Shown: piece after piece, positions 1 to 64,000 of the stretch | How positions within the stretch are numbered: position 1 is the first letter of the stretch | How the letters are laid out: the number at the start of each line of letters is the position of its first letter | Assembly: GCA_910586195.1 (NCBI GenBank) | Contig: CAJUHO010000004.1 | Location: 9,295-73,294, forward strand | DNA: 64,000 nucleotides | Direction: 5' to 3' | Origin: an uncultured Bacilli bacterium | GTDB taxonomy: Bacteria > Bacillota_I > Bacilli_A > RF39 > UBA660 | Made by a program: the position numbers and the translations under genes | Notes under the pieces: generated by a model | The model's input: the letters and a program-made list of their open reading frames with translations, nothing else | Databases searched by the model: none | Told to the model about the DNA's origin: nothing

Positions 1-215
1 TTTGGCAACATTTTATCCCTGTCTACATATTTTTGTTTACCAGTAAAAGTAAAAAGTTCATGATATTTATAAAGATTTTCCATACTTTCAAAATCTCTAA
101 TACCTCTACGAAAAATATCCTTATCTTCTTTTGTAAGTTTCCTAGAATATCTAAGTGCCTTCTCATATTGTTTCTTATGACGTTTAATATTATCCATATC
201 CCAACTATATTTCAT
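1..215 (-). CDS. hypothetical protein, N-terminal part (gene runs off the window start); MKYSWDMDNIKRHKKQYEKALRYSRKL...
   Basis: Minus-strand ATG at 215 preceded by a GGGGGG RBS; open to the window edge; the + strand ORF 33..233 is its shadow. Confidence 0.35.
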   Translation of the reverse strand, partial: MKYSWDMDNIKRHKKQYEKALRYSRKLTKEDKDIFRRGIRDFESMENLYKYHELFTFTGKQKYVDRDKMLP

Positions 216-270
216 AAAAGCCCCCCAAATTGACTCTTATTATATCAAAAAAAGAACAAATAGACCATAT

Positions 271-1146
271 CTATTTATTTTCTATTTCTACAGGATTCAC
301 ATGGATTACAGTTAAATAAACCTCTGGAATCTGTTTATCAATTTCTTTTTCTAAATAATTTGCAATATCATGGCTTTCAAAAGTAGAAAGATTGCCATCC
401 ACAAAAATAGTAAATGATATTTGATACTGATATCCAACTGGCGTAGAATTAAAATGAGTCACTTTTCTAATTTCTGGATGACTATTAATAATTTGATATA
501 CTTTATTTCTTGTTTCTCCATCAATCGATTTATCCATAAGTACGTCATAACTTTCTTTAAATATCTTAAAAGCAGTTACTAAAATCCACAATGCAATTAA
601 AATTCCAACTATACCATCTACAAAATAAACTTGTCTTAAACTAAAAAGAGAAGCAATTAAGTTTAAAGTAGTAAGTAAACAATCATTTCGATGATCTTGA
701 CAATTCGCCTTAATTAGTAAATTATGATGTTTTCTATATAAAGCATTTGTATAAAGATAGAGAAAAAATTTTACTATTATGGTAATGAAACAAATAATAA
801 CTAGCCATATAGAAAAAAAATATTTTTCCTCATAAACAAAGGATAAAACAACACCCTTCATCACTTGATAGGCCATAATCATCATCACAATACTAATTAG
901 CATTGAATAAATATACTCTGCCTTTCCATGTCCCAAATTATGGTCATCATCACCAGGCCTTGAAGCAACTCGATTCCCAATAAAAGTCATAATAGAAGAA
1001 AAAATATCGCCAGCACTATTAAAAGCATCTGCAATCATAGCCTGACTATTAGTAATAAATCCAATAATAGCCTTAATAATCAATAAAATTATATTGCCAA
1101 GCATGCCCAAAATGCTTGCTTTTTTTACATCTTGAAACTTTTCCAT
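271..1146 (-). CDS. cation diffusion facilitator (CDF) family divalent-cation efflux transporter
   Basis: Six TM helices, HxxxD-type motifs (DAFNSAGD, DDDHNLGHGKAE) and a C-terminal cytoplasmic domain typical of CzcD/FieF-like proteins. Confidence 0.8.
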   Translation of the reverse strand: MEKFQDVKKASILGMLGNIILLIIKAIIGFITNSQAMIADAFNSAGDIFSSIMTFIGNRVASRPGDDDHNLGHGKAEYIYSMLISIVMMIMAYQVMKGVVLSFVYEEKYFFSIWLVIICFITIIVKFFLYLYTNALYRKHHNLLIKANCQDHRNDCLLTTLNLIASLFSLRQVYFVDGIVGILIALWILVTAFKIFKESYDVLMDKSIDGETRNKVYQIINSHPEIRKVTHFNSTPVGYQYQISFTIFVDGNLSTFESHDIANYLEKEIDKQIPEVYLTVIHVNPVEIENK

Positions 1147-1226
1147 AATTTTTCACTTCCTAAACAGTCTTTATACATTATAAATTCATTTTATTTTCTA
1201 CGCAAGAAAAAAGCACCTATAAGATG

Positions 1227-1712
1227 CTACCTACTTCTTGTATGAGAAACCTCTGTTCTTTCTCCATAATTTTTATTTCTAGTGGAAAATATCAAAGTAC
1301 GATTATCCCCATCAGCTCTTAATTCCTCTTCTAAAGAGACATTCTCTAAAAATCCACAATTTTGTGCTAATCGAATAGAGGCTAAATTGTCCTTATCTAT
1401 AGATAGATGAACATATTCACATTCTGCATCATTTTCAAAAATGCGTTCCGTTAATGTATTTACCACATAACTTGCCATTCCTTTTTGACGATACTTAGGA
1501 ATTAAAGCAATATATAGCTCTCTATCATTTAAATCATCATCCCGAACAATGTTCTTATAAAATCCAGCGAAATCATTATCATAAAATATTAATGCTGAAT
1601 CCCATTTAGAAAAACTAACATATTCGGTAATAGATTTATCTTTTAAATAATAATTAAAGTACTCATCATATGATGGATTATATGAGGCAAACTTTATTTT
1701 TGTAAAATCCAT
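1227..1712 (-). CDS. GNAT family N-acetyltransferase
   Basis: Acetyl-CoA binding motif region RQKGMASYVVNTL...NCGF at C-terminus; 161 aa. Confidence 0.65.
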   Translation of the reverse strand: MDFTKIKFASYNPSYDEYFNYYLKDKSITEYVSFSKWDSALIFYDNDFAGFYKNIVRDDDLNDRELYIALIPKYRQKGMASYVVNTLTERIFENDAECEYVHLSIDKDNLASIRLAQNCGFLENVSLEEELRADGDNRTLIFSTRNKNYGERTEVSHTRSR

Positions 1713-1783
1713 AATTTTCTCCTTGAAAACAAAACATTTATCATTCTTAGACTAACATAGGATTCCTTTATATGTCAATTGCT

Positions 1784-2137
1784 TTATTTTTTACATCGAC
1801 CATTTCTAAAATTTGCACTGATATCTTTCTCTTTCTCAATACACTCTCTTGTAAAATTTTTCATAAAACGTCCATCAAAAACATCGATTGATGTTAAATG
1901 ACCTAAATAACTTAATAAACTTGTAGAAATTGTAAACTGTTTCGTATTTCTAACCCATTTTGTCATGAAAGCAGGGTACTCACTAAGTTCACTGGCTCTT
2001 AATACAACATAGTTTTCAAACACTGAGACAATATTATCATGAAAATACGGATTTTCTTCTCTCATCTCATCAATGGAAAATAGAAAAGCCATAACTTGAT
2101 AATATGACAACCCTACAGAGTCATTTTGCATATACAT
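1784..2137 (-). CDS. hypothetical protein
   Basis: ORF of 117 aa with no recognisable motif. Confidence 0.4.
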   Translation of the reverse strand: MYMQNDSVGLSYYQVMAFLFSIDEMREENPYFHDNIVSVFENYVVLRASELSEYPAFMTKWVRNTKQFTISTSLLSYLGHLTSIDVFDGRFMKNFTRECIEKEKDISANFRNGRCKK

Positions 2138-2198
2138 CCCCCCTCTTTTAGCAGTCTATTATATCAAAAAACGTCTCATATTGCAATGCTTAATGATT

Positions 2199-3284
2199 CT
2201 ATTTAATTGTACTTACTAATTTCGTTTTCGTAATTTTTTCATATAGCATATCTTTATTAGTAAAAAAATATTTCATACTGGATAATAAATAGAATAAAAA
2301 TAGAAAAACAATAAAAATGAATCCTACAAATTCTCTAATAATATCATTACGAACATTAAAAATTATATAACTAAAAAAACAGGGAATTAATATATATATA
2401 CTTAATGCCAAAAACTTTCTCCATAATAATCTCGATTTATTTCTCTGATTGTTATAATCTAACACTTCAATATTTAAAAATTTCTCTGCAAAAGTAGAAG
2501 TGTTTAAAAAAAGTGGCACTAAAAAATAATAAATAATAGCAATAGTAATAGATAAATAAATATTATCAATAAATAAAGCAATCACAGATAACTCTATTAC
2601 TAAAAAAATAAATAAGTCTAAAAAATAGGCTGTTGTTCTTCTAAAGCCCGAAACAACTTTTCCACGCTGTCTGGCTTTTTGGTTAACCGCTTCCATTTTA
2701 GGGATAAAATAAGACAAAGGAATCACTAAGTAGTATCCTAAAAATCCACCAAATGTGTTTAAAATCAAATCATCGATATCACACAAACGATATCCTCTTG
2801 GATAAATAAAATATAGTCCACTTAATTGTGTAAGTTCAAAGAATAAACTTAACAAAAAAGAAAAGATAATTACTTTTTTCTTATTACAATTAAAATAGTA
2901 TTGTAAAAACATGCCAAAGGGAATTGTTAATATAATATTAAAAACTGGTACATAAAAGTAAGACTCCCTCATTGCAGGCAAATAAGTATCAATTTGTATA
3001 ATATTAAATGATGAATACTTAATAAAATCAATTACAAAGTCAAAAGGAACCAATTGCACTCTGGGGGTTGTAAGAAGAGCAACTTCACTAATTTTAGGCA
3101 ATGGTAAAATCACTAAAAAATAAGCACATATAAGATAATAAACAAATAAATAAGTAATAATAGATTTTAAAATAGAAATAGAGCCATATTTATGATATTC
3201 GATTAAAATAAAAGGAATAGTAAATAAAAATGCCACAAGTGGAAAAAATAAAGTTGCATATTTAATAATAGTTATATAACCCAC
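2199..3284 (-). CDS. polytopic membrane protein with VanZ-like domain
   Basis: Multiple hydrophobic helices; NTFGGFLGYYLVIPLSYF resembles the VanZ family signature. Confidence 0.5.
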   Translation of the reverse strand: MGYITIIKYATLFFPLVAFLFTIPFILIEYHKYGSISILKSIITYLFVYYLICAYFLVILPLPKISEVALLTTPRVQLVPFDFVIDFIKYSSFNIIQIDTYLPAMRESYFYVPVFNIILTIPFGMFLQYYFNCNKKKVIIFSFLLSLFFELTQLSGLYFIYPRGYRLCDIDDLILNTFGGFLGYYLVIPLSYFIPKMEAVNQKARQRGKVVSGFRRTTAYFLDLFIFLVIELSVIALFIDNIYLSITIAIIYYFLVPLFLNTSTFAEKFLNIEVLDYNNQRNKSRLLWRKFLALSIYILIPCFFSYIIFNVRNDIIREFVGFIFIVFLFLFYLLSSMKYFFTNKDMLYEKITKTKLVSTIK

Positions 3285-3412
3285 AATAAACTTTCCTTTC
3301 CTATCATAGTATCACCACATTTCTGACATAATTATACACAAATTCTATCTTTTTTAAACTTACAGTTTTGTAATAAAAAAATTATAATGAAAACACCCAC
3401 TATAATTTTTTG

Positions 3413-5110
3413 TTACCTACTATAAACATTACTATCAATAAATTGCTTTAAATATTCTCTTAAATTTTCATCACAAACATAAACATAAGTACCATAAATT
3501 CCTCGTGTCAACAAAATAGCATAAGCATTCAAAACCTCTTCATAAATTGCCTCATCCGATTTTTGGCATTTCACTGTATTATCATAGAACTTATCCTTAT
3601 CTAATTTTATTTTTTTACTTACTTTATCATAGTATAATTCTGGTCCTATGATAACTCCTATATAATTTAAATCTATACCAGAAAGCGTATAAATACTACC
3701 AATTTCCTTCTTACATTCCTCTTTTCGAATCCATCCCACTGTACATGTATTCCATTTTACTTTTTGAGAATCAACTATAAAAGTATGGGATTCTGGTGTA
3801 TTATCATTTGAAAATTCAAACGAATAACCACTAGCTATCCTACTTAACCCATATTTTTCTTCTTTTAAAGTAATAATCTTATCTAGCTCTTGATAACTTT
3901 CTACTATCCTAAAAGTATAATTTAAAAATATTTTTCGCCTAGGATTTTCCCCATATAGAATATCATAAATATAATCTACATAACCTTGCCCTGCTTGTAC
4001 TCTCATCTGCTTTTTTAACTCAATAGGACGAATTCCTCTATCGATAGTTTCTATCTTTTGATTAAAAATATCTTTAGGGATAGCAGAGGGAGAAACAATT
4101 TGACGAGAGTCATAGAACAAAATAAGGGTTTTAGATTGCATTAACAACCAATCTAACTCATCATAACTACTAGTAAGACCTAATCGTTCATTTCCCTTTT
4201 TAAAGGCACGTGCATAGCTTCTTAAATACTTAAACCTTCTCAACTTGTGTGCCTCATCACAAATAACAATATCATATTTTTTCCTTGTTAATTCCACTGG
4301 CGCTACTACACTCTTCTTACAATATTTTAAACAACTTAATGCATACTTTATCTCCTCCCTTAAAGAAGGATTCGCTACAACAATTACTATCTTTTTATCA
4401 CGATACTGTTCACTGCTCTTCAAATAATCAAATAGGGTAATAGCAAGTGCCGTTTTACCAGTACCAGGATTTCCTGTTATTCTTATAGGCCTTGCTTTAT
4501 AACTACTATCCACTGGATATGTTTCCTTAGAATCTATTACATGTACAATAGATTTTAAGGCCCTTGTTTGTTCCGAATTCAATTTTTTAAAAGGAGCTCG
4601 TTTAAATTCTTCAGAATCCAATAAATCTTTAAATTTCTTTTCTTTTACAATTCCCATCTTTTCAAGAATCAACCACAATTTATCAAATTTTAATTCATAT
4701 TGATTCTTATTATAATAAAAGTTATATTTATAACCTTCTCTTTCATTTGTTACAATATACTTTCTATCCATGCTAATAAGTACTACTAATAAATGTTCAT
4801 AATGTTTCATAATAGTTGCATTGGCATGACTATCCGTAATAATATACATAGTATGAAACTGACAATAGTTCTCCGATATATCGCCTTTATGGCTCTTCGC
4901 TCTTTCTTTTACATTAGCACTTTCTCCAATATATAAATACTTATTTCCTTCTAAAATATAAAGACAATGATAATTATTATCAATTTTCCAATTATCAAAA
5001 TCTCCAGTTTTAAAATCATAAGCCATCATCTTCATCTTAACATCCCCAATCAAAATAAGTATACAGTCTTTCACTAAAAACAAAAACCGTGTTTTACTGT
5101 ATGTTTCCAC
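3413..5110 (-). CDS. GIY-YIG nuclease domain fused to DUF2075-type P-loop NTPase (helicase-like)
   Basis: N-terminal YILEGNKYLYIGESANVKERAKSH (GIY-YIG-like); Walker A GNPGTGKT; Walker B/DEAH-like VICDEAHKL. Confidence 0.7.
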   Translation of the reverse strand: METYSKTRFLFLVKDCILILIGDVKMKMMAYDFKTGDFDNWKIDNNYHCLYILEGNKYLYIGESANVKERAKSHKGDISENYCQFHTMYIITDSHANATIMKHYEHLLVVLISMDRKYIVTNEREGYKYNFYYNKNQYELKFDKLWLILEKMGIVKEKKFKDLLDSEEFKRAPFKKLNSEQTRALKSIVHVIDSKETYPVDSSYKARPIRITGNPGTGKTALAITLFDYLKSSEQYRDKKIVIVVANPSLREEIKYALSCLKYCKKSVVAPVELTRKKYDIVICDEAHKLRRFKYLRSYARAFKKGNERLGLTSSYDELDWLLMQSKTLILFYDSRQIVSPSAIPKDIFNQKIETIDRGIRPIELKKQMRVQAGQGYVDYIYDILYGENPRRKIFLNYTFRIVESYQELDKIITLKEEKYGLSRIASGYSFEFSNDNTPESHTFIVDSQKVKWNTCTVGWIRKEECKKEIGSIYTLSGIDLNYIGVIIGPELYYDKVSKKIKLDKDKFYDNTVKCQKSDEAIYEEVLNAYAILLTRGIYGTYVYVCDENLREYLKQFIDSNVYSR

Positions 5111-5352
5111 GGTTTCATCTATATTAACACTCCATTTTTAAAGTGCCCTTTGACTTAGCACAGAAACTGAACCAGTTTCCAAATTCTAATTTTGTCTATT
5201 ATTTTTACTTTTTATTGAATACTCCTTCTGAAACCTACGAAGGTTCAAATTTATCTTTTTCTGCTAAAAGTACCATTGAGAGTAAATAACAAAATGTAGA
5301 TAATGAGCACTTTGTTTAAATTCTTCTAATACATTCTAATAAAATACTATCA

Positions 5353-5402
5353 TCTGATATGAACCCCCGTTTCTTGGACATAGAAACGAGGTTCATATCA
5401 GA
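5353..5402 (-). terminator. long perfect hairpin (13-bp outer stem plus 7-bp inner stem) just downstream of the 147-aa gene; putative terminator of the GHKL operon
   Basis: tctgatatgaacc...ggttcatatcaga with nested cgtttct/agaaacg; only a weak U-tract on the minus strand. Confidence 0.4.
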
Positions 5403-5415
5403 TTAATTTGGTATC

Positions 5416-5859
5416 TTATTTATAATATTCATTTATCTCATCATAGAGTTGGTTAATTAAATTGTGTATTTCTTTAATTTTTTCTTCTTTATTATCTCTA
5501 TCTGAACATAACAATACAATATCATCATCTATCTTGACTAATAAACTATCAATATTATTATATACAGTAATATCAATAAATTGTAAAAATTTTATTTTTT
5601 TTCTGAATTCTCCAATTGCCTTTTCAAAATCATTAGATGCTTCAGTATATACAATATTATTCTTTATATCAATAAAACTTGTAAATACATTGGGAAACGT
5701 AACAAGAAGCATCTCCTGAAAAACTGGCTGATAATAGTTTTCTTTCATTTTAAGTTTGGTCTGTTTTTTTGAAATATGATTAGTGTATATAAGTGATGCA
5801 ATAGATAAAAGAATTGCTAGAACACTGGTTACTACCTGTGCAATTTCAAATGGTGTCAT
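5416..5859 (-). CDS. small membrane-anchored protein (single N-terminal TM), third gene of the GHKL triad
   Basis: N-terminal hydrophobic helix VVTSVLAILLSIASLIY; stop/start overlap with the upstream gene (5859). Confidence 0.55.
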   Translation of the reverse strand: MTPFEIAQVVTSVLAILLSIASLIYTNHISKKQTKLKMKENYYQPVFQEMLLVTFPNVFTSFIDIKNNIVYTEASNDFEKAIGEFRKKIKFLQFIDITVYNNIDSLLVKIDDDIVLLCSDRDNKEEKIKEIHNLINQLYDEINEYYK

Positions 5860-6161
5860 TAAAATTTCAAGTTTTCCATTATCTTGGTTGTCAATTCATT
5901 TGATGAACTTTTGATTACTATATATTTGTCAATCGCATTTTTATCTATTTTACTTAATATTTCACTGAAAAAACCTTGTATAAATGATATTCCTATTTTC
6001 TTTATATGGTCTGGAAAAATTATTTCATTTTGCTCATCCCATCTAAATTTCTCCTTTGCTTGCTTTTCATATTCAACTACACCGAATAGATTTCCAGCCA
6101 ATCCAGTTATAGTTTTATCGAATTTCAAATTTATTTTATTCATTTTCTTCATTCCTTTCAT
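5859..6161 (-). CDS. DUF4325-like (STAS-like, anti-sigma-antagonist fold) small protein
   Basis: 100 aa; IIFPDHIKKIGISFIQGFFSEIL...YIVIKSSSNELTTKI resembles the DUF4325/STAS pattern; overlaps the GHKL gene end by 26 nt. Confidence 0.5.
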   Translation of the reverse strand: MKGMKKMNKINLKFDKTITGLAGNLFGVVEYEKQAKEKFRWDEQNEIIFPDHIKKIGISFIQGFFSEILSKIDKNAIDKYIVIKSSSNELTTKIMENLKF

Positions 6162-7311
6162 CCAAAATAAAACTTAAGTTATAAATTGTACCATTAAATC
6201 TATTTAAATTTTTACCTACAATTTCTGGTGATGGTATTTTTGATAAATAATCATTGTCATTATTAAATCCAATCAAACCTTCTTCTGTTAAATCCAAAAA
6301 AGGTTCTTTAAAATAAATCACATCATCACCACTTAACACATAGCAATAATCTTCTCTAGCCTTATTTTTTAATTGTTTAATTAACGTCGTAAGACCAGTA
6401 CCACCAGACCCTATAGAATTTTTCCTAGTAGTAACATATTTTTGAAATGCCGAAATAGTAGAGAATGTGTTTATATCATAATTCTTTGAAAATTGGGATC
6501 GGTGATTATCATAGGCTGTTAATACTATTTCATTTCTAGGAGAGTATGAACTTCTATTAGTATCTCCAATATATTGTTTAATATTACTTCCGATTAAAAT
6601 ATCGCTTATGGTTATTGTAGTAACATTAATATTCTTGTATTTATGTACATTATCAACAACTATTTTTATATCTAGCAAACAATCTCCATCAGAGTGTTCT
6701 AAAGAATTACCGACTATTTCTGTAATAACTTCAGATAAATCCTCAGCATATTCTTTCTCTATATTATATGCGGATAAAAAGGTTGTTATGTCTGAAAGCA
6801 ATATGGATAAAAATATTCCTACCTTATTCTCTTCATTATTAACACATAGTTTTCTAAAATGATTTCTGCATATTTGAGTTTCTTTTTCGAATGTTTTAAC
6901 GAAATTGTTATTATTTATTTTTCGAGTATTGTATTGAAATAGATTACTAGCTCTAAAATTTTCATACCCTAATAAGGTCTTATCTATAATAAATGTATAT
7001 GTAATATCGCAAATACTATTTTTTATTAAATAGTATAATAGTATTTCAAAAACAATAAGTGTTGCTTCATCTGCAATATATTTTGTATTGATAACAATTT
7101 TAAGTTCAAAATTTCTTAAATTGTTTTGCATTATATATTTTACGTGTTCTAAAAGAATAAAAATGGAAGTTGAACAAAATAATTCACCAGATATCCTTAT
7201 TTTATGTTTAAGTGGGTTTTTAACAGTACGATGGTCAACTGCATCTATTTGAGAAAAAATGTTTTCAATATTCTTCATATCACCATCATCACCACTGCTT
7301 TCTAAGAACAT
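6136..7311 (-). CDS. GHKL-type (histidine kinase/anti-sigma kinase-like) ATPase with about 200-aa N-terminal domain of unknown function
   Basis: HATPase_c N-box EIVGNSLEHSDGD and G2 box GSGGTGLTT; no HisKA/DHp phospho-acceptor His region. Confidence 0.6.
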   Translation of the reverse strand: MFLESSGDDGDMKNIENIFSQIDAVDHRTVKNPLKHKIRISGELFCSTSIFILLEHVKYIMQNNLRNFELKIVINTKYIADEATLIVFEILLYYLIKNSICDITYTFIIDKTLLGYENFRASNLFQYNTRKINNNNFVKTFEKETQICRNHFRKLCVNNEENKVGIFLSILLSDITTFLSAYNIEKEYAEDLSEVITEIVGNSLEHSDGDCLLDIKIVVDNVHKYKNINVTTITISDILIGSNIKQYIGDTNRSSYSPRNEIVLTAYDNHRSQFSKNYDINTFSTISAFQKYVTTRKNSIGSGGTGLTTLIKQLKNKAREDYCYVLSGDDVIYFKEPFLDLTEEGLIGFNNDNDYLSKIPSPEIVGKNLNRFNGTIYNLSFILDERNEENE

Positions 7312-7324
7312 TATAACATATAAT

Positions 7325-7350
7325 CAAATAAAAGTGCCTATTTTGGCACT
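7325..7350 (-). terminator. rho-independent terminator downstream of tRNA-Trp
   Basis: agtgcc/ggcact stem with an A-run on + (U-run on minus) and a T-run on +; potentially bidirectional. Confidence 0.45.
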
Positions 7351-7418
7351 CTTTTAATTGCTATCTTAATCGCAAACCCGCCTGTAAAACAACAGATTGA
7401 GTTTGCGTAATGTACAAA

Positions 7419-7492
7419 TGGCAGGGGATGAGAGAATCGAACTCCCAACAAAAGTTTTGGAGACTCCTATTATACCATTTAACTAATCCCCT
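7419..7492 (-). tRNA. tRNA-Trp: tRNA-Trp (anticodon CCA)
   Basis: 74 nt; acceptor AGGGGAU/AUCCCCU, D-arm GUUA-AAUGGUA-UAAU, anticodon loop CUCCAAA, T-loop GGGAG-UUCGAUU-CUCUC, discriminator G, encoded CCA. Confidence 0.85.
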
Positions 7493-7708
7493 ATATTATT
7501 GAGAAAACACAATGTTTTCATCGACTAAATTGTATTGATTTTTAATATTTAATATACTAGTTTTTCTCTTATTAAAAAATTTAAGATATATCAACTACTA
7601 CAGAAATATAGTAACACGAAACTGAAAACAATTCAATAAAAATCATATATTATGTTATATTTTATTCATTATAAAGGGCAAAAAGCATAACCTATATTAG
7701 GTGATAGT

Positions 7709-8137
7709 ATGAGTGTTATTAATTACACCGCAAAAGAGTTAGACCTATTAGCTAGACTTATGCGAGCAGAAGCCATTGGAGAAGGAGATTATGGAATGCT
7801 AATGGTAGGAAATGTTGGCGTTAATAGAGTTCTAACAGACTGTCTCGATTTTAAAAATATTCGAACAATTAATGATATGGTCTTTCAAAATCCAGGAGGA
7901 TTTGCAGGAATTAACAGTCCTCTTTTCTATAGCAGCGCTACAACTAAAGAAAAACAACTAGCAGAGCGAGTTTTAAAAGGAGAATATTACCATCCAGCAA
8001 CTAATGCCCTATGGTTCTATGCACCAAGTGGTAATACACCTTGCGTTGAGTTTTGGTACAATCAACGGTTTTCAGGGAAATACAAAAACCACTGTTTTTA
8101 TGAACCATATCCAAGTATTTGTATTCCCTTACATTAA
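7709..8137 (+). CDS. cell wall hydrolase, SleB/CwlJ family (spore cortex-lytic-like)
   Basis: LARLMRAEAIGEGDYGMLMVGNVGVNRV...QNPGGFAG typical Hydrolase_2 domain. Confidence 0.7.
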   Translation: MSVINYTAKELDLLARLMRAEAIGEGDYGMLMVGNVGVNRVLTDCLDFKNIRTINDMVFQNPGGFAGINSPLFYSSATTKEKQLAERVLKGEYYHPATNALWFYAPSGNTPCVEFWYNQRFSGKYKNHCFYEPYPSICIPLH

Positions 8138-8194
8138 AATTACAAATAAATAACTACTAATTAAATAACAATATTTCCTTATTACTATACTAGT

Positions 8195-8218
8195 AACTCT
8201 CACATGAGAGTTTTTTAT
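8195..8218 (+). terminator. rho-independent terminator (aactctc-acat-gagagtt plus T6)
   Basis: 7-bp stem, 4-nt loop, TTTTTTATT; lies between convergent genes. Confidence 0.6.
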
Positions 8219-8285
8219 TGTGTTTATCTATAACAATAAAAGTTATCCACAATTATTGTGAACAACTTATTCTTATACCACCTTA

Positions 8286-10925
8286 TTACACACCACCAAT
8301 TATACCTCTTTTTCGTAAACAAAATTTCCGCAGCCAATCTATAGGAATCACCGTAATAGCAAGTAAAATCATCATAATAAACTCCCCAATTGTTAAGCCT
8401 GCTGTTCGAAATAAACTACCTCCATAATAAATAAGCAGTATTTGTACTATTACAATAAATATCATAATAAATATAAAAATCTTATTCTCATTTAAATGTG
8501 ATAAAAGATTTAAGCGCTCTGTTCTAGCATTAAAAGCATTAAAAATATCGATGAAAATGAAAAGACCAAAAAATGCTGTCATAATATAAGTATCTTTAGC
8601 ATCTGTTCTAAAAAACTGATGAAACAAAGGACATTTCAAAAATATCAAACATAAAATTGCAGAATAACATCCCGTTACTAATATTTGATTAAACATATAA
8701 CGATTCATAATCGCTTCTTCCTTCTTTTTAGGATACTCATTCATGTATTCTGCTAAAGGTGGCTCATAGGCAAAAGCAAGTCCTGCTAGTGTATCCATTA
8801 CCATATTAATCCATAACATTTGAATAACAGTAACAGGAGTATCAATACCAATAAAGGGGCCGATAATTGATAAACTAATAGCACACATATTGATAGTTAG
8901 CTGTAAAATAATAAATTTTCTGATACTTTTAAAAATCGTTCTTCCAAATAATATAGCTTGTGCAATGGATGCAAAATTATCATCTAGAATTACAATATCA
9001 CTCGCTTCTTTCGATACCTCTGTACCGCTTCCCATTGCAAAACCAACATCAGCCTTTTTTAAAGCAGGAGCATCATTCACACCATCCCCCGTCATTCCAA
9101 CCACAAGTCCCGCCTCTTGGGAAACTCGTACCAACCTACTTTTATCTTGCGGAAGGGATCTTGCCACAATACGTAAATTGGGCAAAATCTGTTTTACTTC
9201 ATCATCAGTCATCATAGCAAGTTCCTTCGATGTTAATACAACATCACTATCTGCTTCTAAAAGTCCTACCTCCTTAGCAATAGAAATGGCCGTTTTCTTG
9301 TTATCCCCCGTAATCATAACCGTTTGAATATGGGCATTCCTTACTTGTCTCACCCCAGAAATTGCTTCACTTCTAACATCGTCCTTAATAAAAAGCACAC
9401 CAACAAAGGTAAGATTCGTAAGCAATTTATTAGAAGAGGGCATCATCGTAGCTAGTGCAATTGCACGAATTCCTCTATTTGTCATTTGATCAATTTCTTT
9501 TTCGATAACCTTTGAATCAAACTGATATCGTTTTTGTCCCAATACATCATAATAACTACTACATTTTGGCAAAATTACTTCAGGAGCACCTTTTACCAAG
9601 ACCTTTTTCCCCACATCTTCAATCATCGTTAATGAATACTTATTCTTACTATCGAAAGCGACCGTTTCTAACTTCTCATAATTTTCTGTTAGAGGAATCT
9701 TAGCAAATTCCAAGATTGCCCTATCTGTAATATTACCCCCTAATATTTTACTACCATCATAATTAAAACTACTAGCATTATTACAGACCATAGACTGCTT
9801 GGCTATCTTGTAAAACTTCTCATCCCTCATAATCTCTTCTTCTGAATAATATCGCTTATGAAAACCACTCAAAAACGTAACCACTTCTAGTCTACCCTTC
9901 GTTAAAGTTCCCGTTTTATCAGTAAATAAAATATTTAAACTTCCTGCTGTTTCAATTCCTGTTAACTTTCTAACCAATACATTGCTTTTCAACATTCGTC
10001 TCATATTAGAAGATAAAACAAGTGTAATCATCATAGGCAAACCTTCGGGTACTGCTACTACAATAATTGTCACACTAAGCGTCATAGCATAAAGAATATG
10101 AGAAGTAATTACTGGAAAATCTGTAACCATGGCAAGTATTTCATTTATAGAAAAGTTATTATTAATTACAATAGTTGAAAACAAATAAGAAATAGAAACC
10201 AAAACAGCACCCACATAACCAATACGACTAATCACTTGGGCTAGTCCACGCAAACGAATTTTCAAAGGACTATCTGGTTGCCTTTCCTGAATTTCTTCCG
10301 CCAACTTTCCAAATAAAGTATTATCTCCAACTGTTACAACTTCCATCAATGCTTCTTTTGAATAAACTACCGTTCCTCGATATACCTTATCTTCTATCCT
10401 TTTTGATATCTCATTTGCCTCTCCATTTAAAGAAGATTCGTCTACTGTAATTTCTCCTTCTATAATCTTCCCATCAGCAGGAATCTTGTCCCCCGTTTCT
10501 AAATAAACAATATCCCCTACTACAACATCTTCTATTTTAACCTCTTCTTTTTTCTTATTTCTTAAAACCCGACATTTTAATTTTAAAGATTCCTCCTGTA
10601 GTCTAGCAAAAGCCTTTTCACTTCCATACTCAGAAATAGACGAAATAAAAGATGCCACAAAAATAGCAATTACAATACCTACAGTTTCAAACCAATCAAA
10701 ATCTCTAATTAAAAATATTACTTTGATTCCTAAAGCAACCAATAAAATTTTAATAATAGGATCCCCCAAAGACTCTAACAACAACTTTAAAAAACTATCC
10801 TGTTTGCGTGTTGTTATTGTATTAGATCCATATTTAGAGCGATTTTCTACTACTTCTTTTTCAGTAAGTCCTACTATTTCCTGTTTCTTCATTACTTGTC
10901 CTCCTACACTAATGTATGAAGCCAA
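8286..10925 (-). CDS. calcium-translocating P-type ATPase (PMCA/SERCA-like)
   Basis: DKTGTLT phosphorylation motif, TGDN, GDGVNDAPAL, 10 TM architecture, 879 aa. Confidence 0.9.
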   Translation of the reverse strand: MASYISVGGQVMKKQEIVGLTEKEVVENRSKYGSNTITTRKQDSFLKLLLESLGDPIIKILLVALGIKVIFLIRDFDWFETVGIVIAIFVASFISSISEYGSEKAFARLQEESLKLKCRVLRNKKKEEVKIEDVVVGDIVYLETGDKIPADGKIIEGEITVDESSLNGEANEISKRIEDKVYRGTVVYSKEALMEVVTVGDNTLFGKLAEEIQERQPDSPLKIRLRGLAQVISRIGYVGAVLVSISYLFSTIVINNNFSINEILAMVTDFPVITSHILYAMTLSVTIIVVAVPEGLPMMITLVLSSNMRRMLKSNVLVRKLTGIETAGSLNILFTDKTGTLTKGRLEVVTFLSGFHKRYYSEEEIMRDEKFYKIAKQSMVCNNASSFNYDGSKILGGNITDRAILEFAKIPLTENYEKLETVAFDSKNKYSLTMIEDVGKKVLVKGAPEVILPKCSSYYDVLGQKRYQFDSKVIEKEIDQMTNRGIRAIALATMMPSSNKLLTNLTFVGVLFIKDDVRSEAISGVRQVRNAHIQTVMITGDNKKTAISIAKEVGLLEADSDVVLTSKELAMMTDDEVKQILPNLRIVARSLPQDKSRLVRVSQEAGLVVGMTGDGVNDAPALKKADVGFAMGSGTEVSKEASDIVILDDNFASIAQAILFGRTIFKSIRKFIILQLTINMCAISLSIIGPFIGIDTPVTVIQMLWINMVMDTLAGLAFAYEPPLAEYMNEYPKKKEEAIMNRYMFNQILVTGCYSAILCLIFLKCPLFHQFFRTDAKDTYIMTAFFGLFIFIDIFNAFNARTERLNLLSHLNENKIFIFIMIFIVIVQILLIYYGGSLFRTAGLTIGEFIMMILLAITVIPIDWLRKFCLRKRGIIGGV

Positions 10926-11122
10926 GCATTATTTCTATCAAATTTTAAATATCAATATTTGACAAATTCTTTTAAGGCAAGATATGTTGGAAAAATGAAA
11001 GAGTAGAAAAATTACGAATATATTACTGTCTAAAAAGTAATAAATATATTTCCTATTGTAAAAAAATCTCATTGGCAAAAAAGTCTATATTTGATAAAAT
11101 TAGAAAGAATGGAGGGATATTT

Positions 11123-12136
11123 TTGAATTTTATCAATAGTATTAAAGAACGTGCAAAAGAAAAATTACAGACAATTGTCTTAGTGGAAACAGACGATCTT
11201 CGAACATTAAAAGCAGCAGAAATAGTGTTAAAGGAAAGTTATGCCAATATTATTTTAGTAGGAGAAGAGATTGACATAAAAAAACTAGCAGACGAAAATA
11301 ATATAAATCTTCAACAAGCTAAAATTATTGATCCAAGAATAAGTGAACAAACCGAATTTTTGACTCAAGAATTCTATGAACTTCGAAAAAATAAAGGAAT
11401 TGACTTAGAAAAAGCAAGAAAAATTATAACAGAAAATCCATTATACTTTGGCTGTATGCTAGTAAAAGTAGGCTATGCTGATGGGATGGTAGCAGGTGCT
11501 ACCCATACAAGCAGTGACTTATTGCGAGCAGCTCTACAAACGATTAAAACAGAAAAAACAATTAAGGTAGCATCTTCTTTCATTTTAATCGATGTCCCAG
11601 ATTGCGATTATGGAGAGAATGGCCTATTTATCTATGCTGATGCTGGACTTAATCAAAATCCATCTAGCGAACAATTAGCAGAAATTGCCTATAGTTCCGC
11701 TCAAACTTTTAAATCTCTCATCAGCCGTGAACCATATGTAGCAATGCTTTCTCATTCTACTTTTGCATCGGCACCAGATCATCCTGATATCATCAAAGTA
11801 CGTGAGGCAGTAAAGTATGCACAAGCAAATTATCCAGGATTAAAAGTAGATGGTGAATTACAATTGGATGCTGCCATTATCCCAGAGGTAGCCAAAAGAA
11901 AAGCAAAAGATAGTATAGTGGCAGGACATGCTAATGTATTAATCTTTCCTGACCTAGATTCTGGAAATATTGCCTATAAAATTACGGAACGTCTCGCCAA
12001 AGCACAAGCTTATGGCCCTATTACCCAGGGACTTGCAAAACCGATTAACGATTTATCTAGAGGATGTAGTGCTGAAGATATTGCAGGAGCAATTGCTATC
12101 ACTGCAGTACAGGCAATTGAAAAAGTAAACACATAG
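11123..12136 (+). CDS. pta: phosphate acetyltransferase (phosphotransacetylase) family
   Basis: TIVLVETDDLRTLKAAE, GATHTSSDLLRAALQ, ITQGLAKPINDLSRGCS; TTG start at 11123 with GGAGGG RBS preferred over the upstream TTG at 11072. Confidence 0.65.
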   Translation: MNFINSIKERAKEKLQTIVLVETDDLRTLKAAEIVLKESYANIILVGEEIDIKKLADENNINLQQAKIIDPRISEQTEFLTQEFYELRKNKGIDLEKARKIITENPLYFGCMLVKVGYADGMVAGATHTSSDLLRAALQTIKTEKTIKVASSFILIDVPDCDYGENGLFIYADAGLNQNPSSEQLAEIAYSSAQTFKSLISREPYVAMLSHSTFASAPDHPDIIKVREAVKYAQANYPGLKVDGELQLDAAIIPEVAKRKAKDSIVAGHANVLIFPDLDSGNIAYKITERLAKAQAYGPITQGLAKPINDLSRGCSAEDIAGAIAITAVQAIEKVNT

Positions 12137-12191
12137 TTGCGCCTTTTTCTTTCTTCTGGTACAATAAGTCCTAAAAACACAAGGAGGAATT

Positions 12192-12764
12192 ATGACTACA
12201 AAATACTATAAACGTACAGGAACAAAAGATGAAAAAAAGAAAAGAGAATCAAATGAGACAAAGATGAAACGTGAAGAAAGAAAGGCTAAAATTGAGCACG
12301 AACAGAAAGTAGCATCATACAAAAAATCTCGTTATCGCAATACGGAATTAATGAGTCAAGAAAAAGAACATAAAAAGACAACTCAAATATTAGAAGATTA
12401 TTTATTCATCAAACAAAATTCTAGTGAGAACATTGGTCAATTAATAGAGGGATATCATGAATATTTTCAAACATATGGAGAAAATATGACTCCACTAGGA
12501 TTAAGAAATTTTCGAAAAGGTGTTGTTCAAACCATTAAAATCTTACAAAAACAAGATAGAAAAGAAGAATACCTAGAAGTCGATTCCCAAGAAAATACTA
12601 TTTGTCAAATTTACTCTAACTATTTTAATACATTATTAGATAGTGAGCTTGATTCAGAATTAACCGAAGCATTTATAAGTCCTACACTAAAGACGGATAT
12701 TTCTTTGGAAAGTATGGAAAAAGCAAAGACAAAAGTTAAAAACGCTCATAATAATATTAAATAA
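12192..12764 (+). CDS. hypothetical Lys/Glu-rich protein
   Basis: ORF with AGGAGG RBS (12183); no recognisable domain. Confidence 0.5.
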   Translation: MTTKYYKRTGTKDEKKKRESNETKMKREERKAKIEHEQKVASYKKSRYRNTELMSQEKEHKKTTQILEDYLFIKQNSSENIGQLIEGYHEYFQTYGENMTPLGLRNFRKGVVQTIKILQKQDRKEEYLEVDSQENTICQIYSNYFNTLLDSELDSELTEAFISPTLKTDISLESMEKAKTKVKNAHNNIK

Positions 12765-12775
12765 TAATTTACTTA

Positions 12776-12809
12776 AGGACACCATTCAATACATAAGTGT
12801 CCTTTTTAT
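12776..12809 (+). terminator. rho-independent terminator (aggacac...gtgtcct plus T5)
   Basis: 7-bp stem, about 14-nt loop, followed by TTTTTATT. Confidence 0.5.
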
Positions 12810-12941
12810 TATAATAATTAACTTTATATATCAACAAACTTACAAAATTCTATCGTTTTTTTCATTTTATTTTATATAATAAAATAAGTTCTTACAGATA
12901 TGTAAGATAAGAAACGAATTACTATGATACAATAGAGGCAG

Positions 12942-13613
12942 GTGATACATATGACTAAAGTATTAATTATAGAAGATAACCTAGAACAACAAAGAGAATT
13001 AAAACACCTATTATCTTCAGCAGGTTATGAAACAATACTAGCTCAAAATTTTTCTAATCTATTAACTGAGGTAGAAAGTATAAATCCCAATCTTATTCTA
13101 ATGGACATTAATCTTCCCTTTATTAGTGGAGAACTTTTTTTAAAAGAATTGCGAAAAAATAAAAATATTCCTGTAATTATGGTAACTAGTAAAAATAATG
13201 AAGCCGATGAGGTACTAAGTATGAGTTATGGTGCAGATGATTATATCACCAAACCTTATAATCCGACAATTCTACTGCTCCGCATTGAAGCTATCCTAAA
13301 ACGGTTGCAACAAACAAGTGACTTTTTAACATTAGATACTATGCAAGTATTTCCCGATCGCGGATTAATAAAATGCAAAGATAAAGAAATATTGCTTACA
13401 AAAAATGAAATGTTAATTTTAAAACTATTAATTCAAAATAGAGGAAAAATTGTATCAAGAGAAGAAATTATGGACGACTTATGGAATAGTTATGAATTCG
13501 TTGACGATAATACACTAACAGTTAATATATCTAGACTGCGTACCAAACTATCTGAAGCAGGATACGAGGGGATTATTCAAACAAGAAAGAAGCAAGGGTA
13601 TATCCTATTATGA
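12942..13613 (+). CDS. OmpR-family response regulator (BceR/GraR-like)
   Basis: Receiver domain (D in LILMDINLP) plus winged-helix trans_reg_C; start-stop overlap with the kinase. Confidence 0.85.
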   Translation: MIHMTKVLIIEDNLEQQRELKHLLSSAGYETILAQNFSNLLTEVESINPNLILMDINLPFISGELFLKELRKNKNIPVIMVTSKNNEADEVLSMSYGADDYITKPYNPTILLLRIEAILKRLQQTSDFLTLDTMQVFPDRGLIKCKDKEILLTKNEMLILKLLIQNRGKIVSREEIMDDLWNSYEFVDDNTLTVNISRLRTKLSEAGYEGIIQTRKKQGYILL

Positions 13614-14656
13614 AATTTAGCGACTTTTTAAAAGATAAAATATTTTCTATCTTTGTTTTCTTATTTGCTGACTTTTTCTGTTTCCTTTTTCTAACTATCT
13701 TTAAAGTTATAAATCCTCTCATTGTAATAATACTATTCGTGCTAATCACATCAGAATTATCTATTTTGTTTTATGAATTCTTCAGGCGTCGAAACTTTTA
13801 TAACTATTTAGACTTCCAGCTTAAAGAACTAGATCAAAAATATCTAATTACAGAATTATTACAAACTCCCAATTTTTTAGAAGGCAAAATTATAGTAGAT
13901 AGCCTCTATGAAATTAACAAATCCATGATAGAGAATTTAAATCAATATAAACATCATATTGAAGACTATAAAAATTACTTGGAAATGTGGATTCACGAAA
14001 TTAAAATACCTCTTTCGAATATTATACTTCACCTACATAATCAAAAAAGTGAAGTAGATAGTATCATAATAGATCAAATTAAAAAACTAGAAGATTATAT
14101 GGATCAAATTCTTTACTACTCTAGAGGGGAATATGCTGAAGTAGATTATTTTATTAAAGAGTGTTCCTTAAAGAAAATTATTAATCATGTTATCTTGCGA
14201 AATAAAGAAAGTCTTTTTCATAACAAGATTCATATTCATTTTGAAAAACAGGAATCCTTTATTTTCACAGATTCCAAATGGTTAGAGTTTATTCTAAATC
14301 AAATTATCATCAACAGTATTAAATACCAGGCAAAAAATATTAACATTTCTATCTATGAGGACAAGCGTAGTACAACACTATCTATTCGTGATGATGGTAT
14401 TGGCATATTAAAAAGTGACCTTCCCCGTATTTTTGAAAAAAGTTTTACTGGGAAAAATGGCCATCATAATACAAATTCCACTGGAATGGGACTTTATATT
14501 TGCCATAACCTTTGCAAAAAATTAGGACACTCTATTGAAGCAGTATCAGAGGTTAATGAGTTTACGGAAATCCTTATTACATTTTCAAAGCAAGATTTCT
14601 ATGCACCTATTCATGACTCTTACAAAAATGTAAGCATTTGTAAGGAAAATCGATAG
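13610..14656 (+). CDS. intramembrane-sensing histidine kinase (BceS-like)
   Basis: Two N-terminal TM helices with minimal loop; H-box EMWIHEIKIPLS; HATPase G-boxes DDGIGI, GMGLYIC. Confidence 0.85.
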   Translation: MKFSDFLKDKIFSIFVFLFADFFCFLFLTIFKVINPLIVIILFVLITSELSILFYEFFRRRNFYNYLDFQLKELDQKYLITELLQTPNFLEGKIIVDSLYEINKSMIENLNQYKHHIEDYKNYLEMWIHEIKIPLSNIILHLHNQKSEVDSIIIDQIKKLEDYMDQILYYSRGEYAEVDYFIKECSLKKIINHVILRNKESLFHNKIHIHFEKQESFIFTDSKWLEFILNQIIINSIKYQAKNINISIYEDKRSTTLSIRDDGIGILKSDLPRIFEKSFTGKNGHHNTNSTGMGLYICHNLCKKLGHSIEAVSEVNEFTEILITFSKQDFYAPIHDSYKNVSICKENR

Positions 14657-14702
14657 TAAAAAGAAAATATTTTTCTTAAAATGTTTATGGAGGAGGAAAA
14701 AT

Positions 14703-15470
14703 ATGAGTGAAATATTAAAAGTTGAAAAAATTGAAAAATATTATGGAGGAAAGTCCAATCTAACAAAGGCCTTAAATAACATCTCATTTACAGTTGATAA
14801 AGGAGAGTTTGTTGCTATCATGGGAGCCAGTGGAAGTGGTAAAACAACGCTGTTAAATTGTATTGCCACAATTGATAAAGTAACTTCTGGACATATTTTA
14901 GTAGATGGCTGTGATATTACAAAACTAAAAGGGAATGACTTAAATAAATTCCGTAGAGAAGAGTTAGGTTTTATTTTCCAAGATTTTAACCTTCTAGATA
15001 CCCTTACTGCCTATGAAAATATTGCACTTGCCCTATCAATTCAAAATGCAAACGTATATGAAATCGAAGAAAAAATTCGCAAGGTAGCAAGAGAGCTTGG
15101 AATCAAAGAGGTTCTAGATAAATACCCTTATCAAATAAGCGGGGGACAAAAACAGAGAGTAGCATCCGCACGAGCCATTATTACAGATCCAAAACTCGTT
15201 TTAGCAGATGAACCCACAGGAGCATTAGATTCAAAGTCATCTAAAATGCTACTTGAAAGGTTTAATTACTTAAATAAGGAACTAGAAGCAACCATTTTAA
15301 TGGTTACACATGACGCGTTTACAGCCAGTTATGCAAGTAGAGTAATTTTTATTAAGGATGGCAAAATATTCAATGAAATTCATCGTGGTGATGATACCAG
15401 AGGCGAATTCTTTGACAAAATCATTGACATTGTAACACTACTTGGAGGAGATATTAACGATGCTCTTTAA
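14703..15470 (+). CDS. ABC transporter ATP-binding protein (BceA/MacB-like)
   Basis: Walker A GASGSGKTT, signature SGGQKQRV, Walker B LVLADEPT. Confidence 0.9.
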   Translation: MSEILKVEKIEKYYGGKSNLTKALNNISFTVDKGEFVAIMGASGSGKTTLLNCIATIDKVTSGHILVDGCDITKLKGNDLNKFRREELGFIFQDFNLLDTLTAYENIALALSIQNANVYEIEEKIRKVARELGIKEVLDKYPYQISGGQKQRVASARAIITDPKLVLADEPTGALDSKSSKMLLERFNYLNKELEATILMVTHDAFTASYASRVIFIKDGKIFNEIHRGDDTRGEFFDKIIDIVTLLGGDINDAL

Positions 15471-17502
15471 ATTATCACTAAAAAACATAGAAAGAAGTTT
15501 TAAGGATTATGCCATCTACTTTTTTACCCTAATTTTAGGGGTTGCCATTTTTTATGTTTTTAACGCTATAGAAAGTCAAACGGTATTACTAAATGCAACC
15601 ACTTCTACTGCACAAATCATTAACCTAATGACCAATATGCTATCGGGTGTCAGCGTATTCGTCTCCTTCATTCTGGGATTTTTGATTATTTATGCCTCAA
15701 GATTTTTAATTAAAAGGCGGAATAAAGAATTTGGAATCTATTTAACCCTTGGAATGAGCAAGCGAAAAATCTCAATGATTTTGTTCATTGAGACAATTAT
15801 GATTGGGCTAATTTCACTAATAATTGGACTAGGAATAGGTATCATTCTATCTCAACTAATGAGTATATTAGTAGCCAATATGTTTGAAGCAGACATGACA
15901 AAATTTTCATTTATTCTATCTAAAAGTGCCTGTCTAAAATGTCTTATCTACTTTGGTATTATGTATTTACTTGTTATGATATTTAATACAGTCAATATTA
16001 GTAAATGTAAATTAATTGACCTACTACACGGGAATAAAAAATCTGAAAGAATAAAACTTAAAAATCCCCTTCTTTGTACTACTATTTTTATCATCTCTGC
16101 TAGTGCACTAGGTTTTGCTTACTATATGGTAACAGGTGGAATTACCACTATGCTAGATAGCGCTGATAAAATTTTCATTCCCATCATAATAGGAATTATT
16201 ACCACATTTTTAATCTTCTGGTCACTATCAGGATTAATGCTAAAAATTGTAATGAAGCAAAAAAAATTCTATTATAAAGGGCTTAACAGTTTCACCTTAA
16301 GGCAGATCAGTAGTAAAGTTAATACCACTGTATTTTCTATGACAATTATCTGTCTTATGCTATTTATTACAATTTGCGTTTTATCTAGTTCTCTTTCTAT
16401 AAAAAACTCAATGACAGCAAATTTAGAAGAATTAGCACCAGTTGATGTTCAACTTAGTAAATTTGTAAACCTTGATACAGCAAATAATGAAAATATTATA
16501 GCAGATACAAAGCTTTCCATCACAGACACACTTAAACAAAATCATTTTGATGTAAATAATAAATTAAAAGACATTACGGAATTCAATATTTATAAAACAG
16601 AGGAAGTAACATTCAAAGATACTTTAGGAGATAAATTAAACAGCATTTCAGCAAAATATAGACTTTTAAGGTATGATAAGTTAGAAATCATTGTAAAGAT
16701 TAGTGACTATAATAGAATTGCTAAATTATACGGAAAGAAACAATATAATTTAAAAGATAATGAATACATAATTATTGCAGATTATGATAGTATGATAGAA
16801 GTACGAAATATTGCTTTAAAAGATAATACACCTATCACTTTTAACAATACTACATATTATCCCAAATACAAGGAATGTAAAGATGGCTTTATCGATCTTT
16901 CTTCTAATCATATCAATGCAGGAATTATTTTAGTGCCAGATAATGCTACTGATTTACTTCCTTTAGAATATAAAGTTATGCTTGCTAATTACAATGCGGC
17001 CGATAAAGAAGAAAGGATAAACATAGATGAAGAGTTATTAGCATTTACCGAAAACACCTGGGATATTAGTAGCCTTACAGCAATAAACTCAAAGTTAAGT
17101 ATTGCCGAAAGTAGTATTGGTCTAGGGGCATTGGTTACTTTTATTGGTCTATATCTAGGAATTATCTTTTTAATCTCTAGTGCCGCTATTCTTGCCTTAA
17201 AAGAATTATCTGAAAGTAGTGACAATAAAGAAAGATTTCGCATGTTACGAAAAATTGGAGCAGATGAGAGATTAATTCATAAAGCACTATTTAGACAAAT
17301 TGCTATCTTCTTTACGTTCCCACTTATTATTGCCATTATTCACTCTATTTTTGGAATTATGTTCTGCAACTATATTTTAGAAACATTTGGAAATGAACAA
17401 TTATTACCGTCTATTATTATGACTTCTAGTTTTATTATTATCATTTATGGTGGATATTTTTTAATCACTTACTTTTGTAGCAAAAATATTTTAAAGGATT
17501 AA
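15460..17502 (+). CDS. ABC transporter permease, FtsX-fold BceB-like (10 TM, large extracellular loop)
   Basis: About 680 aa with two FtsX-like TM bundles; ATG at 15460 has GGAGGAG RBS (track ORF starts at 15442). Confidence 0.8.
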   Translation: MLFKLSLKNIERSFKDYAIYFFTLILGVAIFYVFNAIESQTVLLNATTSTAQIINLMTNMLSGVSVFVSFILGFLIIYASRFLIKRRNKEFGIYLTLGMSKRKISMILFIETIMIGLISLIIGLGIGIILSQLMSILVANMFEADMTKFSFILSKSACLKCLIYFGIMYLLVMIFNTVNISKCKLIDLLHGNKKSERIKLKNPLLCTTIFIISASALGFAYYMVTGGITTMLDSADKIFIPIIIGIITTFLIFWSLSGLMLKIVMKQKKFYYKGLNSFTLRQISSKVNTTVFSMTIICLMLFITICVLSSSLSIKNSMTANLEELAPVDVQLSKFVNLDTANNENIIADTKLSITDTLKQNHFDVNNKLKDITEFNIYKTEEVTFKDTLGDKLNSISAKYRLLRYDKLEIIVKISDYNRIAKLYGKKQYNLKDNEYIIIADYDSMIEVRNIALKDNTPITFNNTTYYPKYKECKDGFIDLSSNHINAGIILVPDNATDLLPLEYKVMLANYNAADKEERINIDEELLAFTENTWDISSLTAINSKLSIAESSIGLGALVTFIGLYLGIIFLISSAAILALKELSESSDNKERFRMLRKIGADERLIHKALFRQIAIFFTFPLIIAIIHSIFGIMFCNYILETFGNEQLLPSIIMTSSFIIIIYGGYFLITYFCSKNILKD

Positions 17503-17608
17503 AATACTATTAATAATGATTATATTTTTACCACTTGTTATTCTCCTAATCTTTTTCCTTATTATCGCAATCATAAAAGAAAGAAAATTATAAAATATCA
17601 AAAAATAT

Positions 17609-17640
17609 AGATACTTAGTTAATTACTCAGTATCTTTTTT
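17609..17640 (+). terminator. rho-independent terminator (agatact...agtatct plus T6)
   Basis: 7-bp stem, 13-nt loop, TTTTTT. Confidence 0.5.
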
Positions 17641-17727
17641 CATTTATATTAATAGTATATACCATGGCAATACATTGATAATGCATCTTTTTACGAAATT
17701 ATCTACAAATTAATATAAATATTTATA

Positions 17728-17777
17728 TTGACAAATGACAATTGCTGTTGTATAACTGTATTAATCAAGTAATACAG
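17728..17777 (+). promoter_or_regulatory. sigma-A-like promoter (TTGACA-17bp-TATAAC) overlapped by perfect palindrome CTGTATTA-N6-TAATACAG, candidate GntR operator
   Basis: Consensus -35 and near-consensus -10 with 17-bp spacer; 8-bp inverted repeat between -10 and the RBS GAGGAGGG of the GntR gene. Confidence 0.55.
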
Positions 17778-17789
17778 TGAGGAGGGATT

Positions 17790-18164
17790 ATGGAATTTAA
17801 TTTTGATAACTATCAACCAATTTATAAACAACTAATAGAACAAATTAAAATTGGTATCTTAACAGGAATATACCCCTGTGGAGAAAAATTACCATCAGTA
17901 AGAGAATTAGCTCTAATCACAAAGGTAAATCCAAACACAATTCAACGAGCACTAACAGAGCTTGAAGATAATGAGTTAATTATAACGAAAAGAACTTCTG
18001 GAAAATTTGTAACTAGTAATGAGAAAAAAATTACTATAATGAGAAATGAGCAGGCTGATAAATTAATTGAAAAATTTTTAAATGATAGTAAAAAATTAGG
18101 TATAGAATATCAAGAAATAATTAAAATGATAGAGAAAAAAGGAGAAAATTATGAGTCTAATTGA
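17790..18164 (+). CDS. GntR-family (YtrA subfamily) transcriptional regulator
   Basis: N-terminal wHTH KLPSVRELALITKVNPNTIQRAL; short C-terminal domain (124 aa). Confidence 0.8.
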   Translation: MEFNFDNYQPIYKQLIEQIKIGILTGIYPCGEKLPSVRELALITKVNPNTIQRALTELEDNELIITKRTSGKFVTSNEKKITIMRNEQADKLIEKFLNDSKKLGIEYQEIIKMIEKKGENYESN

Positions 18165-18846
18165 ATTTAGAAATGTAGATAAAAAATTTGGATATAAAAT
18201 AGCATTAGATAATGTAAATATCAAATTTGAAAAAGGAAAAATTTATGGGTTACTGGGGCCAAATGGTTCTGGAAAAACCACTATGATAAAATTAATAAAC
18301 GATTTATTGCAACCAACTTCTGGAAAGGTTCTTATAAAAGAAAATGAACCAGGAGTCGAGAGCAAGAAAATCATTTCCTATCTTCCAGAAAGGACATATT
18401 TAAATATGGATATGAAAGTATCTGAATTATTGGAATTCTTTTCCGATTTTTATGAAGATTTCGACTATGATAAGGCAATCGAATTACTTAAAAAATTAGA
18501 TATTGCCACTGATGCCAAATTAAAAACAATGTCAAAAGGAACAAAGGAAAAGGTACAACTCATTGTTGTCATGAGTAGAAAAGCAGATATTTATATTTTA
18601 GATGAGCCAATCGGAGGCGTAGATCCTGCTAGCAGAGATTACATTCTAGAAACAATTTTAAATAATTTTAATGAAAACTCTACTCTTATTATCTCTACAC
18701 ATTTAATTGCAGATATTGAAAAAATTTTAGATGAAGTAGTTTTCATTAATAAAGGAAAAATCGTTTTAAACGAAAATGCTGACAACATTCGTACAAAGAA
18801 AAAAACAACAATTGATGCACTATTTAGGGAGGAATTTAAATGCTAA
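18151..18846 (+). CDS. ABC transporter ATP-binding protein
   Basis: Walker A GPNGSGKTT, signature MSKGTKEKV, Walker B ILDEP. Confidence 0.85.
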   Translation: MSLIEFRNVDKKFGYKIALDNVNIKFEKGKIYGLLGPNGSGKTTMIKLINDLLQPTSGKVLIKENEPGVESKKIISYLPERTYLNMDMKVSELLEFFSDFYEDFDYDKAIELLKKLDIATDAKLKTMSKGTKEKVQLIVVMSRKADIYILDEPIGGVDPASRDYILETILNNFNENSTLIISTHLIADIEKILDEVVFINKGKIVLNENADNIRTKKKTTIDALFREEFKC

Positions 18847-19625
18847 AGAAATTATTAAAATACGATCTAAAGTCTATTTTCAAACCATTAGTTCCTATTT
18901 ATGGAATCACCTTACTACTCTCCATCGCTCAAAGAATATCAACTGCGATTGGAGAAACATTTCCAATTATAAAAATTCCTGCTGGTTTTATTTCCGCATT
19001 TTATGTTATGTTATTAATTGCCCTACCAATTGCTACCTTTATCTTTTCAATTATCAAATACTACACGAATTTAGCAAAAGATGAGGGATATCTAATGCAT
19101 ACTCTACCTGTTAGTAAACATCAACTTGTATTATCAAAACTAATTTCTGCATCCATTTCAATGTTTACAACAATCCTTATTATGATAATAGCATTATTCA
19201 TTAGTTTCATGGGAATAATTCATATTTCTGACGTCATAGATTTTATTAAATATGTATTCACCTATTTAGAACCTTTATTTATTATTCTTTTGATAATCTG
19301 TATAATTCTAAGTTATCTTTCACAACAAGTGTTATTTTATCTATCAATGGCACTGGGACAAAAACATAACAATCATAAAGTAATGTACTCTATTATTTAT
19401 GGAATCGTAATATACAATGCAATACAAATTTTACTAACTTTAATCCTAATAATACCTGGATTCATTAATCCATCATTTAGAGATATATTATTTAACAATA
19501 AAATCCCATCTATCGACTTTTTAAACTGTTATCTAGGGTTCGCCAATATAGTTACCATTTTAATAACAATAGGAATTTATATCGTTACAACGAAGGTTTT
19601 GGAAAACCAATTAAATTTAGATTAA
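18840..19625 (+). CDS. ABC-2-type membrane permease (YtrC/D-like)
   Basis: Six hydrophobic helices; coupled to the ATPase gene. Confidence 0.6.
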   Translation: MLKKLLKYDLKSIFKPLVPIYGITLLLSIAQRISTAIGETFPIIKIPAGFISAFYVMLLIALPIATFIFSIIKYYTNLAKDEGYLMHTLPVSKHQLVLSKLISASISMFTTILIMIIALFISFMGIIHISDVIDFIKYVFTYLEPLFIILLIICIILSYLSQQVLFYLSMALGQKHNNHKVMYSIIYGIVIYNAIQILLTLILIIPGFINPSFRDILFNNKIPSIDFLNCYLGFANIVTILITIGIYIVTTKVLENQLNLD

Positions 19626-19627
19626 AA

Positions 19628-19660
19628 ATACTAGAAATAAACTAGTATTTTTTCATTATT
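19628..19660 (+). terminator. rho-independent terminator (aaatactag-aaataaa-ctagtattt plus T5)
   Basis: 9-bp perfect stem followed by TTTTTC. Confidence 0.55.
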
Positions 19661-19799
19661 TATAACATTCTTCATCAAAATCTAGGGCAACTAATTAATC
19701 TTCCGATTCACTACCTTTCTTGTAAACTTCCCATTATAAAATACTATAATTCGTCAATTTACGTCAATTTAAAACAAAAAAAGTGTTATTGACACACTT

Positions 19800-21083
19800 T
19801 TAATTAGGAATAACAAGTTTCTGTCCAACACTTAATAAATTACTTGTTAGATTATTAGCACGTATAATGGCATCTACTGATGTTCCAAAACGATTAGCTA
19901 TTAACCATAAACTATCACCTGGCTGTACTGTATAAATTGTTTGAGAAGTAGAACTTGGTATAACTAACTGTTGTCCAATTGACAATACATTACTAGTTAA
20001 ATTGTTAGAATTAATAAGATCGTTTACAGATACACCATACTGATTTGCAATGGACCATAAACTATCACCACTTTTCACAGTATAAACAATCTGTCCAGTA
20101 TCCTCTCCTTCGTTTTCAGTACTCGGAATTTGTAAGACTTGGCCTATTTGCAAAACATTAGATGTTAAATTATTTACTCTTTTTAATTCATCTACAGAAA
20201 CACCAAACTTATTTGCAATGGACCATAGACTATCACCAGCTTGAACTATATAAGATGTAGTATTATCTGTCGGTGGGACTATAGGAGTTGACGCTCCAGG
20301 CAATCTTAAAACCTGACCTATTTGTAAAGTATCTGATGTCAAGTTATTAAGACGTTTCAACTCATCTACTGTAGTATTAAATCTATTTGCTATTAGCCAT
20401 AGACTATCACCTGATTGTACTGTATAAGTAGCATTAGAATCTGGCGTCACAACTGTACTAGGCAAATTTAAAACCTGGCCTATCTGTAAAGTATTTGACG
20501 TCAAATTATTAAGACGTTTTAATTCATCCACTGTAGTATTAAATTTCTCAGCAATCAACCATAAACTATCACCCTTCTGCACTGTATAAGTCGTACTACC
20601 AGAAGGTGGAGGAGTTGGAGTTGTATTTGGAACTTTTAATACTTGACCTATTTGTAAAGTATTTGATGTTAAATTATTAACCCTTTTTAATTCATCTACA
20701 GAAACACCAAGTTTATTAGCAATTGACCATAAGCTGTCACCTTTTTGTACTGTATAATATTCTCCCATACCTTCTGGTGGAGTATAATTATATCCACCAT
20801 AGTTGGCAAGTGCTCTCACTACGGCCTCTACATAGTTTAAAAGATCATTTTGCAATTTTTTACTATCATTCGCATTATCAATAAAACCATACTCAACTAA
20901 AAGTGGTTGTGTCTTCCCTGTTAATCGATGTATAAAATAGTAATCCTTCATTGGATCTTCAGGCAAACGTCTCTGATAATACTTGCGCATAATTTGTCCT
21001 TCGCTTCCAATTGCCTCTAAAACATTCTTGGCAAGAGTACTATTGTTCCTTAAAGCATAAACTACCTCTGCACCTTCTCCACC
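19800..21083 (-). pseudogene. C-terminal fragment of an N-acetylmuramoyl-L-alanine amidase (Amidase_3) with six LysM repeats, severed by the insertion at 21084
   Basis: In-frame extension upstream of the track ORF reads GGEGAEVVYALRNNSTLAKN... (Amidase_3 C-half) and stops inside the island at 21090..21092; six LysM units (YTVQ.GDSLW.IA..). Confidence 0.75.
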
Positions 21084-21115
21084 ACAAGGTTAGCTCTCCC
21101 AAAGATTACTACATT

Positions 21116-22051
21116 TCATTTCATAAGTTCTTTTAATATATTAATAACTCCAAGCGGATTTGAATTAATAAGATTCTGTAATTGTTTTAATTCATCCGTG
21201 GCCAACTCTACCATATCTTTATTTTTATCTAAATAATCTACATTAATGTCTATATATAGCAATTCTTTTATCATATCTATACTTTCATTTGTAATATCTT
21301 CTTTATTGATATCAGACATAATAACAAACCATCCAAGAACAATATAGTTTATATCTATAGGTTCATTAGTGGACTTATTTAAATATTTTAAACAAAGATA
21401 CAATAGTAATTCCACAAAATACGCATTTTGCTTTAAAGCAAACACATATAATGAAGTACGATTCTCTTTACTTAACTCTACCATAGCATTGACTACTAAA
21501 GTACTATGAGTAAAAAAGCATAATTTATCATAAAATTCATCTAACATATCTTTTAACTGTTTATTGCTAAAATCATTGAAAAAATCTTTATCTACTAATC
21601 TCAATACTTTTCTAAACTCATTTCTTAATTTTTGTGGTTTTGTAAATGTTCTAGTTTTATCGTCAATACTTAAATTAATAAATTCATTATAAACATTTTC
21701 ATCATAAAATATCATCATACCCATTATTAAATTTTCAAAACAAGATCTTAGTATAGTATTAGCATCGACTATACTATTATTCTTAATTAATTTATGAACA
21801 TTCTTTAGTGACATATTTGTTTGATTTAATAAATTTATTGTTTCTTTTTTTATATCCTTGTTAAAATATAAATCATTTATAAACTTAGAATTATTTATCC
21901 TTAAAACTCTAACAAATTTATTTTTTGTTTTAGTTCTGGCAATTTCTTTTAACTCATTTAGCTTTCCTTTGGCTATTAAATTAACAAATTCATTAAACTT
22001 TTCTTCACCCAATTCATTTTTTAAGTTCTCTATGTCTTTTTCAGTTATCAT
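21116..22051 (-). CDS. hypothetical protein (island cargo, 311 aa)
   Basis: ORF at the left edge of the element; no recognisable motif. Confidence 0.5.
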   Translation of the reverse strand: MITEKDIENLKNELGEEKFNEFVNLIAKGKLNELKEIARTKTKNKFVRVLRINNSKFINDLYFNKDIKKETINLLNQTNMSLKNVHKLIKNNSIVDANTILRSCFENLIMGMMIFYDENVYNEFINLSIDDKTRTFTKPQKLRNEFRKVLRLVDKDFFNDFSNKQLKDMLDEFYDKLCFFTHSTLVVNAMVELSKENRTSLYVFALKQNAYFVELLLYLCLKYLNKSTNEPIDINYIVLGWFVIMSDINKEDITNESIDMIKELLYIDINVDYLDKNKDMVELATDELKQLQNLINSNPLGVINILKELMK

Positions 22052-22128
22052 GCTATCACACCCTTGGGTATCTATTATATAACTATATCTACGAAAGATA
22101 AAGACCTCACTAGATGAATAGTGAAGTC

Positions 22129-23790
22129 TTACTTGCTATACTGATTTTTGCCTTTTCTTCCATAAGGATTACGAGCAACATTTAAATTTTGATATTTAAA
22201 AGTACAATCTGGCATAACACCATATTTATATTGGATTGTTATTACTCTATTTTCATCAATTACTATTCTATCTATCAACGAATGAACTAATTCTTTTTTA
22301 GGTTTATTTAAATCTAATAATTTCTTTATTTCCTTTGTATAATCTGGCAGTTCATCTAATTTAGATTTAACTTCATATTTTCTAATTTGATCTTCATCTA
22401 TACTTTGATTGATAAGTTTTAATTTTTCTTCAAAAGGTTTTGCTAATTCTTTATAAGTATCTGCTGTTATTACTTCATTAAATCTATCTTCATATAAAGC
22501 AGTTAGTCTTTTCGTTATTTTCTCTTTTTCAGCTAATAAATTATTAATGTTGTTATCCAAATTTCTAGTTTGTTTTTGAACTTCAATTTGAACTTTTTTA
22601 TTTAATTCTTCAAAATCTAATCTTTCTAGTTGTTTACATACATCTTTAGTAAATTTTTCCATTATTTGATTCTCTAAATAGTTATATGGAAAGAAATGTG
22701 AACTACATTGTTCTCTAATTGGATCTCTTGCATATCTATTACAATTAACAGTCCAATAATCACGATTTTTTCTATATAGCACTGATAATCTATTCCCACA
22801 TTCTTTGCAAAACAATTTACCTTCTAAAAGTCTTTTTTCTCTTCTATTCTTAGGTTGTATATCTTTTGTATTTTGTTTTATTAATTTAGAGATATATTCA
22901 AAAGTATATTTATCCACTAATGGTTCATGGGTATTTTCAACTATCATCCACATACTTTGATCTAAAGTTATCTTTTTCTTAGATTTATAATTAACTTTAG
23001 TTTGTGTATGTTGAATCATATCTCCAGTATAAATTCTATTAGATAAAATTTTCTTTATAGAAGATATATTCCATTTATCTCTATTAATAAGTCTAGTTGA
23101 ATAATTAGTCTTTTTATAACCACTTGGTGTTGAATACCCTTTTTCATTTAACATTGTTGCTATTCTAGAAGGTCCTATTCCATTTTTTCTCCATTCAAAT
23201 ATCTGTTTAACAATTGGAGCAGTTTCTGGATTAGGTATTAAATGTCCTTTATCTTCTGGATCTCTCATATACCCAAAACAAGGTAGACTACCAACGAACT
23301 TTCCATTCTTTCTTTTTTCATTTAATACATTTCTGATTTTAATTGAATTTTGCTTACTATAATAATCATTACAAGCAATTATAAATGTTGATGAATCATT
23401 ACTAGCTTGATTTTTAAAACTATCATACGATTCTAGTATAGATATAAATCTTATATTATTTTCAGGAAAATATGACTCCATGTAATAGCCTGTCATAACA
23501 TGATCTCGACCTAATCTTGATAAATCTTTTACTATTACACAATTTATCTTTTTATTTTTTATATCTTTAATTAACTTTTGAAATCCAGGTCTTTCAAAAT
23601 CAGTTCCAGAATATCCGTCATCTACATATTCTCCTACTAAATTAAATTTATTATTTTTGACATAATTTGTTAATAACTCTCTTTGATTTATTACACTTTC
23701 ACTATCAGATTCATATTTTTTATCTTTATCTTCTTGAGATAATCTTATATAAATTCCAGTATTGAAATCTATGTCCGATTTATTATTCAC
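22129..23790 (-). CDS. large serine recombinase (resolvase N-terminal catalytic domain plus recombinase domain plus zinc ribbon)
   Basis: YIRLSQED catalytic Ser region, VIVKDLSRLGRD, C-terminal CKECGNRL...C zinc ribbon and coiled-coil; 553 aa. Confidence 0.85.
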   Translation of the reverse strand: MNNKSDIDFNTGIYIRLSQEDKDKKYESDSESVINQRELLTNYVKNNKFNLVGEYVDDGYSGTDFERPGFQKLIKDIKNKKINCVIVKDLSRLGRDHVMTGYYMESYFPENNIRFISILESYDSFKNQASNDSSTFIIACNDYYSKQNSIKIRNVLNEKRKNGKFVGSLPCFGYMRDPEDKGHLIPNPETAPIVKQIFEWRKNGIGPSRIATMLNEKGYSTPSGYKKTNYSTRLINRDKWNISSIKKILSNRIYTGDMIQHTQTKVNYKSKKKITLDQSMWMIVENTHEPLVDKYTFEYISKLIKQNTKDIQPKNRREKRLLEGKLFCKECGNRLSVLYRKNRDYWTVNCNRYARDPIREQCSSHFFPYNYLENQIMEKFTKDVCKQLERLDFEELNKKVQIEVQKQTRNLDNNINNLLAEKEKITKRLTALYEDRFNEVITADTYKELAKPFEEKLKLINQSIDEDQIRKYEVKSKLDELPDYTKEIKKLLDLNKPKKELVHSLIDRIVIDENRVITIQYKYGVMPDCTFKYQNLNVARNPYGRKGKNQYSK

Positions 23791-24123
23791 TTTTACTTCC
23801 TTCTTTTAATCGGATATTAAGACTCATCATCTTATTAGATTGGCAAATCATTAATTTGATGAATCTCCTTTTTCTTCTTTTATTATCTCTTCGATTAGAT
23901 ATTTTAAAATAAGATCTTTAAATGTAGTGCTAGTCAAATAGGCATCCTTCATTATTAAATCACCTATTTAAATTTATGTTTAAATTATTTATTATTGATA
24001 TTTTTATGTACATTTATCAAACTCCTTTCTAGTTATATATTTAAACTAGTTAATTTATAATATTAATATTTTTATATTTTATTTATTATATTATTATAGT
24101 TAAATACATCTTTTGAAAACGAA

Positions 24124-24173
24124 AAATACATCCATTTAATTAGTCCTCATAATCTAGTCCTATGGATGTATTT
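24124..24173 (-). terminator. terminator hairpin (12-bp stem) overlapping the stop of the 99-aa HTH gene
   Basis: aaatacatccat...atggatgtattt, followed on minus by a UUUUCGUUUU tract. Confidence 0.5.
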
Positions 24174-24439
24174 ATCTCATTAATTATAAATATTTTTCTT
24201 ATGAATTTATGTTTAAATTCCATTTTAATATAATTATTATCAGATAGTTCTTTTAATAATCTAGTAATAGCTCTAGTGCCTACATTTAACTTATCAGCTA
24301 AATAACTATTATTAGCATAACAATATCCTTCTTGATAAGTTAATAATACTAATAATCCATATAATAATTTAGCACTAGAACTAACATTAGTATCTGAAAA
24401 TAATCCTATTGGTATTTTTATATAATTATCATAATTCAA
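24140..24439 (-). CDS. helix-turn-helix DNA-binding protein (element regulatory/replication-organiser-like)
   Basis: SSAKLLYGLLVLLTYQEGYCYANNSYLADKLNVGTRAITRLLKEL wHTH pattern; GGAGGTGG RBS. Confidence 0.6.
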   Translation of the reverse strand: MNYDNYIKIPIGLFSDTNVSSSAKLLYGLLVLLTYQEGYCYANNSYLADKLNVGTRAITRLLKELSDNNYIKMEFKHKFIRKIFIINEINTSIGLDYED

Positions 24440-24468
24440 ATAACCACCTCCTAATCATTATCTTTGTA

Positions 24469-24609
24469 ATTATGATTTTTCAACATTTCAATATAACCTA
24501 TCTCTAATAATTCCTCCATCATTTTAGAAATAGACAACTTGTAAAATTTAGCCATTAATTTTATTCTATCGAATAATTCAAATGGTAAGTATAATTTAAA
24601 TATTCTCAA
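24469..24609 (-). CDS. small ribbon-helix-helix (CopG/Arc-like) protein, 46 aa, TTG start; below the ORF-track size cutoff
   Basis: AGGAAGGAG RBS 8 nt before TTG; sequence RIFKLYLPFELFDRIKLMAKFYKLSISKMMEELLEIGYIEML matches the beta-strand/helix/helix RHH pattern; lies 29 nt upstream of the HTH gene. Confidence 0.45.
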
Positions 24610-24906
24610 AAATATCACTCCTTCCTAATAGGATGATTTCCTATTAAATATTGTAATTTTTAAAAAAGCAGTATAAGAAAATAGCACCATAAACTAAAAA
24701 AATCCTTATAGTATAAGGAAATTTAATGGTGCTATTCTTATTTCATACTTACAAAATTCATCCTACTTTGTAGGTTATTATATAGGATATTACTATTTTA
24801 ACCCTTTATTTATAATAGATATTAATTTGTTATTATTATCCTATTTTAATAAAATCAGTAATTTTTATAGGATGACTAGTCATAATCATCGCCTCCATTA
24901 AAACAG

Positions 24907-24929
24907 CAAAAAAGAAGACCTAGGTCTTC
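24907..24929 (-). terminator. rho-independent terminator: 16-bp perfect palindrome GAAGACCTAGGTCTTC followed by U6 on the minus strand
   Basis: Perfect palindrome with A6 on + immediately upstream. Confidence 0.6.
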
Positions 24930-24974
24930 CCATAAATATTGCTATTTTACTATATTTTATCACTTGACTGTATT

Positions 24975-25125
24975 TAGTCAATAAACTAAATTGTATTTTT
25001 TTAGTAGTCGAATAGTAAACTAGATTGACTTTAAACAGTAAACTAAATCGTATTCAAATCGTACGCGAATAGTACAGTACACTAAATTGTATTTGGATAA
25101 TAATATCTTAAACTAATCGCTTACA
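24975..25125. repeat. cluster of five degenerate 15-16 bp direct repeats (TAAACTAAATYGTATT) plus GAATAGTA repeats; iteron-like
   Basis: Copies at 24983, 25017, 25039, 25081 and 25109 with irregular 22-42 bp spacing, in the non-coding region between the helicase stop and the terminator. Confidence 0.5.
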
Positions 25126-25217
25126 TTTTTACAGGGTACTTATTGTAGAGTAATTTCTAAACTTTTATATTATTTTGTAACCAAACGATTTCGTAATTTA
25201 ATTTTCAGTATAAATAG

Positions 25218-27944
25218 CTATTCTGATTTAATTATTTTTTGATTTAATATAGCTAAATCTCTATTACAATCTTTTTTATCAAAACTATCAAATATTTTCT
25301 CTTGACTATCAGCACTCCAATAAACTTTTAAATTTTTTTTAGCTCTAGTAATAGCAGTATAAAAGATGTTTTTTGTTATTCTATCATCAATATTTGAAGT
25401 TATTACTACTTTGACGCTCTCGTACTCAAGACCTTGAGCTTTATGAATAGATATAGCATAAGAAAGATTAAAAGGAATTATATGTGCATATTCGTTTTCA
25501 TCATCATCCTTATCTCGAAATTCATTTACTTTAAATCTAACAATTATTTTATCTTCTTTGTCACTTTCTAGCAATTCTACATCATATGGTGCAAACATTT
25601 AATTTATAGATTTTTTATCAACCTCTATTGAAAACCACATCGCATCTTCATCTTCTTCTATATTTTTAATAATTCCTTTTAAATTATTATGAAGAAATCC
25701 ATTAAATCTTGGACAGTCATTAAATAAAACATAATCATCAACTTTAAAAGTATCCACACCAAAATTATATTCTTTATTTTGATTTGAGCTTTGCATAACT
25801 TTATTTATATTATTAATTCCATACATGCCATCATAATTTAAACATAAAATGATTTCATCATCAAAAGTTTTTTCAAATATATTTTTAGATACTTTTTCTG
25901 AATATTCTTTACTTCCCATTATTGAAATAGCTTTTTTATCATTGACTCTAACACACTTCCATAATTCTAACAAGTCTTTATCAGATGTTCTATGTGTCAT
26001 TTCTAATTCAAAAGACACTCCGTTTTTAAAATACTTACTACATATTTGAAACCAATTACCATATTGGATAGATTCTATTTGATATATATCTCCAACCATT
26101 ACAATAGCATTATAATTACCTTTTTCTAAAATATTTAACATATCTTTATTGCTGACCATACTACATTCATCTATTATTAATAAATCACAGTTTCCATTAT
26201 AATTTTTTTGATAATTCTTAATTGTCATTATTTTTAGTTTATCATTTTCTTGTAATCTTGATTTTAAATTTGTTACAGCGGTATTAGTATTCGAAATTAA
26301 ACATACATTGTAATACTCAAAAACATTAGATAATAATTCTATCATTTTAGTTTTGCCAGTACCTGCTGGCCCATATATAAAAGCAATTGAAGAAGTTTTA
26401 AAAATATCATTTAAAATATTAACTTTATCTTCTGATATTGATTCACTACATAGACAATCTTTATAGAATGTTACTATAGAATTTAAAATACTATTAACTT
26501 CACTAGCTTTTTCTTCTAATTTTTTTATAATTTGAACAGAATTTTTTTCATAATCTTTAATATAAAGAAAACCCTTATCTAAAACTAGTATACTGTCTGT
26601 ATTTTTTAATCTTGATTTAATTTTATTATTAAATTTTTCTACTAACTTTGGAATATCATCAAAATAGCCTATTTCATTAACTGGAGTATATAGCTCATCA
26701 TTATTCTCTGTGTTGTTTTTGATATAAGAATATAATAATTCATCATCTCTTTCAGTTATTTCAACAGATTTAATTAAATCATGAAATTTTGGATTATGAT
26801 TATGAAGAGACATCGCATATGGCATAGCATCGAACAATCCACTCTTTTTATGAATGTACAAGTTACTTAAATATGGGTGTAGTGTTTCTCCTATTTGATC
26901 TCTAATAACTGTATTTATCATCCTTGTTGTTAGGTACCTTATTATATTACAACCAGGCTTATTATTAACAATTATTTCTCTCATTTTTTCTAACATTGAA
27001 CTGATATGATGATTATCTGCACCATTTCTAATATTTTCTATAATTATTTTAAAATCATAATCATTAGAACACAGAATATTATTTATAGTGCATTCATTAT
27101 CACTTAGATAATCCATCAAATTACGATACTCTTTATAGTTTTCATCAAAGTTTTTAGTTTCTCCCATTATCTTGAAAAGATTTTTTAATTCACAAGTTCT
27201 AATAGCAGTTTTGCATGAAGTAATTACTTTAATTTTTACTTTACCTACATTTAAGTCAATAACATCATCCACCGAAGTTATATTAATAGAGTAATTATCT
27301 GGAATATAAATTTTAGAATAAAATGTTAATCTTTCAAATTTATTATTATAATCTGTCGCTTTTGATAAAGTTATCTCATAATATATATTTCCTTTTGAAA
27401 AAATAGTATTACTCTTTTCAACATAAAATTTTCCTTTTATTGTTTTTTTATTTTTTTGATTTATATGTTCAATCCTATCACAAATAATATCATAGTTTTC
27501 CTTCATTGACTTATCATCATATACTGGAAATAAATCAATATTGTTAATTATTTTTAAATCAAATTCTTCTTTTAATAATTTTTTAATTAAGCAGATGTAT
27601 CTATAATAATATTTTACCAGTCTTTCTGCACTATCCTCATTAGGTGTATAATGAGAAGCTGTTCCTTGTAGATAATTATGAAAATCACATAAAAATTTAT
27701 ATTGCTTCTTACCTTTTATAGCATCAAATGAAGAATTTACATTATCATAATGTGTATCTAACTCTAAATTATTAATTTTGTTATTAAGTAGTATAGCAAC
27801 ATCTTCTACTAAATTTCTCAATTGAGATAAAATATTTTCTGAAAGAAATCCTTTATCTTTAAGTTTTGTATCATAATAATAAATATTTTTATCTATAACT
27901 TTTGAAATATAGGATATTTCCTTTTCTGGCGATATTCTAGACAT
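25218..27944 (-). pseudogene. SF1 (RecD/AAA_30-UvrD_C_2-like) helicase with about 480-aa N-terminal unknown domain, interrupted by a single in-frame TAA (781 aa plus 126 aa in the same frame)
   Basis: Walker A GPAGTGKT, Walker B LLIIDECSMV, GDIYQ motif; motif VI IHKAQGLEYESV lies in the downstream 126-aa ORF, which starts with ATG immediately after the TAA in the same frame. Confidence 0.65.
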
Positions 27945-28003
27945 TACTCCACTTCCTTAATGCAATCTATAACACTTTCTATAATTTTAATTATTTCAAT
28001 ATT

Positions 28004-29452
28004 TTACTTTTCTTTTGTATTTATAATTTTTTCTATATCATCACAAAGAGGTAATAATTGTTCTAACTTATCTACTATTCTTTGTTGTTCTTCTATTGGT
28101 GGTAATGGAATAAGCAAATTGTTTAAACTTTTTGAATTTAATGTAGTTCCTTTAATTGCACTTTTACTATCACCATATTTAGTCATAAATGGTAATATTT
28201 TAAATAAATATTGTTTTAAGATTTCAAAATCATAATTAGGATATATTGAAATTATTCCTTCATTGTGAAAAGCATCTATTTTTAAAATCGAACATCTTCC
28301 AACTGTCAGTTTAAAACTCATTAATAAAGTACCTTTTTCAGAAAATTTTTCTTTAAACACTTCCTTATATGCTTTTTCTGATACATATTCTTTTGTGTTA
28401 TCAATAAAACCATTTTCCACCATATCAGAAATTGATACCCAATGATATTCATCTTTGCTCCAATAACTAGAATCGCTCCTAGGTGGAGTTTTACCGATAT
28501 TAAAAGAAACAAGCTCTCCCAATTTTATCCATACCCAATTATTAGGTAACTCAAATGGATAATTATCAATACTGGTTACCTTTTTACCAAGTTTGGTTTC
28601 TATTTCTTCTAAAACATCAAGAGTATTTTCGCTATTTTTTTGATTTGTTAATTTTCCAGATACAGCACTTTGAATTAAAGATTTCCTTAAATCTTTTGGA
28701 AAATCTATTTTCAATTTTTTAATATCTTCTTCTATTGGTTTCAATTCATTGAGTTTTGCAAATAACTCTTCTATTTTATCTACTATTCTTTGTTGTTCCT
28801 CTATTGGTGGAATCGGAATATAAAAATTTCTTAAGTAATTTAAAGAAACAAATTGCTGAACTCCACCAGAACTTTCTTTTTTCATCTTTTCTTGCGAAAA
28901 ATATAAATAATAATACAAAAATTGATTGTCTATACAATCTTTGATTGGATTTTTTAAAAGTGCAACATTTTTTATGCAAAAATCTTTTTCGGTTTTTATA
29001 ATTACCGGGTTTCCTATACTGCCTATCATTGCAAATAATATATCATCATTTTCCACTTTAGATCTAATATTTATACTTTTAGCATCTTCATCAGAAATGT
29101 ATTTAACATTACTCATATCTAATGTCCCATCAATATTAAGGTTTTTACTTGTGACTAATGGGACTCCATCTTTATAATATTTTGGACTATCATGAGTTCC
29201 ATCTCTAACATCAATTGCGTAATATAACTTAGTCCATATCCAAGTTGACGGTATTGTATATGGATAATTTTTTTTAATTGGTTTTGAAACTTTTTTATCT
29301 GCTTTTATTACTTTATTTTCAATTAATTTATTATGATTCGCCTCTATTTTTTTTTCAATAATATTTATATTGGTATCTGTCAAAATCGTTTTACTTAATT
29401 TACCACTAAAAGCATAATTCAATATCGATACTTTTAACTCATCTACTATCAT
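28004..29452 (-). CDS. hsdS: type I restriction-modification specificity subunit (two TRDs)
   Basis: Two target-recognition domains separated by conserved central and C-terminal repeats (PIPPIEEQQRIVDK occurs twice). Confidence 0.85.
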   Translation of the reverse strand: MIVDELKVSILNYAFSGKLSKTILTDTNINIIEKKIEANHNKLIENKVIKADKKVSKPIKKNYPYTIPSTWIWTKLYYAIDVRDGTHDSPKYYKDGVPLVTSKNLNIDGTLDMSNVKYISDEDAKSINIRSKVENDDILFAMIGSIGNPVIIKTEKDFCIKNVALLKNPIKDCIDNQFLYYYLYFSQEKMKKESSGGVQQFVSLNYLRNFYIPIPPIEEQQRIVDKIEELFAKLNELKPIEEDIKKLKIDFPKDLRKSLIQSAVSGKLTNQKNSENTLDVLEEIETKLGKKVTSIDNYPFELPNNWVWIKLGELVSFNIGKTPPRSDSSYWSKDEYHWVSISDMVENGFIDNTKEYVSEKAYKEVFKEKFSEKGTLLMSFKLTVGRCSILKIDAFHNEGIISIYPNYDFEILKQYLFKILPFMTKYGDSKSAIKGTTLNSKSLNNLLIPLPPIEEQQRIVDKLEQLLPLCDDIEKIINTKEK

Positions 29453-30936
29453 TTTATATCACCGATTAATTTAATAATTTCTTGCAGTTTTATATCAAGT
29501 TCTTTTTCTAATTTTTCTCTTTTCTCGATAAAATTATCCATAGTTTCTTTTGGTGATAAAATAACTTCTTCTTTAACTGGAAAACCACATTGATCTAAAT
29601 TATAATTTAATTTTTCTATTTCACTAACAATAAATTTTTTTGATTTCCAAGTTTCAGTTAAAGATTCATCTTCTTTTATGTCTTTAATTTCCTCGCGATT
29701 ATTCCACCAATCGATAACTGGTTGTAAATGTTTTAATTCTACTGGTTTAGTTTTACTAAATGCTTTATAACCATCTGGCATATCCATTCTATAAAACCAT
29801 ATTTCATCAGTCTTTTTGGTTTTATCAAAGAATAAAAGATTAGTTGCTATACTTGTATATGGTGCAAAAATTGATCCTGGAAGCCTTATAATAGTATGTA
29901 AATTGCACTCTTCAATTAATTTTTTCTTAATTGCTATTTTAGTATTATCATTTCCAAATAAGAATCCATCTGGTAACACTATTCCTACTCTACCATTATG
30001 TTTTAATCTATAAAATATCTCTACCATAAATAAATCCGCTGTTTCTGAATTCCTTAAATCTGCTGGAAAGTTTTGCTGAATTGCTTTTTTTTCTGTTCCA
30101 CCATAAGGGGGATTCATTAAAATTACATCAAACTTATCTTGTTCTTCATAATCTCTTACATTTGCTTCAAGAGAATTACCTCTAATAATTTTTGACTCAT
30201 TTATATCATGAAGTAGCATATTAGTTACACATAATAGGTAAGGTAAAGATTTCTTTTCAACTCCGTAAAAAGAATTGTTTAATATTTCATTATCATTGGC
30301 ATCTTCAACACTTTCTTTCATGTAATTAAGAGCAGATACTAGGAATCCTCCAGTACCACAAGCAAAGTCGGCCACTGTTTCGCCAATTTTTGGTTCAACC
30401 ATTTTAACTATAAAATCTGTAAGTGCCCTTGGTGTATAAAACTCCCCAGATTTACCAGCACTTTGTAATTCTTTAAGAATAGTTTCATATATTTCATTAA
30501 ATGCATGTCTTACTTTAAAGTCAGTTAAATCAATTTCATTTAAAATATTAACTACTTGCCTTATTAAAACTCCATCTTTCATATAGTTATTTAAGTCTGT
30601 AAATACTTCTTTTACTAGTCTTCCTCTAGTATCAGTATTCTCATCAACTTCTAAATCTTTTAAATGAACGAATAATTGAGTAATAAAAGATTCCATTTCA
30701 CCACCAGTAATGGCTTTCCCATCTTTCTTATCAATAGCCCAATTTCTCCATCTATATTCTTCTGGAATTATTGAAGTATAATTATCTTCATAAATTTCCC
30801 ACTCTGATTCTTTAGCATCATAAAGTTTTAAGAATAACATCCATACTATTTGTTCAATTCTTTGAGCATCACCATTAATTCCAGCATCCTGTCTCATTAT
30901 ATCTTGTAGTCTTTTTATCATTGTGCTTATATTCAT
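29449..30936 (-). CDS. hsdM: type I restriction-modification N6-adenine DNA methyltransferase subunit
   Basis: FxGxG SAM-binding FACGTGGFL; catalytic NPPYGG; overlaps hsdS by 4 nt. Confidence 0.9.
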   Translation of the reverse strand: MNISTMIKRLQDIMRQDAGINGDAQRIEQIVWMLFLKLYDAKESEWEIYEDNYTSIIPEEYRWRNWAIDKKDGKAITGGEMESFITQLFVHLKDLEVDENTDTRGRLVKEVFTDLNNYMKDGVLIRQVVNILNEIDLTDFKVRHAFNEIYETILKELQSAGKSGEFYTPRALTDFIVKMVEPKIGETVADFACGTGGFLVSALNYMKESVEDANDNEILNNSFYGVEKKSLPYLLCVTNMLLHDINESKIIRGNSLEANVRDYEEQDKFDVILMNPPYGGTEKKAIQQNFPADLRNSETADLFMVEIFYRLKHNGRVGIVLPDGFLFGNDNTKIAIKKKLIEECNLHTIIRLPGSIFAPYTSIATNLLFFDKTKKTDEIWFYRMDMPDGYKAFSKTKPVELKHLQPVIDWWNNREEIKDIKEDESLTETWKSKKFIVSEIEKLNYNLDQCGFPVKEEVILSPKETMDNFIEKREKLEKELDIKLQEIIKLIGDIK

Positions 30937-30947
30937 AATTTACCCTC

Positions 30948-33284
30948 CTATCCGTATAATTTTGTTTTAATCATATTAATCATGCTATTATATTTTTCTT
31001 TTCCACCAAAGATATTATTAACTATTTGTACTAAACCACCAAACTTATTAAAGTTTTTAACATTTAATGTTTTAATATTTTCAAGTTCGGTTACTCCGTT
31101 ATTTCTATAAGTATTTAATAATTCTTCTACAACTTCTTTTTGCTTTTCTGTATAAATATTCATTTCTTCTGATTCTATTACTTTTTGTATTCTATCTTCT
31201 TTAGAAACAAAGTCTATATCATAAGCAACATTACTTAACAAATCAAATTCATCAACATTTGTGTCATTAAGTTGTTCGAGTAATGCATCAACCATAATAC
31301 CCTCACTTGATAAATAATCTAAAAATTCTTGTTTTGATTCCGCTCTAAACCAACTTTGAACGAATCCGTCATGATTTTCATATAATCTTTTCAATTGCTT
31401 TTTTGAATACTCTGCAATAGATTCTGTTATTAATTTTCCATCAGCATCATAGTACTTAACAGTTTCCTCAATTATAGAAACATCGACACCCTTTATATAT
31501 ACCTTTTTTGACTCGCCATCTAATATATCACCACTAAGAGGTTTTGCTGGTTTAGGTTCTGGTACACCATAATCTACAGGTAATATATCTTTATCACCAT
31601 TTCCACCTTCAACTGTTAAAACCATTTCTGCTGGTCCATTAAATGATGGATCAGCAAACTTTTCAGAGTTATTTCTAAAGTCCATTATAGTAAAATATTC
31701 TTTTCCTTTGTTTGGAAGCAATCTTGTACCACGGCCTATAATTTGCTTAAACTCTGTCATGCTTGCTATTTCTTCATCTAAAACTATTAATTTAACTGTT
31801 TTAGTATCTACTCCAGTTGATAACAGTTTAGAAGTAGTTGCTATTACTGGATAATCAGTATTGGCATCAGTAAAATTTTCTAATTGTCTTTTTCCTATAT
31901 CATCATTACCAGTAATTCTTACTACATAATTTGGATTAATTTTAACCATATCAGTATTTTCATTTACTAATGCATTACGCATTCTTAATGCGTGTTCTGT
32001 ATCTACGCAAAATACAATTGTCTTTGCCATACGGTCTGTTGCTTTTAAAAATTCTGTAATTCTTTTTGCTACTACTTTAGTTCTTTCATCTATAACAATA
32101 GTTCTATCATAATCTGAAATTGTATATTCTCTATCTTCAACTTCATATCCCTCTTCATCAAGTTTACCTTTTTCTGGGCGATATCCCTCTAAATCTCTGT
32201 CTATTCCTACTTTAACAACTTTATATGGAGCTAAAAATCCATCTTCAATACCCTGTTTTAATGAGTAAGTATAAATAGGTTCTCCAAAATAATTAATATT
32301 AGATACATCCTCTGTTTCTTTCGGAGTAGCAGTCATACCTATTTGTATAGCATTATCAAAATAAGTCAATATTTCATGCCAATTGGAATCATCTCTTGCA
32401 CTACTTCTATGACACTCATCTACTATAATTAAATCAAAGAAGTCTTTAGTAAATTGTTTATATATATCCTTATCTTGACTTTTCATTTGATGATATAAAG
32501 ACATATATATTTCAAAAGAAGAATCCATATTTCTATGTTCTATTTTTGTCATAACTTTTTGAAAAGGTTTAAAATCGTTTTGCATAGTTTGATCAATTAA
32601 GATATTACGATCTGCTAAATAAAGTATTTTTTTACAAAATTTAGTTTTATGTAATCTATGTATTATTTGAAATGCAGTAAATGTTTTACCTGTACCAGTA
32701 GCCATTACTAACAAAAGTCTTTTTCTACCTTTAGAAATGGCTTCAATAGTTTTATTAATAGCAACCCTTTGATAATATCTTGGAGTTTTATTAATATCTA
32801 AAAAGTAATAAGGTTCTGTAATAAGCTTTTCTTGTTCTTCATCAATATTTTTTTCTTTTAAATATCTTTGCCATAATTCTTTTGGAGTTGGGAACTCATT
32901 TATTCCAATCTCTTTTTCTTCACCAGTAATCATATTGTGTTCGTAAAAGCCATCACCATTAGAAGAATAAGCAAAAGGAATATCTAAATCATTTGCATAA
33001 TCCATTGCTTGTTGAATACCATGTGATACTGTTACTTTATTATCTTTTGCTTCAACTATAGCAATGGGTAAATTAGATTTATATGATAATAAATAATCCA
33101 CTTTTTTACCTTTACTTCTTTGTGCCACATTTTCTCTAACATTTATCTTACCAGCAGTATAATAATACTCACATCTGATTTGACTTTTAATATCCCAGTC
33201 TGCTTTTTGTAAAGCAGGAGTTATATATTTTAACTTAATATCTTCTTCCGTTAAATCCTTTTTAGTTAATCCTGCAAAATCCAT
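30948..33284 (-). CDS. hsdR: type I restriction enzyme R (restriction/translocase) subunit
   Basis: HsdR_N-type N-terminus (ITPALQKADWD); helicase motifs MATGTGKT and IIVDECHRS; 778 aa. Confidence 0.85.
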   Translation of the reverse strand: MDFAGLTKKDLTEEDIKLKYITPALQKADWDIKSQIRCEYYYTAGKINVRENVAQRSKGKKVDYLLSYKSNLPIAIVEAKDNKVTVSHGIQQAMDYANDLDIPFAYSSNGDGFYEHNMITGEEKEIGINEFPTPKELWQRYLKEKNIDEEQEKLITEPYYFLDINKTPRYYQRVAINKTIEAISKGRKRLLLVMATGTGKTFTAFQIIHRLHKTKFCKKILYLADRNILIDQTMQNDFKPFQKVMTKIEHRNMDSSFEIYMSLYHQMKSQDKDIYKQFTKDFFDLIIVDECHRSSARDDSNWHEILTYFDNAIQIGMTATPKETEDVSNINYFGEPIYTYSLKQGIEDGFLAPYKVVKVGIDRDLEGYRPEKGKLDEEGYEVEDREYTISDYDRTIVIDERTKVVAKRITEFLKATDRMAKTIVFCVDTEHALRMRNALVNENTDMVKINPNYVVRITGNDDIGKRQLENFTDANTDYPVIATTSKLLSTGVDTKTVKLIVLDEEIASMTEFKQIIGRGTRLLPNKGKEYFTIMDFRNNSEKFADPSFNGPAEMVLTVEGGNGDKDILPVDYGVPEPKPAKPLSGDILDGESKKVYIKGVDVSIIEETVKYYDADGKLITESIAEYSKKQLKRLYENHDGFVQSWFRAESKQEFLDYLSSEGIMVDALLEQLNDTNVDEFDLLSNVAYDIDFVSKEDRIQKVIESEEMNIYTEKQKEVVEELLNTYRNNGVTELENIKTLNVKNFNKFGGLVQIVNNIFGGKEKYNSMINMIKTKLYG

Positions 33285-33352
33285 ATTACCACTCCAAACA
33301 CTTTATATACATAAGTATAGCATAAAATAAACGTTCTTTTAACTGCCATAAC

Positions 33353-33381
33353 GAAAAAAGTAAGATAAATTTTACCTTACT
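33353..33381 (-). terminator. putative terminator after the Fic gene (agtaag...cttact, U6 on minus)
   Basis: 6-bp stem, A6 on + upstream. Confidence 0.35.
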
Positions 33382-33465
33382 ATCTATAACTCTTTTCTTA
33401 TTACTTTACTATTTATTTTTTCTTTGATTTTATTTCCATATACATATGACTTTTTTATCACAAAT

Positions 33466-34302
33466 TTAAAATAATTCTTTAACTATTAAATCTCGCGAAT
33501 GCAAATTATTATTTTTACCTAATAGTAAGTTTTCATAAAATTTAACTAAATAACTACTATCTTCCTTTATATTTAAATAATTATTAAAATAATTACTTCT
33601 AACTAAAGCATTTCTAAAATATACTGATTTATCTTTAAATAGAGTATTATCTACATTATAGCCTAAACTAATTAAATATTTTTCTATAAATAATACTGTT
33701 GTTCTAGTATTACCTTCTCTAAAAGGGTGTACTTGCCATATATTAGAAGAAAATTTAGTTATATTATTAATAACTTCAACTATATTCATTTCTTTATAAT
33801 TTTTTTCTTTTTCTAAAGATATATCATATTCTAATGATTCAGTTAAGGTATTACAATCACCATATGCTACTGAATCATTATTTAATATCTTTTCATGTTT
33901 AGAAAAATCTATTTTTCTAAATTCGCCAGCAAATTCATAGACATCTTGAAATAAAAACTTATGAACATATTTTAAATAATCAACTGATAATTCAAATTTG
34001 TTTTCTTGTAATAATTCAACTATTCTAGCAGATACAAAATCACATTCTAATTCATTATGATTTATTTCATTTTTATTTTCTTTTTCAATATAATATTCTT
34101 TTAATTCTTTTTTCACTTCTTCAATAGTTAAATTACCCTCTACATTTTCCTCTAATAGTTTTTCTAAATATTTAGAAGGTTTTAAATTATCTACTTCTTG
34201 AAGACCAATAGCCATATCCCATTGTAAATGTTTTACATAATTACTAGATTTATATTCTTCTTCATATTCATTAACACTTGAATCTAATTCTTTTTCACTC
34301 AT
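33466..34302 (-). CDS. Fic/DOC family protein
   Basis: Fic motif HPFREGNTRTTVLF, a variant of the HxFx(D/E)GNGRxxR consensus; 278 aa. Confidence 0.75.
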   Translation of the reverse strand: MSEKELDSSVNEYEEEYKSSNYVKHLQWDMAIGLQEVDNLKPSKYLEKLLEENVEGNLTIEEVKKELKEYYIEKENKNEINHNELECDFVSARIVELLQENKFELSVDYLKYVHKFLFQDVYEFAGEFRKIDFSKHEKILNNDSVAYGDCNTLTESLEYDISLEKEKNYKEMNIVEVINNITKFSSNIWQVHPFREGNTRTTVLFIEKYLISLGYNVDNTLFKDKSVYFRNALVRSNYFNNYLNIKEDSSYLVKFYENLLLGKNNNLHSRDLIVKELF

Positions 34303-34376
34303 AATTTAAACCTCCTAACTATTACTAGTATAACATATAAATTGAAGTTTTAGTTTATTATTAATCTCATTATAAA

Positions 34377-36431
34377 CTAATAGTTTATACTTTGCTCGAT
34401 AACTGTAGCTAATGATCTTAATTTAAATACTGACTTTTTTACTTCATATAATAAATACATTGTATTTTCAGGTAAACGATTTTTATCAATTGCACGTAAT
34501 ATTCCAACTTCTTCACTAGAAAGAGTTTTAAATATATTAAGCAATTCTTCTAAAGATGGTGAAACATTTGTATCTCTTAATAGCAAAAACAAATCGCGTG
34601 GTGATAAAGCTCCTAGTTGCTCCTGCTCCTTGTAAAATTTTGCAATCACATTGTTGATGATTTCTAATTCTCTTTGCTTTGTTGATATAGTTTCAGTAAG
34701 TTGTGAAAAACCATTAGGCACTTGAAAAATCAAAGATATTTCTTGCAGACTTAATCCATATTTAATTGTTGATTTAGCCACTTCAATCAATTGCTCTACT
34801 GTAATTAATGAAAATTTCTTTTTTCTAGCATGATTTATTATAGTATCTCCACTAAAATGAGGTCCAACTATTGCTACATAATCAGCACTATTTTTATCTT
34901 TATGGGTATCTATTGCTACATCGCTTATATCACCATGTGAAACTTGACCTCCGGATTTGGATTTTCCATCTATTATTGCTGTAATAATTTTCCCATTATC
35001 ATCCTTCCAATGTACAACAACATCTGTATCTCCTGGTCCACCAATTTTCTTTGTTTCAAAGCCCATAAAAGTCATCATTTCAGCAATTGATTCCTCAAAG
35101 GCAACTCCTACTGGTTTCCCTTCAGCATTTGGATTTTTGGAAGTATTATCTAAGCGATTAGCAATGATAGAAAGATAATCTTCAAAATTATTATCTAAAT
35201 ACCCACTATCTTTATTATTCTCTTCTTTTTTTTCAAGCTGTTCCATATTTAATAATGGTAAATCAGACACAAAACATATTCCTAGTGGTGTTGCTTTTAA
35301 ATGCAGATATTGTGGTTCTTCTAAAAGACCTGCTTCAATCAAAAATCCTGCTATCCATCTAGCCTTTTCTTGATTAAGGCCATACAATTTAGCTTGCGCA
35401 TATACATCATTACGAATTATATCGTTTTCAGCATACTTTATCATTTCACCTACAAATCTCATATGTGAATGAAGAATTCTAATAAAATCTAAATCATTTC
35501 CCGTTTCAATCCATGATTTAGCAGTAGCGGTTGCTACATATATATTTCGACCAACCTCTTCAATAAAACCTGCTACTTTTAAAAAAGGTAACATTGATTC
35601 AACACTACTTAATTTAAGATTAAATTCTTTACATATAAAGTCAAAAAATTTATTTCTAGTAATTTTCTCAGTTGCATATTGAACTATTATTCGTAAATTT
35701 TCTATTCTATTTGGGCTAGGTGCCCATATATTATATGTACTTCTCTTATTATGTAATTCTGGTGAAACCATTAAATTATTAAGTAATATAGCAATATCTT
35801 CAGGTGGAGCGGAAATTTCCAATTCATTTAAATCAAAATCCATTGGTTCTAAAATTTCAGAAGGGATTAAGTCCCATTCATTTAATACTTTTATACCATT
35901 ATCAGTTACTTTCCATTTTCGATTGCCAATTTCCTGTATTAAGTCTAAGACCTCAAGCCAATCCATCCTTCTTCTAATATTACTTAGGTGATTCCACTTT
36001 AAATCATAATCCTTACATATTGACTTATTAACCTGTTCTACTGTAGCAGGTTCTAATGCAATCAGATTTAATACCTCTCCAAATAAACGTATCTTTTCAT
36101 TAATAATATTAGCAAGCTGCTTTTTTGTTAAATTGTTTAAAAACTCATTCCCTTTCTCTGTTAAACATAATACTCCTGCTTGGTTACTTACAAGTCCAAT
36201 ACCTTTTAAAAAAGGCATGTACTCTCTCCATGGCAGTAGCTGATTAATTTCAAGTATATTTGGTATAGTATTCAAATCATTTGCCTTGTTCTCACCTACT
36301 AGTATAATAAGATTTTTAACCAAAACGAACCAATTAGTTTTACCGCCTCTTAAATCAGGAATCGACCAACTTTTTCTTCGCCATTCATTTCTTTTTTTAT
36401 CTAATTCTTGTCTATTAATAACCTCACTCAT
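34377..36431 (-). CDS. 684-aa protein with C-terminal Mrr-cat-like (PD-(D/E)xK restriction endonuclease) domain and large N-terminal winged-helix-like region
   Basis: FMGFETKKIGGPGDTDVVVHW...AIIDGKSKSG...DYVAIVGPHFSGDTIINHARKKKFSLITVEQLIE matches the Mrr catalytic core (GDGGID / QCK motifs). Confidence 0.55.
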   Translation of the reverse strand: MSEVINRQELDKKRNEWRRKSWSIPDLRGGKTNWFVLVKNLIILVGENKANDLNTIPNILEINQLLPWREYMPFLKGIGLVSNQAGVLCLTEKGNEFLNNLTKKQLANIINEKIRLFGEVLNLIALEPATVEQVNKSICKDYDLKWNHLSNIRRRMDWLEVLDLIQEIGNRKWKVTDNGIKVLNEWDLIPSEILEPMDFDLNELEISAPPEDIAILLNNLMVSPELHNKRSTYNIWAPSPNRIENLRIIVQYATEKITRNKFFDFICKEFNLKLSSVESMLPFLKVAGFIEEVGRNIYVATATAKSWIETGNDLDFIRILHSHMRFVGEMIKYAENDIIRNDVYAQAKLYGLNQEKARWIAGFLIEAGLLEEPQYLHLKATPLGICFVSDLPLLNMEQLEKKEENNKDSGYLDNNFEDYLSIIANRLDNTSKNPNAEGKPVGVAFEESIAEMMTFMGFETKKIGGPGDTDVVVHWKDDNGKIITAIIDGKSKSGGQVSHGDISDVAIDTHKDKNSADYVAIVGPHFSGDTIINHARKKKFSLITVEQLIEVAKSTIKYGLSLQEISLIFQVPNGFSQLTETISTKQRELEIINNVIAKFYKEQEQLGALSPRDLFLLLRDTNVSPSLEELLNIFKTLSSEEVGILRAIDKNRLPENTMYLLYEVKKSVFKLRSLATVIEQSINY

Positions 36432-36679
36432 ATTGACACCTCTATTTCAAAAAAATAAGCAGTATCCATCTTAAAAGATTAAATACTGTTATCTTATATA
36501 TAATAACACATTTTTCGACATTTTTTAGTATTTTAAAGTAATTTGTACTTAAAATTCTAAGTTTAAAGCACTTATTATCTTCAAAATATGATTTTTGATT
36601 AAATTACTATAATTTATTTTCATTTAAATACAGCCGTCCTAATACCCTTATAAATTTAATCAATGCAAGAGCTAAGTCC

Positions 36680-36962
36680 CTCCACCTGCATTTATGTGAT
36701 TAGATATTACAATGACATTGGGATCATTTCCATAAGCATCCAATATTCTTCTAACTCTCTCATCCCTATCAACTGTTTCATCACTACCTCTTACAATTGT
36801 GGTTGGTATTCCAAGTTCTTTTAATCGATCATACATATACTGTGCCGCTTTTAAATTTAAATCTTTTTCTTTTAATCCATTTGCTACCGCTCCTGGATCA
36901 CTACCACCATGTCCAGCATCTACCACGATTCCTTTAATCGCTCTATCGTTCATCCTTTTCAC
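36680..36962 (-). pseudogene. N-terminal fragment of the same Amidase_3 gene (MKRMNDRAIKGIVVDAGHGGSDPG...ISNHINAGG), truncated by the island
   Basis: Amidase_3 N-half motifs; reading frame terminates 2 codons into the island DNA (..GGT*). Confidence 0.75.
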
Positions 36963-37061
36963 CTCTAATATAAGTTATGACACTTTGGACTGTTTGTGAA
37001 AACTTTATTAAAACAAAAACGGAACTTAAAAATTCCGTTCCACTAAAATCTTATCAATCCT

Positions 37062-40000
37062 CTACTCAACCATACTCCTACCTTTAAGCTCTGCTTGCTG
37101 TACAATAATCTTTACTACTTCATCCCTTTTTGCCAATGGATAATTACAACGGATTAGCACCTTTTTAATTTCCACTCTCATATGGGCTCTTGCAGACATT
37201 TTAATATCCCAATCTATCGTCATATTACTATTCACTACATTCGTTAACTCCTTCGCCATTTCGACAAGAGACTCATCTACCATTTCTCCCTTTATATCAG
37301 CAGCATAACTTAGCACATCATAAAAAGCTTTTTCTTCCATAGATAAATGATACTTCTCACTAATCTGCGTTTCTTTTTCTATATCATTTTTCAATTTAAT
37401 CATTTTCTCAAATGTCTGTTCAACACATACATCAGAAAGCCGTTCATTATATCTTGTTACGATTTCCTTAAATTGAGAAGAAAATTTCTCCATTAATATA
37501 ATATTAGTAGTACCAATTCGTTCTATATACTCTTTTAACATGTGCTGTAATAGTTCAACTGCAACATTTTTAGAAGACATTTTTTCTAACTTCATCAAAT
37601 CGGCATCATCCATCAGCTTAAGTGAAGTTCTTTTTTGAACAACCCCGATATCATTATTAATTGCGCTTTCTAAAATATTAGCAATATCTTTATTAATCTG
37701 ACTAAGTTCAAAACTTCCACCTTGAATCTTATTCAAAAAAGATCTAACAGAAATCACATACAATATCTCATCCCTATATTGCTTTTCCACACTTCCTGTA
37801 CAAACAGAATACAACCGTTTAATATCATAACTATACTGTAAAAATTTCCTTTTTGTCTCTTCTCTTGCAAGAATAAAGTTAGCACCCCTATTAATCAAAT
37901 CATACCTACCCTGATTACCTAAAAAAGCAAAATTACTATAATCAAAAGCAGAAAAAAGTTCCCTTACTAATTTCAAGTTATCTAAAAGCAATAAAGAGGC
38001 ATTCTCATTATTAATAAACTGTTTTTGATCCCTTACTGTATATATTTCAAAAGCTTCTTCTAACCATTTTTTTAAACCAACATAGTCAACAATTAAGCCG
38101 CCGCTTTTATCTTTATATACTCGATTTACTCTAGCAATAGCCTGCATTAAATTATGAGATTTCATCGGTTTATCAATATACATAGTACCTAAACATGGCA
38201 CATCAAAGCCAGTAAGCCACATATTCACCACAATAGCAATCTTAAAATTTGAATTAGCATCTTTAAATAAAATCTCTAATTCTCTTTTTCTCTTAATAGT
38301 GGAAATCGCATCTTGCATCTCCTTAGAATCATCATTATTAGGAGTCACTATCATATGAACCTTATCTTTATAATCAGGTCTTAGCTCAAGAAACTTTTGA
38401 TACATGATAAAGGCACTTTGCCTAGATGAGGCAACAACCATAGCCTTACCAGCAGTAAAATCTTTTCTATCCTCATAATGACGAATAATATCCTTTACAA
38501 TATTTTCTAATCTATTAGGATTCTCTAAAACCTTCCTTGCCGTCGTCACTAAATGGTAATATTTTCCAATATCTGGAATATCCACCTCTTCCTCTGAGTC
38601 CAAATAGTGATAACAATTATCAATAGCCTCTACTGACTGCTCACTCAAATTACTATCTAGCATCCTTGATTCATATAAAATAGGAAGAGTCGAACCATCC
38701 TCAATTGCTTGAGTCATATCATAAATATCGATAACAGGTCCAAACACTTCAGTCGTTGAATGATCCCCATTTTCAATTGGTGTTCCTGTAAATCCAATAT
38801 AAGTAGCATTGGGAAAAGCATCATGCAAATACTTCGCTGTTCCATATCTCCTAACTGCTTCCATTTTTTGCATATCAAATTTCATTACTGCATCTACACC
38901 ATAATGACTTCGATGTGCCTCATCTGCCACTACTAAAATATCTTCTCTTGTACTTAATAGTCCTGTTGCCTCCTGAAATTTCTGTAATGTTGTAAAAATA
39001 ATGCCGCCAGAATTTCTCTCTGATATTTTATTCTTTAAATCCTGCCTATTTTCAATTTTGATAGGCATTTGCCTTAAAAAATTACTGCATCTACAAAACG
39101 TCTCATATAATTGATTATCCAAATCATTTCGATCTGTCACAACTATAACCGTAGAAGATGAAAGTTTCCTGATCATATTGGCAACATAAAACACCATAGA
39201 AAGACTTTTTCCAGATCCTTGTGTATGCCAAAGTATCCCTGCTCTACCATCCTTAGCATGTAAAGTGCGATCAATTGCTTTCTCTACACCATAATACTGA
39301 TGATAAAAGGAAAGTATTTTATCATCATTACTATACAAAATATAATGATTTAATAAACTTAGTAACACCTTTTTATCAAACATGCCATGTATTAATGACT
39401 CATAAGTATTTCTCTTTACTACCTCATCGTAACACGACGCCTTCTTCCATTCACTAAATCTAGAATAATCATAAGTAATAGTCCCCGCCTTTGCAACTAA
39501 TCCATCTGTAATTACTGAAAACTGATTATAATAAAATAGTTTAGGAATATAATCATTCATATATCCTTTTAGCCTTTGATAGGATTTTTCCAAATTGACA
39601 TTTCCACATGCCATACTTCCCAATTCAAAAACTACAACTGGCATTCCATTTATAAAAATAATAATATCAGGTCTTTTTACACTATGATCCACTATAGTAA
39701 ATTGATCACTAACCAAAAATTCATTATTGTTCACATTATCAAAATCTATAAGTCTAACAGTATGGTACTTTGTCTCTTCATTTATACATTCAGCCACACG
39801 AATACCAGTATGCAAATACTCACTAAATATTTTATTATTATTTAGTAAATTATTTTGATTAAAATCTTTAATAATTCGTACTGCTTCCCTTATCACTTCT
39901 TCAGTTAAATCTTCATTAATTCTAAACAAGGCATCTACCAAGTTTGCTTCTAATATAACGTCAGAGTAATCTCTTGGAATAGACTCTCCAGGCATATAAG

Positions 40001-40070
40001 AATAGCCTAAACTTTTTAAAAATTTAACCGTCAAAATATTTATATCCCTTTCTGTAGGCATTCTTATCAC
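37062..40070 (-). CDS. hsdR: type I restriction enzyme R subunit (second system)
   Basis: 1002 aa; HsdR_N; helicase motifs GSGKSL, VVADEAHRSH, C-terminal domain. Confidence 0.9.
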   Translation of the reverse strand: MIRMPTERDINILTVKFLKSLGYSYMPGESIPRDYSDVILEANLVDALFRINEDLTEEVIREAVRIIKDFNQNNLLNNNKIFSEYLHTGIRVAECINEETKYHTVRLIDFDNVNNNEFLVSDQFTIVDHSVKRPDIIIFINGMPVVVFELGSMACGNVNLEKSYQRLKGYMNDYIPKLFYYNQFSVITDGLVAKAGTITYDYSRFSEWKKASCYDEVVKRNTYESLIHGMFDKKVLLSLLNHYILYSNDDKILSFYHQYYGVEKAIDRTLHAKDGRAGILWHTQGSGKSLSMVFYVANMIRKLSSSTVIVVTDRNDLDNQLYETFCRCSNFLRQMPIKIENRQDLKNKISERNSGGIIFTTLQKFQEATGLLSTREDILVVADEAHRSHYGVDAVMKFDMQKMEAVRRYGTAKYLHDAFPNATYIGFTGTPIENGDHSTTEVFGPVIDIYDMTQAIEDGSTLPILYESRMLDSNLSEQSVEAIDNCYHYLDSEEEVDIPDIGKYYHLVTTARKVLENPNRLENIVKDIIRHYEDRKDFTAGKAMVVASSRQSAFIMYQKFLELRPDYKDKVHMIVTPNNDDSKEMQDAISTIKRKRELEILFKDANSNFKIAIVVNMWLTGFDVPCLGTMYIDKPMKSHNLMQAIARVNRVYKDKSGGLIVDYVGLKKWLEEAFEIYTVRDQKQFINNENASLLLLDNLKLVRELFSAFDYSNFAFLGNQGRYDLINRGANFILAREETKRKFLQYSYDIKRLYSVCTGSVEKQYRDEILYVISVRSFLNKIQGGSFELSQINKDIANILESAINNDIGVVQKRTSLKLMDDADLMKLEKMSSKNVAVELLQHMLKEYIERIGTTNIILMEKFSSQFKEIVTRYNERLSDVCVEQTFEKMIKLKNDIEKETQISEKYHLSMEEKAFYDVLSYAADIKGEMVDESLVEMAKELTNVVNSNMTIDWDIKMSARAHMRVEIKKVLIRCNYPLAKRDEVVKIIVQQAELKGRSMVE

Positions 40071-40117
40071 ACCTCTTTCTATAAGTTAATTATCTATTTC
40101 ATTGTTATAACAAGCAT

Positions 40118-41179
40118 CTAAATCCATGTCAAATCAATTTCGTTACTCATTAATTTAGGTAACAAGGCTTCTCGTAGTTGAAATAACACCTCATTTTCTT
40201 GATTATTTTTCTCTATTTTAGTAAGGATTTTATTAAAAGCATCCTCAACCTTTTCATTTTGCAAAACGGGAATTTGATAATCTTCAATACATCCTTTTGT
40301 TATAAAGTTGATAACAGAACCACGATAATTGGCCGTTAAATCTTTCAGGTTATATTGAATACTAAAATAAAGAAATCCTAAATGCTTTTGATCATAGGGA
40401 ATTAATACATAAGTCCTTTGGTAAGCATCAAATTTTCCTCGATAAAATTTAACATTAAAATCGCCATTTCCAGAAAGCAATATAGCACTAGCATCAAAAC
40501 TATAACTATCTATTTTTAAAGTATTATGGGAACAAGTAAAAAACGGATATTTACCATTCATAACACTATCATTAGCATCACATTTACCAGTAACAACAGG
40601 AAAAAAGTCACTTAATTTTCTAAACTTTTTTATTCCCGCCTCCAAATAATTTTTCTGATATATATTCATACCTATCTCATATAAACTATCATTCATTTGA
40701 TTGTTTAATTCTATTCTTTTATCGATATAAGACATAACCTTAGAAATCTTAATTTGTGTAGTCTCATCATGAAAGTCAAGAATTAAATTTTCTAAATCGC
40801 TTCTATTTACCGCTTCAAACACAGTATTCAATGCCTTCTTCTTTACCTTATCTACATTATTCTTAAGTAAATAATACAAATATTGATTATGACCATTTTT
40901 CATCTTAATAGAAGCAAGTCCCCTACCTATACACAAATCACAAGGTGCCATATTGATATCACCAACAGGCGCTCTAACACTCAATAACACACTGTCCTTT
41001 TTACCAATTTTTGTTGGAGTACTTGTCCACATTTCTATTTTGGGATATTTATTACCAAAAGTCTTCCTTCCCTGCATAAAGGCAAATCCTACCCCAGTCT
41101 GATTATAGGAAGTAGAACTAGGAGACTGTCCCATTACAACATAACACTCATCTTTTAATTTTTTTAACATAATACTCAC
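40118..41179 (-). CDS. hsdS: type I R-M specificity subunit (compact, two TRDs)
   Basis: Central KIDKRIELNNQMNDSL and C-terminal REALLPKLMS conserved repeats flanking two variable TRDs; 353 aa. Confidence 0.8.
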   Translation of the reverse strand: MSIMLKKLKDECYVVMGQSPSSTSYNQTGVGFAFMQGRKTFGNKYPKIEMWTSTPTKIGKKDSVLLSVRAPVGDINMAPCDLCIGRGLASIKMKNGHNQYLYYLLKNNVDKVKKKALNTVFEAVNRSDLENLILDFHDETTQIKISKVMSYIDKRIELNNQMNDSLYEIGMNIYQKNYLEAGIKKFRKLSDFFPVVTGKCDANDSVMNGKYPFFTCSHNTLKIDSYSFDASAILLSGNGDFNVKFYRGKFDAYQRTYVLIPYDQKHLGFLYFSIQYNLKDLTANYRGSVINFITKGCIEDYQIPVLQNEKVEDAFNKILTKIEKNNQENEVLFQLREALLPKLMSNEIDLTWI

Positions 41180-42100
41180 CTACGCAATCATGATAACATC
41201 ATCTATATTAATGTTACCATCCTTATCCAACCGACACTCAATATGAAAGGGCAAATTTTCTTCATCCTTTACCACTTCAATATTAAAACTATAATTATTA
41301 TTACTCTGATCAATTAAATCACTATAATTAACAATAGAATTAACTTCAAAATTGTAATATAGTTTGATTTTTTCATTCACTATATCAAATAATTCTCCAC
41401 TATCTAACAAAGAATCAATATTCGCATCTACTAATAGATAATTAGATTGAATCTGATTAATTTCTAGAAGCCTATTTTGCAGTTCCCCCAATTCATAAAA
41501 AATCTCTATTTTTTTACCTGTTATTCTTTCAAATTCATCGCTCAATTCTTCAGGAAAATCATTTTTATTTTTTGTTAAAAACAAAAACTTCTGACTTGCT
41601 ATTTTACCAGCATACTGTAGCATTGATTCCCATTGTACAGCATCCTTAAAACCCTTATCAGACTCACCATTTTTCCCAGAAAAAGGTTTGTTTTTATAGA
41701 TAGCCCTATCAAGAAGATTATTAAGGGTATCCCGTTCCTTTGGAATTAATACCATATTTATCTTTTCCTGTTCTAGATAATCATTAATTCTTCTATCTAA
41801 TCCCGTTTCAAAGTCCTTTACCTTCTCAGGTTCGTCAATACCATAAAATACCCGGAACTTACTAAGTAATTCCCTATAATTACTATCATCTTCTTCAAAC
41901 TTTTCACAAATCTGACACTTTAATTCCTTCATCACAATTTCAGTAACATTAATATGACATTTATCACTTAAATCATTCGTATTTATAAAATCTATAAATT
42001 CCAAATAATTTCTACCAAATGTAAACATAGAATAATCTTTTATGCTCTTCTCTTTTAAAATACTAGTATCAAAAAATATCTCAATCATTTCCATAGCCAA
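41180..42100 (-). CDS. PIN-like domain protein embedded between hsdM and hsdS
   Basis: N-terminal IFFDTSIL (PIN motif 1 Asp), later acidic positions (VTEIVMKEL; DKGFKDAVQWESML); overlaps hsdM by 20 nt and abuts hsdS. Confidence 0.5.
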   Translation of the reverse strand: MAMEMIEIFFDTSILKEKSIKDYSMFTFGRNYLEFIDFINTNDLSDKCHINVTEIVMKELKCQICEKFEEDDSNYRELLSKFRVFYGIDEPEKVKDFETGLDRRINDYLEQEKINMVLIPKERDTLNNLLDRAIYKNKPFSGKNGESDKGFKDAVQWESMLQYAGKIASQKFLFLTKNKNDFPEELSDEFERITGKKIEIFYELGELQNRLLEINQIQSNYLLVDANIDSLLDSGELFDIVNEKIKLYYNFEVNSIVNYSDLIDQSNNNYSFNIEVVKDEENLPFHIECRLDKDGNINIDDVIMIA

Positions 42101-43577
42101 TATCCCTCAATACTTTCTTCAGTTCTACATCTAGCTGTTGAGCTTCTTCCATTTGAGCTACTAATTTTTCTATTAACTTTGCCATTTTCTCTTCTGAAAA
42201 AGAAGCATCAACTTGAGATTTTTTCATACCAACATACTGGCTTGGATTTAATAAAAAATCTTTTTCCTCTATGTCTAAAAGGGTAGCATCTCTACAAAAT
42301 CCTAAGACATCTTCATAATTCTTAGTGTTCTGATAATCGTGATATGTATTTGCAATTTTCATGATATTTTCGCTAGAAAAATCTCTTAATTTTCTAGTAA
42401 TCATAGAACCTAACCCAGTAGCATCTATAAATAAAGTATGGCCTTTCCGTTTTTTCTTTTTATTTAATATCCAAATAGAGCAAGGAATCGTAACTGAATA
42501 AAACAAATTAGATGGCATTGCAACAATACAGTCCACTAAATCATCTATCACCAATTTACTGCGAATAAAAGCTTCACGCCCACTCGATGTTAAAGCACTA
42601 TTAGGTAAAACAATCGCTGCCCTTCCTACTCCAGACAATTTAGAAATTACATGTTGCAACCAAGCATAATTCGCATTTTTCTTTGGAGGAATTTCATACT
42701 TCCATCTACAATCATTTAACAACAAGTCCTGTCCCCAATCTCCCATATTAAAGGGAGGATTGGCCAATATAAAATCTGCCATTAAACCTTTATGTAAATC
42801 TTCATGGAATGTATCCGCTGCAAATTCTCCTAAGTTCCCCTCTATAGATCGAATGGCCAAGTTCATCTTCGCTAATTTCCAAGTAGTAGGATTTTTTTCT
42901 TGCCCAAAGAAAGAAGCATTTCGGACATTTCCATTATGTTCCTCTATATATTTAACACATTGAATCAACATACCACCAGAGCCACAAGCAGGATCATATA
43001 TTCTTCCTCCCTTTGGTTCAAGCATTTCCACCATCGTTTTAACAATACTGGATGGTGTATAAAATTCTCCTCCCCTTTTTCCATCTTTACTAGCAAATTT
43101 CTCTAAAAAATATTCATATATTTGTCCCAAAGAATCATCATGAGACTCTAAATCTAAATTCGTAAACAAATCTATAATCTCGCCCAAATTTACACTTCTA
43201 AAATCTGGACTATTATATATCTTAAATAGCACTCCTTTAAGGGATGGATTTTCCTTTTCTATTAAATCTAGTGCATTATCTAAAATCTCTCCAATATTGT
43301 AATCTTTAGAATGCTTTACAATATAATCCCATCTCGCATTTTCTGGCACAAAGAAAATACTATCTTCCATATAAGCATCTCTATCTTCTTCTAAACCGTA
43401 CCCATCTTGTACAAGAAATTTATACTTTTTTTCAAAGGTAGAAGAGATATACTTTAAAAAGATCATTTCCAACACTACAAATTTATAATTAGTAATCGAT
43501 AGACCACCAATCATTTTATCTGCTGCAATCCACAATTCTTTCTCTATTTCTTTTATATTTTGTTTCATTTTAAACAC
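42081..43577 (-). CDS. hsdM: type I R-M N6-adenine methyltransferase subunit (second system)
   Basis: HsdM_N; SAM motif DPACGSGGML; catalytic NPPFN. Confidence 0.9.
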   Translation of the reverse strand: MFKMKQNIKEIEKELWIAADKMIGGLSITNYKFVVLEMIFLKYISSTFEKKYKFLVQDGYGLEEDRDAYMEDSIFFVPENARWDYIVKHSKDYNIGEILDNALDLIEKENPSLKGVLFKIYNSPDFRSVNLGEIIDLFTNLDLESHDDSLGQIYEYFLEKFASKDGKRGGEFYTPSSIVKTMVEMLEPKGGRIYDPACGSGGMLIQCVKYIEEHNGNVRNASFFGQEKNPTTWKLAKMNLAIRSIEGNLGEFAADTFHEDLHKGLMADFILANPPFNMGDWGQDLLLNDCRWKYEIPPKKNANYAWLQHVISKLSGVGRAAIVLPNSALTSSGREAFIRSKLVIDDLVDCIVAMPSNLFYSVTIPCSIWILNKKKKRKGHTLFIDATGLGSMITRKLRDFSSENIMKIANTYHDYQNTKNYEDVLGFCRDATLLDIEEKDFLLNPSQYVGMKKSQVDASFSEEKMAKLIEKLVAQMEEAQQLDVELKKVLRDIGYGND

Positions 43578-43715
43578 TTCTTTCTACTACCTACCCCATC
43601 TACCCTTTCTTCTCTATGCTCATTATAACATCATTTTACTGAAATGACGACATAATATAATAACTACAAAAAAACTATTGATTTTCTACCATCAATAGTT
43701 CAAAGATTACAATTC

Positions 43716-44810
43716 TTATTCACCCTTACTAAGTTTAACCTTCGTTTTATGTTCTTTTCCATCACGGTTATAAGTAATCTCAATTTCTTCTCCCACTTTA
43801 TATTTATAAAGCTCATAACGTAGATAAGCAGATGATGCTACTTGTTCTCCATTAATTGCAATAATGACATCACCCTCTTTTAAATCAGAACTAGCAGCAC
43901 CCGTTTTTTCTACTACTTTCACAACGATAACTCCCATCTTAATAGCGTCATCTATTCTATAGGGATTACGATATTTGTCATTATCTTCCACATTAATCAT
44001 ATTGATTCCCAAAACAGGCCATTCAATCTTTTCACCCTTTTCTAGGGAATCAATATGGCTCATCGCATACTCAATAGGAATGGCAAAACCCATACCTTCA
44101 ATTTCTTCTTGTACTAGTTTCATAGAATTAATACCAATTACTTCAGCATTAGAATTTAGTAATGGTCCACCACTATTTCCTGGATTAATAGCAGCATCTG
44201 TCTGTAACACCCTCATAACCCAATCATTACTATTAGAGTTTCCTACACTAACAGAAACCATACGATCCTTTCCAGAAAGACGACCAGCAGTAACACTACC
44301 ACGATAACTATATCCAAGTGGGGAACCAATCGTAAAAACTGTATCTCCTAAACGCATCTTCGTAGAATCCCCAATGGTTGCAACTGCCTTAATATGTTTT
44401 TTATCCACACTAATAACGGCTAAGTCTAAGTACTCATCAGAACCTAATACCTTACCGCTAATTTCTGTATCATCAGATAATACTATTTTAATATCAGACA
44501 TATCGGAAATCACATGATGGTTTGTCATAATATAAGCCTTATTATTATCTGTTTTATAAATAAAGCCTGTTCCAGTAGACGCCAATTGATTATTCTGAAA
44601 ACCCTGTATTAACACAACAGCATCATAAACCTTTTCTACAGCATCAGCCAAAGAACCATCCTCTACAATAACCTTACCATTTTCTTTTACTACTGTAGTT
44701 TTTAACATAGAGTCCATAAGGGGGCTAAACTTAAAAACAGTACATGTCAAAACTGCCCCTACCACGAAAGATCCAATCACTATAAAAACCGTTTTTACAC
44801 TTTTATTCAT
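43716..44810 (-). CDS. HtrA/DegP-family trypsin-like serine protease with PDZ domain, membrane-anchored
   Basis: N-terminal TM, catalytic triad context (HHVI, D, GNSGGPL) and C-terminal PDZ. Confidence 0.85.
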   Translation of the reverse strand: MNKSVKTVFIVIGSFVVGAVLTCTVFKFSPLMDSMLKTTVVKENGKVIVEDGSLADAVEKVYDAVVLIQGFQNNQLASTGTGFIYKTDNNKAYIMTNHHVISDMSDIKIVLSDDTEISGKVLGSDEYLDLAVISVDKKHIKAVATIGDSTKMRLGDTVFTIGSPLGYSYRGSVTAGRLSGKDRMVSVSVGNSNSNDWVMRVLQTDAAINPGNSGGPLLNSNAEVIGINSMKLVQEEIEGMGFAIPIEYAMSHIDSLEKGEKIEWPVLGINMINVEDNDKYRNPYRIDDAIKMGVIVVKVVEKTGAASSDLKEGDVIIAINGEQVASSAYLRYELYKYKVGEEIEITYNRDGKEHKTKVKLSKGE

Positions 44811-45756
44811 TAATATCTACACTCCTCTCAATCGTCGCTAATTCTGTCCAATTAGCAGGAAATCCCATTAAATTCATTATCTTATCAATAGAAATTGTTT
44901 TCAAATTATACGCTAAATTACTAATAGTTCTATCCAGTTCCAAAGTCATATTCAAAAAATCCTCATAATCAAGCACCTGTTTCATAATAATAATGAGAGC
45001 AAACAAATCATTTTTACCATAGCAATATTCACCATTTTCCTTCTCAATCTTTAATATTTGATGGTATATTGTATCATCAATACATCGCTGTGTCCTATTA
45101 TCATAAACAATATCTTCATGAGCACAAAGATTTCTATAGTTTGCAAGAATTGGCAAATACGTAATCATCTCATCCCTAGTAATTCGATAAATCTCACAAA
45201 TTTCCTGTTGATCCTCTTTTTTTAATACAGTAAACATTTCACTAACGATTCCAAAAGATAAAACTTTCACCAAAATCCACATCGGAATATATCCATAATT
45301 ACTAACATAATGTTGAGTAGCAGTATGTTGTTGTCCATTGACCCGTATCTGCCTCTTCATCTTTTTAATTAAATCATTTACTTGGCGTTGTTTTTCAGGT
45401 TTACTTGTAAAATTTTTATTTTTTAAATAATCTCTTTCTCGATAACCATATTTTTTCGATAATTGATAAGAAGTAATAGACTTTAAATTATTTTCGATAA
45501 TCAATAAATTCTTAAATATAATATTTCGAAATGCACGGTCAAATAGAAAAAGACTATATAACTCTTCAAAACTAGTTCCTTCTATATATTTTTTATTAGA
45601 ATTAGAAATGAAGAAAGGATAACGATAACCATTAATAAAGAAATAATTCTCGCGTAATAAAATCTTTTTTGCAAATGATTCGTCTTGAATTACTAATCCT
45701 TTATACTTTAAAATCTCTAGCTGTTCGTCTAAATTTTTAAACTTTTTTTCTACCAT
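44803..45756 (-). CDS. Abi_2 family (AbiD/AbiF-like) abortive-infection protein
   Basis: N-terminus KNLDEQLEILKYKGLVIQDESFAKKILLRENYFFINGYRYPF characteristic of Abi_2; stop overlaps the htrA start by 8 nt. Confidence 0.7.
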   Translation of the reverse strand: MVEKKFKNLDEQLEILKYKGLVIQDESFAKKILLRENYFFINGYRYPFFISNSNKKYIEGTSFEELYSLFLFDRAFRNIIFKNLLIIENNLKSITSYQLSKKYGYRERDYLKNKNFTSKPEKQRQVNDLIKKMKRQIRVNGQQHTATQHYVSNYGYIPMWILVKVLSFGIVSEMFTVLKKEDQQEICEIYRITRDEMITYLPILANYRNLCAHEDIVYDNRTQRCIDDTIYHQILKIEKENGEYCYGKNDLFALIIIMKQVLDYEDFLNMTLELDRTISNLAYNLKTISIDKIMNLMGFPANWTELATIERSVDINE

Positions 45757-45849
45757 TATACGTCACCTATATTAAATTATACCACAAAATTATTTATAAA
45801 AATATGAAAATTATATGAAACATGTTATAATGCCAAAAGGAGGAAAAAT

Positions 45850-46827
45850 ATGCCAGCTAGTATTACACATGCCTATTTTGCACAAGACTTATATAACTCT
45901 TTTGACTCTGCTAAAAAACAACTTTTAAGTCCCTTTTTAAAAAAACTTATGATGTTTGCACAAGGCAGTGACCCCCTAATGTTCTATCATATTTTAAGTC
46001 TAAAAAGCGGAAAAAGTGTTAGGCCATTACAAAAAATGTTACATAATACGGATACTCAACGTTTTTTTATTCACCTAATTACTTACATAAAAGAAAATCA
46101 CTACGAAAAAAATCCAGAAATTCTAGCTTACCTTTATGGAAGTATTACTCACTATGTCTTAGATAGTACCATCCATCCATTTGTCATTTACCAAACAGGA
46201 TTTTTCGATAAGACAAAAAAGGAAACTTATAAATACAACAATCAACATGCCATCATGGAATCCTACTTAGATATGTACATGGTTCAAAAAAGAACTGGGC
46301 AAAATCCATATACATTTTCTATGAAAGAATTTCTATTTGAAAAACCCATTTTTTCAGAGCCTTTAAAAAATACCATTAATCACGCTTATCTAAAAACATA
46401 TCATCTAGAAAATATGGCTACTATTTATCAACGTTCTTTTCAAGAAATGGCAATCTTTCTACAATTATTTCGGTATGATTCATTCGGTATCAAAAAATTC
46501 TTCTACCAAACACTTGATATCTTCACACCTAAAAAGTGCTTTAAAATGAAAGCATTATCTTACCATGTTTCACTAAAAGAAAATGAGATTTTTTTAAACA
46601 ATGAACATCATACATGGTGTTATCCTTCTAAAAAATCTTTACAAAGTAGGGAGTCCTTTGATGAGCTTTATCAAAAAGCTCTTACGGATTGCCAAAATAT
46701 CATTCAAAAACTAGATCAGTATTTTAATGGAGAAAATATTTGTCTAACTTCTGTTTTTACAAATAAAAGTTATATCAGTGGACTTGACTGCAAACTAGAT
46801 TTAAACTTTAAATATTTTAAGTATTAA
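45850..46827 (+). CDS. hypothetical protein (possibly zinc-dependent phospholipase C-like; weak)
   Basis: GGAGG RBS; N-terminal ITHAYFAQD His-rich start resembles Zn_dep_PLPC proteins; weak. Confidence 0.4.
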   Translation: MPASITHAYFAQDLYNSFDSAKKQLLSPFLKKLMMFAQGSDPLMFYHILSLKSGKSVRPLQKMLHNTDTQRFFIHLITYIKENHYEKNPEILAYLYGSITHYVLDSTIHPFVIYQTGFFDKTKKETYKYNNQHAIMESYLDMYMVQKRTGQNPYTFSMKEFLFEKPIFSEPLKNTINHAYLKTYHLENMATIYQRSFQEMAIFLQLFRYDSFGIKKFFYQTLDIFTPKKCFKMKALSYHVSLKENEIFLNNEHHTWCYPSKKSLQSRESFDELYQKALTDCQNIIQKLDQYFNGENICLTSVFTNKSYISGLDCKLDLNFKYFKY

Positions 46828-46876
46828 TCCCGTATAAATCACTAAATTTAGAAACATAATATAATCAGGTGATATT

Positions 46877-47932
46877 ATGTTTTACAGATACGAAATAAAA
46901 AAAGTAAATGACGAAGATGTTCTTTATCTATATCTAACAATGGCCTATGAATTTTCAAAAGAATTAGGGGTAGAAGCGGACGATACTGATATTAAAAGAA
47001 GGACAAAAAACTTCATAAAAAATAACAATATTGATTTTAAAGGACGAAAAGCCTTTTTGATTATAGATGGTATTATTGTTAAAACTGTCGATATAGAAAA
47101 AAATGAAGACGTCGAATTAATCAAGCAAACTCATGATTATAGTGATCAACAATACTTAATTACAATAGAATTAGAAAATCATATTGTCGTAGAAATGACT
47201 TTAAAAGAATATTTGCTAGGTGTTTTAGCAACGAATGCTACTATCAGTATGAATATCGAAACACTTAAAGCGTTAACAGTACTATATCGAACGTATGCTT
47301 TCAAAGAAATGGAAGAAAACAAAAAAATTATGGCCATTAATCGTTATCAAATATACAAACCACTATCTTATTATAAGCTAGTATGGATTCATGACTATAA
47401 TTCTACATATCATAAATTATTGAAGGCCATACAAGAAACAGACCGAGAATTTGTCACATATGACGGTAAATATATTACCCCATTTATTCATGTTTGTAGT
47501 AATGGTTATACATCAGCAGATCCCGATTTTCCATATCTTGAAAGAAGACCAAGTTTATGGGATTATGCATCTCCCTTATTCTTAAAAGTAACTGATTATG
47601 ATTATACACAATTAGAAAAAATATTTAAACAAAAAAAAGAAAGCATCAAAAATATGGAAATCTTATCATTAACAGATAATAACCGGATAAAAAGTATTAA
47701 AATTGGTAAAGAAATCATGGATGGGATTGCTTTCAAACAACTGTTGAATTTACCCTCTGATGATATTACAATCATTATCAATGAAAATAACATTCGTTTT
47801 ATTACTAGAGGATATGGTATTAGTTTAGGACTTAGCGAATTTGGAGCCAATGAAATCGCAGATAGTGGCTGTAACTATGCTGATATTATTCATTATTATT
47901 ACCCTAATGTTATTATTAAACGTTTTATCTAG
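46877..47932 (+). CDS. spoIID: SpoIID/LytB-family protein (stage II sporulation protein D-like lytic transglycosylase)
   Basis: LKEYLLGVLATNATISMNIETLKALTVLYRTYAF matches the SpoIID core motif. Confidence 0.65.
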   Translation: MFYRYEIKKVNDEDVLYLYLTMAYEFSKELGVEADDTDIKRRTKNFIKNNNIDFKGRKAFLIIDGIIVKTVDIEKNEDVELIKQTHDYSDQQYLITIELENHIVVEMTLKEYLLGVLATNATISMNIETLKALTVLYRTYAFKEMEENKKIMAINRYQIYKPLSYYKLVWIHDYNSTYHKLLKAIQETDREFVTYDGKYITPFIHVCSNGYTSADPDFPYLERRPSLWDYASPLFLKVTDYDYTQLEKIFKQKKESIKNMEILSLTDNNRIKSIKIGKEIMDGIAFKQLLNLPSDDITIIINENNIRFITRGYGISLGLSEFGANEIADSGCNYADIIHYYYPNVIIKRFI

Positions 47933-48608
47933 ATACTTTGGTATCTTTTTTTATTTCTTCTATATATTCTACTACTCCATTTGTGATTACTGCTGCAACC
48001 TTTTGTTGATATTTTTCAGTTTGTAATAAATAGCGCTCATTAGGATTTGATAAAAAACCACACTCAATCAAAACTCCTGGTACACGTGTATTCCGGTACA
48101 AATACAAATCTGTCGTAATTAATTTCCGCTTTGTATATGTATCCTTTCTAAAGTTTTCCATAATTTTTTCTCCAAGTATTTTATTTTTGGGATTAATATT
48201 ATTATAGAGAACCTCTGCTCCTTGATGATAAGAATTATTATACCAATTCAGATGAATTGATAAATATAAATCACTCTTCACCTTTTGAATAAATAAAATT
48301 CTGCGATATAAGTCCCCTCTTTTTTTTGCACTATCCCATTTACTGGATAAATCCTCATCTTCTTCTCGAATTAAATATACAACAGCACCCTGTTGCAACA
48401 AAGTATTTCTCAAAACCTTTGATATTTCTAAATTTAAATCCTTTTCTAAAATTTTGCCATATCGTGTTCCAGGATCCCTACCACCATGCCCAGGATCTAC
48501 GGTTATTACTATACCTTTTAAAGGAAGATAGGAAGCGTCCGCTATTTGTATTAGAAAAATACAAAAAAAGCTCATTAATAATAGAAAAAACTTATATTTA
48601 TGAATCAT
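47925..48608 (-). CDS. cwlD: N-acetylmuramoyl-L-alanine amidase, CwlD-like (germination-specific)
   Basis: Signal/TM, then GIVITVDPGHGGRDPG and the Amidase_3 E/H ligands; 227 aa. Confidence 0.7.
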   Translation of the reverse strand: MIHKYKFFLLLMSFFCIFLIQIADASYLPLKGIVITVDPGHGGRDPGTRYGKILEKDLNLEISKVLRNTLLQQGAVVYLIREEDEDLSSKWDSAKKRGDLYRRILFIQKVKSDLYLSIHLNWYNNSYHQGAEVLYNNINPKNKILGEKIMENFRKDTYTKRKLITTDLYLYRNTRVPGVLIECGFLSNPNERYLLQTEKYQQKVAAVITNGVVEYIEEIKKDTKVSR

Positions 48609-48678
48609 ATTATCACCTTAGTAATTATATGTATATAAAGATTAAAAAAGCCTAGTAAAATTCTAGGCAAATACAAAA

Positions 48679-49842
48679 CTAATTTACAAATAATACTTTT
48701 TCTGATTTATATTGACTAATAATTATCTTTAGTACCAAGAAAATAGTAATCGCAGTAGATAACACCACTAATAAGACATATAACAAATTAAAATTACCAT
48801 TAACAATATCTGTAAAAAGTAAAGTAAAATTCAAAAATGGAATTAAAGATGAAACAACTCCAATTTTAAGTTCCATCATAAACGCTATGAAACTTGGAAA
48901 GAACGATATAAACGTAAGAGGCGTCAAAGCACTTTGTGCCTCTTTAAAGCTCTTTGACTTACTAGCAATTGCAATACATAATCCACTAATTAAGAAAGAA
49001 TAAGCACCTATTACAATTGTAGCAAAAACAAAACTTGCAGGCGAAAGCATCAAATTAACATCTTTATAAATATCAAAACTTTGATTCGCAACTATTAAGG
49101 ATATCACCATCAAAATTAAACTAATCATACCTGTAACAATAGAAGAAAAAGAAACACTTAAAAATTTTCCGACAATAATATCTCTACTTTTAATTGGAAA
49201 AGTAAGCAGTGTCTCCAATGTTCCACGTTCACGTTCTCCCGCCGTAGCATCTGTTGCTGGATAAGTAGCAGAAATAGTAATAGCCATTATAATAAACAAA
49301 AAAGCATAACTCGTAATATAATTAGCATAGAAGTTTTCCTTTTCCACAATATCCTTTTTTAAAGTAATAATATTCATTATATCATCAACTGGAATATCTC
49401 CTTTTTCTAAATATTCCTTCTGTAAATATTCCTTATAAGCAGAAAAATAACCCTCTGCTAAGGTAGTGGCATAAGCAGTAGTATCATTATTCGTACCATG
49501 AATCACATATTGATTATTATCTTTTGTAATATATAAATCAATCTTTTCCTCTTCATATTCTTTTTGCAAAGATTTTCTACTCTTATTTACGGGATCAATT
49601 TCCAAATCTTTTATAATTTTCTTCTCAACATCATTCAACTCATAATCAAATCCAATTTTATTATATTCTGTCACTGGTTTATTAATCTCTGACTCAAATA
49701 AAGCAGATATTCCAATTACTAAAAGTGGAATCATAATAGGAATAATTAACATCATAGTAAGAGATTTCTTATCACGAAAAGTTTCTCTTAACTCTTTTTT
49801 CAATATATTGAAAACATTATTTTTCATGGTTAACTCCTCCAA
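48679..49842 (-). CDS. ABC-2 family permease (NatB-like)
   Basis: 387 aa; N-terminal TM, large extracytoplasmic loop, five C-terminal TMs. Confidence 0.65.
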   Translation of the reverse strand: MEELTMKNNVFNILKKELRETFRDKKSLTMMLIIPIMIPLLVIGISALFESEINKPVTEYNKIGFDYELNDVEKKIIKDLEIDPVNKSRKSLQKEYEEEKIDLYITKDNNQYVIHGTNNDTTAYATTLAEGYFSAYKEYLQKEYLEKGDIPVDDIMNIITLKKDIVEKENFYANYITSYAFLFIIMAITISATYPATDATAGERERGTLETLLTFPIKSRDIIVGKFLSVSFSSIVTGMISLILMVISLIVANQSFDIYKDVNLMLSPASFVFATIVIGAYSFLISGLCIAIASKSKSFKEAQSALTPLTFISFFPSFIAFMMELKIGVVSSLIPFLNFTLLFTDIVNGNFNLLYVLLVVLSTAITIFLVLKIIISQYKSEKVLFVN

Positions 49843-50575
49843 TCAAAGCAAAGAACGAATCACGAAGGTTTGATGTTTTAGTTGACTTTTTAATTTCATC
49901 TGGTGTTCCTTCCTTTATAACAATTCCCTCATTAATCATAAGAACATAATCACAAATATTCTCTGCCTCTTCCATATAATGAGTAGAATAAAGAATCGTT
50001 TTTTTATTCTTTTTTTCTTTCTTTATAAAGTCTAGTATAATCTGACTGGAAATAATATCTAATCCACTAGTCGCCTCATCTAAAATATAATACTTAGGAT
50101 TATGAACCAAACATCTAGCAATGTTTACTCTTTGCATTTGACCAGTAGATAGATTCTCAATTTTTTGATATAGGAAAGATTTCATGTCTAAAATAGCAAC
50201 AATTTCTTCTATCCGTTTTTCTCCCTCTTTGCAATCAACATCATAAAAATCACAACACATTTTTAATAGTTCATAAGTAGTAATCGTACGATATATTTTG
50301 GTATTTCCAGAAAGATAGGCAATTTTCTTTTTAATTTCAATCTCATTTTGCTTATAATTTAGACCATCAAAACAAATCGTTCCGTCACTTGGCTCTAATA
50401 TCCCTGCAATCATACGAAGTAAAGTTGTCTTTCCCGCTCCGTTAGGACCTAAAATTCCAATAATTTGACCTTCCTTTGCCTGAAAAGTAATACCATTATC
50501 GGCGTAAAACTCCTGTTTTTCTTTTTTATCATTATATTTTATAAACTTCTTTTTTAAATTCTTTACTTCTAACAT
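49817..50575 (-). CDS. ABC transporter ATP-binding protein (NatA-like)
   Basis: Walker A GPNGAGKTT, signature LSTGQMQRV, Walker B ILDEAT. Confidence 0.85.
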   Translation of the reverse strand: MLEVKNLKKKFIKYNDKKEKQEFYADNGITFQAKEGQIIGILGPNGAGKTTLLRMIAGILEPSDGTICFDGLNYKQNEIEIKKKIAYLSGNTKIYRTITTYELLKMCCDFYDVDCKEGEKRIEEIVAILDMKSFLYQKIENLSTGQMQRVNIARCLVHNPKYYILDEATSGLDIISSQIILDFIKKEKKNKKTILYSTHYMEEAENICDYVLMINEGIVIKEGTPDEIKKSTKTSNLRDSFFALIGGVNHEK

Positions 50576-50599
50576 AATGAAGCTCCTCTCTTTTTATTA

Positions 50600-51649
50600 T
50601 TATTCTCCTAAAAGTGACTTTTTCAGTGTTTTTACTTGTGTTATTCTTGAATTTTTTTTCGGATATTCTTGTCCTTCCGAAAAGTGTTTCTCTGTTAGAT
50701 TAAGAATATTTGTAAGATTTTCTCTTTCATTTTCTGTAGGAGACTCTTGATAATGAGCCGTATAGTTTAACCAGTGAACCATATCTCGATAATCATCTTC
50801 ATCGGCATAACCTTCTCTTAAATAACGTTCTACAAAAGCATATTCTCTGCCTCTTACCTTGTCTCCTAGTTCCCAACAAGATAGATGTCTCATCATATTC
50901 TTTTGTTCCAATAAAACTGCTACTGCCGATAAGCCTTTAACAGACTCTATATATTCCTTCATTCCTTCAACGACACCATCAAATCCAAAAGTAGTAGTAT
51001 CATATTTCATTAAATTATTGTACCTGCTTTCACAGTTCTGTGAAGGACGACATAAAAACATTGGACGTCTATCTTGATACTCTTTATATACATCTTCTTC
51101 TATCCCATCATCGATAATGGCAAACCATTTATTGAAATAAAAATCTGTATTAATATAATACTTTGCAAAAGTTTCTAGCTTGTTCATATTAAAATTAGGA
51201 TTATGTGGATAATCCATATCTTGATTGTAATCATAACTACCACCAAAATAAAAGCTTTCCCCAAACTCAACACCTTCAACCAAGTGAGGTTCTATAATAG
51301 ACAAAACTTCCTTTATTCGATCAAAATGATAGTAATGCGTAGAAATGGAAATGGTTGCTACAGAAGCATTAAATTGCTGTCTCAACTGTGATATTTGATT
51401 TATAAAAATCTTCGCTTTTTCAGCATCTATTCCATCACATGTTCCATCTAAATCTAACATTATAGCAATGGCTGTACGTGGAACTTCCTCTTCCAAAGAA
51501 AAAATGTTATCAAACTCTGAAGGCTCTATCAATGTAGAATTGTTATAATACTTTTCTTCTTTTCTATTCTGTCTCTCATAAAAACGCATCTTTCGAAATT
51601 CAGATGTCCAACTATCTTGTTTTTTCATATATTTATCAACTCCAGTCAC
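50600..51649 (-). CDS. hypothetical protein with HAD-like DxDGT motif
   Basis: IMLDLDGTCDG motif I-like; remainder unrecognised; 349 aa. Confidence 0.4.
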   Translation of the reverse strand: MTGVDKYMKKQDSWTSEFRKMRFYERQNRKEEKYYNNSTLIEPSEFDNIFSLEEEVPRTAIAIMLDLDGTCDGIDAEKAKIFINQISQLRQQFNASVATISISTHYYHFDRIKEVLSIIEPHLVEGVEFGESFYFGGSYDYNQDMDYPHNPNFNMNKLETFAKYYINTDFYFNKWFAIIDDGIEEDVYKEYQDRRPMFLCRPSQNCESRYNNLMKYDTTTFGFDGVVEGMKEYIESVKGLSAVAVLLEQKNMMRHLSCWELGDKVRGREYAFVERYLREGYADEDDYRDMVHWLNYTAHYQESPTENERENLTNILNLTEKHFSEGQEYPKKNSRITQVKTLKKSLLGE

Positions 51650-51680
51650 TATTCTAACATAAACAGACAGCTTTTCCTAT

Positions 51681-52310
51681 TTAAAATTCTCTTTTCCTAT
51701 AAACATATTCTGAAATTCGATAGGATACATAAAGTGCTAAAATCATAATCACTATTACAATAATTACCCAGTAATGACTACACCATGTAAAAACACCTAT
51801 AGGTATTAGCGATTTTACTTTATCCACAAAAATAGAGGATAACCCAATTAAAGCAAATACTAATATAAAAATAGCAATACGACCTTTTTCTATGCCAAAG
51901 CGGAAAATAAAAGGATAAAGAAATGCCTGCAAAAGAGTTAATGCAAAGATACAAATAAGCATTAGTGAAAAAGTCTCCTGCAAATGAAATGTTCCCTTAA
52001 TAGCAGCATATCCTAAAGATAAACCCGTAGATATTACCACCACAATTGCCAACAGTAGCAAGTTCGCAACATACTTCGATTTAACGAAAGACCTATTCCC
52101 ATTTGGAAGAGCCAAAGCATAAGCATTCCAATTACTATATTCATCATAACTAAATGTTGACATAAACATCATAGTACCCATAAATGATGTTAAAGAAATA
52201 AGTGCATTTTCATCTTTCAAAACAATAAATAGAAAGAACAGAAAAAAGAGAAAAAAAGATTTCATACTATTCTTTATTATCAAAATATCCTTTTTAATAA
52301 AACCCCACAT
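51681..52310 (-). CDS. membrane protein (ABC-2 permease-like)
   Basis: Six hydrophobic helices; directly coupled to the upstream ATPase. Confidence 0.55.
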   Translation of the reverse strand: MWGFIKKDILIIKNSMKSFFLFFLFFLFIVLKDENALISLTSFMGTMMFMSTFSYDEYSNWNAYALALPNGNRSFVKSKYVANLLLLAIVVVISTGLSLGYAAIKGTFHLQETFSLMLICIFALTLLQAFLYPFIFRFGIEKGRIAIFILVFALIGLSSIFVDKVKSLIPIGVFTWCSHYWVIIVIVIMILALYVSYRISEYVYRKREF

Positions 52311-53188
52311 TAAATTCTATCCCCCTTTATCATTAGAACCATCATTTTTTCAATGGTCACTCTATCCACAACAAATTTTTTATATTTTTTCTTCATCCTA
52401 TCCCTATCTTTTACCAAAATCTCATAGTCATAACTGTTTTTTCTATAGCAAATAATATCTTCTTTGGCAATTTCTTGAAAAGAATCCGTATCGCATTTTA
52501 AAATTCCATATCCATCCATTATTTCATCACGACTTTGATTCAACAAAATTTTTCCCTTATCTAAAAAGACAATATAATCTGCAATATGTTCTAAATCACT
52601 TGTAATATGAGTAGAAAACAAAATAGTATGATTCTCATCCTGAATAAAATCTAAAAATATATCCAAAACTTCCCCTCGAACAACAGGATCTAGTCCACTA
52701 GTCGCCTCATCTAAAATAAGCAGTTTAGGATGATGTGATAACGCTGTTGCAATCTCTAATTTTTTTCTCATTCCCTTTGAAAAGTTCTTAATCATCTTAG
52801 ATTTAGGCAATTGAAAATTACTTAAATACTGATCATAAATATTACTATCCCAATTTTTATAAACATCTCTCATTACTAAATCAATATCCTTTGGCGTTAA
52901 AACTTCAGGAAAAAACATATTATCTAAAACCAAGCCTATCTCTTCTTTAATAAAATTTCCCTCAAGTTTTATATCTTTCCCAAAAATTTTTATATCGCCA
53001 TGATTGACTGGTATTATATTTAGAAGTGATTTTAAAAATGTCGTCTTTCCTGCGCCATTTTCACCAATTAATCCAATTATCATTCCACCTTCAATCCCTA
53101 AACTTTCTATATTAAGTTCAAATTTGGAATCATACCTTTTTACTAATTTTTCAATCTCTATTATCTTATTCATCATACTCACTCCCAT
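52310..53188 (-). CDS. ABC transporter ATP-binding protein
   Basis: Walker A GENGAGKTT, signature SKGMRKKL, Walker B ILDEAT. Confidence 0.85.
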   Translation of the reverse strand: MGVSMMNKIIEIEKLVKRYDSKFELNIESLGIEGGMIIGLIGENGAGKTTFLKSLLNIIPVNHGDIKIFGKDIKLEGNFIKEEIGLVLDNMFFPEVLTPKDIDLVMRDVYKNWDSNIYDQYLSNFQLPKSKMIKNFSKGMRKKLEIATALSHHPKLLILDEATSGLDPVVRGEVLDIFLDFIQDENHTILFSTHITSDLEHIADYIVFLDKGKILLNQSRDEIMDGYGILKCDTDSFQEIAKEDIICYRKNSYDYEILVKDRDRMKKKYKKFVVDRVTIEKMMVLMIKGDRI

Positions 53189-53549
53189 AAATTAACTCAA
53201 ATAAATCAAGCACTTCTTTTTTACTTATTTGATACTGATTAGAAATTTCTATTATCTTTTCAATATACTCTTCCATCTCTTTTAACTTCTGTTCTTTAAT
53301 AAATTCTAAATTCCTAGGAGATACAAAACTTCCTTTTCCATGAACTGTAATAATATAACCAGCATCTTCTAATTCATCATAAGCCTTCTTGATAGTCATA
53401 ACACTAATTCTAAGGTCTTTAGCCAAACTACGAATAGATGGTAAAATATCATTTTCTTGTAATTCCCCTGAAATAATTTGATTGATAATACTTTGCTGCA
53501 CCTGCTCATAAATCGGTATATTACTACTATTACTAATAACGATTCGCAT
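53166..53549 (-). CDS. GntR-family (YtrA-like) transcriptional regulator
   Basis: wHTH LPSIRSLAKDLRISVMTIKKAYDELE; upstream TTGACA-17-TAATAT promoter with TATAACA direct repeats. Confidence 0.8.
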   Translation of the reverse strand: MRIVISNSSNIPIYEQVQQSIINQIISGELQENDILPSIRSLAKDLRISVMTIKKAYDELEDAGYIITVHGKGSFVSPRNLEFIKEQKLKEMEEYIEKIIEISNQYQISKKEVLDLFELIYGSEYDE

Positions 53550-53752
53550 AAAGCCTCCTTAACTGTTACAACTATATTATAACAGTGTATAACACTTGTC
53601 AAGAAAAATAAACAATTTTAATTAAGTATAATCTTATAAACTTTAAACGAATTCATTATTTTATTTATACTAGTTAAAAATAACGATTGATGCATAAAAT
53701 TAAATTTCCCTGTGTTATAATAGTTTAAATATAAAAAAGGAGAAAGAAGTTT

Positions 53753-54511
53753 ATGACGTATTCTTATGATAAAGATATAGAACAGTATGGAAAAATAAGT
53801 AAATTTCATAAATATGGACGAGATGGCACATATATTACACCAAGTGGTACGCTTTTTGATGTAGATAGTTATGCCGCTGTTGCACATGCTGGTGGATTCG
53901 TTATTCCTTTTTTCCAAGCATATATGCACCCTGATCAAGACGAAATAAATTATTATAGTAAAGAAGAATTGTTAAGTATTTTAATCAATTGGGAAAAATC
54001 ATTACTTACCAAAGAATATGATGTAAATTACCAGGAACAACAAATGAGACTAGATCTAGTCCGATATTTTATAAATGTTTATAAGAGCAACAAATCCATT
54101 TGGGACGAAAGAAACGAATATGTTGATTTTTCAGAAACAACTGGCATTCCTAATATTGAGGAAAATTGGTATGGACGAGATGTCACTTTAAAATCAGTTC
54201 TAGTCCAATTTTGTAATTATGACTCTGTAGAAAGTCAGCTTTATCGGTCCATTACTACCTCTAAATTTAACATTTATGAAACATTTTATGATTATATTTT
54301 ACATGATTTTAAAATTTTTCAAATACCAAAAAAGGTATATAATGAAACCTCGCAACAATATATCGACTATGAACAATCTATTTGGTTAATATCTGATAAA
54401 GAATTACGATTAAAGGCTGAATTAGAGTCCATTTGCAAAGAAGTACCATTGGAAGAAAGATATCAATATTGTAAAAATAAATCAAAAGTTAAAAACTACG
54501 ATTTTTATTAA
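53753..54511 (+). CDS. hypothetical protein
   Basis: AAGGAG RBS; 252 aa; no recognised motif. Confidence 0.5.
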   Translation: MTYSYDKDIEQYGKISKFHKYGRDGTYITPSGTLFDVDSYAAVAHAGGFVIPFFQAYMHPDQDEINYYSKEELLSILINWEKSLLTKEYDVNYQEQQMRLDLVRYFINVYKSNKSIWDERNEYVDFSETTGIPNIEENWYGRDVTLKSVLVQFCNYDSVESQLYRSITTSKFNIYETFYDYILHDFKIFQIPKKVYNETSQQYIDYEQSIWLISDKELRLKAELESICKEVPLEERYQYCKNKSKVKNYDFY

Positions 54512-54553
54512 TTTATAAACAATTCAATTAATGTATTATAATTCATATCATTG

Positions 54554-55270
54554 TTATTCTTCTAGCCAACTATTCCCTGTACGATAATCAATTACAACTC
54601 CTGGTTGAATATTATAAACAAAAACATTAAAAGATAACCCCTCTCCTTTATCTTCTGTCGACATTGCTTCTATCTGAGTTCCTTCTGCTACTAAATTATC
54701 GGAAGAAAAAATAGGAGTTACTCGATATAAAACATGATTACCTGTTTCTTTTACATAGCTAGCCACTTGATTTTCAAAGGGAAGCATTCCCTCTGTATTC
54801 ATATAACGAGTACAAGTGATTAAGTTTTTTACATTGGCATTTTCTCCTGTCAACTGATAACCAATCAAATGACAACGATTGTATAAATACTTCCCCTCTA
54901 CAATATCATACTTTATTGTATGCCAGCCAGACGGTTTAACCATTCCGATACTGCCACGTTCCTCTGTTGGCATAAGATCTTTTCCAATATTGGCAAGAGC
55001 AACTCCGCATCTTTTCAAGGAATCCAAATCACTATACTTTTCATAAGAAGCAGCAGATATTTCATCTTCAGAAAATTGTGGCAAGTTATCATTTAAAGTA
55101 ACATAAGATTTTCCACTATAAGGTGGTATAGTATCAACTGTATACGCTTCTTCGCCTTGCGCTGATTCTATTTTCATACTAAAATTTTCAAAATCAGTCT
55201 GAAAATAGGCTACTACAATTCCTATTAAAAAAATGAAAGATATAGCAATATTTTTAATTTTTTTCATCAT
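54554..55270 (-). CDS. secreted DNA/RNA non-specific endonuclease (EndA/NucA-like, Endonuclease_NS_2)
   Basis: NRCHLIGYQLTGENANVKNL resembles the (D)RGHLI nuclease motif; signal/TM; ATG at 55270 with AGAGGT RBS preferred over the track start. Confidence 0.5.
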   Translation of the reverse strand: MMKKIKNIAISFIFLIGIVVAYFQTDFENFSMKIESAQGEEAYTVDTIPPYSGKSYVTLNDNLPQFSEDEISAASYEKYSDLDSLKRCGVALANIGKDLMPTEERGSIGMVKPSGWHTIKYDIVEGKYLYNRCHLIGYQLTGENANVKNLITCTRYMNTEGMLPFENQVASYVKETGNHVLYRVTPIFSSDNLVAEGTQIEAMSTEDKGEGLSFNVFVYNIQPGVVIDYRTGNSWLEE

Positions 55271-55330
55271 TTTTATACCTCTATTAAACACTCTATCACA
55301 ACAAAAAAAAACTGTCAAAACAGTTTTCTA

Positions 55331-56227
55331 TTAATTATCTACTTCAATATCACCACAATCATTCCTAACTGTTAAAGTAATATTTGACATCCTATGATTG
55401 TGCTTAATATCTACATCTCCTAAATTTGTCTTTGCATCAACAAAAATTTCATTGGTCCTACCTATTTCAATATCACCAAAACTATTTGATATAGTTGAAT
55501 TTTTATTAATAGCTAAATGATCGATTTCAATATTACCACAATCATCTGATACATCTAAATAATGAGAAACCCTCTTAATGGAAATATCGCCATAACTATT
55601 TTTAGCTTTAATACTATCTACTTCATCAACTTCAACATCTCCGCAATCTTCTTGAATATTCAATAACCTAGCCACACCTACTTCTATATCACCATATTGA
55701 TTGACTATTTTAATATCTCTTCCTCCAGAAACGAAAATATCACCACAATCTGCAAACAATTCCATATCTGCTTTTAAAAATCTACTGACAGCAATATCTC
55801 CATAATCATTATGAACATTAATTTTTCCTTCATAATCTTTTGGCAAATAAATATCTATCTTACTTTTCTTAATATTAATGCAGAAAAACCGACACTTCTT
55901 TTTATCTGATTTAACATTCAATTCACTATTAAGATAATCTACACTAAAGTCTTCCTTATCTCCATAGATAACAATTCTTGCAGTAGAATCACTGCTATTT
56001 TTAAATGAAACATCACCAACAGTAGAATCTATATTCACCATGGTAGGAATCGTAGAATATACTTCATCCATTACTAAATGATTGCTCACCTTATTTATCA
56101 TATGAAACTTTGGCATTTTAAGGGAACCTTTCATTAATAAAATCATTACTGCTACTAAAAGAACAGCAACAACAGAACAAATAACTATTAAAGTAATAAT
56201 CAAACCCTTATTTTTCACGACTGTCAC
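55331..56227 (-). CDS. DUF4097-like (putative adhesin/beta-helix repeat) membrane-anchored protein
   Basis: N-terminal TM and repeated GDI(E/S)V / CGD(I/V)EVD motifs. Confidence 0.55.
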   Translation of the reverse strand: MTVVKNKGLIITLIVICSVVAVLLVAVMILLMKGSLKMPKFHMINKVSNHLVMDEVYSTIPTMVNIDSTVGDVSFKNSSDSTARIVIYGDKEDFSVDYLNSELNVKSDKKKCRFFCINIKKSKIDIYLPKDYEGKINVHNDYGDIAVSRFLKADMELFADCGDIFVSGGRDIKIVNQYGDIEVGVARLLNIQEDCGDVEVDEVDSIKAKNSYGDISIKRVSHYLDVSDDCGNIEIDHLAINKNSTISNSFGDIEIGRTNEIFVDAKTNLGDVDIKHNHRMSNITLTVRNDCGDIEVDN

Positions 56228-56834
56228 CTCTTAACATAAATACTAACTTTATTATTTCCTCTAGCAATGCAGCAACAATCCATAAAATCCAAGTAATATG
56301 CCAATCCATTGTAAAGAAACTAATAAACAAATAAACAAGCAAAGTAATTAAATAAATGAGTGTCACAATCTGCTTCAAAAGTTTTGGTTGCCTTTCCTCT
56401 TTTGGTTTTCCAACTTTATAAAGCATGCAAGTGTATACAATTTTATAAGTCGCAATACCACATATCACTAAAAATATGGCACTAGAAATAATGGGATTCA
56501 TCATCATTACTGGTATCGTAATCATAATCCAAGCAAGAGCCAGAAAATATATCAGTATTCCAATACCAATTCCTTTTGCTCTTTTTTCAAGAACATTTTC
56601 ATTCGGTTTTCCTTTCTCATCCTTACAACGATTTCCTGTTAATAGCTCATCCGCCGATATCTCATATAACTCACAAAGAGGAACAATTTTATCAAAATCG
56701 GGCATACTTTGATCAGTTTCCCACTTAGAAACCGTCTGTCTTGTTACGTTAAGTCTATCTGCCACCTCTTCTTGAGATAAATGTTTCGTTCTTCTAAGTT
56801 CTAAAAGTCTATCTCCTATTTTCATTCTTTTCAC
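56208..56834 (-). CDS. XRE-family HTH regulator with C-terminal transmembrane segments
   Basis: LRRTKHLSQEEVADRLNVTRQTVSKWE HTH_3; four TM helices. Confidence 0.75.
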   Translation of the reverse strand: MKRMKIGDRLLELRRTKHLSQEEVADRLNVTRQTVSKWETDQSMPDFDKIVPLCELYEISADELLTGNRCKDEKGKPNENVLEKRAKGIGIGILIYFLALAWIMITIPVMMMNPIISSAIFLVICGIATYKIVYTCMLYKVGKPKEERQPKLLKQIVTLIYLITLLVYLFISFFTMDWHITWILWIVAALLEEIIKLVFMLRGDSREK

Positions 56835-56925
56835 CTCACAAAAAATTATACCGCCTCTGTCCGTTGCAATCTACCAATTTCAGTTGGAAATTTGTCAACC
56901 AACATTAACATATCACCATTTTTAT

Positions 56926-58074
56926 CTAATCTTTTTTATTATGAGTTTTAGAAACAAAATAAGATATCATTATAAATAAAATAGAAAATAATAATATAAT
57001 TCCAAAATTAACTAAAATAGGCTGTAGCATTCCTATTGAAAAATCCTCTGTTGTTACAATTAATTCATTATTCATAATATAATAATAAGATGGTAAAAAA
57101 TGAGCAATATTCAAAACCAATTTAGGTAGCCATTCTATTGGTACAAAAGCACCACATAAGAAGCTTGACCCCAATGCTAGCACATTTACAATTCCATTAA
57201 TAGCATTTTTATTATGCACTAAATTTCCAATTAGAAAAGAAAGTGCAAGAGCGCAAAAGGCAAAAACAAATGAATTTAAAATCAGTAATCCCCCATGAAC
57301 ACTCATCATGATACTACCAAGTAATAAAAAGCTTAGTAGGATATAAAATCCCCACAATAATATCGCAAATAAACCATTGGATAATAACAGACTTTGATTG
57401 AACCTTTTAGAATTCATGCTACTAATGCTCGTTCTTTTACGAATCTTTTCTTCATTAAAACTATAAAGAATTAAACAAATAATATAAACAGAACCTGCCA
57501 AAACACTGTAATTCATAAAATTATAATAAAGTTTGGCTTTCTGTAAATGACCTGTATCTAATTTAGATGTTACCTCTACTTTTACATTCTTATTCAAAGT
57601 ATCATGAATATAGCGAATAATACTTTCTTCATCATCTATAGTAGCAAGATAAGTATCAGCAACTTTTAAATATCTTTGCAATAACATTTCTGCAAGTGAT
57701 GCATAATAATCTTTTGTACTCTTAATAGATATTTTAGGATTTTTATGATTTAGAAAATCTTTTCGATAGCCACTAGGAATATATATAACGTAATTAACAT
57801 CACGATAAAACAATGCATCGTTAATTTTATCTTCATCCTTTTCTACCTTTACTTTTTTACTATTTTTCTCTAAATAGCTTATCAAATCTTTTGTAATTCC
57901 AATATTTTCATCCTGATTAATAATTAAAACATTTGGTTTTTCCGCTGAAAAAGACATACTATGATCTGATGTTTGCATATTAAATACAGAAAATAATATC
58001 AAAATAACAGAATACATAATAATAATAGATTTATTTTTATTAAATATTTTTATAAATGCCTTAAATACTGTCAT
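56926..58074 (-). CDS. ABC-2 family permease
   Basis: N-terminal TM, large loop, five C-terminal TM helices. Confidence 0.6.
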   Translation of the reverse strand: MTVFKAFIKIFNKNKSIIIMYSVILILFSVFNMQTSDHSMSFSAEKPNVLIINQDENIGITKDLISYLEKNSKKVKVEKDEDKINDALFYRDVNYVIYIPSGYRKDFLNHKNPKISIKSTKDYYASLAEMLLQRYLKVADTYLATIDDEESIIRYIHDTLNKNVKVEVTSKLDTGHLQKAKLYYNFMNYSVLAGSVYIICLILYSFNEEKIRKRTSISSMNSKRFNQSLLLSNGLFAILLWGFYILLSFLLLGSIMMSVHGGLLILNSFVFAFCALALSFLIGNLVHNKNAINGIVNVLALGSSFLCGAFVPIEWLPKLVLNIAHFLPSYYYIMNNELIVTTEDFSIGMLQPILVNFGIILLFSILFIMISYFVSKTHNKKD

Positions 58075-59260
58075 ATTTTTGCCTCCTTAGCTCCACCAAA
58101 GCGAAACCTATCATAATAAATGAAAATAGCAAAAGATGAACAAAATTTAAATAAAATCTATCCATGGTATCATAATAATATAGAGAATAAAGGCCATCTG
58201 TAATCATATTTACGGGATTTATAATATTAATAATTGGTAAATTCTTATCAATAATATATTTCATAGTAATCCCCATCATACCTGAAAAAAAGCATCCAAG
58301 CATCGTAATAGATAAAACAATTCCTGTTTTTGTCCCTTCACTGACTTTAAATACACAAGCAACAAAAAGCCCTAAAGATAGTCCTGCAAAAGAACCAACA
58401 ATTGCCTGCAAAATAACATAGAAAATATGGCTACCATAATCTACATGAAGTATAAATATAGTATATAAGAACAATAACAATACACCAATTAACTGTGTAA
58501 TAAAACTAGCAAGTAGACTACTAAAAATCAATTTGAATTTTTGAGTAGGAGAAATAGCAATACGTTTTCCATTGCTCCCCATATTAGGTAAATTTTTATT
58601 AATTGCTATCATACTTAATATACCACCATATAAACAACTCATAGCAATCAAAGTATAAAATTCAATCATAGTATAGCTCAAATTATTACTACTAACATCT
58701 TGAATACTATCAGTACTATTTTCTCTCATCTTAAGAACCTCTTTATAAATATCATCATATAAAGAATTTAGTTTCTCTAGCTCATGTGGTTCAAGCGACA
58801 AAGCATACTCATTTATTTTTGTATCAAAAATATTGTGCATAATAGTCTCTGTCTGGGCTATCTCATCCACCACAAATTTAAAAATAGTCTCATTAATTCC
58901 ATTAGTAGATACAAAAATTTTAGCTACATCTTCTAAAAAAACGAGATAACCACTAATCTTGGAATCTTCCAACAATTGCTCTGCCTTTTTTAGTGACGTA
59001 TATTCAACATCAAACAATCTATTTTTGCTGTTTTTATCACTAAGGCTTGCAAATGATGCCTTATAAATATTATTAACTTTATGTGTATCATCTTCTACTA
59101 TTGCAATATTAATAACATCCAGTTTCTCATTTTTTTCAATATCAGAGAAAGCCATATGAAAAAATGTTCCCAATATTATGGGAAAAGCAAAGGTCCAAAA
59201 TATTAGCATCCTATCCTTAAAAAGAATTCTTAAGCTATATTTGAAATTATGTATAAACAT
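58061..59260 (-). CDS. ABC-2 family permease
   Basis: Same architecture; paralogous to the adjacent permease. Confidence 0.6.
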   Translation of the reverse strand: MFIHNFKYSLRILFKDRMLIFWTFAFPIILGTFFHMAFSDIEKNEKLDVINIAIVEDDTHKVNNIYKASFASLSDKNSKNRLFDVEYTSLKKAEQLLEDSKISGYLVFLEDVAKIFVSTNGINETIFKFVVDEIAQTETIMHNIFDTKINEYALSLEPHELEKLNSLYDDIYKEVLKMRENSTDSIQDVSSNNLSYTMIEFYTLIAMSCLYGGILSMIAINKNLPNMGSNGKRIAISPTQKFKLIFSSLLASFITQLIGVLLLFLYTIFILHVDYGSHIFYVILQAIVGSFAGLSLGLFVACVFKVSEGTKTGIVLSITMLGCFFSGMMGITMKYIIDKNLPIINIINPVNMITDGLYSLYYYDTMDRFYLNFVHLLLFSFIMIGFALVELRRQKYDSI

Positions 59261-60216
59261 CAGTCTCTAAGTCCTTTCCCAGTAAGCTCTAAAAACACAT
59301 CATTAAGAGTTGGCCTCTCTGAGAAAATTCGATTATAATGAATTTTTTTCCCTTCCAAATAATGAGTAAACTCTGCTAAATTATTTTTTCCCTTATAATA
59401 AGTAATCACTAAATTATGATTATCGTAACAAACCTCTTTCACATTGCTATTTTTTCTAATATCTTCTAAATATTTAGGAGCAAGATTGCATACCTCAACA
59501 CTAATCTTTTCTAAAATCGTTGCAAGTTTTTTCAACTCATCACTAGTACCACTAGCAATAATTTTTCCTTTATCTAAGATAATAATTCGATCACAAAGTA
59601 TTTCAACTTCTTCCATATAATGAGTGGTATAAATGATAGTAGCCCCATTCTCTCTCAATTTTTTAATACCATCTAATATATGATTTCTACTTTGCGGATC
59701 AACTGCTACAGTAGGTTCATCTAAAAAAATAATTTCTGGTTTATGTGCAATACCGCAGGCAATATTCAAACGACGTAACAAACCACCTGACAGTTGTTTT
59801 GGATAAAACTTCTTAAAATCCTTTAATCCTACTAATTCTATAGCCTCATTCACATACTGTTTTCTCTTCGCCTTATCAGTTATATAAAGTCCACAGAAGT
59901 AATCAATATTATTCTCTACGTTCAATTCCTCAAAAACAGCAACATCCTGGAAAATAACACCTATTTTTCTCTTGATATCATAAGCACTAGGACTCATTTC
60001 CTGTCCCAAGATTTTAATACTACCTTCCTGAAAGTTTAATAAGGATAAAATACAGTTAATAGTTGTAGATTTTCCACTACCATTAGGTCCTAATAATCCT
60101 AATATTTCCCCTTTATAAACCGTAAATGATAATCCATCCACAGCCTTTAGTTTCTTATATTCTTTTGTTAAATTATCAACCTCTATTACGCCCTTGTCCA
60201 TATTCATCACATCCAT
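59260..60216 (-). CDS. ABC transporter ATP-binding protein
   Basis: Walker A GPNGSGKST, signature LSGGLLRRL, Walker B FLDEPT. Confidence 0.85.
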   Translation of the reverse strand: MDVMNMDKGVIEVDNLTKEYKKLKAVDGLSFTVYKGEILGLLGPNGSGKSTTINCILSLLNFQEGSIKILGQEMSPSAYDIKRKIGVIFQDVAVFEELNVENNIDYFCGLYITDKAKRKQYVNEAIELVGLKDFKKFYPKQLSGGLLRRLNIACGIAHKPEIIFLDEPTVAVDPQSRNHILDGIKKLRENGATIIYTTHYMEEVEILCDRIIILDKGKIIASGTSDELKKLATILEKISVEVCNLAPKYLEDIRKNSNVKEVCYDNHNLVITYYKGKNNLAEFTHYLEGKKIHYNRIFSERPTLNDVFLELTGKGLRD

Positions 60217-60280
60217 CTATCTTATTTACCAAAAAATTCAAAAACCAGAGATAACCTCTAGTTTGTAAAACCCATATTCA

Positions 60281-61186
60281 TTATTTTTCTATCTTTGTAG
60301 ATTGACCCATTGTCTCTTTAAGGGTTGTTCCTATTGTTGCTAGATTTTGTAATTCACTAGGTACAATAATTTTAGTGGCCTGACCATTGGCAACATCTAC
60401 CAAAGCTTCATAACTTTTAAGTTTTAATACTGCTTCATCCATCTTAGCATCCTTTAAAAGTTTTAACCCTTGAGCAGTAGCCTCCTGAATTTTAACGATA
60501 GCCTCCGCTTCACCTTCTGCTTCACGAATATGCGCCTCTCTTTTTGCATCTGCTCTTAAAATTGTACTTTCCTTTTCACCTTCTGCAATCAAAATAGCAG
60601 CTTTCTTCTCACCCTCAGCCTTTAAAATGGCTTCTCTTCTTTCGCGCTCTGCACGCATCTGCTTTTCCATTGCTTCCTGAATATCGTGAGGTGGTAATAT
60701 ATTCTTTACCTCAACACGATTTACTTTAATCCCCCAAGGATCAGTTGCTTCATCCAAAATAGAACGCATTTTAGAATTAATAATATCACGAGATGTTAAT
60801 GTCTCATCAAGTTCAAGTTCTCCAATAATATTTCTAAGTGTTGTTGCAGTTAAATTTTCAATGGCACTAATAGGGTTTTCCACACCATATGTGTATAACT
60901 TAGGATCTGTAATCTGATAATAGACTACAGTATCAATTTGCATAGTAACATTATCTTTTGTAATTACTGGCTGAGGATCAAAATCCTTAACAATTTCCTT
61001 TAAACTCACAACATTAGCAATCCTATCAATAATAGGCACTTTATAATGAGGTCCTGTTTGCATAGTTCTATCATAGCTTCCAAGACGCTCCACAACATAT
61101 GCCTTTGACTGTGGAATAATTTTAATTCCAAGAGCCAGAACAATAACGATAACGAGTACAATAATTAAACCAATTTCCATATACAT
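60281..61186 (-). CDS. SPFH/band-7 (stomatin/prohibitin-like) membrane protein
   Basis: N-terminal TM, SPFH core and C-terminal coiled-coil with EAxxA repeats. Confidence 0.85.
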   Translation of the reverse strand: MYMEIGLIIVLVIVIVLALGIKIIPQSKAYVVERLGSYDRTMQTGPHYKVPIIDRIANVVSLKEIVKDFDPQPVITKDNVTMQIDTVVYYQITDPKLYTYGVENPISAIENLTATTLRNIIGELELDETLTSRDIINSKMRSILDEATDPWGIKVNRVEVKNILPPHDIQEAMEKQMRAERERREAILKAEGEKKAAILIAEGEKESTILRADAKREAHIREAEGEAEAIVKIQEATAQGLKLLKDAKMDEAVLKLKSYEALVDVANGQATKIIVPSELQNLATIGTTLKETMGQSTKIEK

Positions 61187-61199
61187 TCCTCCTTAAAAA

Positions 61200-61619
61200 T
61201 TAGTTATCTATCTTTCTCACCCATACTTTTACGCCCTCTATTTTATCAACAATCACCTCTTCTCCTATAGAGAATTCCTCATCACTTATAGCAGTCCATC
61301 GATTTCCTAAAACTTTTACTTCCCCTAACTCATATTTACGAATATCTTTTACTACTAAAGCTTTCTGATTAATAATCCTATCTGCATTTGTAGACTCTCC
61401 CTTCTTTGTTTTTACTCGTTTCAAAAAAGGTTTTGTAATTATTAATGTAATAATACTAACTATAATAAAAACAAATAATTCCACCAAGAAGTTATCCACC
61501 AAAAGAGAAGTGAAAAAAGCAAAAACTGCGCCTATTGCAAACCAAATAGATACTAAGTTAATCGTCATAACTTCTAGTATAAAAAGGGCTAAAAATAAAC
61601 AAAACCAAAATAAACTCAT
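61200..61619 (-). CDS. NfeD-like membrane protein (SPFH partner)
   Basis: Three TM helices plus C-terminal beta-barrel-like domain; conserved pairing with an SPFH gene. Confidence 0.6.
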   Translation of the reverse strand: MSLFWFCLFLALFILEVMTINLVSIWFAIGAVFAFFTSLLVDNFLVELFVFIIVSIITLIITKPFLKRVKTKKGESTNADRIINQKALVVKDIRKYELGEVKVLGNRWTAISDEEFSIGEEVIVDKIEGVKVWVRKIDN

Positions 61620-61716
61620 ACTAGTTCTCCTCTTATATTTTCATTATATGTTAATTTGACACAATATTCAATAAAATCAGTAAATTTCCTTGTGAATAAA
61701 AAGGAAGTATACTATA

Positions 61717-62439
61717 ATGAGGGTAGAGAGTAGGGATGCTATGGAAACTAAGACAAGAATTATCACGATTTCCACAATCGCCTTTTTAGGCGTTGTTTGT
61801 ATTACAAGTGGCATCGTTATGCCCCTAGTCATCACCTTTGAACCTCAAAACACCATAAAATTTACGATTACTCAAAAACGTGTTGCGAAGGCTAAAACGA
61901 CAGAGATTAAACTAAAAGATATGGAAGGCGAAATTAATACTCCTTTAAGCGTTGATATTAATGATTACTTAGATTCTGACTTAGATGATAAAATACGAAA
62001 AGTGTTAAAACTAGATACTAGTGCCGTAAATGTTACACAAGCTGGAAGTTATACTTATACAATTACCTATAAAAAGAAAATTTATAATGGAACATATACC
62101 ATTAAAGAAAAACCCCTACCAACTATTGATACTATGACTTTAAAAACTCTAAAACTAACAAAAGGCGCAACTTTATCGACTGATCTTTCCACTTATATTG
62201 TGGAAAACTTACCAGAAGAAGCCAAAATCGCTATCAAATTAAATCTCGCAAATGTAAACGTAAATGCTGCTGGTTCTTATCAGTACACTGTTACTTATAA
62301 TGGCAAACTCTATACAGGAATTATTGAAATTTATGAACCACAAATTACGCTTCCATCTCCATCTCCATCACCTACAACACCTGATACTACTCAAAAGGAG
62401 GATTCTAAAGAAAATACATCCAATACGCAAACACCATAA
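61717..62439 (+). CDS. membrane-anchored/secreted protein with two tandem Ig-like repeats and a PSPSPSPTTP linker
   Basis: Internal duplication (..NVTQAGSYTYTITYKKKIYNGTYTI / ..NVNAAGSYQYTVTYNGKLYTGIIEI). Confidence 0.55.
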   Translation: MRVESRDAMETKTRIITISTIAFLGVVCITSGIVMPLVITFEPQNTIKFTITQKRVAKAKTTEIKLKDMEGEINTPLSVDINDYLDSDLDDKIRKVLKLDTSAVNVTQAGSYTYTITYKKKIYNGTYTIKEKPLPTIDTMTLKTLKLTKGATLSTDLSTYIVENLPEEAKIAIKLNLANVNVNAAGSYQYTVTYNGKLYTGIIEIYEPQITLPSPSPSPTTPDTTQKEDSKENTSNTQTP

Positions 62440-62458
62440 CTGCAAAAGCAGTTTTTTT
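62439..62458 (+). terminator. short hairpin (actgc-aaaa-gcagt) plus T7
   Basis: 5-bp stem followed by TTTTTTT. Confidence 0.45.
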
Positions 62459-62557
62459 GTATAAAACTATACTTTATGTCAATATTAAGTAAAGAAGAAA
62501 AATCAATAACTTGAAAACATTCTATATTTGTAGTAGTCTAAAATTAAGGAGGATAGA

Positions 62558-63634
62558 ATGGAAAGAAAAATTAAAGCAGTACAATATGGTACTGGTAAAA
62601 TGGCAATTTTTACTATGCGCTATATTCTAGAACATGGGGGAGAAGTCGTAGGAGCCATTGATAAAAATCCCAATATAATTGGAAAAGATATTGGTCACAT
62701 TATGGAAGGAAAAGATTTAGGCATTACTGTTGTTAGTACAGATGATGCAGAAGAGCTATTGAAACGTGTAAAACCAGATATTTGTATTATAGAAACAATG
62801 AGTCTATTAAACGATGTAAAAGACTCTTTGATGCTATGTGCAAAATTAGGAATCAACGCTATTACAACTTGCGAAGAGGCTTTTTATTCATTTAATTCAA
62901 ATCCTACAGTCTCAAAAGAAATCGATGAGTTAGCAAAACAAAATAACTGTACAATCACAGGAAGTGGCTACCAAGATATCTATTGGGGTCAATTAATTGC
63001 ATCACTTGCAGCATCTACTAATAAAATTACAAAAATCAAGGGAAGCTCTTCTTATAACGTAGAAGACTATGGAATTGCATTAGCAGAAGCACATGGAGCA
63101 GGTTTAGCATTAAATGAATTTGATGAAAAAATTGCAAGTATTGATCGCATTAGTGATGAAGAAAGAGAAAACTTAATAAACAGCAGTAATTACGCTCCAT
63201 CTTATATGTGGAATGTTAATGGCTGGCTAGCAGAAAAGCTAGGGTTACATATTACAAGACAAACACAAAAATGCATTCCTCAAACATATAAAGAAGACAT
63301 TGCCTCTTCTACACTAAACATGATAGTAAAAAAGGGAAATGCTACTGGGATGAGTGCCGTTGTTACAAGCGAAACCGAAGAGGGTATTCTTTTAGAGACA
63401 GAATGTATTGGAAAAGTTTATGGTCCAGATGAATTTGATAAAAACGAGTGGTCTATCATTGGAGAACCTGATACAACACTAATTATTAACAAACCACAAA
63501 CAGTAGAGTTAACTTGTGCTACAATCGTAAATAGAATTCCAGATGTAATTAATAGTAAGGCAGGATTTATTCCTACTTGTCAAATGCCAGAATTAACTCA
63601 TAAAATAAAGGACTTAAATGAATATATCCATTAA
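62558..63634 (+). CDS. DapB-N-like NAD(P)-binding dehydrogenase (amine/2,4-diaminopentanoate dehydrogenase-like family)
   Basis: N-terminal Rossmann KAVQYGTGKMA; AGGAGG RBS; 358 aa. Confidence 0.5.
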   Translation: MERKIKAVQYGTGKMAIFTMRYILEHGGEVVGAIDKNPNIIGKDIGHIMEGKDLGITVVSTDDAEELLKRVKPDICIIETMSLLNDVKDSLMLCAKLGINAITTCEEAFYSFNSNPTVSKEIDELAKQNNCTITGSGYQDIYWGQLIASLAASTNKITKIKGSSSYNVEDYGIALAEAHGAGLALNEFDEKIASIDRISDEERENLINSSNYAPSYMWNVNGWLAEKLGLHITRQTQKCIPQTYKEDIASSTLNMIVKKGNATGMSAVVTSETEEGILLETECIGKVYGPDEFDKNEWSIIGEPDTTLIINKPQTVELTCATIVNRIPDVINSKAGFIPTCQMPELTHKIKDLNEYIH

Positions 63635-63640
63635 ATAGAA

Positions 63641-63668
63641 AAAGGATTCGATAAGAATCCTTTTAATT
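63641..63668. terminator. bidirectional terminator (aaggattc-gataa-gaatcctt flanked by A-run and T-run)
   Basis: 8-bp stem between convergent genes. Confidence 0.6.
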
Positions 63669-63673
63669 TTACT

Positions 63674-64000
63674 CTAAAATAGGCCAACTATGTTTCCATT
63701 ACAATCTAAATCTATTTTCTCATAATTTGGAACGGTTGGTAAACCTGGCATAGTCATAATATTGCCTAATAATACTGTAATAAATCCTGCACCGTTATAC
63801 AAAACTAAATCTCGTACTGTAATGGTATAATCACGTGGAGAACCTAACTTTTTCGCATCATCTGATAATGAATATTGTGTCTTCGCTACACAAATCGGAA
63901 GATTAACAATATTATTGTCTTCCAAATTGGCCAAAGATTCCTTCGCCCTATCGCTATAAACAACATCCTTAGCATGATAAATTTCCTGTGCCACTTTCAA
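63674..64000 (-). CDS. fhs: formate--tetrahydrofolate ligase, C-terminal part (gene continues beyond the window)
   Basis: PICVAKTQYSLSDD...ITVRDLVLYNGAGFITVLLGNIMTMPGLP matches the conserved Fhs C-terminus. Confidence 0.85.
   Translation of the reverse strand: MKVAQEIYHAKDVVYSDRAKESLANLEDNNIVNLPICVAKTQYSLSDDAKKLGSPRDYTITVRDLVLYNGAGFITVLLGNIMTMPGLPTVPNYEKIDLDCNGNIVGLF

Follow-up and report, generated by a model that had tools for sequence, protein, structure and literature searches.

A conserved kinase-like, DUF4325-like and membrane protein operon of Firmicutes with likeness to the VapKSC phospho-switch

In the window (the whole stretch of 64,000 nucleotides that was analyzed), three tightly overlapping minus-strand genes, here called A, B and C, lie between a tRNA-Trp gene and a gene for a GIY-YIG/SLFN-g3 (DUF2075) helicase. 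The overlap described in the earlier note was recovered, with maximal open reading frames (ORFs) at 7311..6136 (A, 391 aa), 6161..5859 (B, 100 aa) and 5859..5416 (C, 147 aa). ORFs of the lengths first given for A and B do exist, but translation of both probably starts further downstream. For A (6136..7278, minus strand), the start is probably the ATG at 7278, which corresponds to M12 of the 391-aa numbering and yields 380 aa, because homologues are 373–380 aa long and M12 is nearly invariant among them. The same start is favored because TGTTATAAT at 7318..7310, read directly from the sequence as a putative extended -10 promoter of the operon on the minus strand, overlaps the first in-frame ATG at 7311. 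A scan for consensus promoters performed no better than chance and was uninformative in the AT-rich DNA of the operon region. Gene B (5859..6143, minus strand) probably starts at the ATG at 6143, which gives 94 aa and matches its homologues. Given these starts, the overlap is ATGAATAA between A and B and TAATG between B and C. Directly 3' of C (5416..5859, minus strand), a hairpin at 5354..5401 on the same strand is the probable operon terminator (ΔG -37.2 kcal/mol, z=-7.7 vs shuffles). Its T-tract is interrupted, and thus a simple scan did not call it a canonical terminator. As originally noted, the tRNA-Trp (CCA) adjoins the triad; it lies on the minus strand at 7492..7419, is followed by its own terminator at 7353..7330, and is an upstream neighbor outside the unit. 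A gene for a SleB-type cell-wall hydrolase adjoins the tRNA.

As far as computation shows, A is supported as an orphan GHKL kinase of the SpoIIAB/RsbW type with an N-terminal domain of ~170 aa. The model of A was confident (pLDDT 91.4). When it was compared with the PDB by Foldseek, the top matches were UsfX, SpoIIAB, SiaB and RsbW, and the list was headed by 8ih8_C, 1tid_A, 8jzt, 6kko (the SiaB match) and RsbW chains of 6m36. The C-terminal GHKL domain spans residues 184–391 (6139..6762, minus strand). The HATPase_c N and G2 boxes initially read in A were kept after proper alignment of 47 homologues. The N-box, E198-x3-N202-x3-H206 (6694..6720, minus strand), is the predicted Mg-ATP site; it aligns with SpoIIAB ‘EAVTNAIIH’ and VapK ‘EIYANSFEH’, and all three residues are invariant in 47/47 homologues. 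The ATP-lid and G2 box, Q290-KYVTTR296-...-GG304TG306LTTL (6382..6444, minus strand), align with SpoIIAB ‘RQPLFTTKP..SGMGF’; Q290, G304, G306 and L307 are present in all 47 homologues and R296 in 46. The canonical Asp of the G1 box is not conserved in the same 47-homologue alignment, and this leaves some doubt on nucleotide binding by A. Two insertions specific to the family interrupt the domain at about residues 250–287 and about 334–364.

Pfam HATPase_c (PF02518) matched A with 15.1 bits (E=0.031), below the gathering threshold of 26.4 bits, and a sub-threshold match was found in 18 of the 47 family members. VapK likewise falls under the HATPase_c threshold, at 23.4 bits. The absence of a His-phosphoacceptor or DHp region, claimed at first reading, held up: a Pfam search gave no HisKA/DHp match, and the region before the GHKL domain, where the helical hairpin would sit, is α/β in the model. 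A therefore differs from two-component histidine kinases, which have the HisKA/DHp dimerization domain that A lacks. A sequence-profile search of the PDB with A returned nothing significant, and a Foldseek comparison of the A model with viral structures gave giant-virus histidine kinases only, none of them significant. The family comprises at least 324 clusters (50% identity clusters, E<1e-30), and almost all of its proteins have 370–400 aa and a single architecture.

The N-terminal domain of A (residues 12–183 in the 391-aa numbering; 6763..7278, minus strand), as delimited by the model, is a candidate sensor with a predicted β-α-β-α-β-α fold. A domain of ~200 aa had been proposed here; a separate domain with no family match was indeed found, but its size is ~170 aa. 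Neither a Pfam match nor a PDB sequence match was obtained for it. Its profile alignment with the STAS domain of VapK was colinear but marginal (E=0.16), with a score of 14.0 compared with 10.4±1.5 for shuffles, whose maximum was 13.8. In single-sequence comparison, it was similar to neither the B family nor VapS, the VapK N-terminus or the C-terminal domain of A itself. An apparent Foldseek indication of a STAS fold in this half of A was discarded, as the matching ~100-residue chains of 6M36 are RsbW and not RsbV. Because the domain is not demonstrably STAS, the ssDNA-sensing mechanism of CapK and VapK, in which a STAS domain ahead of the kinase domain forms the groove for ssDNA, cannot be transferred to A.

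Protein B (94 aa) has no extra domain and, judged from profiles and its model, is a distant, peripheral member of DUF4325 with STAS-like topology and a VapS-like candidate phospho-switch. Pfam DUF4325 (PF14213) matched the B of the window with 17.5–17.7 bits (E=0.003; gathering threshold 23 bits), and 10 of 17 family members likewise have a sub-threshold match. A few members carry a precomputed PF14213 assignment or are called ‘DUF4325 domain-containing protein’ by NCBI, and together with the sub-threshold score this places B at the periphery of DUF4325. The model was confident (pLDDT 95.5) and STAS-like in topology. Foldseek of this model against the PDB gave nothing significant (best E=0.5), neither SpoIIAA nor RsbV, and a B profile had no significant match among PDB sequences. 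As Foldseek found no PDB match, the term STAS for B is based on weak profile matches and topology. The STAS-like character that the earlier note had assigned to B thus stands for the topology and for the DUF4325 matches, but the STAS fold itself was not confirmed by Foldseek. The candidate phospho-acceptor of B is Ser53 (codon at 5985..5987, minus strand). All family members (60/60) have this Ser, and the model places it at the N-terminal end of helix 2 (residues 52–58). Longer entries in the B family were considered as potentially informative fusions and proved to be N-terminal over-extensions.

Protein C is a single-pass membrane protein and a candidate effector. It has a single stretch of strong hydrophobicity, the 19-mer at residues 6–24 (5788..5844, minus strand; Kyte-Doolittle 2.35), and the residues after it are rich in Lys. 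One transmembrane (TM) helix with a Lys-rich flank was present in 16/16 homologues examined, so the N-terminal membrane anchor first described for the copy in the window is a property of the homologues as well. By the positive-inside rule, C would be oriented N-out, C-in, and its predicted cytoplasmic part is helical and charged and comprises about 115 of the 147 residues. C had no match in Pfam, PADLOC, NCBIfam, PHROG or the PDB, and no PIN domain. It is the fastest-evolving component, with 17–35% identity vs 26–73% for A.

The order A→B→C was kept in 25/25 distinct loci with enough sequence, although the identity of A across triad loci ranged from 98% down to 26%. The genes overlap or nearly abut in all 25 loci. 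Since the unit recurs in every locus examined, the triad is more than a chance grouping. In one lineage (P0012/L012; three sources, five contigs), A and B are fused in frame, which argues that they work together. Neither a sigma factor nor a PP2C phosphatase was found within the unit in any of the 25 loci, and no PP2C/SpoIIE family occurred in any annotated triad neighborhood. The triad has so far been seen only in Firmicutes, where the family is named ‘hypothetical protein’ throughout, save the few B members called DUF4325. Its proteins have the accessions WP_199200860-62 on L. cremoris plasmid pG327 and WP_041688925, WP_012740576 and WP_012740575 in L. eligens ATCC 27750. Searches of PADLOC 2.0, NCBIfam and PHROGs returned no meaningful match for A, B or C, and profile searches of PDB sequences gave nothing significant for any of the three.

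The surroundings of homologous triads often include defense and mobile-element genes. Homologous loci lie next to DpnII-type and Bsp6I restriction-modification (R-M) systems, Cas9, YobI and SieB. RnlA, NERD and DUF4238 stand beside one triad, and an Abi-family gene beside that of L. eligens. On plasmids, the triad has hsdS nearby in Lactococcus cremoris, and Fic and Abi nearby in Enterococcus faecium. One further copy lies on a mobilizable element with a relaxase and another on a recombinase/ParA element. In a prophage (L025), the triad lies at the prophage end, after the endolysin, and in a phage it occupies a slot adjoining the terminase, with Abi_alpha nearby. The commonest neighbors in 12 reference-genome loci were integrase (4), type I HsdR (3), AbiD (2) and SoFic (2), as raw counts with no background control. 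Some loci (L007, L023) lie in ordinary metabolic surroundings. The conflict or defense context proposed in the earlier note from the window is thus also seen among homologues, in the form of R-M, Cas9, AbiD, SoFic, RnlA, prophage and plasmid sites, and the neighborhood census called for there did find R-M and Abi genes beside triads, again as raw counts.

In the window itself, the neighboring NTPase gene was assigned as first described: the product of 5110..3413 matches SLFN-g3_helicase (formerly DUF2075) with E=4e-56 and GIY-YIG at a sub-threshold level (E=0.0022). We considered this gene as a fourth component and rejected it, as it accompanies the triad in one other locus type only, is split in one strain, and is absent from most other triad loci. 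The notion that the islet of the window is a tRNA-integrated element was not supported for this genome: no att-like repeat of the tRNA-Trp end and no integrase were found, GC content is flat, and the locus is chromosomal and fixed in the species, where composition gives no sign of recent transfer. At another locus (L004), a 375-aa gene upstream of A was tried as an A paralogue and dropped (E=0.2).

The closest precedent for the triad is VapKSC (Chambers et al., EMBO J 2026, PMC13373217), an ssDNA-activated anti-phage system in which VapK is a STAS+GHKL kinase, VapS a DUF4325/STAS antitoxin and VapC a PIN toxin. In the related CapK-CapS pair, an HTH-STAS-GHKL kinase acts with a STAS-wHTH repressor that controls CBASS, Bub and other operons (PMC13373217). 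Both the control of immune-operon transcription by CapKS and that of the PIN toxin in VapKSC were shown in 2026 in Proteobacteria; in both systems, the adjacent STAS protein is the only known substrate of the kinase, and the kinase itself is the sensor (PMC13373217). The phosphorylated residues are S54 in CapS and S48 in VapS, and their phosphorylation frees the partner (PMC13373217).

By profile comparison, the kinase domain of A is homologous to VapK and B is homologous to VapS, with conservation of the catalytic residues and of the Ser. The C-terminal domain of the A family aligned with a three-member VapK profile in hhalign at E=1.9e-6 (probability 89.5%, 141 columns), and the whole A family with the whole VapK family at E=1.5e-5. 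Profiles of the B and VapS families aligned at E=1.2e-4 over 102 columns, and VapS itself matches DUF4325 at E=2.7e-17. Ser53 of B falls one residue off VapS S48 in the profile alignments. The two systems further share the gene order, in which a small STAS-like protein follows the kinase and precedes the third gene, the N-box ‘EIxxNSxEHS’, an invariant Ser at the N-terminus of helix 2 in the small protein, the absence of a phosphatase and a sigma factor, and a frequent location near defense genes. They differ in the third gene, which encodes a single-pass membrane protein in the triad and a PIN nuclease in VapKSC. In addition, A is about 80 aa longer than VapK, with the two GHKL insertions and a degenerate G1 box, its N-terminal domain is not demonstrably the STAS domain of VapK, and B lacks the C-terminal tail by which VapS inhibits VapC. 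CapK-CapS resembles the triad in that a GHKL kinase is directly followed by its STAS-type partner near R-M or other defense genes, and in the conserved Ser of B, comparable to the CapS phospho-serine that switches partner interactions. Unlike CapK and CapS, A has no HTH domain and B no wHTH DNA-binding domain. Nor is there a downstream immune operon under the triad, which ends in a hairpin terminator after C, with downstream genes that vary by locus.

On balance, we lean towards the view that the triad is a self-contained, VapKSC-like phospho-switch operon, most likely a defense of the abortive-infection or toxin-antitoxin type. Herein, we outline how such a switch might operate. The N-terminal α/β domain of A would detect a signal of infection or stress and turn on the SpoIIAB/VapK-type GHKL kinase domain. 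In the resting cell, B would bind the effector C and keep it inactive, with C held in the membrane by its single N-terminal helix and its helical domain in the cytoplasm. Activated A would then phosphorylate B on the invariant Ser53, where helix 2 begins, whereupon phosphorylated B would let go of C. Freed C would act at the membrane, probably by oligomerizing and then depolarizing or permeabilizing it, and the damage would halt growth before the phage cycle ends. The switch is expected to be one-way, since no phosphatase is present. Kinase activity of A on B, binding of B to C, toxicity of C, the trigger and protection against phage are all steps that we infer. A bolder version of the proposal, which we put forward tentatively and consider possible but doubtful, is that the triad constitutes a new Gram-positive abortive-infection system, composed of a kinase with an N-terminal sensor other than the ssDNA/STAS type, a DUF4325 switch and a family of single-pass, membrane-disrupting effectors.

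Small membrane-anchored effectors encoded by the terminal gene are familiar from CBASS, Pycsar and some retrons, and in this respect C resembles them. However, no family of this kind in PADLOC or Pfam is similar to C in sequence or profile, and activation of the triad is proposed to proceed via a phospho-switch and not via a nucleotide signal. The SiaB-SiaC switch of Pseudomonas (SiaABCD) offers another likeness, in that SiaB is among the fold matches of A and a kinase and a small partner form a switch with a non-sigma output. It differs in that the triad has neither the SiaA phosphatase nor a diguanylate cyclase; the partner SiaC also belongs to a different family than B, DUF1987.

With the same biochemistry, the triad might instead be a stress-responsive toxin-antitoxin or addiction module that stabilizes the elements carrying it or answers general stress, so that phage defense would not be the selected function. 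Copies on plasmids, on the mobilizable and recombinase/ParA elements and in prophages, as well as the loci with no defense neighbors, are compatible with this, and the authors of VapKSC themselves describe a fuzzy line between defense and stress response (PMC13373217). On the other hand, R-M, Cas9, AbiD, SoFic, RnlA and Abi_alpha are frequent immediate neighbors, the triad is stably chromosomal in the species of the window, with no obvious addiction role there, and VapKSC does protect against a phage (PMC13373217). We therefore regard an addiction or general stress function as unlikely, albeit not negligible.

A different division of labor would make C a sensor or anchor in the membrane, which reports perturbation of the envelope (phage adsorption, DNA injection or a holin) to A and B, while the output consists of A phosphorylating other cellular or phage proteins. 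C has no recognizable enzymatic or pore-forming domain, and its fast evolution relative to A is as expected for contact with variable phage factors. The two conserved insertions of A could provide extra interaction surfaces, and a related kinase + STAS pair with no obvious third gene exists in a S. agalactiae prophage. Yet with about 115 of 147 residues predicted to be cytoplasmic, C would have hardly any extracellular part for sensing, and A already has a domain of ~170 aa free for sensing. Moreover, the precedents run the other way, as the kinase is the sensor and the adjacent STAS protein its sole known substrate in VapKSC and CapKS (PMC13373217). A sensory C is accordingly quite improbable, and we retain its role as a candidate effector.

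The earlier note had described the triad as a partner-switching-type module without a sigma factor. The absence of a sigma factor was upheld, but the closest precedent turned out to be the kinase/STAS-antitoxin/toxin logic of VapKSC and not the sigma type. A shares the kinase fold of SpoIIAB-SpoIIAA, RsbW-RsbV and UsfX-RsfB, to whose anti-sigma kinases its kinase domain is structurally closest, as well as their N-box, ‘TT(K/R)’ lid and G2 motifs, and B, like their partners, is a small α/β protein that has a Ser where helix 2 begins. A classical regulator of this kind, with its sigma factor and phosphatase encoded elsewhere and possibly linked to sporulation, could also be read from the SleB-type gene next to the tRNA and from one locus (L034) that has, 3.5 kb upstream, spoVA genes and a gene of the sigma-70 family. 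That locus is the only one of 25 with a sigma factor nearby, two opposite-strand genes separate it from the triad, and neither a sigma factor nor a PP2C gene lies inside the unit in any of the loci. In addition, A has 380 aa and the extra ~170-aa domain, as compared with 140–160 aa for an anti-sigma factor, and B had no fold-search match to SpoIIAA or RsbV. The triad occurs among mobile elements and defense islands, including plasmids of the non-sporulating Lactococcus cremoris and Enterococcus faecium and phage genomes. A sigma regulator is thus very unlikely. Least credible of all is a device for timing phage lysis, in which A and B would gate C as a holin- or antiholin-like protein: C does have the size and layout of small single-TM lysis proteins, and some triads lie beside phage lysis or packaging modules, but the majority of copies lie in chromosomal islands, on plasmids or on mobilizable elements and not in prophages, the L025 prophage has its own lysis genes and carries the triad after the endolysin as an accessory set, and a search of 2.9 million viral contigs gave only three matches.

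If the bolder version is true, the kinase/STAS pair would be a general, portable ‘trigger cassette’ that has been plugged onto unrelated effectors, namely a nuclease, a repressor and a membrane protein. If the VapKSC-like reading is true, the membrane protein would be a third, unrelated kind of output, probably with a different trigger, and the phospho-switch principle would reach Firmicutes that live in the human gut or take part in dairy fermentations. The plasmid-borne triads of Lactococcus cremoris and Enterococcus faecium and those in temperate phages would then be a candidate defense system of practical interest for phage resistance of starter cultures and for phage therapy. Cultured carriers of the triad include L. 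eligens ATCC 27750 and L. cremoris G3-2.

The triad consists of three overlapping minus-strand reading frames, as the earlier note had described: maximal ORFs at 7311..6136 for the GHKL kinase-like gene A (391 aa) and 6161..5859 for the DUF4325/STAS-like gene B (100 aa), and an ORF at 5859..5416 for the membrane protein C (147 aa). The tRNA-Trp placed beside it in that note was found just upstream, at 7492..7419, with its own terminator at 7353..7330. A putative extended -10 (TGTTATAAT, 7318..7310), read from the DNA, overlaps the first ATG of A. Because of this overlap, and since A homologues are 373-380 aa long and almost always have Met at position 12, A most likely starts at 7278, giving 380 aa. 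B most likely starts at 6143; the resulting 94 aa match the length of B homologues and public gene calls in the same species. With the refined starts, A and B overlap by ATGAATAA, B and C overlap by TAATG, and the hairpin 3' of C is very stable (ΔG -37 kcal/mol, z=-7.7). The triad is therefore a compact self-contained operon.

The unit is conserved over long distances. The A family comprised 71 clusters by word-indexed search and 597 representatives at 50% identity by exhaustive profile search (324 with E<1e-30), almost all of them 370-400 aa long. Loci were sampled from metagenomes, GTDB reference genomes, plasmids, and viral contigs. At every sampled locus with enough sequence (25 distinct loci), A is followed by a ~95-aa protein and then by a 140-185-aa membrane protein, while the identity of A falls from 98% to 26%. 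All hosts are Firmicutes (Bacilli, Erysipelotrichaceae, Lachnospiraceae, Oscillospiraceae, Lactococcus, and Enterococcus). The proteins are unannotated in public records ("hypothetical protein"), and the triad is absent from PADLOC and PHROGs. In one lineage, seen on five contigs from three sources, a single reading frame runs through A and B and encodes the 467-aa protein P0012 (locus L012:10016-11419); this fusion was found in NCBI, ENA, and Logan assemblies. At its junction (…LKEDEP-MNRIEL…) the RBS and ATG of B are still visible, and a separate B could be made from this internal start.

Compared directly with Pfam, A gave a weak HATPase_c match (E=0.031). The Asn and Gly boxes are kept in an alignment of 47 A homologues: E198, N202, and H206 of the N-box and Q290, G304, G306, and L307 of the lid/G2 box are invariant, and R296 is present in 46/47 (numbering of the 391-aa ORF). 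The motifs align with "EAVTNAIIH" and "RQPLFTTKP…SGMGF" of what we take to be the SpoIIAB sequence, which served motif mapping only. The A homologues do not keep the canonical G1 Asp: position 239, where VapK has D190, is F or L, and the nearby Asp237 occurs in only 26 of the 47 sequences. A confident AlphaFold2 model (pLDDT 91.4, pTM 0.91) comprises a GHKL domain with two insertions and, at about residues 30-180, an α/β domain, in agreement with the separate N-terminal domain proposed earlier. As also proposed, A has no HisKA/DHp domain. In the PDB its fold is closest to the anti-sigma Ser kinases UsfX, SpoIIAB, SiaB, and RsbW; the short 6M36 chains among the matches proved to be RsbW, not the STAS protein RsbV. 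One insertion (residues ~334-364; window ~6220-6312, minus strand) is family-specific and lies between the last two β-strands of the GHKL domain, with G348-F349-N350, Y355, and P360 nearly invariant ("GLIGFNxxNDYxxxIP"). This conserved surface loop, which VapK and SpoIIAB lack, may be where the trigger or C docks.

The DUF4325 ("STAS-like") match of B fell below threshold, as it did in 10/17 relatives; some relatives have PF14213 or are named "DUF4325 domain-containing protein" at NCBI. In the model of B (pLDDT 95.5), strands and helices follow the β-β-α-β-α-β-α order of STAS domains, and Ser53, invariant in 60/60 members, sits at the N-terminus of the second helix. Since Foldseek gave no significant match to the PDB, the STAS assignment draws on profiles and topology only.

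We compared A and B with a recently described class of kinase/STAS switches. CapK (HTH-STAS-GHKL), activated by ssDNA, phosphorylates a conserved Ser of CapS (STAS-wHTH), and immune operons are de-repressed; VapK (STAS-GHKL) phosphorylates the STAS antitoxin VapS, releasing the PIN toxin VapC, and VapKSC protects E. coli from phage Bas42 (Chambers et al., EMBO J 2026, PMC13373217). A 2017 PIN classification had noted one VapC group coupled to DUF4325 genes and nothing further. VapK and VapS sequences were taken from the AF3 model file of Chambers et al. VapS clearly belongs to DUF4325 (E=2.7e-17), and the HATPase_c match of VapK is sub-threshold, like that of A. Profiles against the single sequences gave colinear but marginal matches (A and VapK, E=0.009; B and VapS, E=0.068). 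The VapK and VapS profiles were then widened by two pairs found with tblastn, one from a canonical vapKSC operon of a Deinococcus plasmid and the other, a kinase and STAS pair, from an S. agalactiae prophage. The A family now matched the VapK family across 260-290 columns (E=1.5e-5), and its kinase domain by itself gave E=1.9e-6 at 90% probability; for the B and VapS families the match spanned 102 columns (E=1.2e-4). On these matches, A and B are homologous to VapK and VapS and are encoded in the same order; the invariant Ser of B aligns one residue past S48 of VapS. The N-terminal domains of A and VapK matched marginally (E=0.16, score 14.0; column-shuffled controls 10.4±1.5, maximum 13.8), and C is unrelated to VapC. 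In the S. agalactiae pair (CP147646.1, L038:2611-3800), the kinase is VapK-like (298 aa, "sensor histidine kinase") and its partner has 99 aa ("STAS-like domain-containing protein"); the two lie directly after the prophage holin and GH25 lysin and before paratox. No third gene is obvious, the next one being a 66-aa CsbD-family gene, and the pair may represent a two-gene form of the module or have an unrecognised effector.

The triad is best filed in this phospho-switch class, with a membrane-protein output and a different, unassigned candidate sensor domain; the finding of the earlier note is real, and its interpretation is supported. By analogy with VapKSC, B would hold C inactive by binding its cytoplasmic domain. 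A, switched on by a trigger through its own N-terminal domain, would phosphorylate Ser53 of B, and the freed C would act on the membrane as a toxin, causing growth arrest or abortive infection and presumably protecting against phage. The switch would be one-way, because no phosphatase is present. Counting against such a mechanism are the degenerate G1 box of A, an N-terminal domain not demonstrably STAS, the lack of a significant PDB match for the B fold, and the absence from B of the C-terminal tail required for inhibition of VapC by VapS. The switch principle is already known and its modularity anticipated; a kinase/STAS/membrane-protein triad was not found described elsewhere in the literature searched. 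If the reading is true, this would be the first membrane-effector and the first Gram-positive example.

A neighbourhood census bore out the conflict or defence context suggested earlier. Single loci hold a DpnII-type R-M system, Cas9, and a YobI ATPase; a Bsp6I R-M system, MazG-like, SLFN-g3 helicase, and SieB genes; or NERD, RnlA, and DUF4238. Other settings are a serine-recombinase/ParA element and a mobilizable element (relaxase, C5-methylase, ASCH). On L. cremoris plasmids hsdS is a neighbour; an E. faecium plasmid has Fic, AcrIIA9, and an Abi-family gene near the triad, and L. eligens ATCC 27750 also has an Abi-family neighbour. Among 97 neighbouring proteins from 12 reference-genome loci, the commonest were integrase (4), type I HsdR (3), AbiD/Abi_2 (2), and SoFic/Fic (2), with type II methylases and PDC-S72 also present; these are raw counts, not a formal test of enrichment. 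The surroundings of L007 and L023 look metabolic, the triad locus is fixed in the window's own species, and neither a GC anomaly nor att-like repeats were found there. An addiction or stress toxin-antitoxin module, instead of a defence system, is a rather unlikely reading.

C carries a single strongly hydrophobic segment at residues 6-24; a Lys-rich stretch comes next, and then some 115 residues that are helical and charged. This plan is common to 16/16 relatives examined, some with a short extra N-terminal stretch, and confirms the N-terminal membrane anchor. C had no match in Pfam, PADLOC, NCBIfam, PHROGs, or the PDB. That C is the sensor and not the effector we consider unlikely.

Classical sigma-factor partner switching, to which the fold matches of A to anti-sigma kinases might point, is very improbable: at the sampled loci the unit includes no sigma factor, in line with the earlier description, and no PP2C phosphatase. 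Only at L034 do a sigma gene and spoVA genes occur, 3.5 kb from the triad and behind two opposite-strand genes. There, L034:3509-6360 holds a 112-aa gene, a sigma-70 family gene, and spoVAC/spoVAD/spoVAEB, 1.6-4.5 kb upstream of the triad; the intervening genes are HD_3 and NUDIX, and the A homologue is 70% identical. This looks like an ordinary sigF/sigG-spoVA region and a coincidental neighbour. One triad sits at a prophage end, directly after the endolysin, and in two viral contigs the terminase and portal genes come right after the triad, with Abi_alpha close by, but a phage lysis timing device is hardly credible for a unit most copies of which lie outside prophages.

Among the triad islands, L001:1-1611 and L004:1-1232 share a backbone of DUF6076, HTH_17, and Phage_rep_org_N, with or without TnpV, and carry different R-M cargo, which suggests an integrative element family shuttling defence genes among gut Clostridia. 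Two unrelated loci have an ASCH-domain gene beside a C5 DNA methylase upstream of the triad (L004:4014-5719 and L035:6523-7982, the latter immediately adjacent); this gene may belong to a modification-dependent or R-M-associated module.

Downstream of the triad in the window, the GIY-YIG/DUF2075 NTPase recognised earlier is a 565-aa protein (5110..3413, minus strand) matching SLFN-g3_helicase, the former DUF2075, with E=4e-56; its GIY-YIG match is weak, as are its PADLOC matches to candidate system PDC-S14 (E=1.9e-6). In a same-species strain (L030) this gene is broken into 82-aa and 452-aa pieces while the triad is intact; at L004/L005 the triad is likewise followed by an SLFN-g3 helicase, though a different one. 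The gene in the window is possibly an independent defence gene. Adjoining the tRNA-Trp, and with no visible relation to the triad, a 142-aa SleB-type cell-wall hydrolase (7709..8137, plus strand; Hydrolase_2 E=5.7e-16) suggests that the host is a spore-former.

Follow-up and report, generated by a model that had tools for sequence, protein, structure and literature searches.

A large serine recombinase island with defence cargo interrupts a LysM amidase gene in an uncultured gut Bacilli bacterium: a possible link to sporulation

The stretch of DNA analysed here (64,000 nucleotides, hereafter the window) contains a gene for an Amidase_3 domain with six LysM repeats. The gene is interrupted by an element of 15,600 bp that encodes a large serine recombinase (LSR); the length is counted as 21084..36681 plus one 2-bp core (Table 1). 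The GC content of the element is 25.5%, compared with 29.8% in the remaining window. As translated, the N-terminal Amidase_3 fragment occupies 36672..36962(-) and ends ...HINAGGGT before a stop codon, and the C-terminal fragment, 19800..21083(-), reads ...GGEGAEVVYAL... and continues into the six LysM repeats. A preliminary description of this DNA had begun the amidase at GTG 36962; alignment of orthologous upstream regions places that codon within the ribosome-binding site (RBS) and the start at ATG 36953, where the orthologues begin. Joining the pieces at a GG dinucleotide (CC on the plus strand, 21082-21083 and 36682-36683) yields an open reading frame (ORF) of 517 aa, which aligns to the homologue P0001 with 98.7% identity and 0 gaps and has one Amidase_3 match (residues 9-183, profile positions 1-173 of 174) plus six LysM repeats. 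In silico, excision rebuilds an intact ORF.

Table 1. Features of the interrupted amidase locus, in window coordinates
Feature	Position	Strand	Details
Amidase 3' fragment	19800..21081	-	Remaining catalytic domain and six LysM repeats, through stop codon
attR (gene orientation)	21058..21107	-	P half-site 21084-21107; core 21082-21083; B' half-site 21058-21081
Element-specific DNA	21084..36681	-	15,598 bp (15,600 with one core copy); junctions mapped against empty site L001 and family junctions
311-aa ORF	21116..22051	-	Weak DUF5677 match; between LSR and junction; variable cargo, 2/80 loci
Large serine recombinase	22129..23790	-	553 aa; Resolvase, Recombinase and Zn_ribbon_recom (Pfam)
p33	23851..23952	-	33-aa ORF ahead of LSR, at a distance of 60 nt; putative recombination directionality factor (RDF)
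−10-like motif	23970..23978	-	CATAAATTT; conserved, sigma-E/K-type; 4 nt upstream of p33 RBS
HTH_36 protein	24140..24439	-	99 aa; accessory core gene (Pfam, PHROGs)
p55	24451..24618	-	55-aa ORF; RHH-like by eye only; 15/80 loci
Iteron-like direct repeats	24979..25094	.	CARTAMACTAAATYGTATTY; three copies, ~20 nt, intergenic
PDC-S53-type SF1 helicase	25218..27944	-	Candidate defence gene (PADLOC); in-frame TAA 25599-25601
Type I restriction-modification	28004..33284	-	HsdS 28004-29452, HsdM 29449-30936, HsdR 30948-33284 (Pfam/PADLOC)
Fic-domain protein	33466..34302	-	PADLOC candidate PDC-S72; Pfam
wHTH + Mrr-like nuclease protein	34377..36431	-	684 aa; HTH_45 E 1e-10
attL (gene orientation)	36658..36707	-	B half-site 36684-36707; core GG (CC 36682-36683 on plus strand)
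attL P' half-site	36658-36681	-	Holds AGAGCTAA/TTAGCTCT arm
Amidase 5' fragment	36684..36953	-	Met1 into Gly92, up to core; start ATG 36953
Amidase sigma-K-type promoter-like region	36951..36997	-	AC 36996-36997, N16, CATAACTTA 36971-36979, RBS AGAGGTG, ATG

A second Amidase_3 gene lies in the window at 47925..48608 and is only 29% identical to the split amidase. Its presence, together with the physical separation of the two pieces, could suggest that these are distinct paralogues or independent pseudogenes, a reading to which we assign a negligible probability: the joined ORF carries one continuous Amidase_3 domain, and P0001 (99% identical), whose contig has the same downstream neighbours, spans both pieces, as expected if they are halves of one gene. 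The reading is refuted by an empty site. This unoccupied site, of the kind that the preliminary description had suggested seeking in related genomes, was found in the same species (L001:1480-1510), and it equals attL-left plus core plus attR-right, as expected of LSR elements.

The empty site also corrects the crossover. A CTCCACC heptamer at 21077..21083 and 36680..36686 had been taken as the crossover repeat, and deletion of one copy was said to restore NAGGEGAEVV. Both copies are present but are offset by 3 nt from the true crossover and therefore do not represent a target duplication, a role that we reject also since the junctions of relatives have only GG in common; the repeat is a coincidence of Gly-codon periodicity. 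Four homologues (P0001, P0002, P0003 and P0014) and the empty-site DNA all read NAGGGEGAEVV, with three Gly. Taken literally, the empty site thus contradicts the earlier reconstruction, a mismatch that was to count against the insertion, but the corrected reconstruction fits perfectly, differing from L001 at one synonymous base; the target site is indeed reconstructable once the crossover is moved.

LSR homologues number >6,000, with 575 relatives in species-representative genomes; the family loci examined were the best 80 of these 575, from species genomes of uncultured gut Bacilli. A related LSR adjoins an amidase fragment in 68 of the best 80 loci, with the break at residues 89-96 and at the same GG. 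This 2-bp core, in the second Gly codon, is the sole element common to 26 N-junctions and about 60 C-junctions of relatives. The attB site accordingly consists of the amidase codons His-Ile-Asn-Ala-Gly-Gly-Gly-Glu, and the attP site is quasi-palindromic over ~50 bp, AATGGGAGAGCTAACCTTGT-GG-AGGGACTTAGCTCTTGCATTGATT, with symmetry at 16/24 positions including perfect 8-bp arms 6 nt off the core. These arms (TTAGCTCT at 21090-21097 in attR and AGAGCTAA at 36668-36675) are the inverted motifs already noticed just inside the junctions, and mapping of the att half-sites, proposed around CTCCACC, instead centres on the GG. A non-palindromic 2-bp core, no target duplication and a quasi-palindromic attP of ~40-50 bp together constitute a conservative crossover of LSR type.

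The recombinase near the left end of the element bears out its earlier assignment, with matches to Resolvase (E 5.5e-22), Recombinase (E 1.7e-22) and Zn_ribbon_recom (E 4.3e-10), and with Ser18, in a conserved YIRLS motif, invariant across alignment A1. It is found at 80/80 related loci. In the comparison with known families that the preliminary description had advised, TnpX is the closest to the catalytic domain among solved structures (2mhc, E 5e-27), SprA (PDB 9dxd) is detectably homologous (E 6e-13), and identity to any LSR among 50,697 phage records is ≤33%. Immediately upstream lies p33, detected by tblastn at 39/80 loci, always just upstream of the LSR, and conserved at the coding level. 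Other LSR subfamilies have analogous ORFs of 27-61 aa with a common [FL]x[DE][LI][ILV]xx[YF][LI]I helix; at least five subfamilies have such a tiny ORF ahead of the LSR, in every case with a CATAnnnTT −10-like motif. No homology of p33 to any known RDF was detected, and by analogy with the 42-aa GirX (PMC5595907) we infer that it is a putative excision factor. As for the RHH and HTH regulatory pair described earlier, the HTH_36 protein holds (31/80 loci, although the minimal element of 3.2 kb in L047 lacks it), whereas the supposed RHH protein, p55, has no match in Pfam or PHROGs. The iteron-like repeats stand as described.

Between these genes and the right junction, a complete type I restriction-modification (R-M) system, a Fic protein and an Mrr-like nuclease were all recovered as first reported, the Mrr_cat match of the last being weak (E 6e-4, just under the gathering score). 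The helicase is likewise present, but its ORF is broken by an in-frame TAA; positions 5-770 of the PADLOC PDC-S53 profile match the upstream ORF and positions 779-894 the downstream ORF. Known and candidate anti-phage systems are thus clustered in the element, as in a defence island. Elsewhere in the family, the constant module is the LSR with the ~33-aa upstream ORF, often accompanied by the HTH_36 protein, while the cargo is almost entirely variable between members and consists mostly of R-M and other anti-phage systems (Thoeris, McrBC, Dcm, DpnII-type R-M, AAA_15, Schlafen and others). Complete elements span 3.2-15.6 kb. Given the empty site, the like arrangement at related loci and the family-wide defence cargo, the claim of a mobile defence island inside a LysM amidase gene is well founded, and we hold a site-specific LSR island, belonging to a family, to be nearly certain. 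Nor is the island a one-off: it and its relatives make up a very large family that inhabits the small genomes of uncultured gut Bacilli.

Several features might instead indicate a degraded prophage or phage satellite, in which the defence genes would be moron-type cargo of a former virus. The LSR matches a PHROG integrase family (E 7e-100), and the HTH_36 protein is similar to the DNA-binding domain found at the N terminus of phage and plasmid replication initiators. One 73% relative sits on an IMG/VR contig, and in another strain a Bro-N gene occupies a different site of the same amidase. Yet past its amidase fragment the IMG/VR contig has another LSR, unrelated to the first, and its classification as viral may be due to this LSR. 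Furthermore, genes for capsid, terminase, tail, portal or lysis functions were found neither in the window element nor in the top 25 Pfam families of the 84 cargo ORFs examined from a further 20 complete elements, and satellite hallmark genes were likewise not seen in either set. These absences, the small size of the elements and the distance of the LSR from phage recombinases make a viral origin very improbable. No relaxase/Mob, oriT or type IV secretion domain was detected in element ORFs of ≥90 aa. The region is best explained as a genomic island of 15.6 kb that is neither phage nor conjugative and is moved by an LSR.

The preliminary description concluded that integration had inactivated the amidase. 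The interruption is real; inactivation is probably too simple. First, the fragments are undecayed in all species compared: 26/26 amidase N-fragments lack a stop codon, and 59/68 C-fragments are open for ≥250 aa. The other nine C-fragments are shorter: one reaches 244 aa, four stop at ~125-128 aa (three of these four loci have a second LSR downstream) and four have alignments that begin upstream of the junction. Second, the orthologous upstream regions carry CATAnnnTA in 18/20 species and AC-N16/17-CATAnnnTA in 14/20, the sigma-K consensus (PMC3789822); sigma-E and sigma-K have a common −10 and differ in the −35, ATA vs AC (PMC3789822). Lastly, the recombination module has a CATA-type −10. Together, the intact fragments, the conserved sigma-K-type promoter and this −10 point to an interruption that is reversible and may be developmentally programmed.

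In the window, only five genes have the −10-plus-RBS layout: the amidase, p33, and the SpoIID-like, CwlD-like and PMCA-type Ca2+-ATPase genes. When genes with this layout were clustered across loci, the largest groups proved to be those of the amidase, of a hydrolase of the SleB/CwlJ family, and of p33 with its counterparts from other LSR subfamilies. In these genomes a −10 is often found right next to the RBS, also as TATA, so that the promoter argument depends on two features only, the AC at the −35 and the conservation of the C; the p33 promoter is without a clear −35. SpoIID/LytB-domain, CwlD-like and SleB/CwlJ-family genes lie nearby, with the SpoIID-like and CwlD-like genes below NCBIfam equivalog cut-offs. 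None of spo0A, sigE and sigK occurs within the window, and related uncultured Bacilli orders are predicted to contain both spore-forming and non-spore-forming members (PMC10868615). We infer that the amidase may be a late mother-cell sporulation gene, functionally CwlC-like, and the data suggest that the island could be a gene-intervening element like skin or gin, excised in the sporulating mother cell. For sporulation-linked excision itself we judge the case evenly poised.

A substantial rival, which we rate as plausible but below even, is that of an ordinary site-specific island that knocked out a dispensable autolysin and is excised only occasionally for transfer, with no developmental programme. 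Here the catalytic-motif codons would simply offer a reliable landing pad, as tRNA genes do for tyrosine integrases, and an almost invariant coding motif is alone enough to explain target conservation. Gene disruption is common among LSR phages, with comK, groEL1 and spsM as examples (PMC7192596), and the SpoIID-like and CwlD-like genes of the host score below equivalog cut-offs. The attP-junction pattern of the excised form gave 0 matches in JGI metagenome contigs and IMG/VR, compared with 19 for a control attR pattern in the JGI contigs, a weak test because excised circles are rarely caught in assemblies. Horizontal movement is also relevant. L022 and L023 have LSRs 97% identical to that of the window but amidases only 57-60% identical, and in L027 and L030 the corresponding values are 83-86% and 78-79%; (near-)identical recombinases in species with amidases only ~60% identical imply that elements move between species, so insertions may be young, and recent, frequent turnover could explain the undecayed fragments. 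Against the ordinary island, the amidase promoter fits the full sigma-K consensus in most of the species compared, and most close relatives, as well as many species-representative genomes, have an occupied site in a gene that shows no further decay. The same amidase gene has two further LSR docking sites, so that three independent sites (DAG|HGG, AGG|GEG and the LysM GD|SLW motif) crowd one gene, and the CATA −10 precedes the tiny ORF also in LSR subfamilies that use another site of this gene.

As an overall explanation, we lean towards an LSR defence island and family with sporulation-linked excision. The island would remain in the germ-line chromosome and serve there, cost-free, for defence; p33, from a CATA-type −10 placed as in the amidase relative to the RBS, would act as excision factor; and in the terminally differentiating mother cell the island would be excised and the 517-aa amidase rebuilt, like skin, SPβ or gin. 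A broader and distinctly speculative version, which we think improbable, sees, throughout a clade of gut Bacilli with reduced genomes, one late-sporulation amidase gene at which as many as three LSR elements would dock independently of one another. These would hold much of the exchangeable anti-phage repertoire and would all be excised in the mother cell by LSR and tiny RDF under sigma-E/K, coupling sporulation to the spread of defence without phage or conjugation machinery. If the rebuilt gene encodes the lysin of the mother cell, excision would allow spores to be released and at the same time free circular islands into the environment.

Were the sporulation link true, programmed LSR gene reconstitution would extend from a few Bacillus/Clostridium cases to a large uncultured gut lineage, with the amidase as a new target gene for gene-intervening elements. 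Such elements could then be a main vehicle by which defence systems are exchanged, and the persistence of defence islands without cost to vegetative cells would be explained. Should the link fail, the family still provides LSR/attP/attB triplets by the dozen, all natural and with the 2-bp core mapped, for serine-integrase tools, for whose development the conserved ~33-aa candidate excision factor is also useful. It is, moreover, a clean setting in nature in which to study how cargo turns over while the mobility module stays fixed.

The closest known parallel is gin, the gerE element of Bacillus cereus ATCC 10987 (PMC5595907), which is also non-phage, lies in a coding sequence and has R-M cargo. 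Its LSR GirC and motif-less GirX recall the LSR and p33 of the window, and precise excision would rebuild the gene in both. The two differ in target (gerE vs LysM amidase), host (Bacillus vs an uncultured small-genome gut bacterium) and number of LSRs (three vs one), and the cargo of the island varies much more and consists almost wholly of defence genes; excision specific to sporulation was shown for gin (PMC5595907) and is proposed here for the island. Similarly, skin (sigK; B. subtilis and C. difficile) and SPβ (spsM) are LSR interruptions of a mother-cell gene, with a short crossover core within coding sequence, and they use the LSRs SpoIVCA/SprA and small RDFs timed by mother-cell sigma control (PMC4191935, PMC5499854, PMC5025042). 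They are, in contrast, prophages or remnants in other target genes, and the island LSR forms a separate lineage.

Tn4451/Tn4453 are likewise small, non-conjugative and moved by an LSR, TnpX, at a GA/GG-type 2-bp core, but have a TnpZ/Mob or oriT-like function not found in the island. TnpX needs no RDF, and its target choice is relaxed, whereas the island family has a single strict target gene. SCC of staphylococci (CcrAB, rlmH/orfX) is also LSR-mobilised at one docking gene, with variable cargo that often includes R-M, and both SCC and the island family show tandem accretion of several elements at the site. SCC differs in its CcrA/CcrB pair or CcrC, in its insertion at the 3' end of rlmH, which leaves that gene undestroyed, and in carrying conserved replication genes (Cch helicase); the island lacks these genes and uses a single LSR at an amidase catalytic motif. 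Defence islands at hotspots, such as pipolins (PMC11551731), likewise combine a constant mobility module with exchangeable defence cargo. Pipolins use another integrase class and encode pPolB; the island is without pPolB, and its hotspot lies inside a protein-coding catalytic motif, where the gene is interrupted.

The amidase gene persists in the window as two minus-strand fragments. In translation, the N-fragment ends ...ISNHINAGGGT-stop, while the frame of the C-fragment reads ...GGEGAEVVYALRNN... and continues through six LysM repeats. Homologues intact at this site (P0001, 99% identical; P0002 and P0003, about 80%; P0014, 60%) all carry three glycines, reading HINAGGGEGAEVV. Downstream of the amidase, the contig encoding P0001 (locus L001) has the same neighbours as the window, namely a GntR regulator, a 261-aa ORF and an ABC ATPase, and its DNA runs across the unoccupied junction as CACATAAATGCAGGTGGTGGGGAAGGTGCAGAGG. 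Joining the window fragments at a GG core yields a 517-aa ORF that aligns with P0001 at 98.7% identity without a gap, the joined sequence being a single synonymous base apart from the L001 empty site. The rebuilt amidase has one Amidase_3 match (profile positions 1-173 of 174) and six LysM domains. The search for an empty site in related genomes thus succeeded in a 99%-identical strain, and together with both halves and the gapless rebuild it bears out the preliminary description of an insertion splitting a LysM amidase gene. The sequence rebuilt there, ...NAGGEGAEVV..., is nevertheless one glycine short of the four homologues and the L001 DNA. The gene start also shifts: orthologous upstream regions place it at ATG 36953, since GTG 36962 falls within the ribosome-binding site (RBS).

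The crossover was located by comparing junctions across the family. All 26 N-junctions of related loci read HxNAGG, with element DNA straight after the GG of the second glycine codon, and all of the about 60 C-junctions read element DNA followed by GG-TGG-NGA (Gly-Gly-Glu/Asp); that GG is the sole sequence common to both. The attP rebuilt on this core, GTAATCTTTGGGAGAGCTAACCTTGT-GG-AGGGACTTAGCTCTTGCATTGATTAA, is symmetric at 16 of 24 positions and has 8-bp arms exactly 6 nt from GG on each side, the architecture to be expected of a serine-integrase attP. CTCCACC heptamers and TTAGCTCT/AGAGCTAA arms do occur where they had been reported, but the heptamers, proposed as the junction core, lie 3 nt off the crossover and are not present in relatives; they stem from GGT-GGA periodicity. 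The 7-bp register was rejected because the rebuilt protein would have GG instead of GGG. A GG crossover at the third glycine codon restores GGG too, but leaves attP asymmetric, with arms 17 and 11 nt away, and conflicts with junctions of the type found at locus L003, where the overlap of attL/attR with attB spans the second glycine codon only. For the excised circle, the attP pattern GCYAAYYTTGTGGANNNACTTAGCTC gave no match in JGI metagenome contigs and IMG/VR, a weak null given that the attR control pattern was found in 19 contigs.

Features of the window and reconstructed junctions
Feature	Coordinates	Strand	Basis or remark
attB junction sequence			CACATAAATGCAGGTGGTGGAGAAGGTGCAGAGG
attP junction sequence			GAGAGCTAACCTTGTGGAGGGACTTAGCTCT
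Crossover core GG (CC on + strand)	21082-21083 and 36682-36683		family junction comparison
Amidase C-fragment	19800..21083	minus	frame enters at 21083, stop at 19800
Weak DUF5677 ORF	21116..22051	minus	Pfam
LSR, 553 aa, Resolvase + Recombinase + Zn_ribbon_recom	22129..23790	minus	Pfam
p33, 33-aa ORF	23851..23952	minus	CATAnnnT[AT]-RBS layout
HTH_36 protein	24140..24439	minus	
p55, 55-aa ORF	24451..24618	minus	
Three 20-nt direct repeats	24979..25094		
PDC-S53-type helicase	25218..27944	minus	
HsdS, HsdM, HsdR	28004..33284	minus	type I R-M
Fic protein (PDC-S72)	33466..34302	minus	
wHTH + Mrr-like protein	34377..36431	minus	
Amidase N-fragment	36672..36962	minus	translation; amidase has CATAnnnT[AT]-RBS layout
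HsdR	37062-40070		second cluster, type I R-M
HsdS	40118-41179		second cluster
PIN_12 gene	41180-42100		second cluster, embedded in type I R-M
HsdM, then HtrA	HsdM 42081-43577		second cluster
Abi_2 protein	44803-45756		second cluster
SpoIID/LytB-domain protein	46877..47932		CATAnnnT[AT]-RBS layout
CwlD-like amidase	47925..48608		CATAnnnT[AT]-RBS layout
PMCA-type Ca2+-ATPase	8286..10892		CATAnnnT[AT]-RBS layout

All interior ORFs of the element lie on the minus strand, and its GC content of 25.5% is below that of the remaining window DNA (29.8%). The large serine recombinase (LSR), type I restriction-modification (R-M), Fic and Mrr-like genes were all found as first described, and the iteron-like repeats correspond to the three direct copies. 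The regulatory pair stands for its HTH member, the HTH_36 protein; the supposed RHH member is the ORF p55, which, like the ORF p33 upstream of the LSR, has no match in Pfam or PHROG. The helicase is likewise present, with its reading frame cut by an in-frame TAA (25599-25601) into ORFs of 781 and 126 aa, which match adjoining stretches of a single 900-position PADLOC profile. This codon is either a nonsense mutation or the mark of a genuine two-gene form, and part of the window element's cargo may therefore be decaying. Upstream of p33 (23979..24060, minus strand), an RBS-like AGGAG precedes an ATG that opens a very short frame reaching the CATA motif; this arrangement is conserved across many relatives and may represent a leader peptide or have a regulatory role.

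Homologues of the LSR number in the thousands in metagenomes, and scanning a single genome for each species gave 575 relatives, the best 80 of which (52-97% LSR identity) were used for locus analyses. All 80 come from metagenome-assembled genomes assigned to uncultured Bacilli of the gut; the labels among them include Mycoplasma sp. CAG:877, Firmicutes bacterium CAG:884, Candidatus Faecimonas intestinavium and uncultured Tenericutes, and two of the assemblies (1.26 and 1.52 Mb) are closed chromosomes. An amidase C-fragment (from residues 82-94) lies 27 nt to 3.5 kb downstream of the LSR in 60 of the 80 loci, and in a further 8 the LSR adjoins an oppositely oriented amidase fragment; 12 have no amidase match, 8 of them with less than 700 nt of flank. 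In one subgroup (L074, L077, L078, L079, L081 and L083, also L085 and L086), with LSRs 56-59% identical to that of the window, the LSR gene and the adjoining N-fragment are on opposite strands; relative to the window element these elements are inverted, yet the break falls at the same codons. Identities of recombinase and host gene are discordant: 97% for the LSR and just 57-60% for the amidase at L022 and L023, and 83-86% and 78-79%, respectively, at L027 and L030. The elements thus move from species to species.

Across the 80 loci, the core comprises the LSR (80), p33 (39), HTH_36 (31) and p55 (15); the cargo of the window element recurs as Fic in 8, HsdR, HsdS and DUF5677 in 2 each, and no locus has the helicase or the Mrr-like gene. 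Complete elements (n=21) span 3.2 to 15.6 kb, the smallest (L047) being essentially p33, LSR and one more ORF. Other loci carry, for example, Thoeris, Fic, Dcm and McrBC (L003); AAA_15, Fic, Mrr/NA-iREase, MazG and a Schlafen-type helicase (L013); and type I R-M accompanied by a tyrosine recombinase (L019). The last of these genes (Phage_integrase, L019:2049..2879) sits between hsdM and hsdS, an order like that of phase-variable, shufflon-type hsdS systems. By Pfam, the 84 non-redundant cargo ORFs pooled from the 20 complete elements other than the window's are mainly DNA methylases, ResIII, McrBC, MutH-type and AlwI nucleases, Fic, AAA_15/21, Schlafen, PLD, nSTAND3 and SocA_Panacea, and their 25 most frequent families include no phage structural or conjugation family; PADLOC was less informative, reporting methyltransferase families only. 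The LSR catalytic domain has TnpX as its nearest solved structure (2mhc, E 5e-27); the full-length LSR aligns with SprA of SPβ (9dxd, E 6e-13). A phage origin was rejected, as the LSR has a single close relative in IMG/VR and at most 33% identity to any INPHARED phage LSR.

The same amidase gene is entered at other positions. Site 1, between the DAG and HGG codons, is occupied in L001, where the amidase is 99% identical and the GGG site is unoccupied; the last gene of this insertion (L001:1..1260) encodes a Bro-N domain, and the insertion may therefore be a prophage. P0003 is truncated at site 1 as well. At L013/14 (L013:1..1070), L077 and L078, the gene for a different LSR (534 aa, with DUF4368) stops some 36-45 nt short of the amidase HGG codons, making this a second LSR family at site 1. 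Site 3 lies in the first LysM motif, between YTVKRGD and SLWSIA; at L019:13400..20380 it holds a 521-aa LSR element with DpnII-type R-M, on top of a GGG-site element. Here a 61-aa ORF overlaps the LSR start, with a CATAGAATT motif before its RBS. Independent LSR elements can thus divide a single amidase gene into at least three pieces. On the IMG/VR contig L102, the usual p55-HTH_36-p33-LSR module lies within the amidase, and another LSR (L102:13643..14944; 25% identical, opposite strand) just past the catalytic C-fragment may belong to a prophage at site 3. Just outside the window element, upstream of the amidase, is a second defence cluster (37062..45756). The equivalent position in L003 has a GmrSD/HNH gene, so the amidase flank may be a variable defence region too.

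Amidase upstream regions from 20 species are unalignable save for the RBS and a CATAnnnTA about 4-5 nt before it (18 of 20), joined by AC 16-17 nt further upstream in 14 of 20. AC-N16/17-CATAnnnTA matches the sigma-K promoter consensus, from which we infer a sporulation link. The layout CATAnnnT[AT], RBS and start codon occurs at five genes only in the 64-kb window; beside the amidase and p33, the Ca2+-ATPase, SpoIID/LytB-domain and CwlD-like genes may form a small sporulation-type regulon. Over all loci, the largest clusters with this layout are p33 (37), a 142-aa SleB/CwlJ-family hydrolase adjoining the amidase (29) and the amidase itself (19). Four other LSR subfamilies, the site-3 LSR among them, likewise have upstream tiny ORFs that form clusters with the layout; an amphipathic [FL]x[DE][LI][ILV]xx[YF][LI]I segment is common to these ORFs. 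As a control, a −10 abutting the RBS proved as frequent with TATA as with CATA; the layout itself is therefore not special, the signal being the conserved C and the AC −35 in orthologous promoters, and genome-wide layout enrichment was dropped as evidence of sporulation. Among related uncultured orders, RF39, RFN20 and ML615J-28 were predicted by Field et al. to include spore formers (PMC10868615).

The state of the split gene was also examined. All 26 N-fragments are without a stop codon, and 59 of 68 C-fragments are open for at least 250 aa. Among the nine shorter ones, one reaches 244 aa, four are alignments starting upstream of the junction and four end at about 125-128 aa; in three of the latter loci a second LSR lies downstream. 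The amidase fragments are thus free of decay. We put developmental, sporulation-linked excision of the element at even chances.

We are highly confident in the assignment of an LSR integrative defence island and its family. The island is real and precisely mapped; it belongs to a large family of elements that uncultured gut Bacilli carry and whose docking site is a conserved catalytic motif of a LysM amidase. In the limited set of literature searched, which is not proof of absence, we found no description of LSR elements targeting an Amidase_3/LysM gene. The element works like known LSR elements, and it is plausible that it intervenes in a sporulation gene as gin and skin do, with p33 as candidate recombination directionality factor. 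Its closest analogue is gin in gerE of B. cereus, a non-phage element with R-M cargo that is excised in sporulation by the LSR GirC and the 42-aa GirX (PMC5595907). The skin/sigK and SPβ/spsM systems work as gin does, but are prophage-derived (PMC4191935, PMC5025042).

Follow-up and report, generated by a model that had tools for sequence, protein, structure and literature searches.

A premature TAA codon interrupts a PDC-S53-family helicase gene in a defence island of an uncultured Bacilli bacterium: a probable recent loss-of-function allele

A candidate defence gene of the PDC-S53 family, encoding an SF1B helicase, is interrupted by one in-frame TAA codon in the stretch of uncultured Bacilli DNA analysed here (64,000 nucleotides; hereafter the window). 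We propose, with a probability of about 0.8, that it is a real and recent loss-of-function allele of this gene. The stop itself almost certainly inactivates the gene and makes it an ordinary young pseudogene, which gene callers report as two separate ORFs of 781 and 126 aa (Table 1).

The original prediction had read these two ORFs as a single helicase gene carrying one nonsense codon with an ATG next to it, and this reading is borne out by the reading frames, the profile matches and the summed length. The ATG (25598..25596) abuts the TAA (25601..25599) in the same frame, and the 126-aa ORF that it opens ends at 25218. The PADLOC profile PDLC05035 (PDC-S53, 900 positions) matches the 781-aa ORF over positions 5-770 with an E-value of 3e-239 and the 126-aa ORF over positions 779-894 with an E-value of 6e-48, the register of the second match continuing from that of the first. 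Together, 781, 1 and 126 codons make 908, and the closest intact homologues are exactly that long. Because one profile is matched in consecutive register and the parts add up to 908, the two ORFs are treated as one gene.

Table 1. Coordinates of the interrupted helicase gene, its parts and its neighbours in the window.
Feature	Coordinates	Strand	Remarks
Whole interrupted gene	25218..27944	-	908 codons plus terminal stop; PDC-S53-family SF1B helicase
N-terminal ORF	25599..27944	-	codons 1-781 plus premature TAA
Premature stop TAA, codon 782	25599..25601	-	CAA (Gln) in the three closest intact relatives
C-terminal remainder, called as 126-aa ORF	25218..25598	-	ATG = Met783; motifs V and VI
N-terminal region, residues 1-500	26445..27944	-	helical bundles around an OB-like beta-barrel, AF2 models
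OB-like beta-barrel, residues 165-246	27207..27452	-	AF2
Walker A / motif I GPAGTGKT, residues 525-532	26349..26372	-	
Walker B / motif II IIDECS, residues 590-595	26160..26177	-	
Beta-rich 2B (SH3-like) insertion domain, residues 723-810	25515..25778	-	AF2 secondary structure
SF1 motif V HKAQGLE, residues 834-840	25425..25445	-	past the stop
SF1 motif VI YTAITRAKK, residues 862-870	25335..25361	-	past the stop; arginine finger R867
Terminator-like hairpin and T-run	24912..24931	-	about 290 nt downstream of the helicase gene
Type I R-M operon	28004..33284	-	intact; directly upstream of and co-directional with the helicase gene
hsdR	30948..33284	-	
hsdM	29449..30936	-	
hsdS	28004..29452	-	
Carrier island, 15.6-kb serine-recombinase element	21077..36686	-	splits an Amidase_3-LysM gene
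Large serine recombinase	22129..23790		within the island

The suggestion that the helicase lies in a defence island also holds: the Type I R-M operon is its immediate upstream neighbour, and 59 nt separate the end of hsdS from the helicase ATG. No terminator-like site was found between hsdS and the helicase gene or between the two ORFs, and a promoter scan, with 42 sites found against an expectation of 38.5, told little in DNA so rich in AT. The island is bounded on either side by the 7-bp core GGTGGAG, which stands at 21077-21083 and again at 36680-36686, and the helicase gene is cargo of an element inserted in an amidase-LysM gene. R-M genes are found upstream and co-directional in 27 of 80 related loci. 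The immediate upstream neighbours (n=74) include HTH (7), ResIII (6), Fic (6), Methylase_S (4) and GmrSD (4) genes, and no gene recurs among the downstream neighbours of the family loci; an obligate partner gene was rejected on account of this upstream heterogeneity and the lack of downstream recurrence.

At least 23 contigs, taken from NCBI MAGs and from individually assembled SRA runs, encode the exact 781-aa product, in every case followed by the 126-aa ORF, and the ten copies that were fetched show 100% identity to the window across stretches of up to 22 kb. All carriers of the TAA represent one clonal lineage, so that their recurrence shows the allele to be real, but not its independent origin or persistence. 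The possibility, left open by the original prediction, that the stop is a sequencing or assembly error and the genome really carries a sense codon at this position is therefore highly improbable: the contigs sharing the identical TAA were assembled independently from different runs and MAG projects, and the site, whose coding-strand context is AAATTAAATG, lies outside any homopolymer.

The nature of the lesion was addressed by alignment to intact homologues, which the original prediction had called for. The three closest, L011, L012 and L013, share 96, 94 and 98% nucleotide identity with the window, and two of the three sit in the same island; their frame is uninterrupted. Since codon 782 is CAA in all three, the lesion is a single C>T transition in the coding strand, converting Gln782 to TAA. 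An ATG is present at codon 783 in L012 and L013 as well and is therefore ancestral; it is only because this codon was by chance already ATG in the ancestor that a "126-aa ORF" can be called. Other relatives encode Gln, Ser, Lys, Asn and further residues at codon 782, and never a stop. The protein with exactly Gln782 restored is absent from a collection of 15 billion proteins, indicating that the immediate ancestor is unsampled.

A regulated full-length protein of 908 aa could in principle be made from this allele by programmed readthrough or recoding, as had also been suggested, and the frame, which is unbroken past the stop, is the only point in its favor. We regard it as very improbable, given that a stop at codon 782 is conserved in no relative and that TAA, the least leaky bacterial stop, is also the commonest genuine stop among the long ORFs of the window (28 TAA, 12 TAG and 5 TGA). 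The stop stands in the context TAA-A, no Rfam element was found, and the sole tRNA within the window is tRNA-Trp, with no suppressor tRNA there.

The dN/dS of the window gene versus intact relatives is 0.17-0.19, compared with 0.19 among intact genes. The changes polarised to the window's lineage comprise nine synonymous, five missense and one nonsense; those downstream of the stop are two synonymous and no missense, and no second lesion was found in the window gene. Because dN/dS shows no relaxed constraint, the nonsense event appears to be recent on this sequence measure, and the same unrelaxed constraint is equally compatible with a two-piece protein that still functions.

A natural split into two genes is contradicted by the family survey. 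In all 80 genome loci, which span many phyla, the frame is a single one without interruption, and all 120 close-relative clusters listed run through the junction, 119 of them at full length; the only short close relative, P0038 (761 aa), is short at its N-terminus with the junction intact. In the two 90% clusters, all other complete members are 908 or 911 aa long. Differing lesions are carried by seven other singleton contigs, including frameshifts, a nonsense, a deletion and one unresolved case. In an exhaustive search of representatives, short family members end at residues 768-821, three of them with a separate C-terminal ORF, and in three further short representatives the gene is broken internally, near residues 683, 692 and 700-868. 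A conserved or recurrent split was accordingly rejected, since every split allele found is a singleton and neither the lesions nor their sites agree. Of the three explanations first put forward for the stop, recent pseudogenisation is the one favored by the CAA of the relatives, the recurrence within a clone, the dN/dS values and the lack of a conserved split.

The motifs quoted in the original prediction, GPAGTGKT, DECS and GDIYQ, are all found in the 781-aa ORF, the last of them (motif III) at residues 618-622. Pfam AAA_30/AAA_19 matches residues 513-675 (AAA_30, E 2.7e-19), and UvrD_C_2 in the 126-aa ORF covers motifs V and VI. The claim that the 126-aa ORF carries motif VI is correct, with T866/R867 invariant in the family alignment, but the peptide quoted for it was the wrong one: following SF1 nomenclature, we take IHKAQGLEYESV to be motif V and YTAITRAKK to be motif VI. 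An AF2 model was made of P0001, an intact homologue with 95% identity (pLDDT 85, pTM 0.79), and Foldseek matched it to RecD (5ld2_D, E 4e-18) and RecD2 (3gpl_A, E 1e-17), followed by Pif1 and Dda. Residue 782 is located in this model in a loop of the 2B domain that is flanked by strands 768-776 and 789-793. In the homologue alignment this loop varies and is prone to indels.

It is proposed that the C>T change at Gln782 ends translation after 781 residues. The product would keep the N-terminal module, the RecA-like domain 1A (Walker A, Walker B, motif III) and the beginning of 2A, and would be deprived of the last two 2B strands and the final third of 2A. In the window allele, the polypeptide that contains domain 1A thus lacks motifs V and VI. 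Judging from other SF1 helicases, the loss of these motifs, including the arginine finger, presumably leaves a product that cannot couple ATP hydrolysis to DNA translocation.

Activity could be retained if ribosomes reinitiated at the ATG and the 781-aa and 126-aa pieces came together again at the 2B loop to form a working two-piece helicase. Stop and start are contiguous (TAAATG), which makes some reinitiation conceivable, and the break falls in a variable surface loop; selection shows no sign of relaxation and the C-terminal part has gained no missense change since it was split off, the clone is widespread, and three relatives (L099, L100 and L102) are broken within about 12 residues of the same site. 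We nevertheless consider such a functional fission unlikely. The ATG is ancestral and not an adaptation, and the sequence upstream of it contains no Shine-Dalgarno sequence, whereas the true helicase start is preceded by its own GGAG. The C>T change is the sole one around the junction, a split is kept in no diverged lineage, and the C-terminal fragment would have to supply strands to both 2A and 2B. Lesions are found outside the loop as well, as described above.

The positions of the lesions bear on a more specific form of this idea, in which the 2B loop at residues 768-792 tolerates cutting and the window allele yields a two-piece enzyme via termination-reinitiation at TAAATG. Such a cut-tolerant loop would account for the finding that, of the eight family lesions rated as verified or probable (the window's among them), five lie at residues about 768-792, and their concentration there could mean that breaks are tolerated; the clustering is only suggestive because ascertainment favored N-terminal fragments longer than about 550 aa. 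Two lesions near residue 770 are frameshifts in T7/T8 runs, which points to a mutational or sequencing hotspot rather than to tolerance, and we judge the two-piece enzyme to be quite unlikely.

The truncation might also be adaptive, either by giving the shortened protein, which would combine a sensor/OB module with a crippled motor, a new or dominant-negative role or by an inactivation that relieves toxicity or allows uptake of a mobile element. The allele is found in a successful clone, and the island is otherwise intact, its Type I R-M operon included. On the other side, the allele has not recurred independently, and nothing sets it apart from neutral hitch-hiking of a recent loss. We hold adaptive truncation to be improbable, and a recent loss of function remains our preferred reading.

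A nuclease-helicase or Nhi-like architecture had been considered plausible for the N-terminal region. This is not supported, as no nuclease domain or fold was found by Pfam, by PDB sequence search (residues 1-490) or by Foldseek. The region has no match to a characterised domain in Pfam, NCBIfam or, for residues 1-490, PDB sequences, and Foldseek searches of PDB and BFVD with the N-terminal model (pLDDT 87) returned only OB-fold matches of the SSB/PriB-like type, with E-values above 1e-3. A helical and OB-like N-terminal model that is free of a nuclease narrows the hypotheses on how the PDC-S53 family acts.

As a young loss-of-function allele of a candidate defence gene, the window copy is of a kind common in defence islands and by itself matters little. 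Annotators should join the two ORFs and mark them as a single pseudogene. The natural TAA/CAA pair formed by the window and L013, which lie in near-identical islands, offers a ready-made control for a first functional test of PDC-S53.

Among known systems, the gene is closest to PDC-S53 itself, a single-gene phage defence candidate of PADLOC-DB v2 with about 900 aa, which the two ORFs together match from end to end, and it lies directly beside a Type I R-M system; the window copy differs in being broken by a nonsense codon and is a member by descent. The PDC candidates, 145 in number and untested according to their source, were found by "guilt by embedding" (bioRxiv 10.1101/2024.01.29.577857); PDC-S53 was not found by name in a literature search or in the supplements of that preprint. 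RecD, RecD2, Pif1 and Dda share with the gene the fold of the C-terminal about 400 residues, motifs I-VI and a 2B insertion in 2A, but have no counterpart of its N-terminal module of about 500 residues, and in the window allele motifs V and VI are cut off. The scores of the window gene against the RecD (TIGR01447) and RecD2 (TIGR01448) models are 109.5 and 99.2 bits, compared with cut-offs of 310 and 500. GajB, MkoA and PDC-S68 show only P-loop/UvrD_C-level similarity over short stretches (E 1e-4 to 1e-14) and no full-length match, and Nhi differs in its nuclease domain, which the window gene lacks by Pfam and by fold. The closest parallel for the allele is with sporadic pseudogenes of defence genes, which likewise involve one point mutation that inactivates the gene in a single clone, with the orthologues of sister lineages intact and unrelated lesions in other family members. 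The sole oddity here is that the codon after the stop is ATG, so that gene callers report two tidy ORFs.

The helicase gene is laid out as a 781-aa ORF (ORF1), an in-frame TAA and an ATG opening a 126-aa ORF (ORF2), as confirmed from the ORF coordinates, and all helicase motifs quoted in the original prediction were found in the sequence. The segment IHKAQGLEYESV, then labelled motif VI, was misassigned: following SF1 nomenclature, we take IHKAQGLEYESV to be SF1 motif V and YTAITRAKK (residues 862-870) to be motif VI. Both lie within ORF2, spanned by a Pfam UvrD_C_2 match, and residues 513-675 of ORF1 match AAA_30/AAA_19. One PADLOC profile of 900 positions, PDC-S53 (PDLC05035), is matched by both ORFs in consecutive register (positions 5-770 by ORF1, E 3e-239; 779-894 by ORF2, E 6e-48). 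With the fused sequence as query, 557 homologous proteins were found; 119 of the 120 best clusters are 900-931 aa long with query coverage of 98-100%, and the sole short match among them (P0038) lacks N-terminal sequence but reads through the junction intact. The top homologue is 95% identical and has exactly 908 aa (781 + 1 + 126). The consecutive register and the uninterrupted 908-aa homologues support the prediction of one helicase gene with a nonsense codon, and on these comparisons ORF1 and ORF2 are regarded as one gene.

Positions of the interrupted gene, of domains in the AF2 model of its intact homologue P0001, of lesions in short relatives (loci L099-L105) and of other genes of the window
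Feature	Position	Strand	Remark
ORF1	27944 to 25599	minus	781 aa, ending in TAA at 25601..25599
ORF2	ATG directly after TAA, same frame, to 25218	minus	126 aa
Helices	residues 6-159		P0001 model
Five-stranded beta subdomain	residues 167-246		P0001 model
Helical region	residues 250-500		P0001 model
RecA-like domain 1A	residues about 505-640		P0001 model
Domain 2A, first part	residues 641-722		P0001 model
Beta-rich 2B insertion	residues 723-810		P0001 model
Domain 2A, rest, with motifs V and VI	residues 811-892		P0001 model
Frameshift in T8 run, conserved Phe-Phe codons	residue ~770		L099 about 5663-5700
Frameshift in T7 run, Phe-Phe codons as in L099	residue ~770		L100 about 2630-2640
Frameshift	residue ~780		L102 about 6460
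ORF end, putative lesion	residue ~790		L101 about 6400, 103 nt from contig end
In-frame nonsense	residue ~683		L104
Frameshift	residue ~692		L105
Internal deletion	residues ~700-868		L103
Large serine recombinase	22129..23790		in element
Second hsdM	42081..43577
Second hsdS	40118..41179
Second hsdR	37062..40070

Three close intact relatives were available as DNA (L011, L012 and L013, with 96%, 94% and 98% nucleotide identity); L013 is from a mouse-gut 'Bacilli' MAG, and L012 and L013 share the island layout of the window. All three carry CAA (Gln) at the window's TAA, indicating that the lesion is one C>T transition. The next codon is ATG in L012 and L013 too, and the post-stop ATG is the ancestral Met783 rather than one evolved to restart translation. 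The sequence upstream of this ATG contains no Shine-Dalgarno; the true helicase start has GGAG 5 nt upstream.

A sequencing error, as originally considered, is contradicted by the recurrence of the allele: the exact 781-aa product, with the 126-aa ORF after it every time, recurs in three NCBI MAG assemblies and in several SRA runs that were assembled separately, on 23 or more contigs in all. All 10 fetched copies are 100% identical to the window across the gene, and the identity extends for 22.3 kb in locus L001. Because the allele is identical on separately assembled contigs and no homopolymer occurs at the stop site, we consider it real. All carriers form one clonal lineage, so the recurrence is silent on independent origin or long persistence. 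A natural two-gene architecture is not supported, since GTDB representative genomes show the gene as a single uninterrupted frame at 80 of 80 related loci (spanning Bacillota, Bacteroidota, Actinomycetota, Patescibacteria and others) and every other complete member of the two 90% clusters has 908 or 911 aa. Programmed readthrough, also proposed at the outset, fares no better: no relative compared has a stop at codon 782, among genuine stops of the window's long ORFs TAA is the commonest (28 TAA, 12 TAG, 5 TGA), no Rfam element was found, and the sole tRNA in the window is tRNA-Trp.

The intact homologue P0001, 95% identical, was modelled with AF2 (pLDDT 85.1, pTM 0.79); by Foldseek the model matches RecD (E 4e-18), RecD2 (E 1e-17) and then Pif1 and Dda in the PDB, which makes the helicase core SF1B. 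The helicase scores far below the equivalog cut-offs of RecD and RecD2. In this model residue 782 falls in the 2B domain, in a loop that links strands 768-776 and 789-793 and is the least conserved and most indel-prone stretch of the homologue alignment. Because the stop sits in this loop, the 781-aa product lacks two strands of the 2B domain, along with the portion of domain 2A bearing motifs V and VI and the arginine finger. By analogy with SF1 enzymology, we infer that such a product could not translocate on DNA.

For the N-terminal region, a nuclease-helicase (Nhi-like) architecture had been suggested, which is not supported: Pfam, PDB sequence and Foldseek searches showed no nuclease domain or fold there, and in PADLOC the matches to other helicase defence systems were only P-loop-level. 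Modelled on their own, residues 1-490 of the window's protein (pLDDT 86.9, pTM 0.82) had no Foldseek match in PDB or BFVD at E <= 1e-3; the only consistent resemblance is that of the beta subdomain to SSB/PriB/Rim1/DUF3127 OB folds, with TM 0.5-0.65 across some 95 residues. These models suggest that the intact family combines an SF1B ssDNA motor with an OB/helical nucleic-acid-binding or sensing module. The motif TASHYTP (27642..27662, residues 95-101) lies in the only low-confidence loop of this module (pLDDT below 50); its S97, H98, Y99, T100 and P101 do not vary among 72 homologues, and the motif may bind a ligand or take part in catalysis.

The NG86 dN/dS of the window against its intact relatives is 0.17-0.19 (0.07-0.17 for the post-stop part), compared with 0.19 between two intact relatives. 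With L013 as sister and L011 and L012 as outgroups, changes on the window lineage comprise 9 synonymous, 5 missense and the nonsense, with 2 synonymous and 0 missense after the stop. The helicase gene has no second lesion; hsdR, hsdM and hsdS each match their own PADLOC profile end to end, and the island is otherwise intact. These patterns indicate purifying selection on the gene until very recently, and dN/dS fits a very recent loss and a still functional gene equally well because too few changes have accumulated. Among the options first offered, the evidence favors recent pseudogenisation. In our reading, a single clonal lineage associated with the gut carries a genuine nonsense allele of recent origin in a PDC-S53-family SF1B helicase gene, and this allele is most probably a young pseudogene (probability about 0.8); such an allele is ordinary. 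The intact sister allele (L013, 8001..10727) has 9 nonsynonymous versus 3 synonymous lineage-specific changes, small numbers that possibly reflect MAG consensus noise or diversifying selection.

A search of ORF1 against 1.84 billion representatives was exhaustive and gave 1076 matches at E <= 1e-3; lengths of 895-930 aa prevail among the 150 best. Seven C-terminally short representatives were dissected, each on a singleton contig with its own different lesion, a picture of sporadic decay and not of a conserved split. Residues 768-792 hold 5 of 8 lesions, the window's included, in a sample whose ascertainment favored long N-fragments, and two of these are homopolymer slips, possibly sequencing errors. 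The clustering is suggestive and may stem from errors in sequencing, from a mutational hotspot or from a break point that is tolerated; that the 2B loop tolerates being cut is improbable.

The helicase is the last gene of the co-directional run hsdR-hsdM-hsdS-helicase, and the first terminator-like hairpin downstream is at 24931..24912. R-M genes (hsdM/S/R, Dcm, MutH-like) are upstream and co-directional in 27 of 80 genome loci and only downstream in 3; helicase and upstream neighbour share a strand in 64 of 74 loci. The genes immediately upstream form a mixed set of restriction or defence genes, and no downstream neighbour recurs across the genome loci. The helicase tends to close restriction operons of different types. 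PDC-S53 is one of 145 candidates from 'guilt by embedding' in R-M, BREX, DISARM and Hma loci (bioRxiv 10.1101/2024.01.29.577857); the R-M neighbourhood fits this mode of discovery and is not new. We found no text in the literature naming PDC-S53.

Most of hsdS (28137..29395) has no DNA alignment to L012 or L013, the flanking hsdM and helicase being 94-98% identical; its products have 482 (window), 432 (L012) and 471 aa (L013), a divergence that looks like target-recognition domain swapping. Outside the element there is another Type I R-M system (37062..43577), with a PIN_12-domain gene (41180..42100) embedded between its hsdM and hsdS; because the PIN gene has no PADLOC match, it is a possible unlisted defence candidate. 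Also outside the element, an AbiD/Abi_2 gene (44803..45756; PADLOC AbiD, E 2e-57) adjoins an HtrA-like protease. Island cargo includes a Fic protein (33466..34302; PADLOC candidate PDC-S72, E 4e-80) and a 684-aa protein (34377..36431) with winged-HTH domains and a Mrr_cat/FokI-cleavage-like nuclease domain. A SpoIID-domain gene is found at 46877..47932.

The helicase is cargo of a 15.6-kb serine-recombinase element that interrupts an Amidase_3 + 6xLysM autolysin gene. A 96-aa ORF (36962..36672) holds only the N-terminal half of Amidase_3 (profile positions 1-78 of 174), and the domain carries on in the frame that precedes the 6xLysM ORF (20990..19800). The two junctions share a GGTGGAG core (36680-36686 and 21077-21083), and in-silico deletion of the intervening 15,603 bp yields one open 519-aa ORF with a complete Amidase_3 (profile 1-173 of 174, E 4e-27). 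L012 and L013 have the gene order of the window, with an Amidase_3 fragment at the far end of the L012 island, and L093, another related locus, combines this insertion design with other defence cargo; its helicase is intact. In its design the element is reminiscent of the sporulation 'intervening elements' that interrupt genes in spore formers, among them skin, SPbeta and gin (PMC4191935, PMC5595907, PMC5025042).

Follow-up and report, generated by a model that had tools for sequence, protein, structure and literature searches.

A family of solitary winged-helix nucleases, candidate type IV-like enzymes, represented beside a Fic gene in a mobile defence island of an uncultured Bacilli bacterium

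Stand-alone fusions of a winged-helix (wH) domain to a nuclease domain are modification dependent, the lack of an adjacent methyltransferase serving as the criterion, and DpnI, FcyTI and Psp4BI, which combine a wH with a nuclease and have no methyltransferase, depend on m6A (PMC11037411). Hypermodified phage DNA is the target of a type IIS-like nuclease that has no methyltransferase (PMC12191111). Three further designs are pertinent: EcoKMrr, a solitary two-domain protein of ~300 aa that places a wH directly before a PD-(D/E)xK domain of the Mrr_cat type and has no methyltransferase; the type IIS enzyme FokI (PDB 1FOK, 2FOK), in which a multi-wH recognition module is followed by a separate cleavage domain; and the modification-dependent EVE/PUA-nuclease enzymes, with their sensor-plus-nuclease layout. 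Here we analyse a locus in a 64,000-nucleotide stretch of an uncultured Bacilli genome (contig CAJUHO010000004.1; hereafter the window) that encodes a 684-aa nuclease next to a Fic protein, a pair for which the original prediction suggested a modification-dependent restriction system or a toxin-effector pair. The reading we favour, with moderate confidence, is that the two are independent modules, neighbours within a mobile defence island, and that the nuclease is a solitary, type IV-like enzyme.

Both genes lie on the minus strand, the nuclease gene (34377..36431; supported by the open reading frame list, Pfam matches to HTH_45, Mrr_N and Mrr_cat, an AlphaFold model and Foldseek) upstream of the gene for the 278-aa Fic protein (33466..34302; Pfam Fic and PADLOC PDC-S72). 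The reading frames are as first reported, while their arrangement is tandem rather than convergent. Both are long, intact and conserved across many genomes, so that a chance origin of either is of no concern. The 74-bp spacer between them (34303..34376, minus strand, defined from the sequence) contains no terminator-like site, and its last ~15-35 bp, comprising the ribosome-binding site and the sequence upstream of it, are part of the conserved Fic module, similarity to other Fic loci beginning at 34317-34337 of the window. Upstream of the nuclease gene lies a conserved 240-bp intergenic region at the left junction of the first cargo slot (36432..36671, minus strand), which is 68-78% identical to the stretch found before HamA, a GajA-like gene and YobI at other loci, and which may serve as a promoter region.

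From its N-terminus onwards, the 684-aa protein is made up of a helix pair and four wH units, then a PD-(D/E)xK core, and lastly a C-terminal domain, and all four wH units are present in its AlphaFold model (pLDDT 83.7). The N-terminal helices and wH1-wH2 (aa 1-190; 35862..36431, minus strand), delimited by DSSP of the models, include a Pfam match to HTH_45 at aa 69-103 (E 1e-10) and form a putative extra sensor module; this wH pair is a duplicate of the wH3-wH4 pair (hhalign internal repeat, E 5e-5). The second pair, together with an invariant TYNIWxPSPNR loop, occupies aa 230-395 (35247..35744, minus strand), as marked by invariant alignment columns. Its last unit, wH4 (aa ~313-390), is Mrr_N-like: the window protein gives a weak Pfam match at aa 354-384 (21.9 bits, against a cut-off of 29.5), and 22 of 25 family members match, with a best E of 2.2e-7. 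The Mrr/FokI-type nuclease core follows at aa 443-558 (34758..35105, minus strand), defined by Mrr_cat, alignment A1 and structural matches. Here the window protein scores just below the Pfam cut-off for Mrr_cat (aa 444-550, 20.4 bits against 21), 24 of 25 homologues match (best E 2.8e-8), and E446, D470, D488 and K490 are invariant across alignment A1. The Mrr catalytic core and the winged-helix-like character of the ~430 aa before it, both parts of the original prediction, are therefore borne out, and the strings quoted for the core are present (GGPGDTDVVVHW at aa 464-475, IIDGKSK at 486-492 and ITVEQLIE at 543-550). What had been described as a tail of ~120 aa (aa 562-684; 34380..34748, minus strand) is a helical C-terminal domain, conserved in alignment A1, for which hhalign found no relationship to the wH units.

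The nuclease shares with EcoKMrr the wH directly before the catalytic domain, the solitary gene and the lack of a methyltransferase, but it is far larger than canonical Mrr, as already recognised, with three more wH units, the helix pair and the C-terminal domain. It also lies below both Mrr cut-offs in Pfam, and its catalytic motif is D-G-K as opposed to PD-QxK for Mrr (PMC11037411). The likeness to DpnI, FcyTI and Psp4BI is one of description; these proteins are small and have one wH each, and the PD-(D/E)xK-wH group has the reversed domain order. At the level of fold, the top Foldseek match over the whole length was FokI (E 3e-8 and 1.6e-7, 688 aligned columns), with further whole-length matches to Nt.BspD6I and the BpuJI recognition domain, while a structure search with the N-terminus alone returned only wH arrays, including FokI (E 1e-3) and BpuJI (probability 1.0). 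The catalytic domain matched FokI, EndoMS and the type IV enzymes AspBHI and MspJI. Because sequence searches of the PDB, with the single sequence or with a profile, gave no relative, the link to FokI is one of fold alone; the global TM-score is only ~0.2, sequence similarity is undetectable, and the window protein has its additional C-terminal domain. The FokI cleavage domain (PF09254) was matched by 1 of 25 members (E 0.0047) in our own Pfam scan, and FokI_cleav_dom appears in the pre-computed Pfam annotation of many homologues. PADLOC and NCBIfam gave just a weak 'REase_II' match and one to an Sso10a-like wH, and the nuclease is absent from catalogued defence systems.

Structural searches of the N-terminus found neither an SRA nor a YTH reader, which the original prediction had named as possible signs of a type IV enzyme, nor a PUA domain, and no known modified-base reader was found in the window nuclease. 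Such a reader occurs in a sister subfamily. Three of its proteins (P0351, P0365 and P0385) have an EVE domain at ~aa 3-137, and after it comes a stretch for which hhalign shows homology to aa 230-681 of the window protein (probability 99.8%, E 3.7e-30). Their layout is the sensor-plus-nuclease one of the EVE/PUA-nuclease enzymes, and they have wH3-wH4, the nuclease core and the C-terminal domain in common with the window protein; where the latter, without a PUA-type reader, has a second wH pair, they have EVE, the modified-base reader thus occupying the place of the first pair (wH1-wH2). Window aa 230-395 are homologous to aa 168-337 of P0385, and aa 17-190 and 230-395 both align to one region of that protein. 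The C-terminal domain travels with the nuclease core, being kept in the EVE-bearing proteins and in haloarchaeal plasmid relatives, in which the match is confined to aa 382/445-681 of the window protein.

The domain combination, which the original prediction did not recognise as a described system, is no one-off fusion, and the nuclease is a member of a large, widespread, uncharacterised solitary family that is conserved over its full length. At 50% clustering the family comprises 933 representatives (E<=1e-3), mostly of 630-760 aa and aligning end to end, from Bacillota and, at 40% identity, from Actinomycetota. Searches of genome contigs with the single sequence gave no match, and homologues were recovered only with an alignment as query; the phage genomes searched yielded no homologue, and a literature search by Pfam domain names found nothing. 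We surveyed 78 species-representative loci (±8 kb) with 145 immediate neighbours. No neighbour cluster was common to more than 11 loci, the shared ones being an ABC ATPase, guaA and ppdK; most neighbours across species are housekeeping rather than defence genes, and PADLOC gave a few isolated matches among the 145. A homologue of Fic or of the type I methylase was found within ±8 kb at none of the 78 loci (0/78), and no methyltransferase was among the Pfam families common to at least two of the 145 neighbours. Plasmid relatives are solitary genes too, and the three inspected adjoin no methyltransferase. The distribution is patchy and insertion-like, with homologues beside guaA, on plasmids and as Tn7-like cargo.

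In the mechanism we propose, the four-wH array, built of two duplicated pairs, would recognise DNA and the C-terminal Mrr/FokI-type PD-(D/E)xK domain would cut it, probably after dimerisation and, by analogy with FokI, near rather than within the bound site. Foreign DNA that is modified or hypermodified would most likely be the trigger, and the protein would then be a type IV-like restriction enzyme, because the family has no methyltransferase and a sister subfamily carries EVE at the position of the first wH pair. What speaks against a modified-DNA trigger is that FokI and BpuJI, whose folds are closest, recognise sequences without modification. In its host the nuclease gene adjoins two type I (m6A) systems, and a 69%-identical homologue lies near C5 methyltransferases; a broad dependence on m6A or m5C is thus unlikely, and the trigger would be narrower or different. 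We also considered the type I system beside the nuclease as host protection and rejected it, their adjacency not being conserved across the 78 loci.

The nuclease could instead be a FokI-like type IIS enzyme that cuts at an unmodified site, the host being kept safe either by a methyltransferase encoded elsewhere or because its genome has few such sites. FokI, Nt.BspD6I and BpuJI are its best structural matches, whether the entire protein or just the N-terminus is compared, many homologues bear the pre-computed FokI annotation, and the spacing of its D...DxK catalytic residues resembles that of D450, D467 and K469 in FokI. FokI-like systems, however, have an adjacent cognate methyltransferase, and this family has none in 78 loci, with neither a shared methyltransferase family among the 145 neighbours nor one beside the three plasmid relatives. 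A restriction gene that moves horizontally with no linked methylase normally proves lethal or disappears, and yet this family is intact and full length in two phyla. Together with the EVE reader of the sister subfamily, these observations make a type IIS enzyme unlikely, and we prefer a nuclease directed at modified DNA.

The Fic gene is best regarded as a separate module. Its Fic domain is recognised by Pfam (E 1.3e-11), and the protein matches the profile of PDC-S72, a single-gene Fic defence candidate in PADLOC (E 4e-80, aa 10-276 against profile positions 6-271 of 377), its matches to PDC-S04 (E 3.5e-33) and SoFic (only E 1.4e-4) being weaker; the nearest solved relatives are VbhT and the Bep proteins. 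The motif reported originally, HPFREGNTRT, is present at aa 192-201, within the non-canonical motif HPFREGNTRTTV (33694..33729, minus strand), which is conserved in 130 of 134 close homologues. Written as HPFREGNTRTT[A/V], it is the AMPylation consensus HxFx(D/E)GNGRxxR (PMC3667792) without the second Gly and the second Arg. All 130 motif-bearing homologues have Thr in place of this Gly, and Ala, Val or Thr in place of this Arg. As in class II Fic proteins, a VbhA-like N-terminal segment (aa 31-68) precedes the Fic core, though the match is weak (E 0.21). The inhibitory helix of Fic proteins has the motif (S/T)xxxE(G/N); the segment here reads IGLQEV, and its Glu is replaced by Lys or Arg in ~12 of the 134 homologues. 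The protein probably works on its own in toxin-type defence or in stabilisation, using a chemistry other than AMPylation.

Both genes sit in an element of ~15.6 kb of the serine-recombinase type, inserted into an amidase-LysM gene with its junctions near 36677 and 21084. A 5' fragment of this gene (aa 2-91 of the intact protein; 36672..36962, minus strand; positions 1-78 of 174 of the Pfam Amidase_3 profile, and tblastn) lies on one side of the insertion, and the 3' part (aa 90-450; 19800..21083, minus strand; tblastn, with six Pfam LysM matches and the end of Amidase_3) on the far side, where tblastn with an intact 450-aa homologue placed aa 90-450 at 21083..19956. The right end of the element encodes a large serine recombinase (22129..23790, minus strand; Pfam Resolvase, Recombinase and Zn_ribbon_recom), and the stretch from an HTH_36 gene to the recombinase (25094..22442) is 83% identical to another locus, L093. 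In related elements the amidase fragment and intergenic junction also precede Hachiman, Gabija, an AAA_13 pair or YobI in place of the nuclease. Likewise, the slot downstream of Fic, which in the window holds a type I restriction-modification operon (HsdR, HsdM and HsdS by Pfam; 28004..33284, minus strand), carries other cargo elsewhere. PIN_12 genes sit inside type I operons of these islands. The plan of the island is thus one in which the amidase target, Fic and the recombinase are fixed and two slots are swappable. Fic copies of ~90% nucleotide identity lie behind Hachiman, Gabija, an AAA_13 pair, an MmeI-like cluster and Bro-N/DUF2726, five other upstream cargo types in the 29 loci examined, and DNA similarity between the window and these loci ends at the edges of the Fic reading frame, ribosome-binding site included. 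Fic is a fixed backbone gene of the mobile defence island.

Fic could also be a guard toxin that would back the neighbouring DNA-targeting defences and fire when a phage inhibits them, as the anticodon nuclease PrrC does for the type I enzyme it accompanies. In every case Fic directly follows a nucleic-acid-targeting cargo in the same direction, restriction genes of the type I or McrBC kind often come next after it, and the PIN_12 genes within type I operons indicate that the design is used in the same islands. Its partners, however (two type I families, C5 methylases with McrBC, HipA and AbiE), are more diverse than a specific protein-protein guard would allow, a variety that better fits a backbone gene, and the PADLOC entry for the family is a candidate of a single gene. 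We therefore consider a guard function improbable.

It is also conceivable that the 684-aa protein serves DNA repair, transcription regulation or maintenance of the element rather than defence. Its neighbours in most species are housekeeping genes, and wH arrays are found in regulators, SelB and TFIIH as well, but the invariant catalytic residues, the patchy insertion-like spread, the occupation of the same slot elsewhere by Hachiman or Gabija, and EVE in the sister clade all argue against this explanation, which we regard as highly improbable.

The least tenable explanation is the one originally put forward, a two-gene system of nuclease and Fic, in which Fic would partner the restriction enzyme as toxin or regulator, or the two would be a toxin-effector pair. 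In its favour, the two genes follow one another in the same direction, and the 74 bp between them contain no terminator. Fic follows the nuclease in 100%-identical copies of the locus and where the nuclease is at least 88% identical; at the 88% loci, Fic is 92% identical and the spacer is the same (73-74 bp) despite different immediate upstream genes in two contexts. Such pairing is confined to the clade of the window, and Fic is missing where the nuclease homologue is 74% or 69% identical. The original prediction had named, as grounds for abandoning it, a known Mrr N-domain in the N-terminal region and a Fic gene not conserved beside homologues; in essence both were found, given the Mrr_N-like unit and the neighbourhood survey. 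The nuclease and Fic may be co-transcribed, with some local coupling, but the co-occurrence data, the unrelated cargo types ahead of ~90%-identical Fic copies, the restriction of DNA similarity to the Fic module, and the sizes of the 90%-identity clusters (1112 members for Fic, 3 for the nuclease) largely refute a two-gene system and leave it scarcely any probability. The modification-dependent role proposed at the outset stands as the best-supported reading for the nuclease alone and falls for the pair.

The view of two independent modules lends itself to a bolder version, which we put forward only tentatively and think somewhat less likely to be right than wrong. The 684-aa family and its EVE-bearing sister clade would form an unstudied class of type IV enzymes, in which the duplicated wH pair reads a specific modified or hypermodified base in its sequence context and cleavage occurs at a distance in the manner of FokI. 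Fic, for its part, would be the fixed toxin in the backbone of a serine-recombinase 'defence-cassette carrier', in which entire defence systems are exchanged between two anchors.

The locus cautions that adjacency within defence islands is poor ground for inferring partnership, while the island architecture offers a ready catalogue of candidate defence genes. Modification-dependent enzymes, such as those of the MspJI and DpnI families, are useful as epigenetic tools. If the nuclease is modification dependent, type IV enzymes would gain a large and broad group, of 933 clusters at 50% identity in two phyla, with a sensor built solely of winged-helix units, and such enzymes would shape the entry of modified phages and plasmids into gut Bacillota and Actinomycetota.

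The nuclease and Fic genes in the window are both intact, and every string quoted from them in the original prediction was found in the sequence; however, the genes, described there as convergent, are tandem and co-directional on the minus strand. They comprise a 684-aa ORF (34377..36431) and a 278-aa ORF (33466..34302), separated by a 74-bp spacer that holds no terminator-like site. On the minus strand, the nuclease gene is preceded by a type I restriction operon (43577..37062) in which a PIN_12 gene is embedded and then by an amidase fragment of 96 aa (36962..36672), from which a 240-bp spacer separates it. It is followed by the Fic gene, another type I operon (33284..28004; HsdR-HsdM-HsdS), genes for a helicase, HTH_36 (24140..24439), a large serine recombinase (23790..22129) and DUF5677 and, last, a LysM protein gene.

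The nuclease belongs to a large and widespread family. A search of 5.8 billion proteins recovered more than 450 relatives, the best 120 of which are nearly all full-length (670-720 aa), and when 1.84 billion cluster representatives were searched with a profile, 933 matched at E<=1e-3, 226 of them reaching E<=1e-30; most are 630-760 aa long and align over almost the entire profile. We located the family in 78 loci (contigs, one genome per species), which include Bacillota (Lachnospiraceae, Oscillospiraceae, Erysipelotrichales, Bacillus, Lysinibacillus and Listeria-type); members of about 40% identity occur in Actinomycetota (Streptomyces, Micromonospora, Actinomadura and others). Within ±8 kb of these 78 genes there was no Fic homologue, no homologue of the window HsdM or HsdS and a single HsdR-like match. 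Clustering of flanking ORFs gave no cluster common to more than 11 loci, the recurrent ones being ABC ATPase, GMP synthase and pyruvate phosphate dikinase; the 145 immediate neighbours fall into 102 different Pfam families, and no methyltransferase is among those seen at least twice. Distant full-length plasmid relatives (24% identity) are also solitary, adjoining integrase, Fst toxins or Tn7-like transposition genes. The nuclease gene thus stands by itself as a unit, inserted at many different sites. No homologues were found in phage genomes.

In the nuclease itself, Pfam identifies HTH_45 (aa 69-103, E 1e-10), Mrr_N (aa 354-384, a weak match) and Mrr_cat (aa 444-550), the last at 20.4 bits, slightly below the 21-bit cut-off; among 25 homologues, these domains are matched in 21, 22 and 24, respectively. 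Conservation runs end to end in the family alignment (mean column identity 68%), and the PD-(D/E)xK site is complete, since E446, D470, D488 and K490 are invariant columns. An AlphaFold model (mean pLDDT 83.7) places two helices at the N-terminus, followed by four winged-helix (wH) units (approximately aa 68-99, 103-185, 242-310 and 313-389), a disordered linker (aa 397-415), an alpha/beta nuclease core (aa 443-558) and a helical C-terminal domain (aa 562-684); a separate model of aa 1-412 is concordant (pLDDT 83.4, pTM 0.65). The wH units are interrelated (hhalign of residues 70-122 against 279-332, E 5e-5), and residues 17-190 and 230-395 both match one segment of a relative, P0385, so the N-terminal half is a duplicate of the wH3-wH4 pair. 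Between the two pairs lies a TYNIW(A/V)PSPNR loop (window 35706..35738, aa 232-242, including Y233 and W236) that is nearly invariant family-wide and modelled with lower confidence; it may bind bases or serve as a hinge.

Structural comparison of the whole model with the PDB using Foldseek placed FokI on top (2fok, E 3.3e-8; 1fok, E 1.6e-7; 688 aligned columns), followed by Nt.BspD6I, which is a nicking enzyme, SelB (wH2-4) and the recognition domain of BpuJI. Further matches to the catalytic domain were AspBHI, MspJI and EndoMS, while matches to the N-terminal model alone were wH arrays throughout: FokI (E 1e-3), BpuJI (probability 1.0), TFIIH p52, SelB and PadR-type regulators. No SRA, YTH or PUA fold was among the PDB matches, and no sequence-level match to solved structures was found. 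The protein shares an Mrr-type catalytic domain and solitary genetics with type IV enzymes, and a multi-wH recognition module with a separate cleavage domain with FokI; by analogy, it would in its working most resemble a hybrid of the two. It differs from canonical Mrr in size and architecture and from type IIS systems in having no linked methylase. The nuclease is not in the PADLOC catalogue of defence systems, and we found no characterised member of its family.

Some cluster representatives match the nuclease profile in its C-terminal part only. Three sister proteins, P0351, P0365 and P0385 (628-648 aa), combine an N-terminal EVE domain (E 6.5e-8 to 1.7e-10) with Mrr_cat. Residues 168-634 of P0385 are homologous to residues 230-681 of the window nuclease (BLASTP E 6e-36; hhalign probability 99.8%, E 3.7e-30), a region spanning wH3, wH4, linker, nuclease and C-terminal domain. 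The lineage therefore has a conserved core of wH pair, nuclease and C-terminal domain, preceded either by a further wH pair or by EVE. In modification-dependent enzymes, EVE domains are established modified-base readers. Because EVE takes the place of the extra wH pair in the sister proteins, that pair is a putative sensor and the lineage may be type IV-like, the EVE sister clade being the strongest indirect argument. EVE is listed among the sensors in PMC12191111, which also describes hypermodified phages restricted by a type IIS-like nuclease without a methyltransferase; stand-alone wH-nuclease fusions, for which modification dependence was predicted from the lack of a neighbouring methyltransferase, turned out to be m6A dependent (PMC11037411). 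By analogy, both reports support the type IV-like logic, with the caveat that the sites read by FokI and BpuJI are unmodified. The trigger is unlikely to be m6A or m5C in a broad sense, because two type I (m6A) systems adjoin the gene in the window host and two C5 methyltransferases lie a few kb from a 69%-identical homologue; a sequence-restricted or hypermodification trigger fits better. The FokI-like layout would, by analogy only, imply dimerisation and cutting at a distance. The EVE subfamily is predicted to be a modification-dependent nuclease, apparently uncharacterised too.

The original prediction proposed that nuclease and Fic may form one system. Their order is kept only in window-identical copies and in three contigs (nuclease 88%, Fic 92% identical); nuclease homologues of 74% and 69% identity have different neighbours. 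Exact-sequence look-ups of five Fic variants (88-94% identical) yielded 29 loci, none with the nuclease. With Fic in 0 of the 78 family loci and the nuclease in 0 of these 29, the single-system reading finds no support. At 90% identity the Fic cluster has 1112 members versus 3 for the nuclease. Directly upstream of Fic lie, instead, Hachiman (HamA and a DEAD helicase; L097-101), an MmeI-like methylase with HATPase_c_3 and two unknown genes (L093-096), Bro-N/DUF2726 (L102-106), an AAA_13 protein with a 320-aa protein (L110-115), or a Gabija-like OLD nuclease with a UvrD helicase (L116-121). The cargo downstream of Fic varies as well: two kinds of type I system, McrBC with C5 methylases, HipA accompanied by PIN_12 and a type I system, a MwoI-like gene beside a C5 methylase, or AbiE. 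DNA similarity between the window and these loci (89-93% identity) begins at 34317-34337, 15-35 bp ahead of the Fic ORF, covers that ORF and stops at 33465-33470, with none outside. Such sharp break points at both ORF edges (window 33465..34337 against L093-L121, about 90% identity) suggest that Fic is a recombination anchor for cassette exchange, or a discrete module itself.

Pfam Fic (E 1.3e-11), PADLOC PDC-S72 (E 4e-80) and PDC-S04 all match the Fic protein, and SoFic does so only weakly; its closest relatives of known structure are VbhT and the Bartonella Bep proteins. Two positions of the AMPylation consensus HxFx(D/E)GNGRxxR, the second Gly and the second Arg, are not kept in its motif, HPFREGNTRTTV, and HPFREGNTRTT[A/V] or a near variant occurs in all 130 of 134 close homologues where the motif could be found. 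The second Arg has been shown to bind the ATP gamma-phosphate, and consensus-deviating Fic proteins are thought to have other activities, AnkX (HxFxDANGRxxV) being cited as a phosphocholine transferase (PMC3667792). A VbhA-like N-terminal segment is weakly matched (E 0.21), and the Glu that would be inhibitory in it is replaced in some homologues. Our best guess, of low confidence, is that Fic acts by itself as a toxin-type protein for defence or stabilisation, with a chemistry other than AMPylation; a guard role like that of PrrC is the minority alternative.

Both genes lie in a mobile island. When an intact amidase-LysM protein of 450 aa, encoded at a related locus, is aligned to the window, it falls into two parts, aa 2-91 (36947..36678) and aa 90-450 (21083..19956), so that the gene (19800..36962) is split at about aa 90-91, with junctions near 21084 and 36677. 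The 15.6-kb insertion between them (~21084..36677) holds the nuclease, Fic, type I operon, helicase, HTH_36, large serine recombinase and DUF5677 genes. The amidase fragment and the next ~240 bp are 68-78% identical to the stretch before HamA, a GajA-like gene and YobI elsewhere; Fic itself is a second stretch conserved between related elements, and the HTH_36-to-recombinase stretch is 83% identical to L093. Because the amidase fragment accompanying one exact Fic variant is preceded by any of six chromosomal genes, we infer that the element moves between hosts and uses the same target gene. The element therefore runs from the amidase 5' part through a first variable slot (slot 1), Fic and a second variable slot (slot 2) to HTH_36, the recombinase and the amidase 3' part.

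Several further features of the region were observed. Short amidase 5' fragments (88-133 aa) recur right before defence cargo, at times more than one per contig (L091 7529..7930; L093 847..1140; L097 3347..3622; L103 8897..9175; L110-L121 near 1720..2733), a pattern that fits repeated or tandem insertion into one target. Upstream of the first type I operon, Abi_2 and trypsin-PDZ (HtrA-like) genes (43716..45756, minus strand) form a pair that adjoins amidase fragments again in L103-L106 and L118 and may be part of a conserved hotspot flank. The PIN_12 gene (41180..42100, minus strand) sits between hsdM and hsdS of that operon (37062..43577), an arrangement reminiscent of PrrC, the anticodon nuclease encoded within a type I operon; PIN_12 is again beside a type I system downstream of Fic-HipA in L116, L118, L119 and L121, and DUF4145 takes its place in L097-101. 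The AAA_30 superfamily 1 helicase (25218..27944, minus strand) consists of two abutting ORFs, 781 aa then 126 aa with UvrD_C_2, and is reduced to a 191-aa remnant in L080; it may be a split or decaying gene.

Slot 1 holds the 684-aa nuclease in the window and Hachiman or Gabija in related elements, which lends positional support to a putative defence role for the nuclease. Its adjacency to Fic is explained by slot 1 adjoining Fic, and no functional link is needed.
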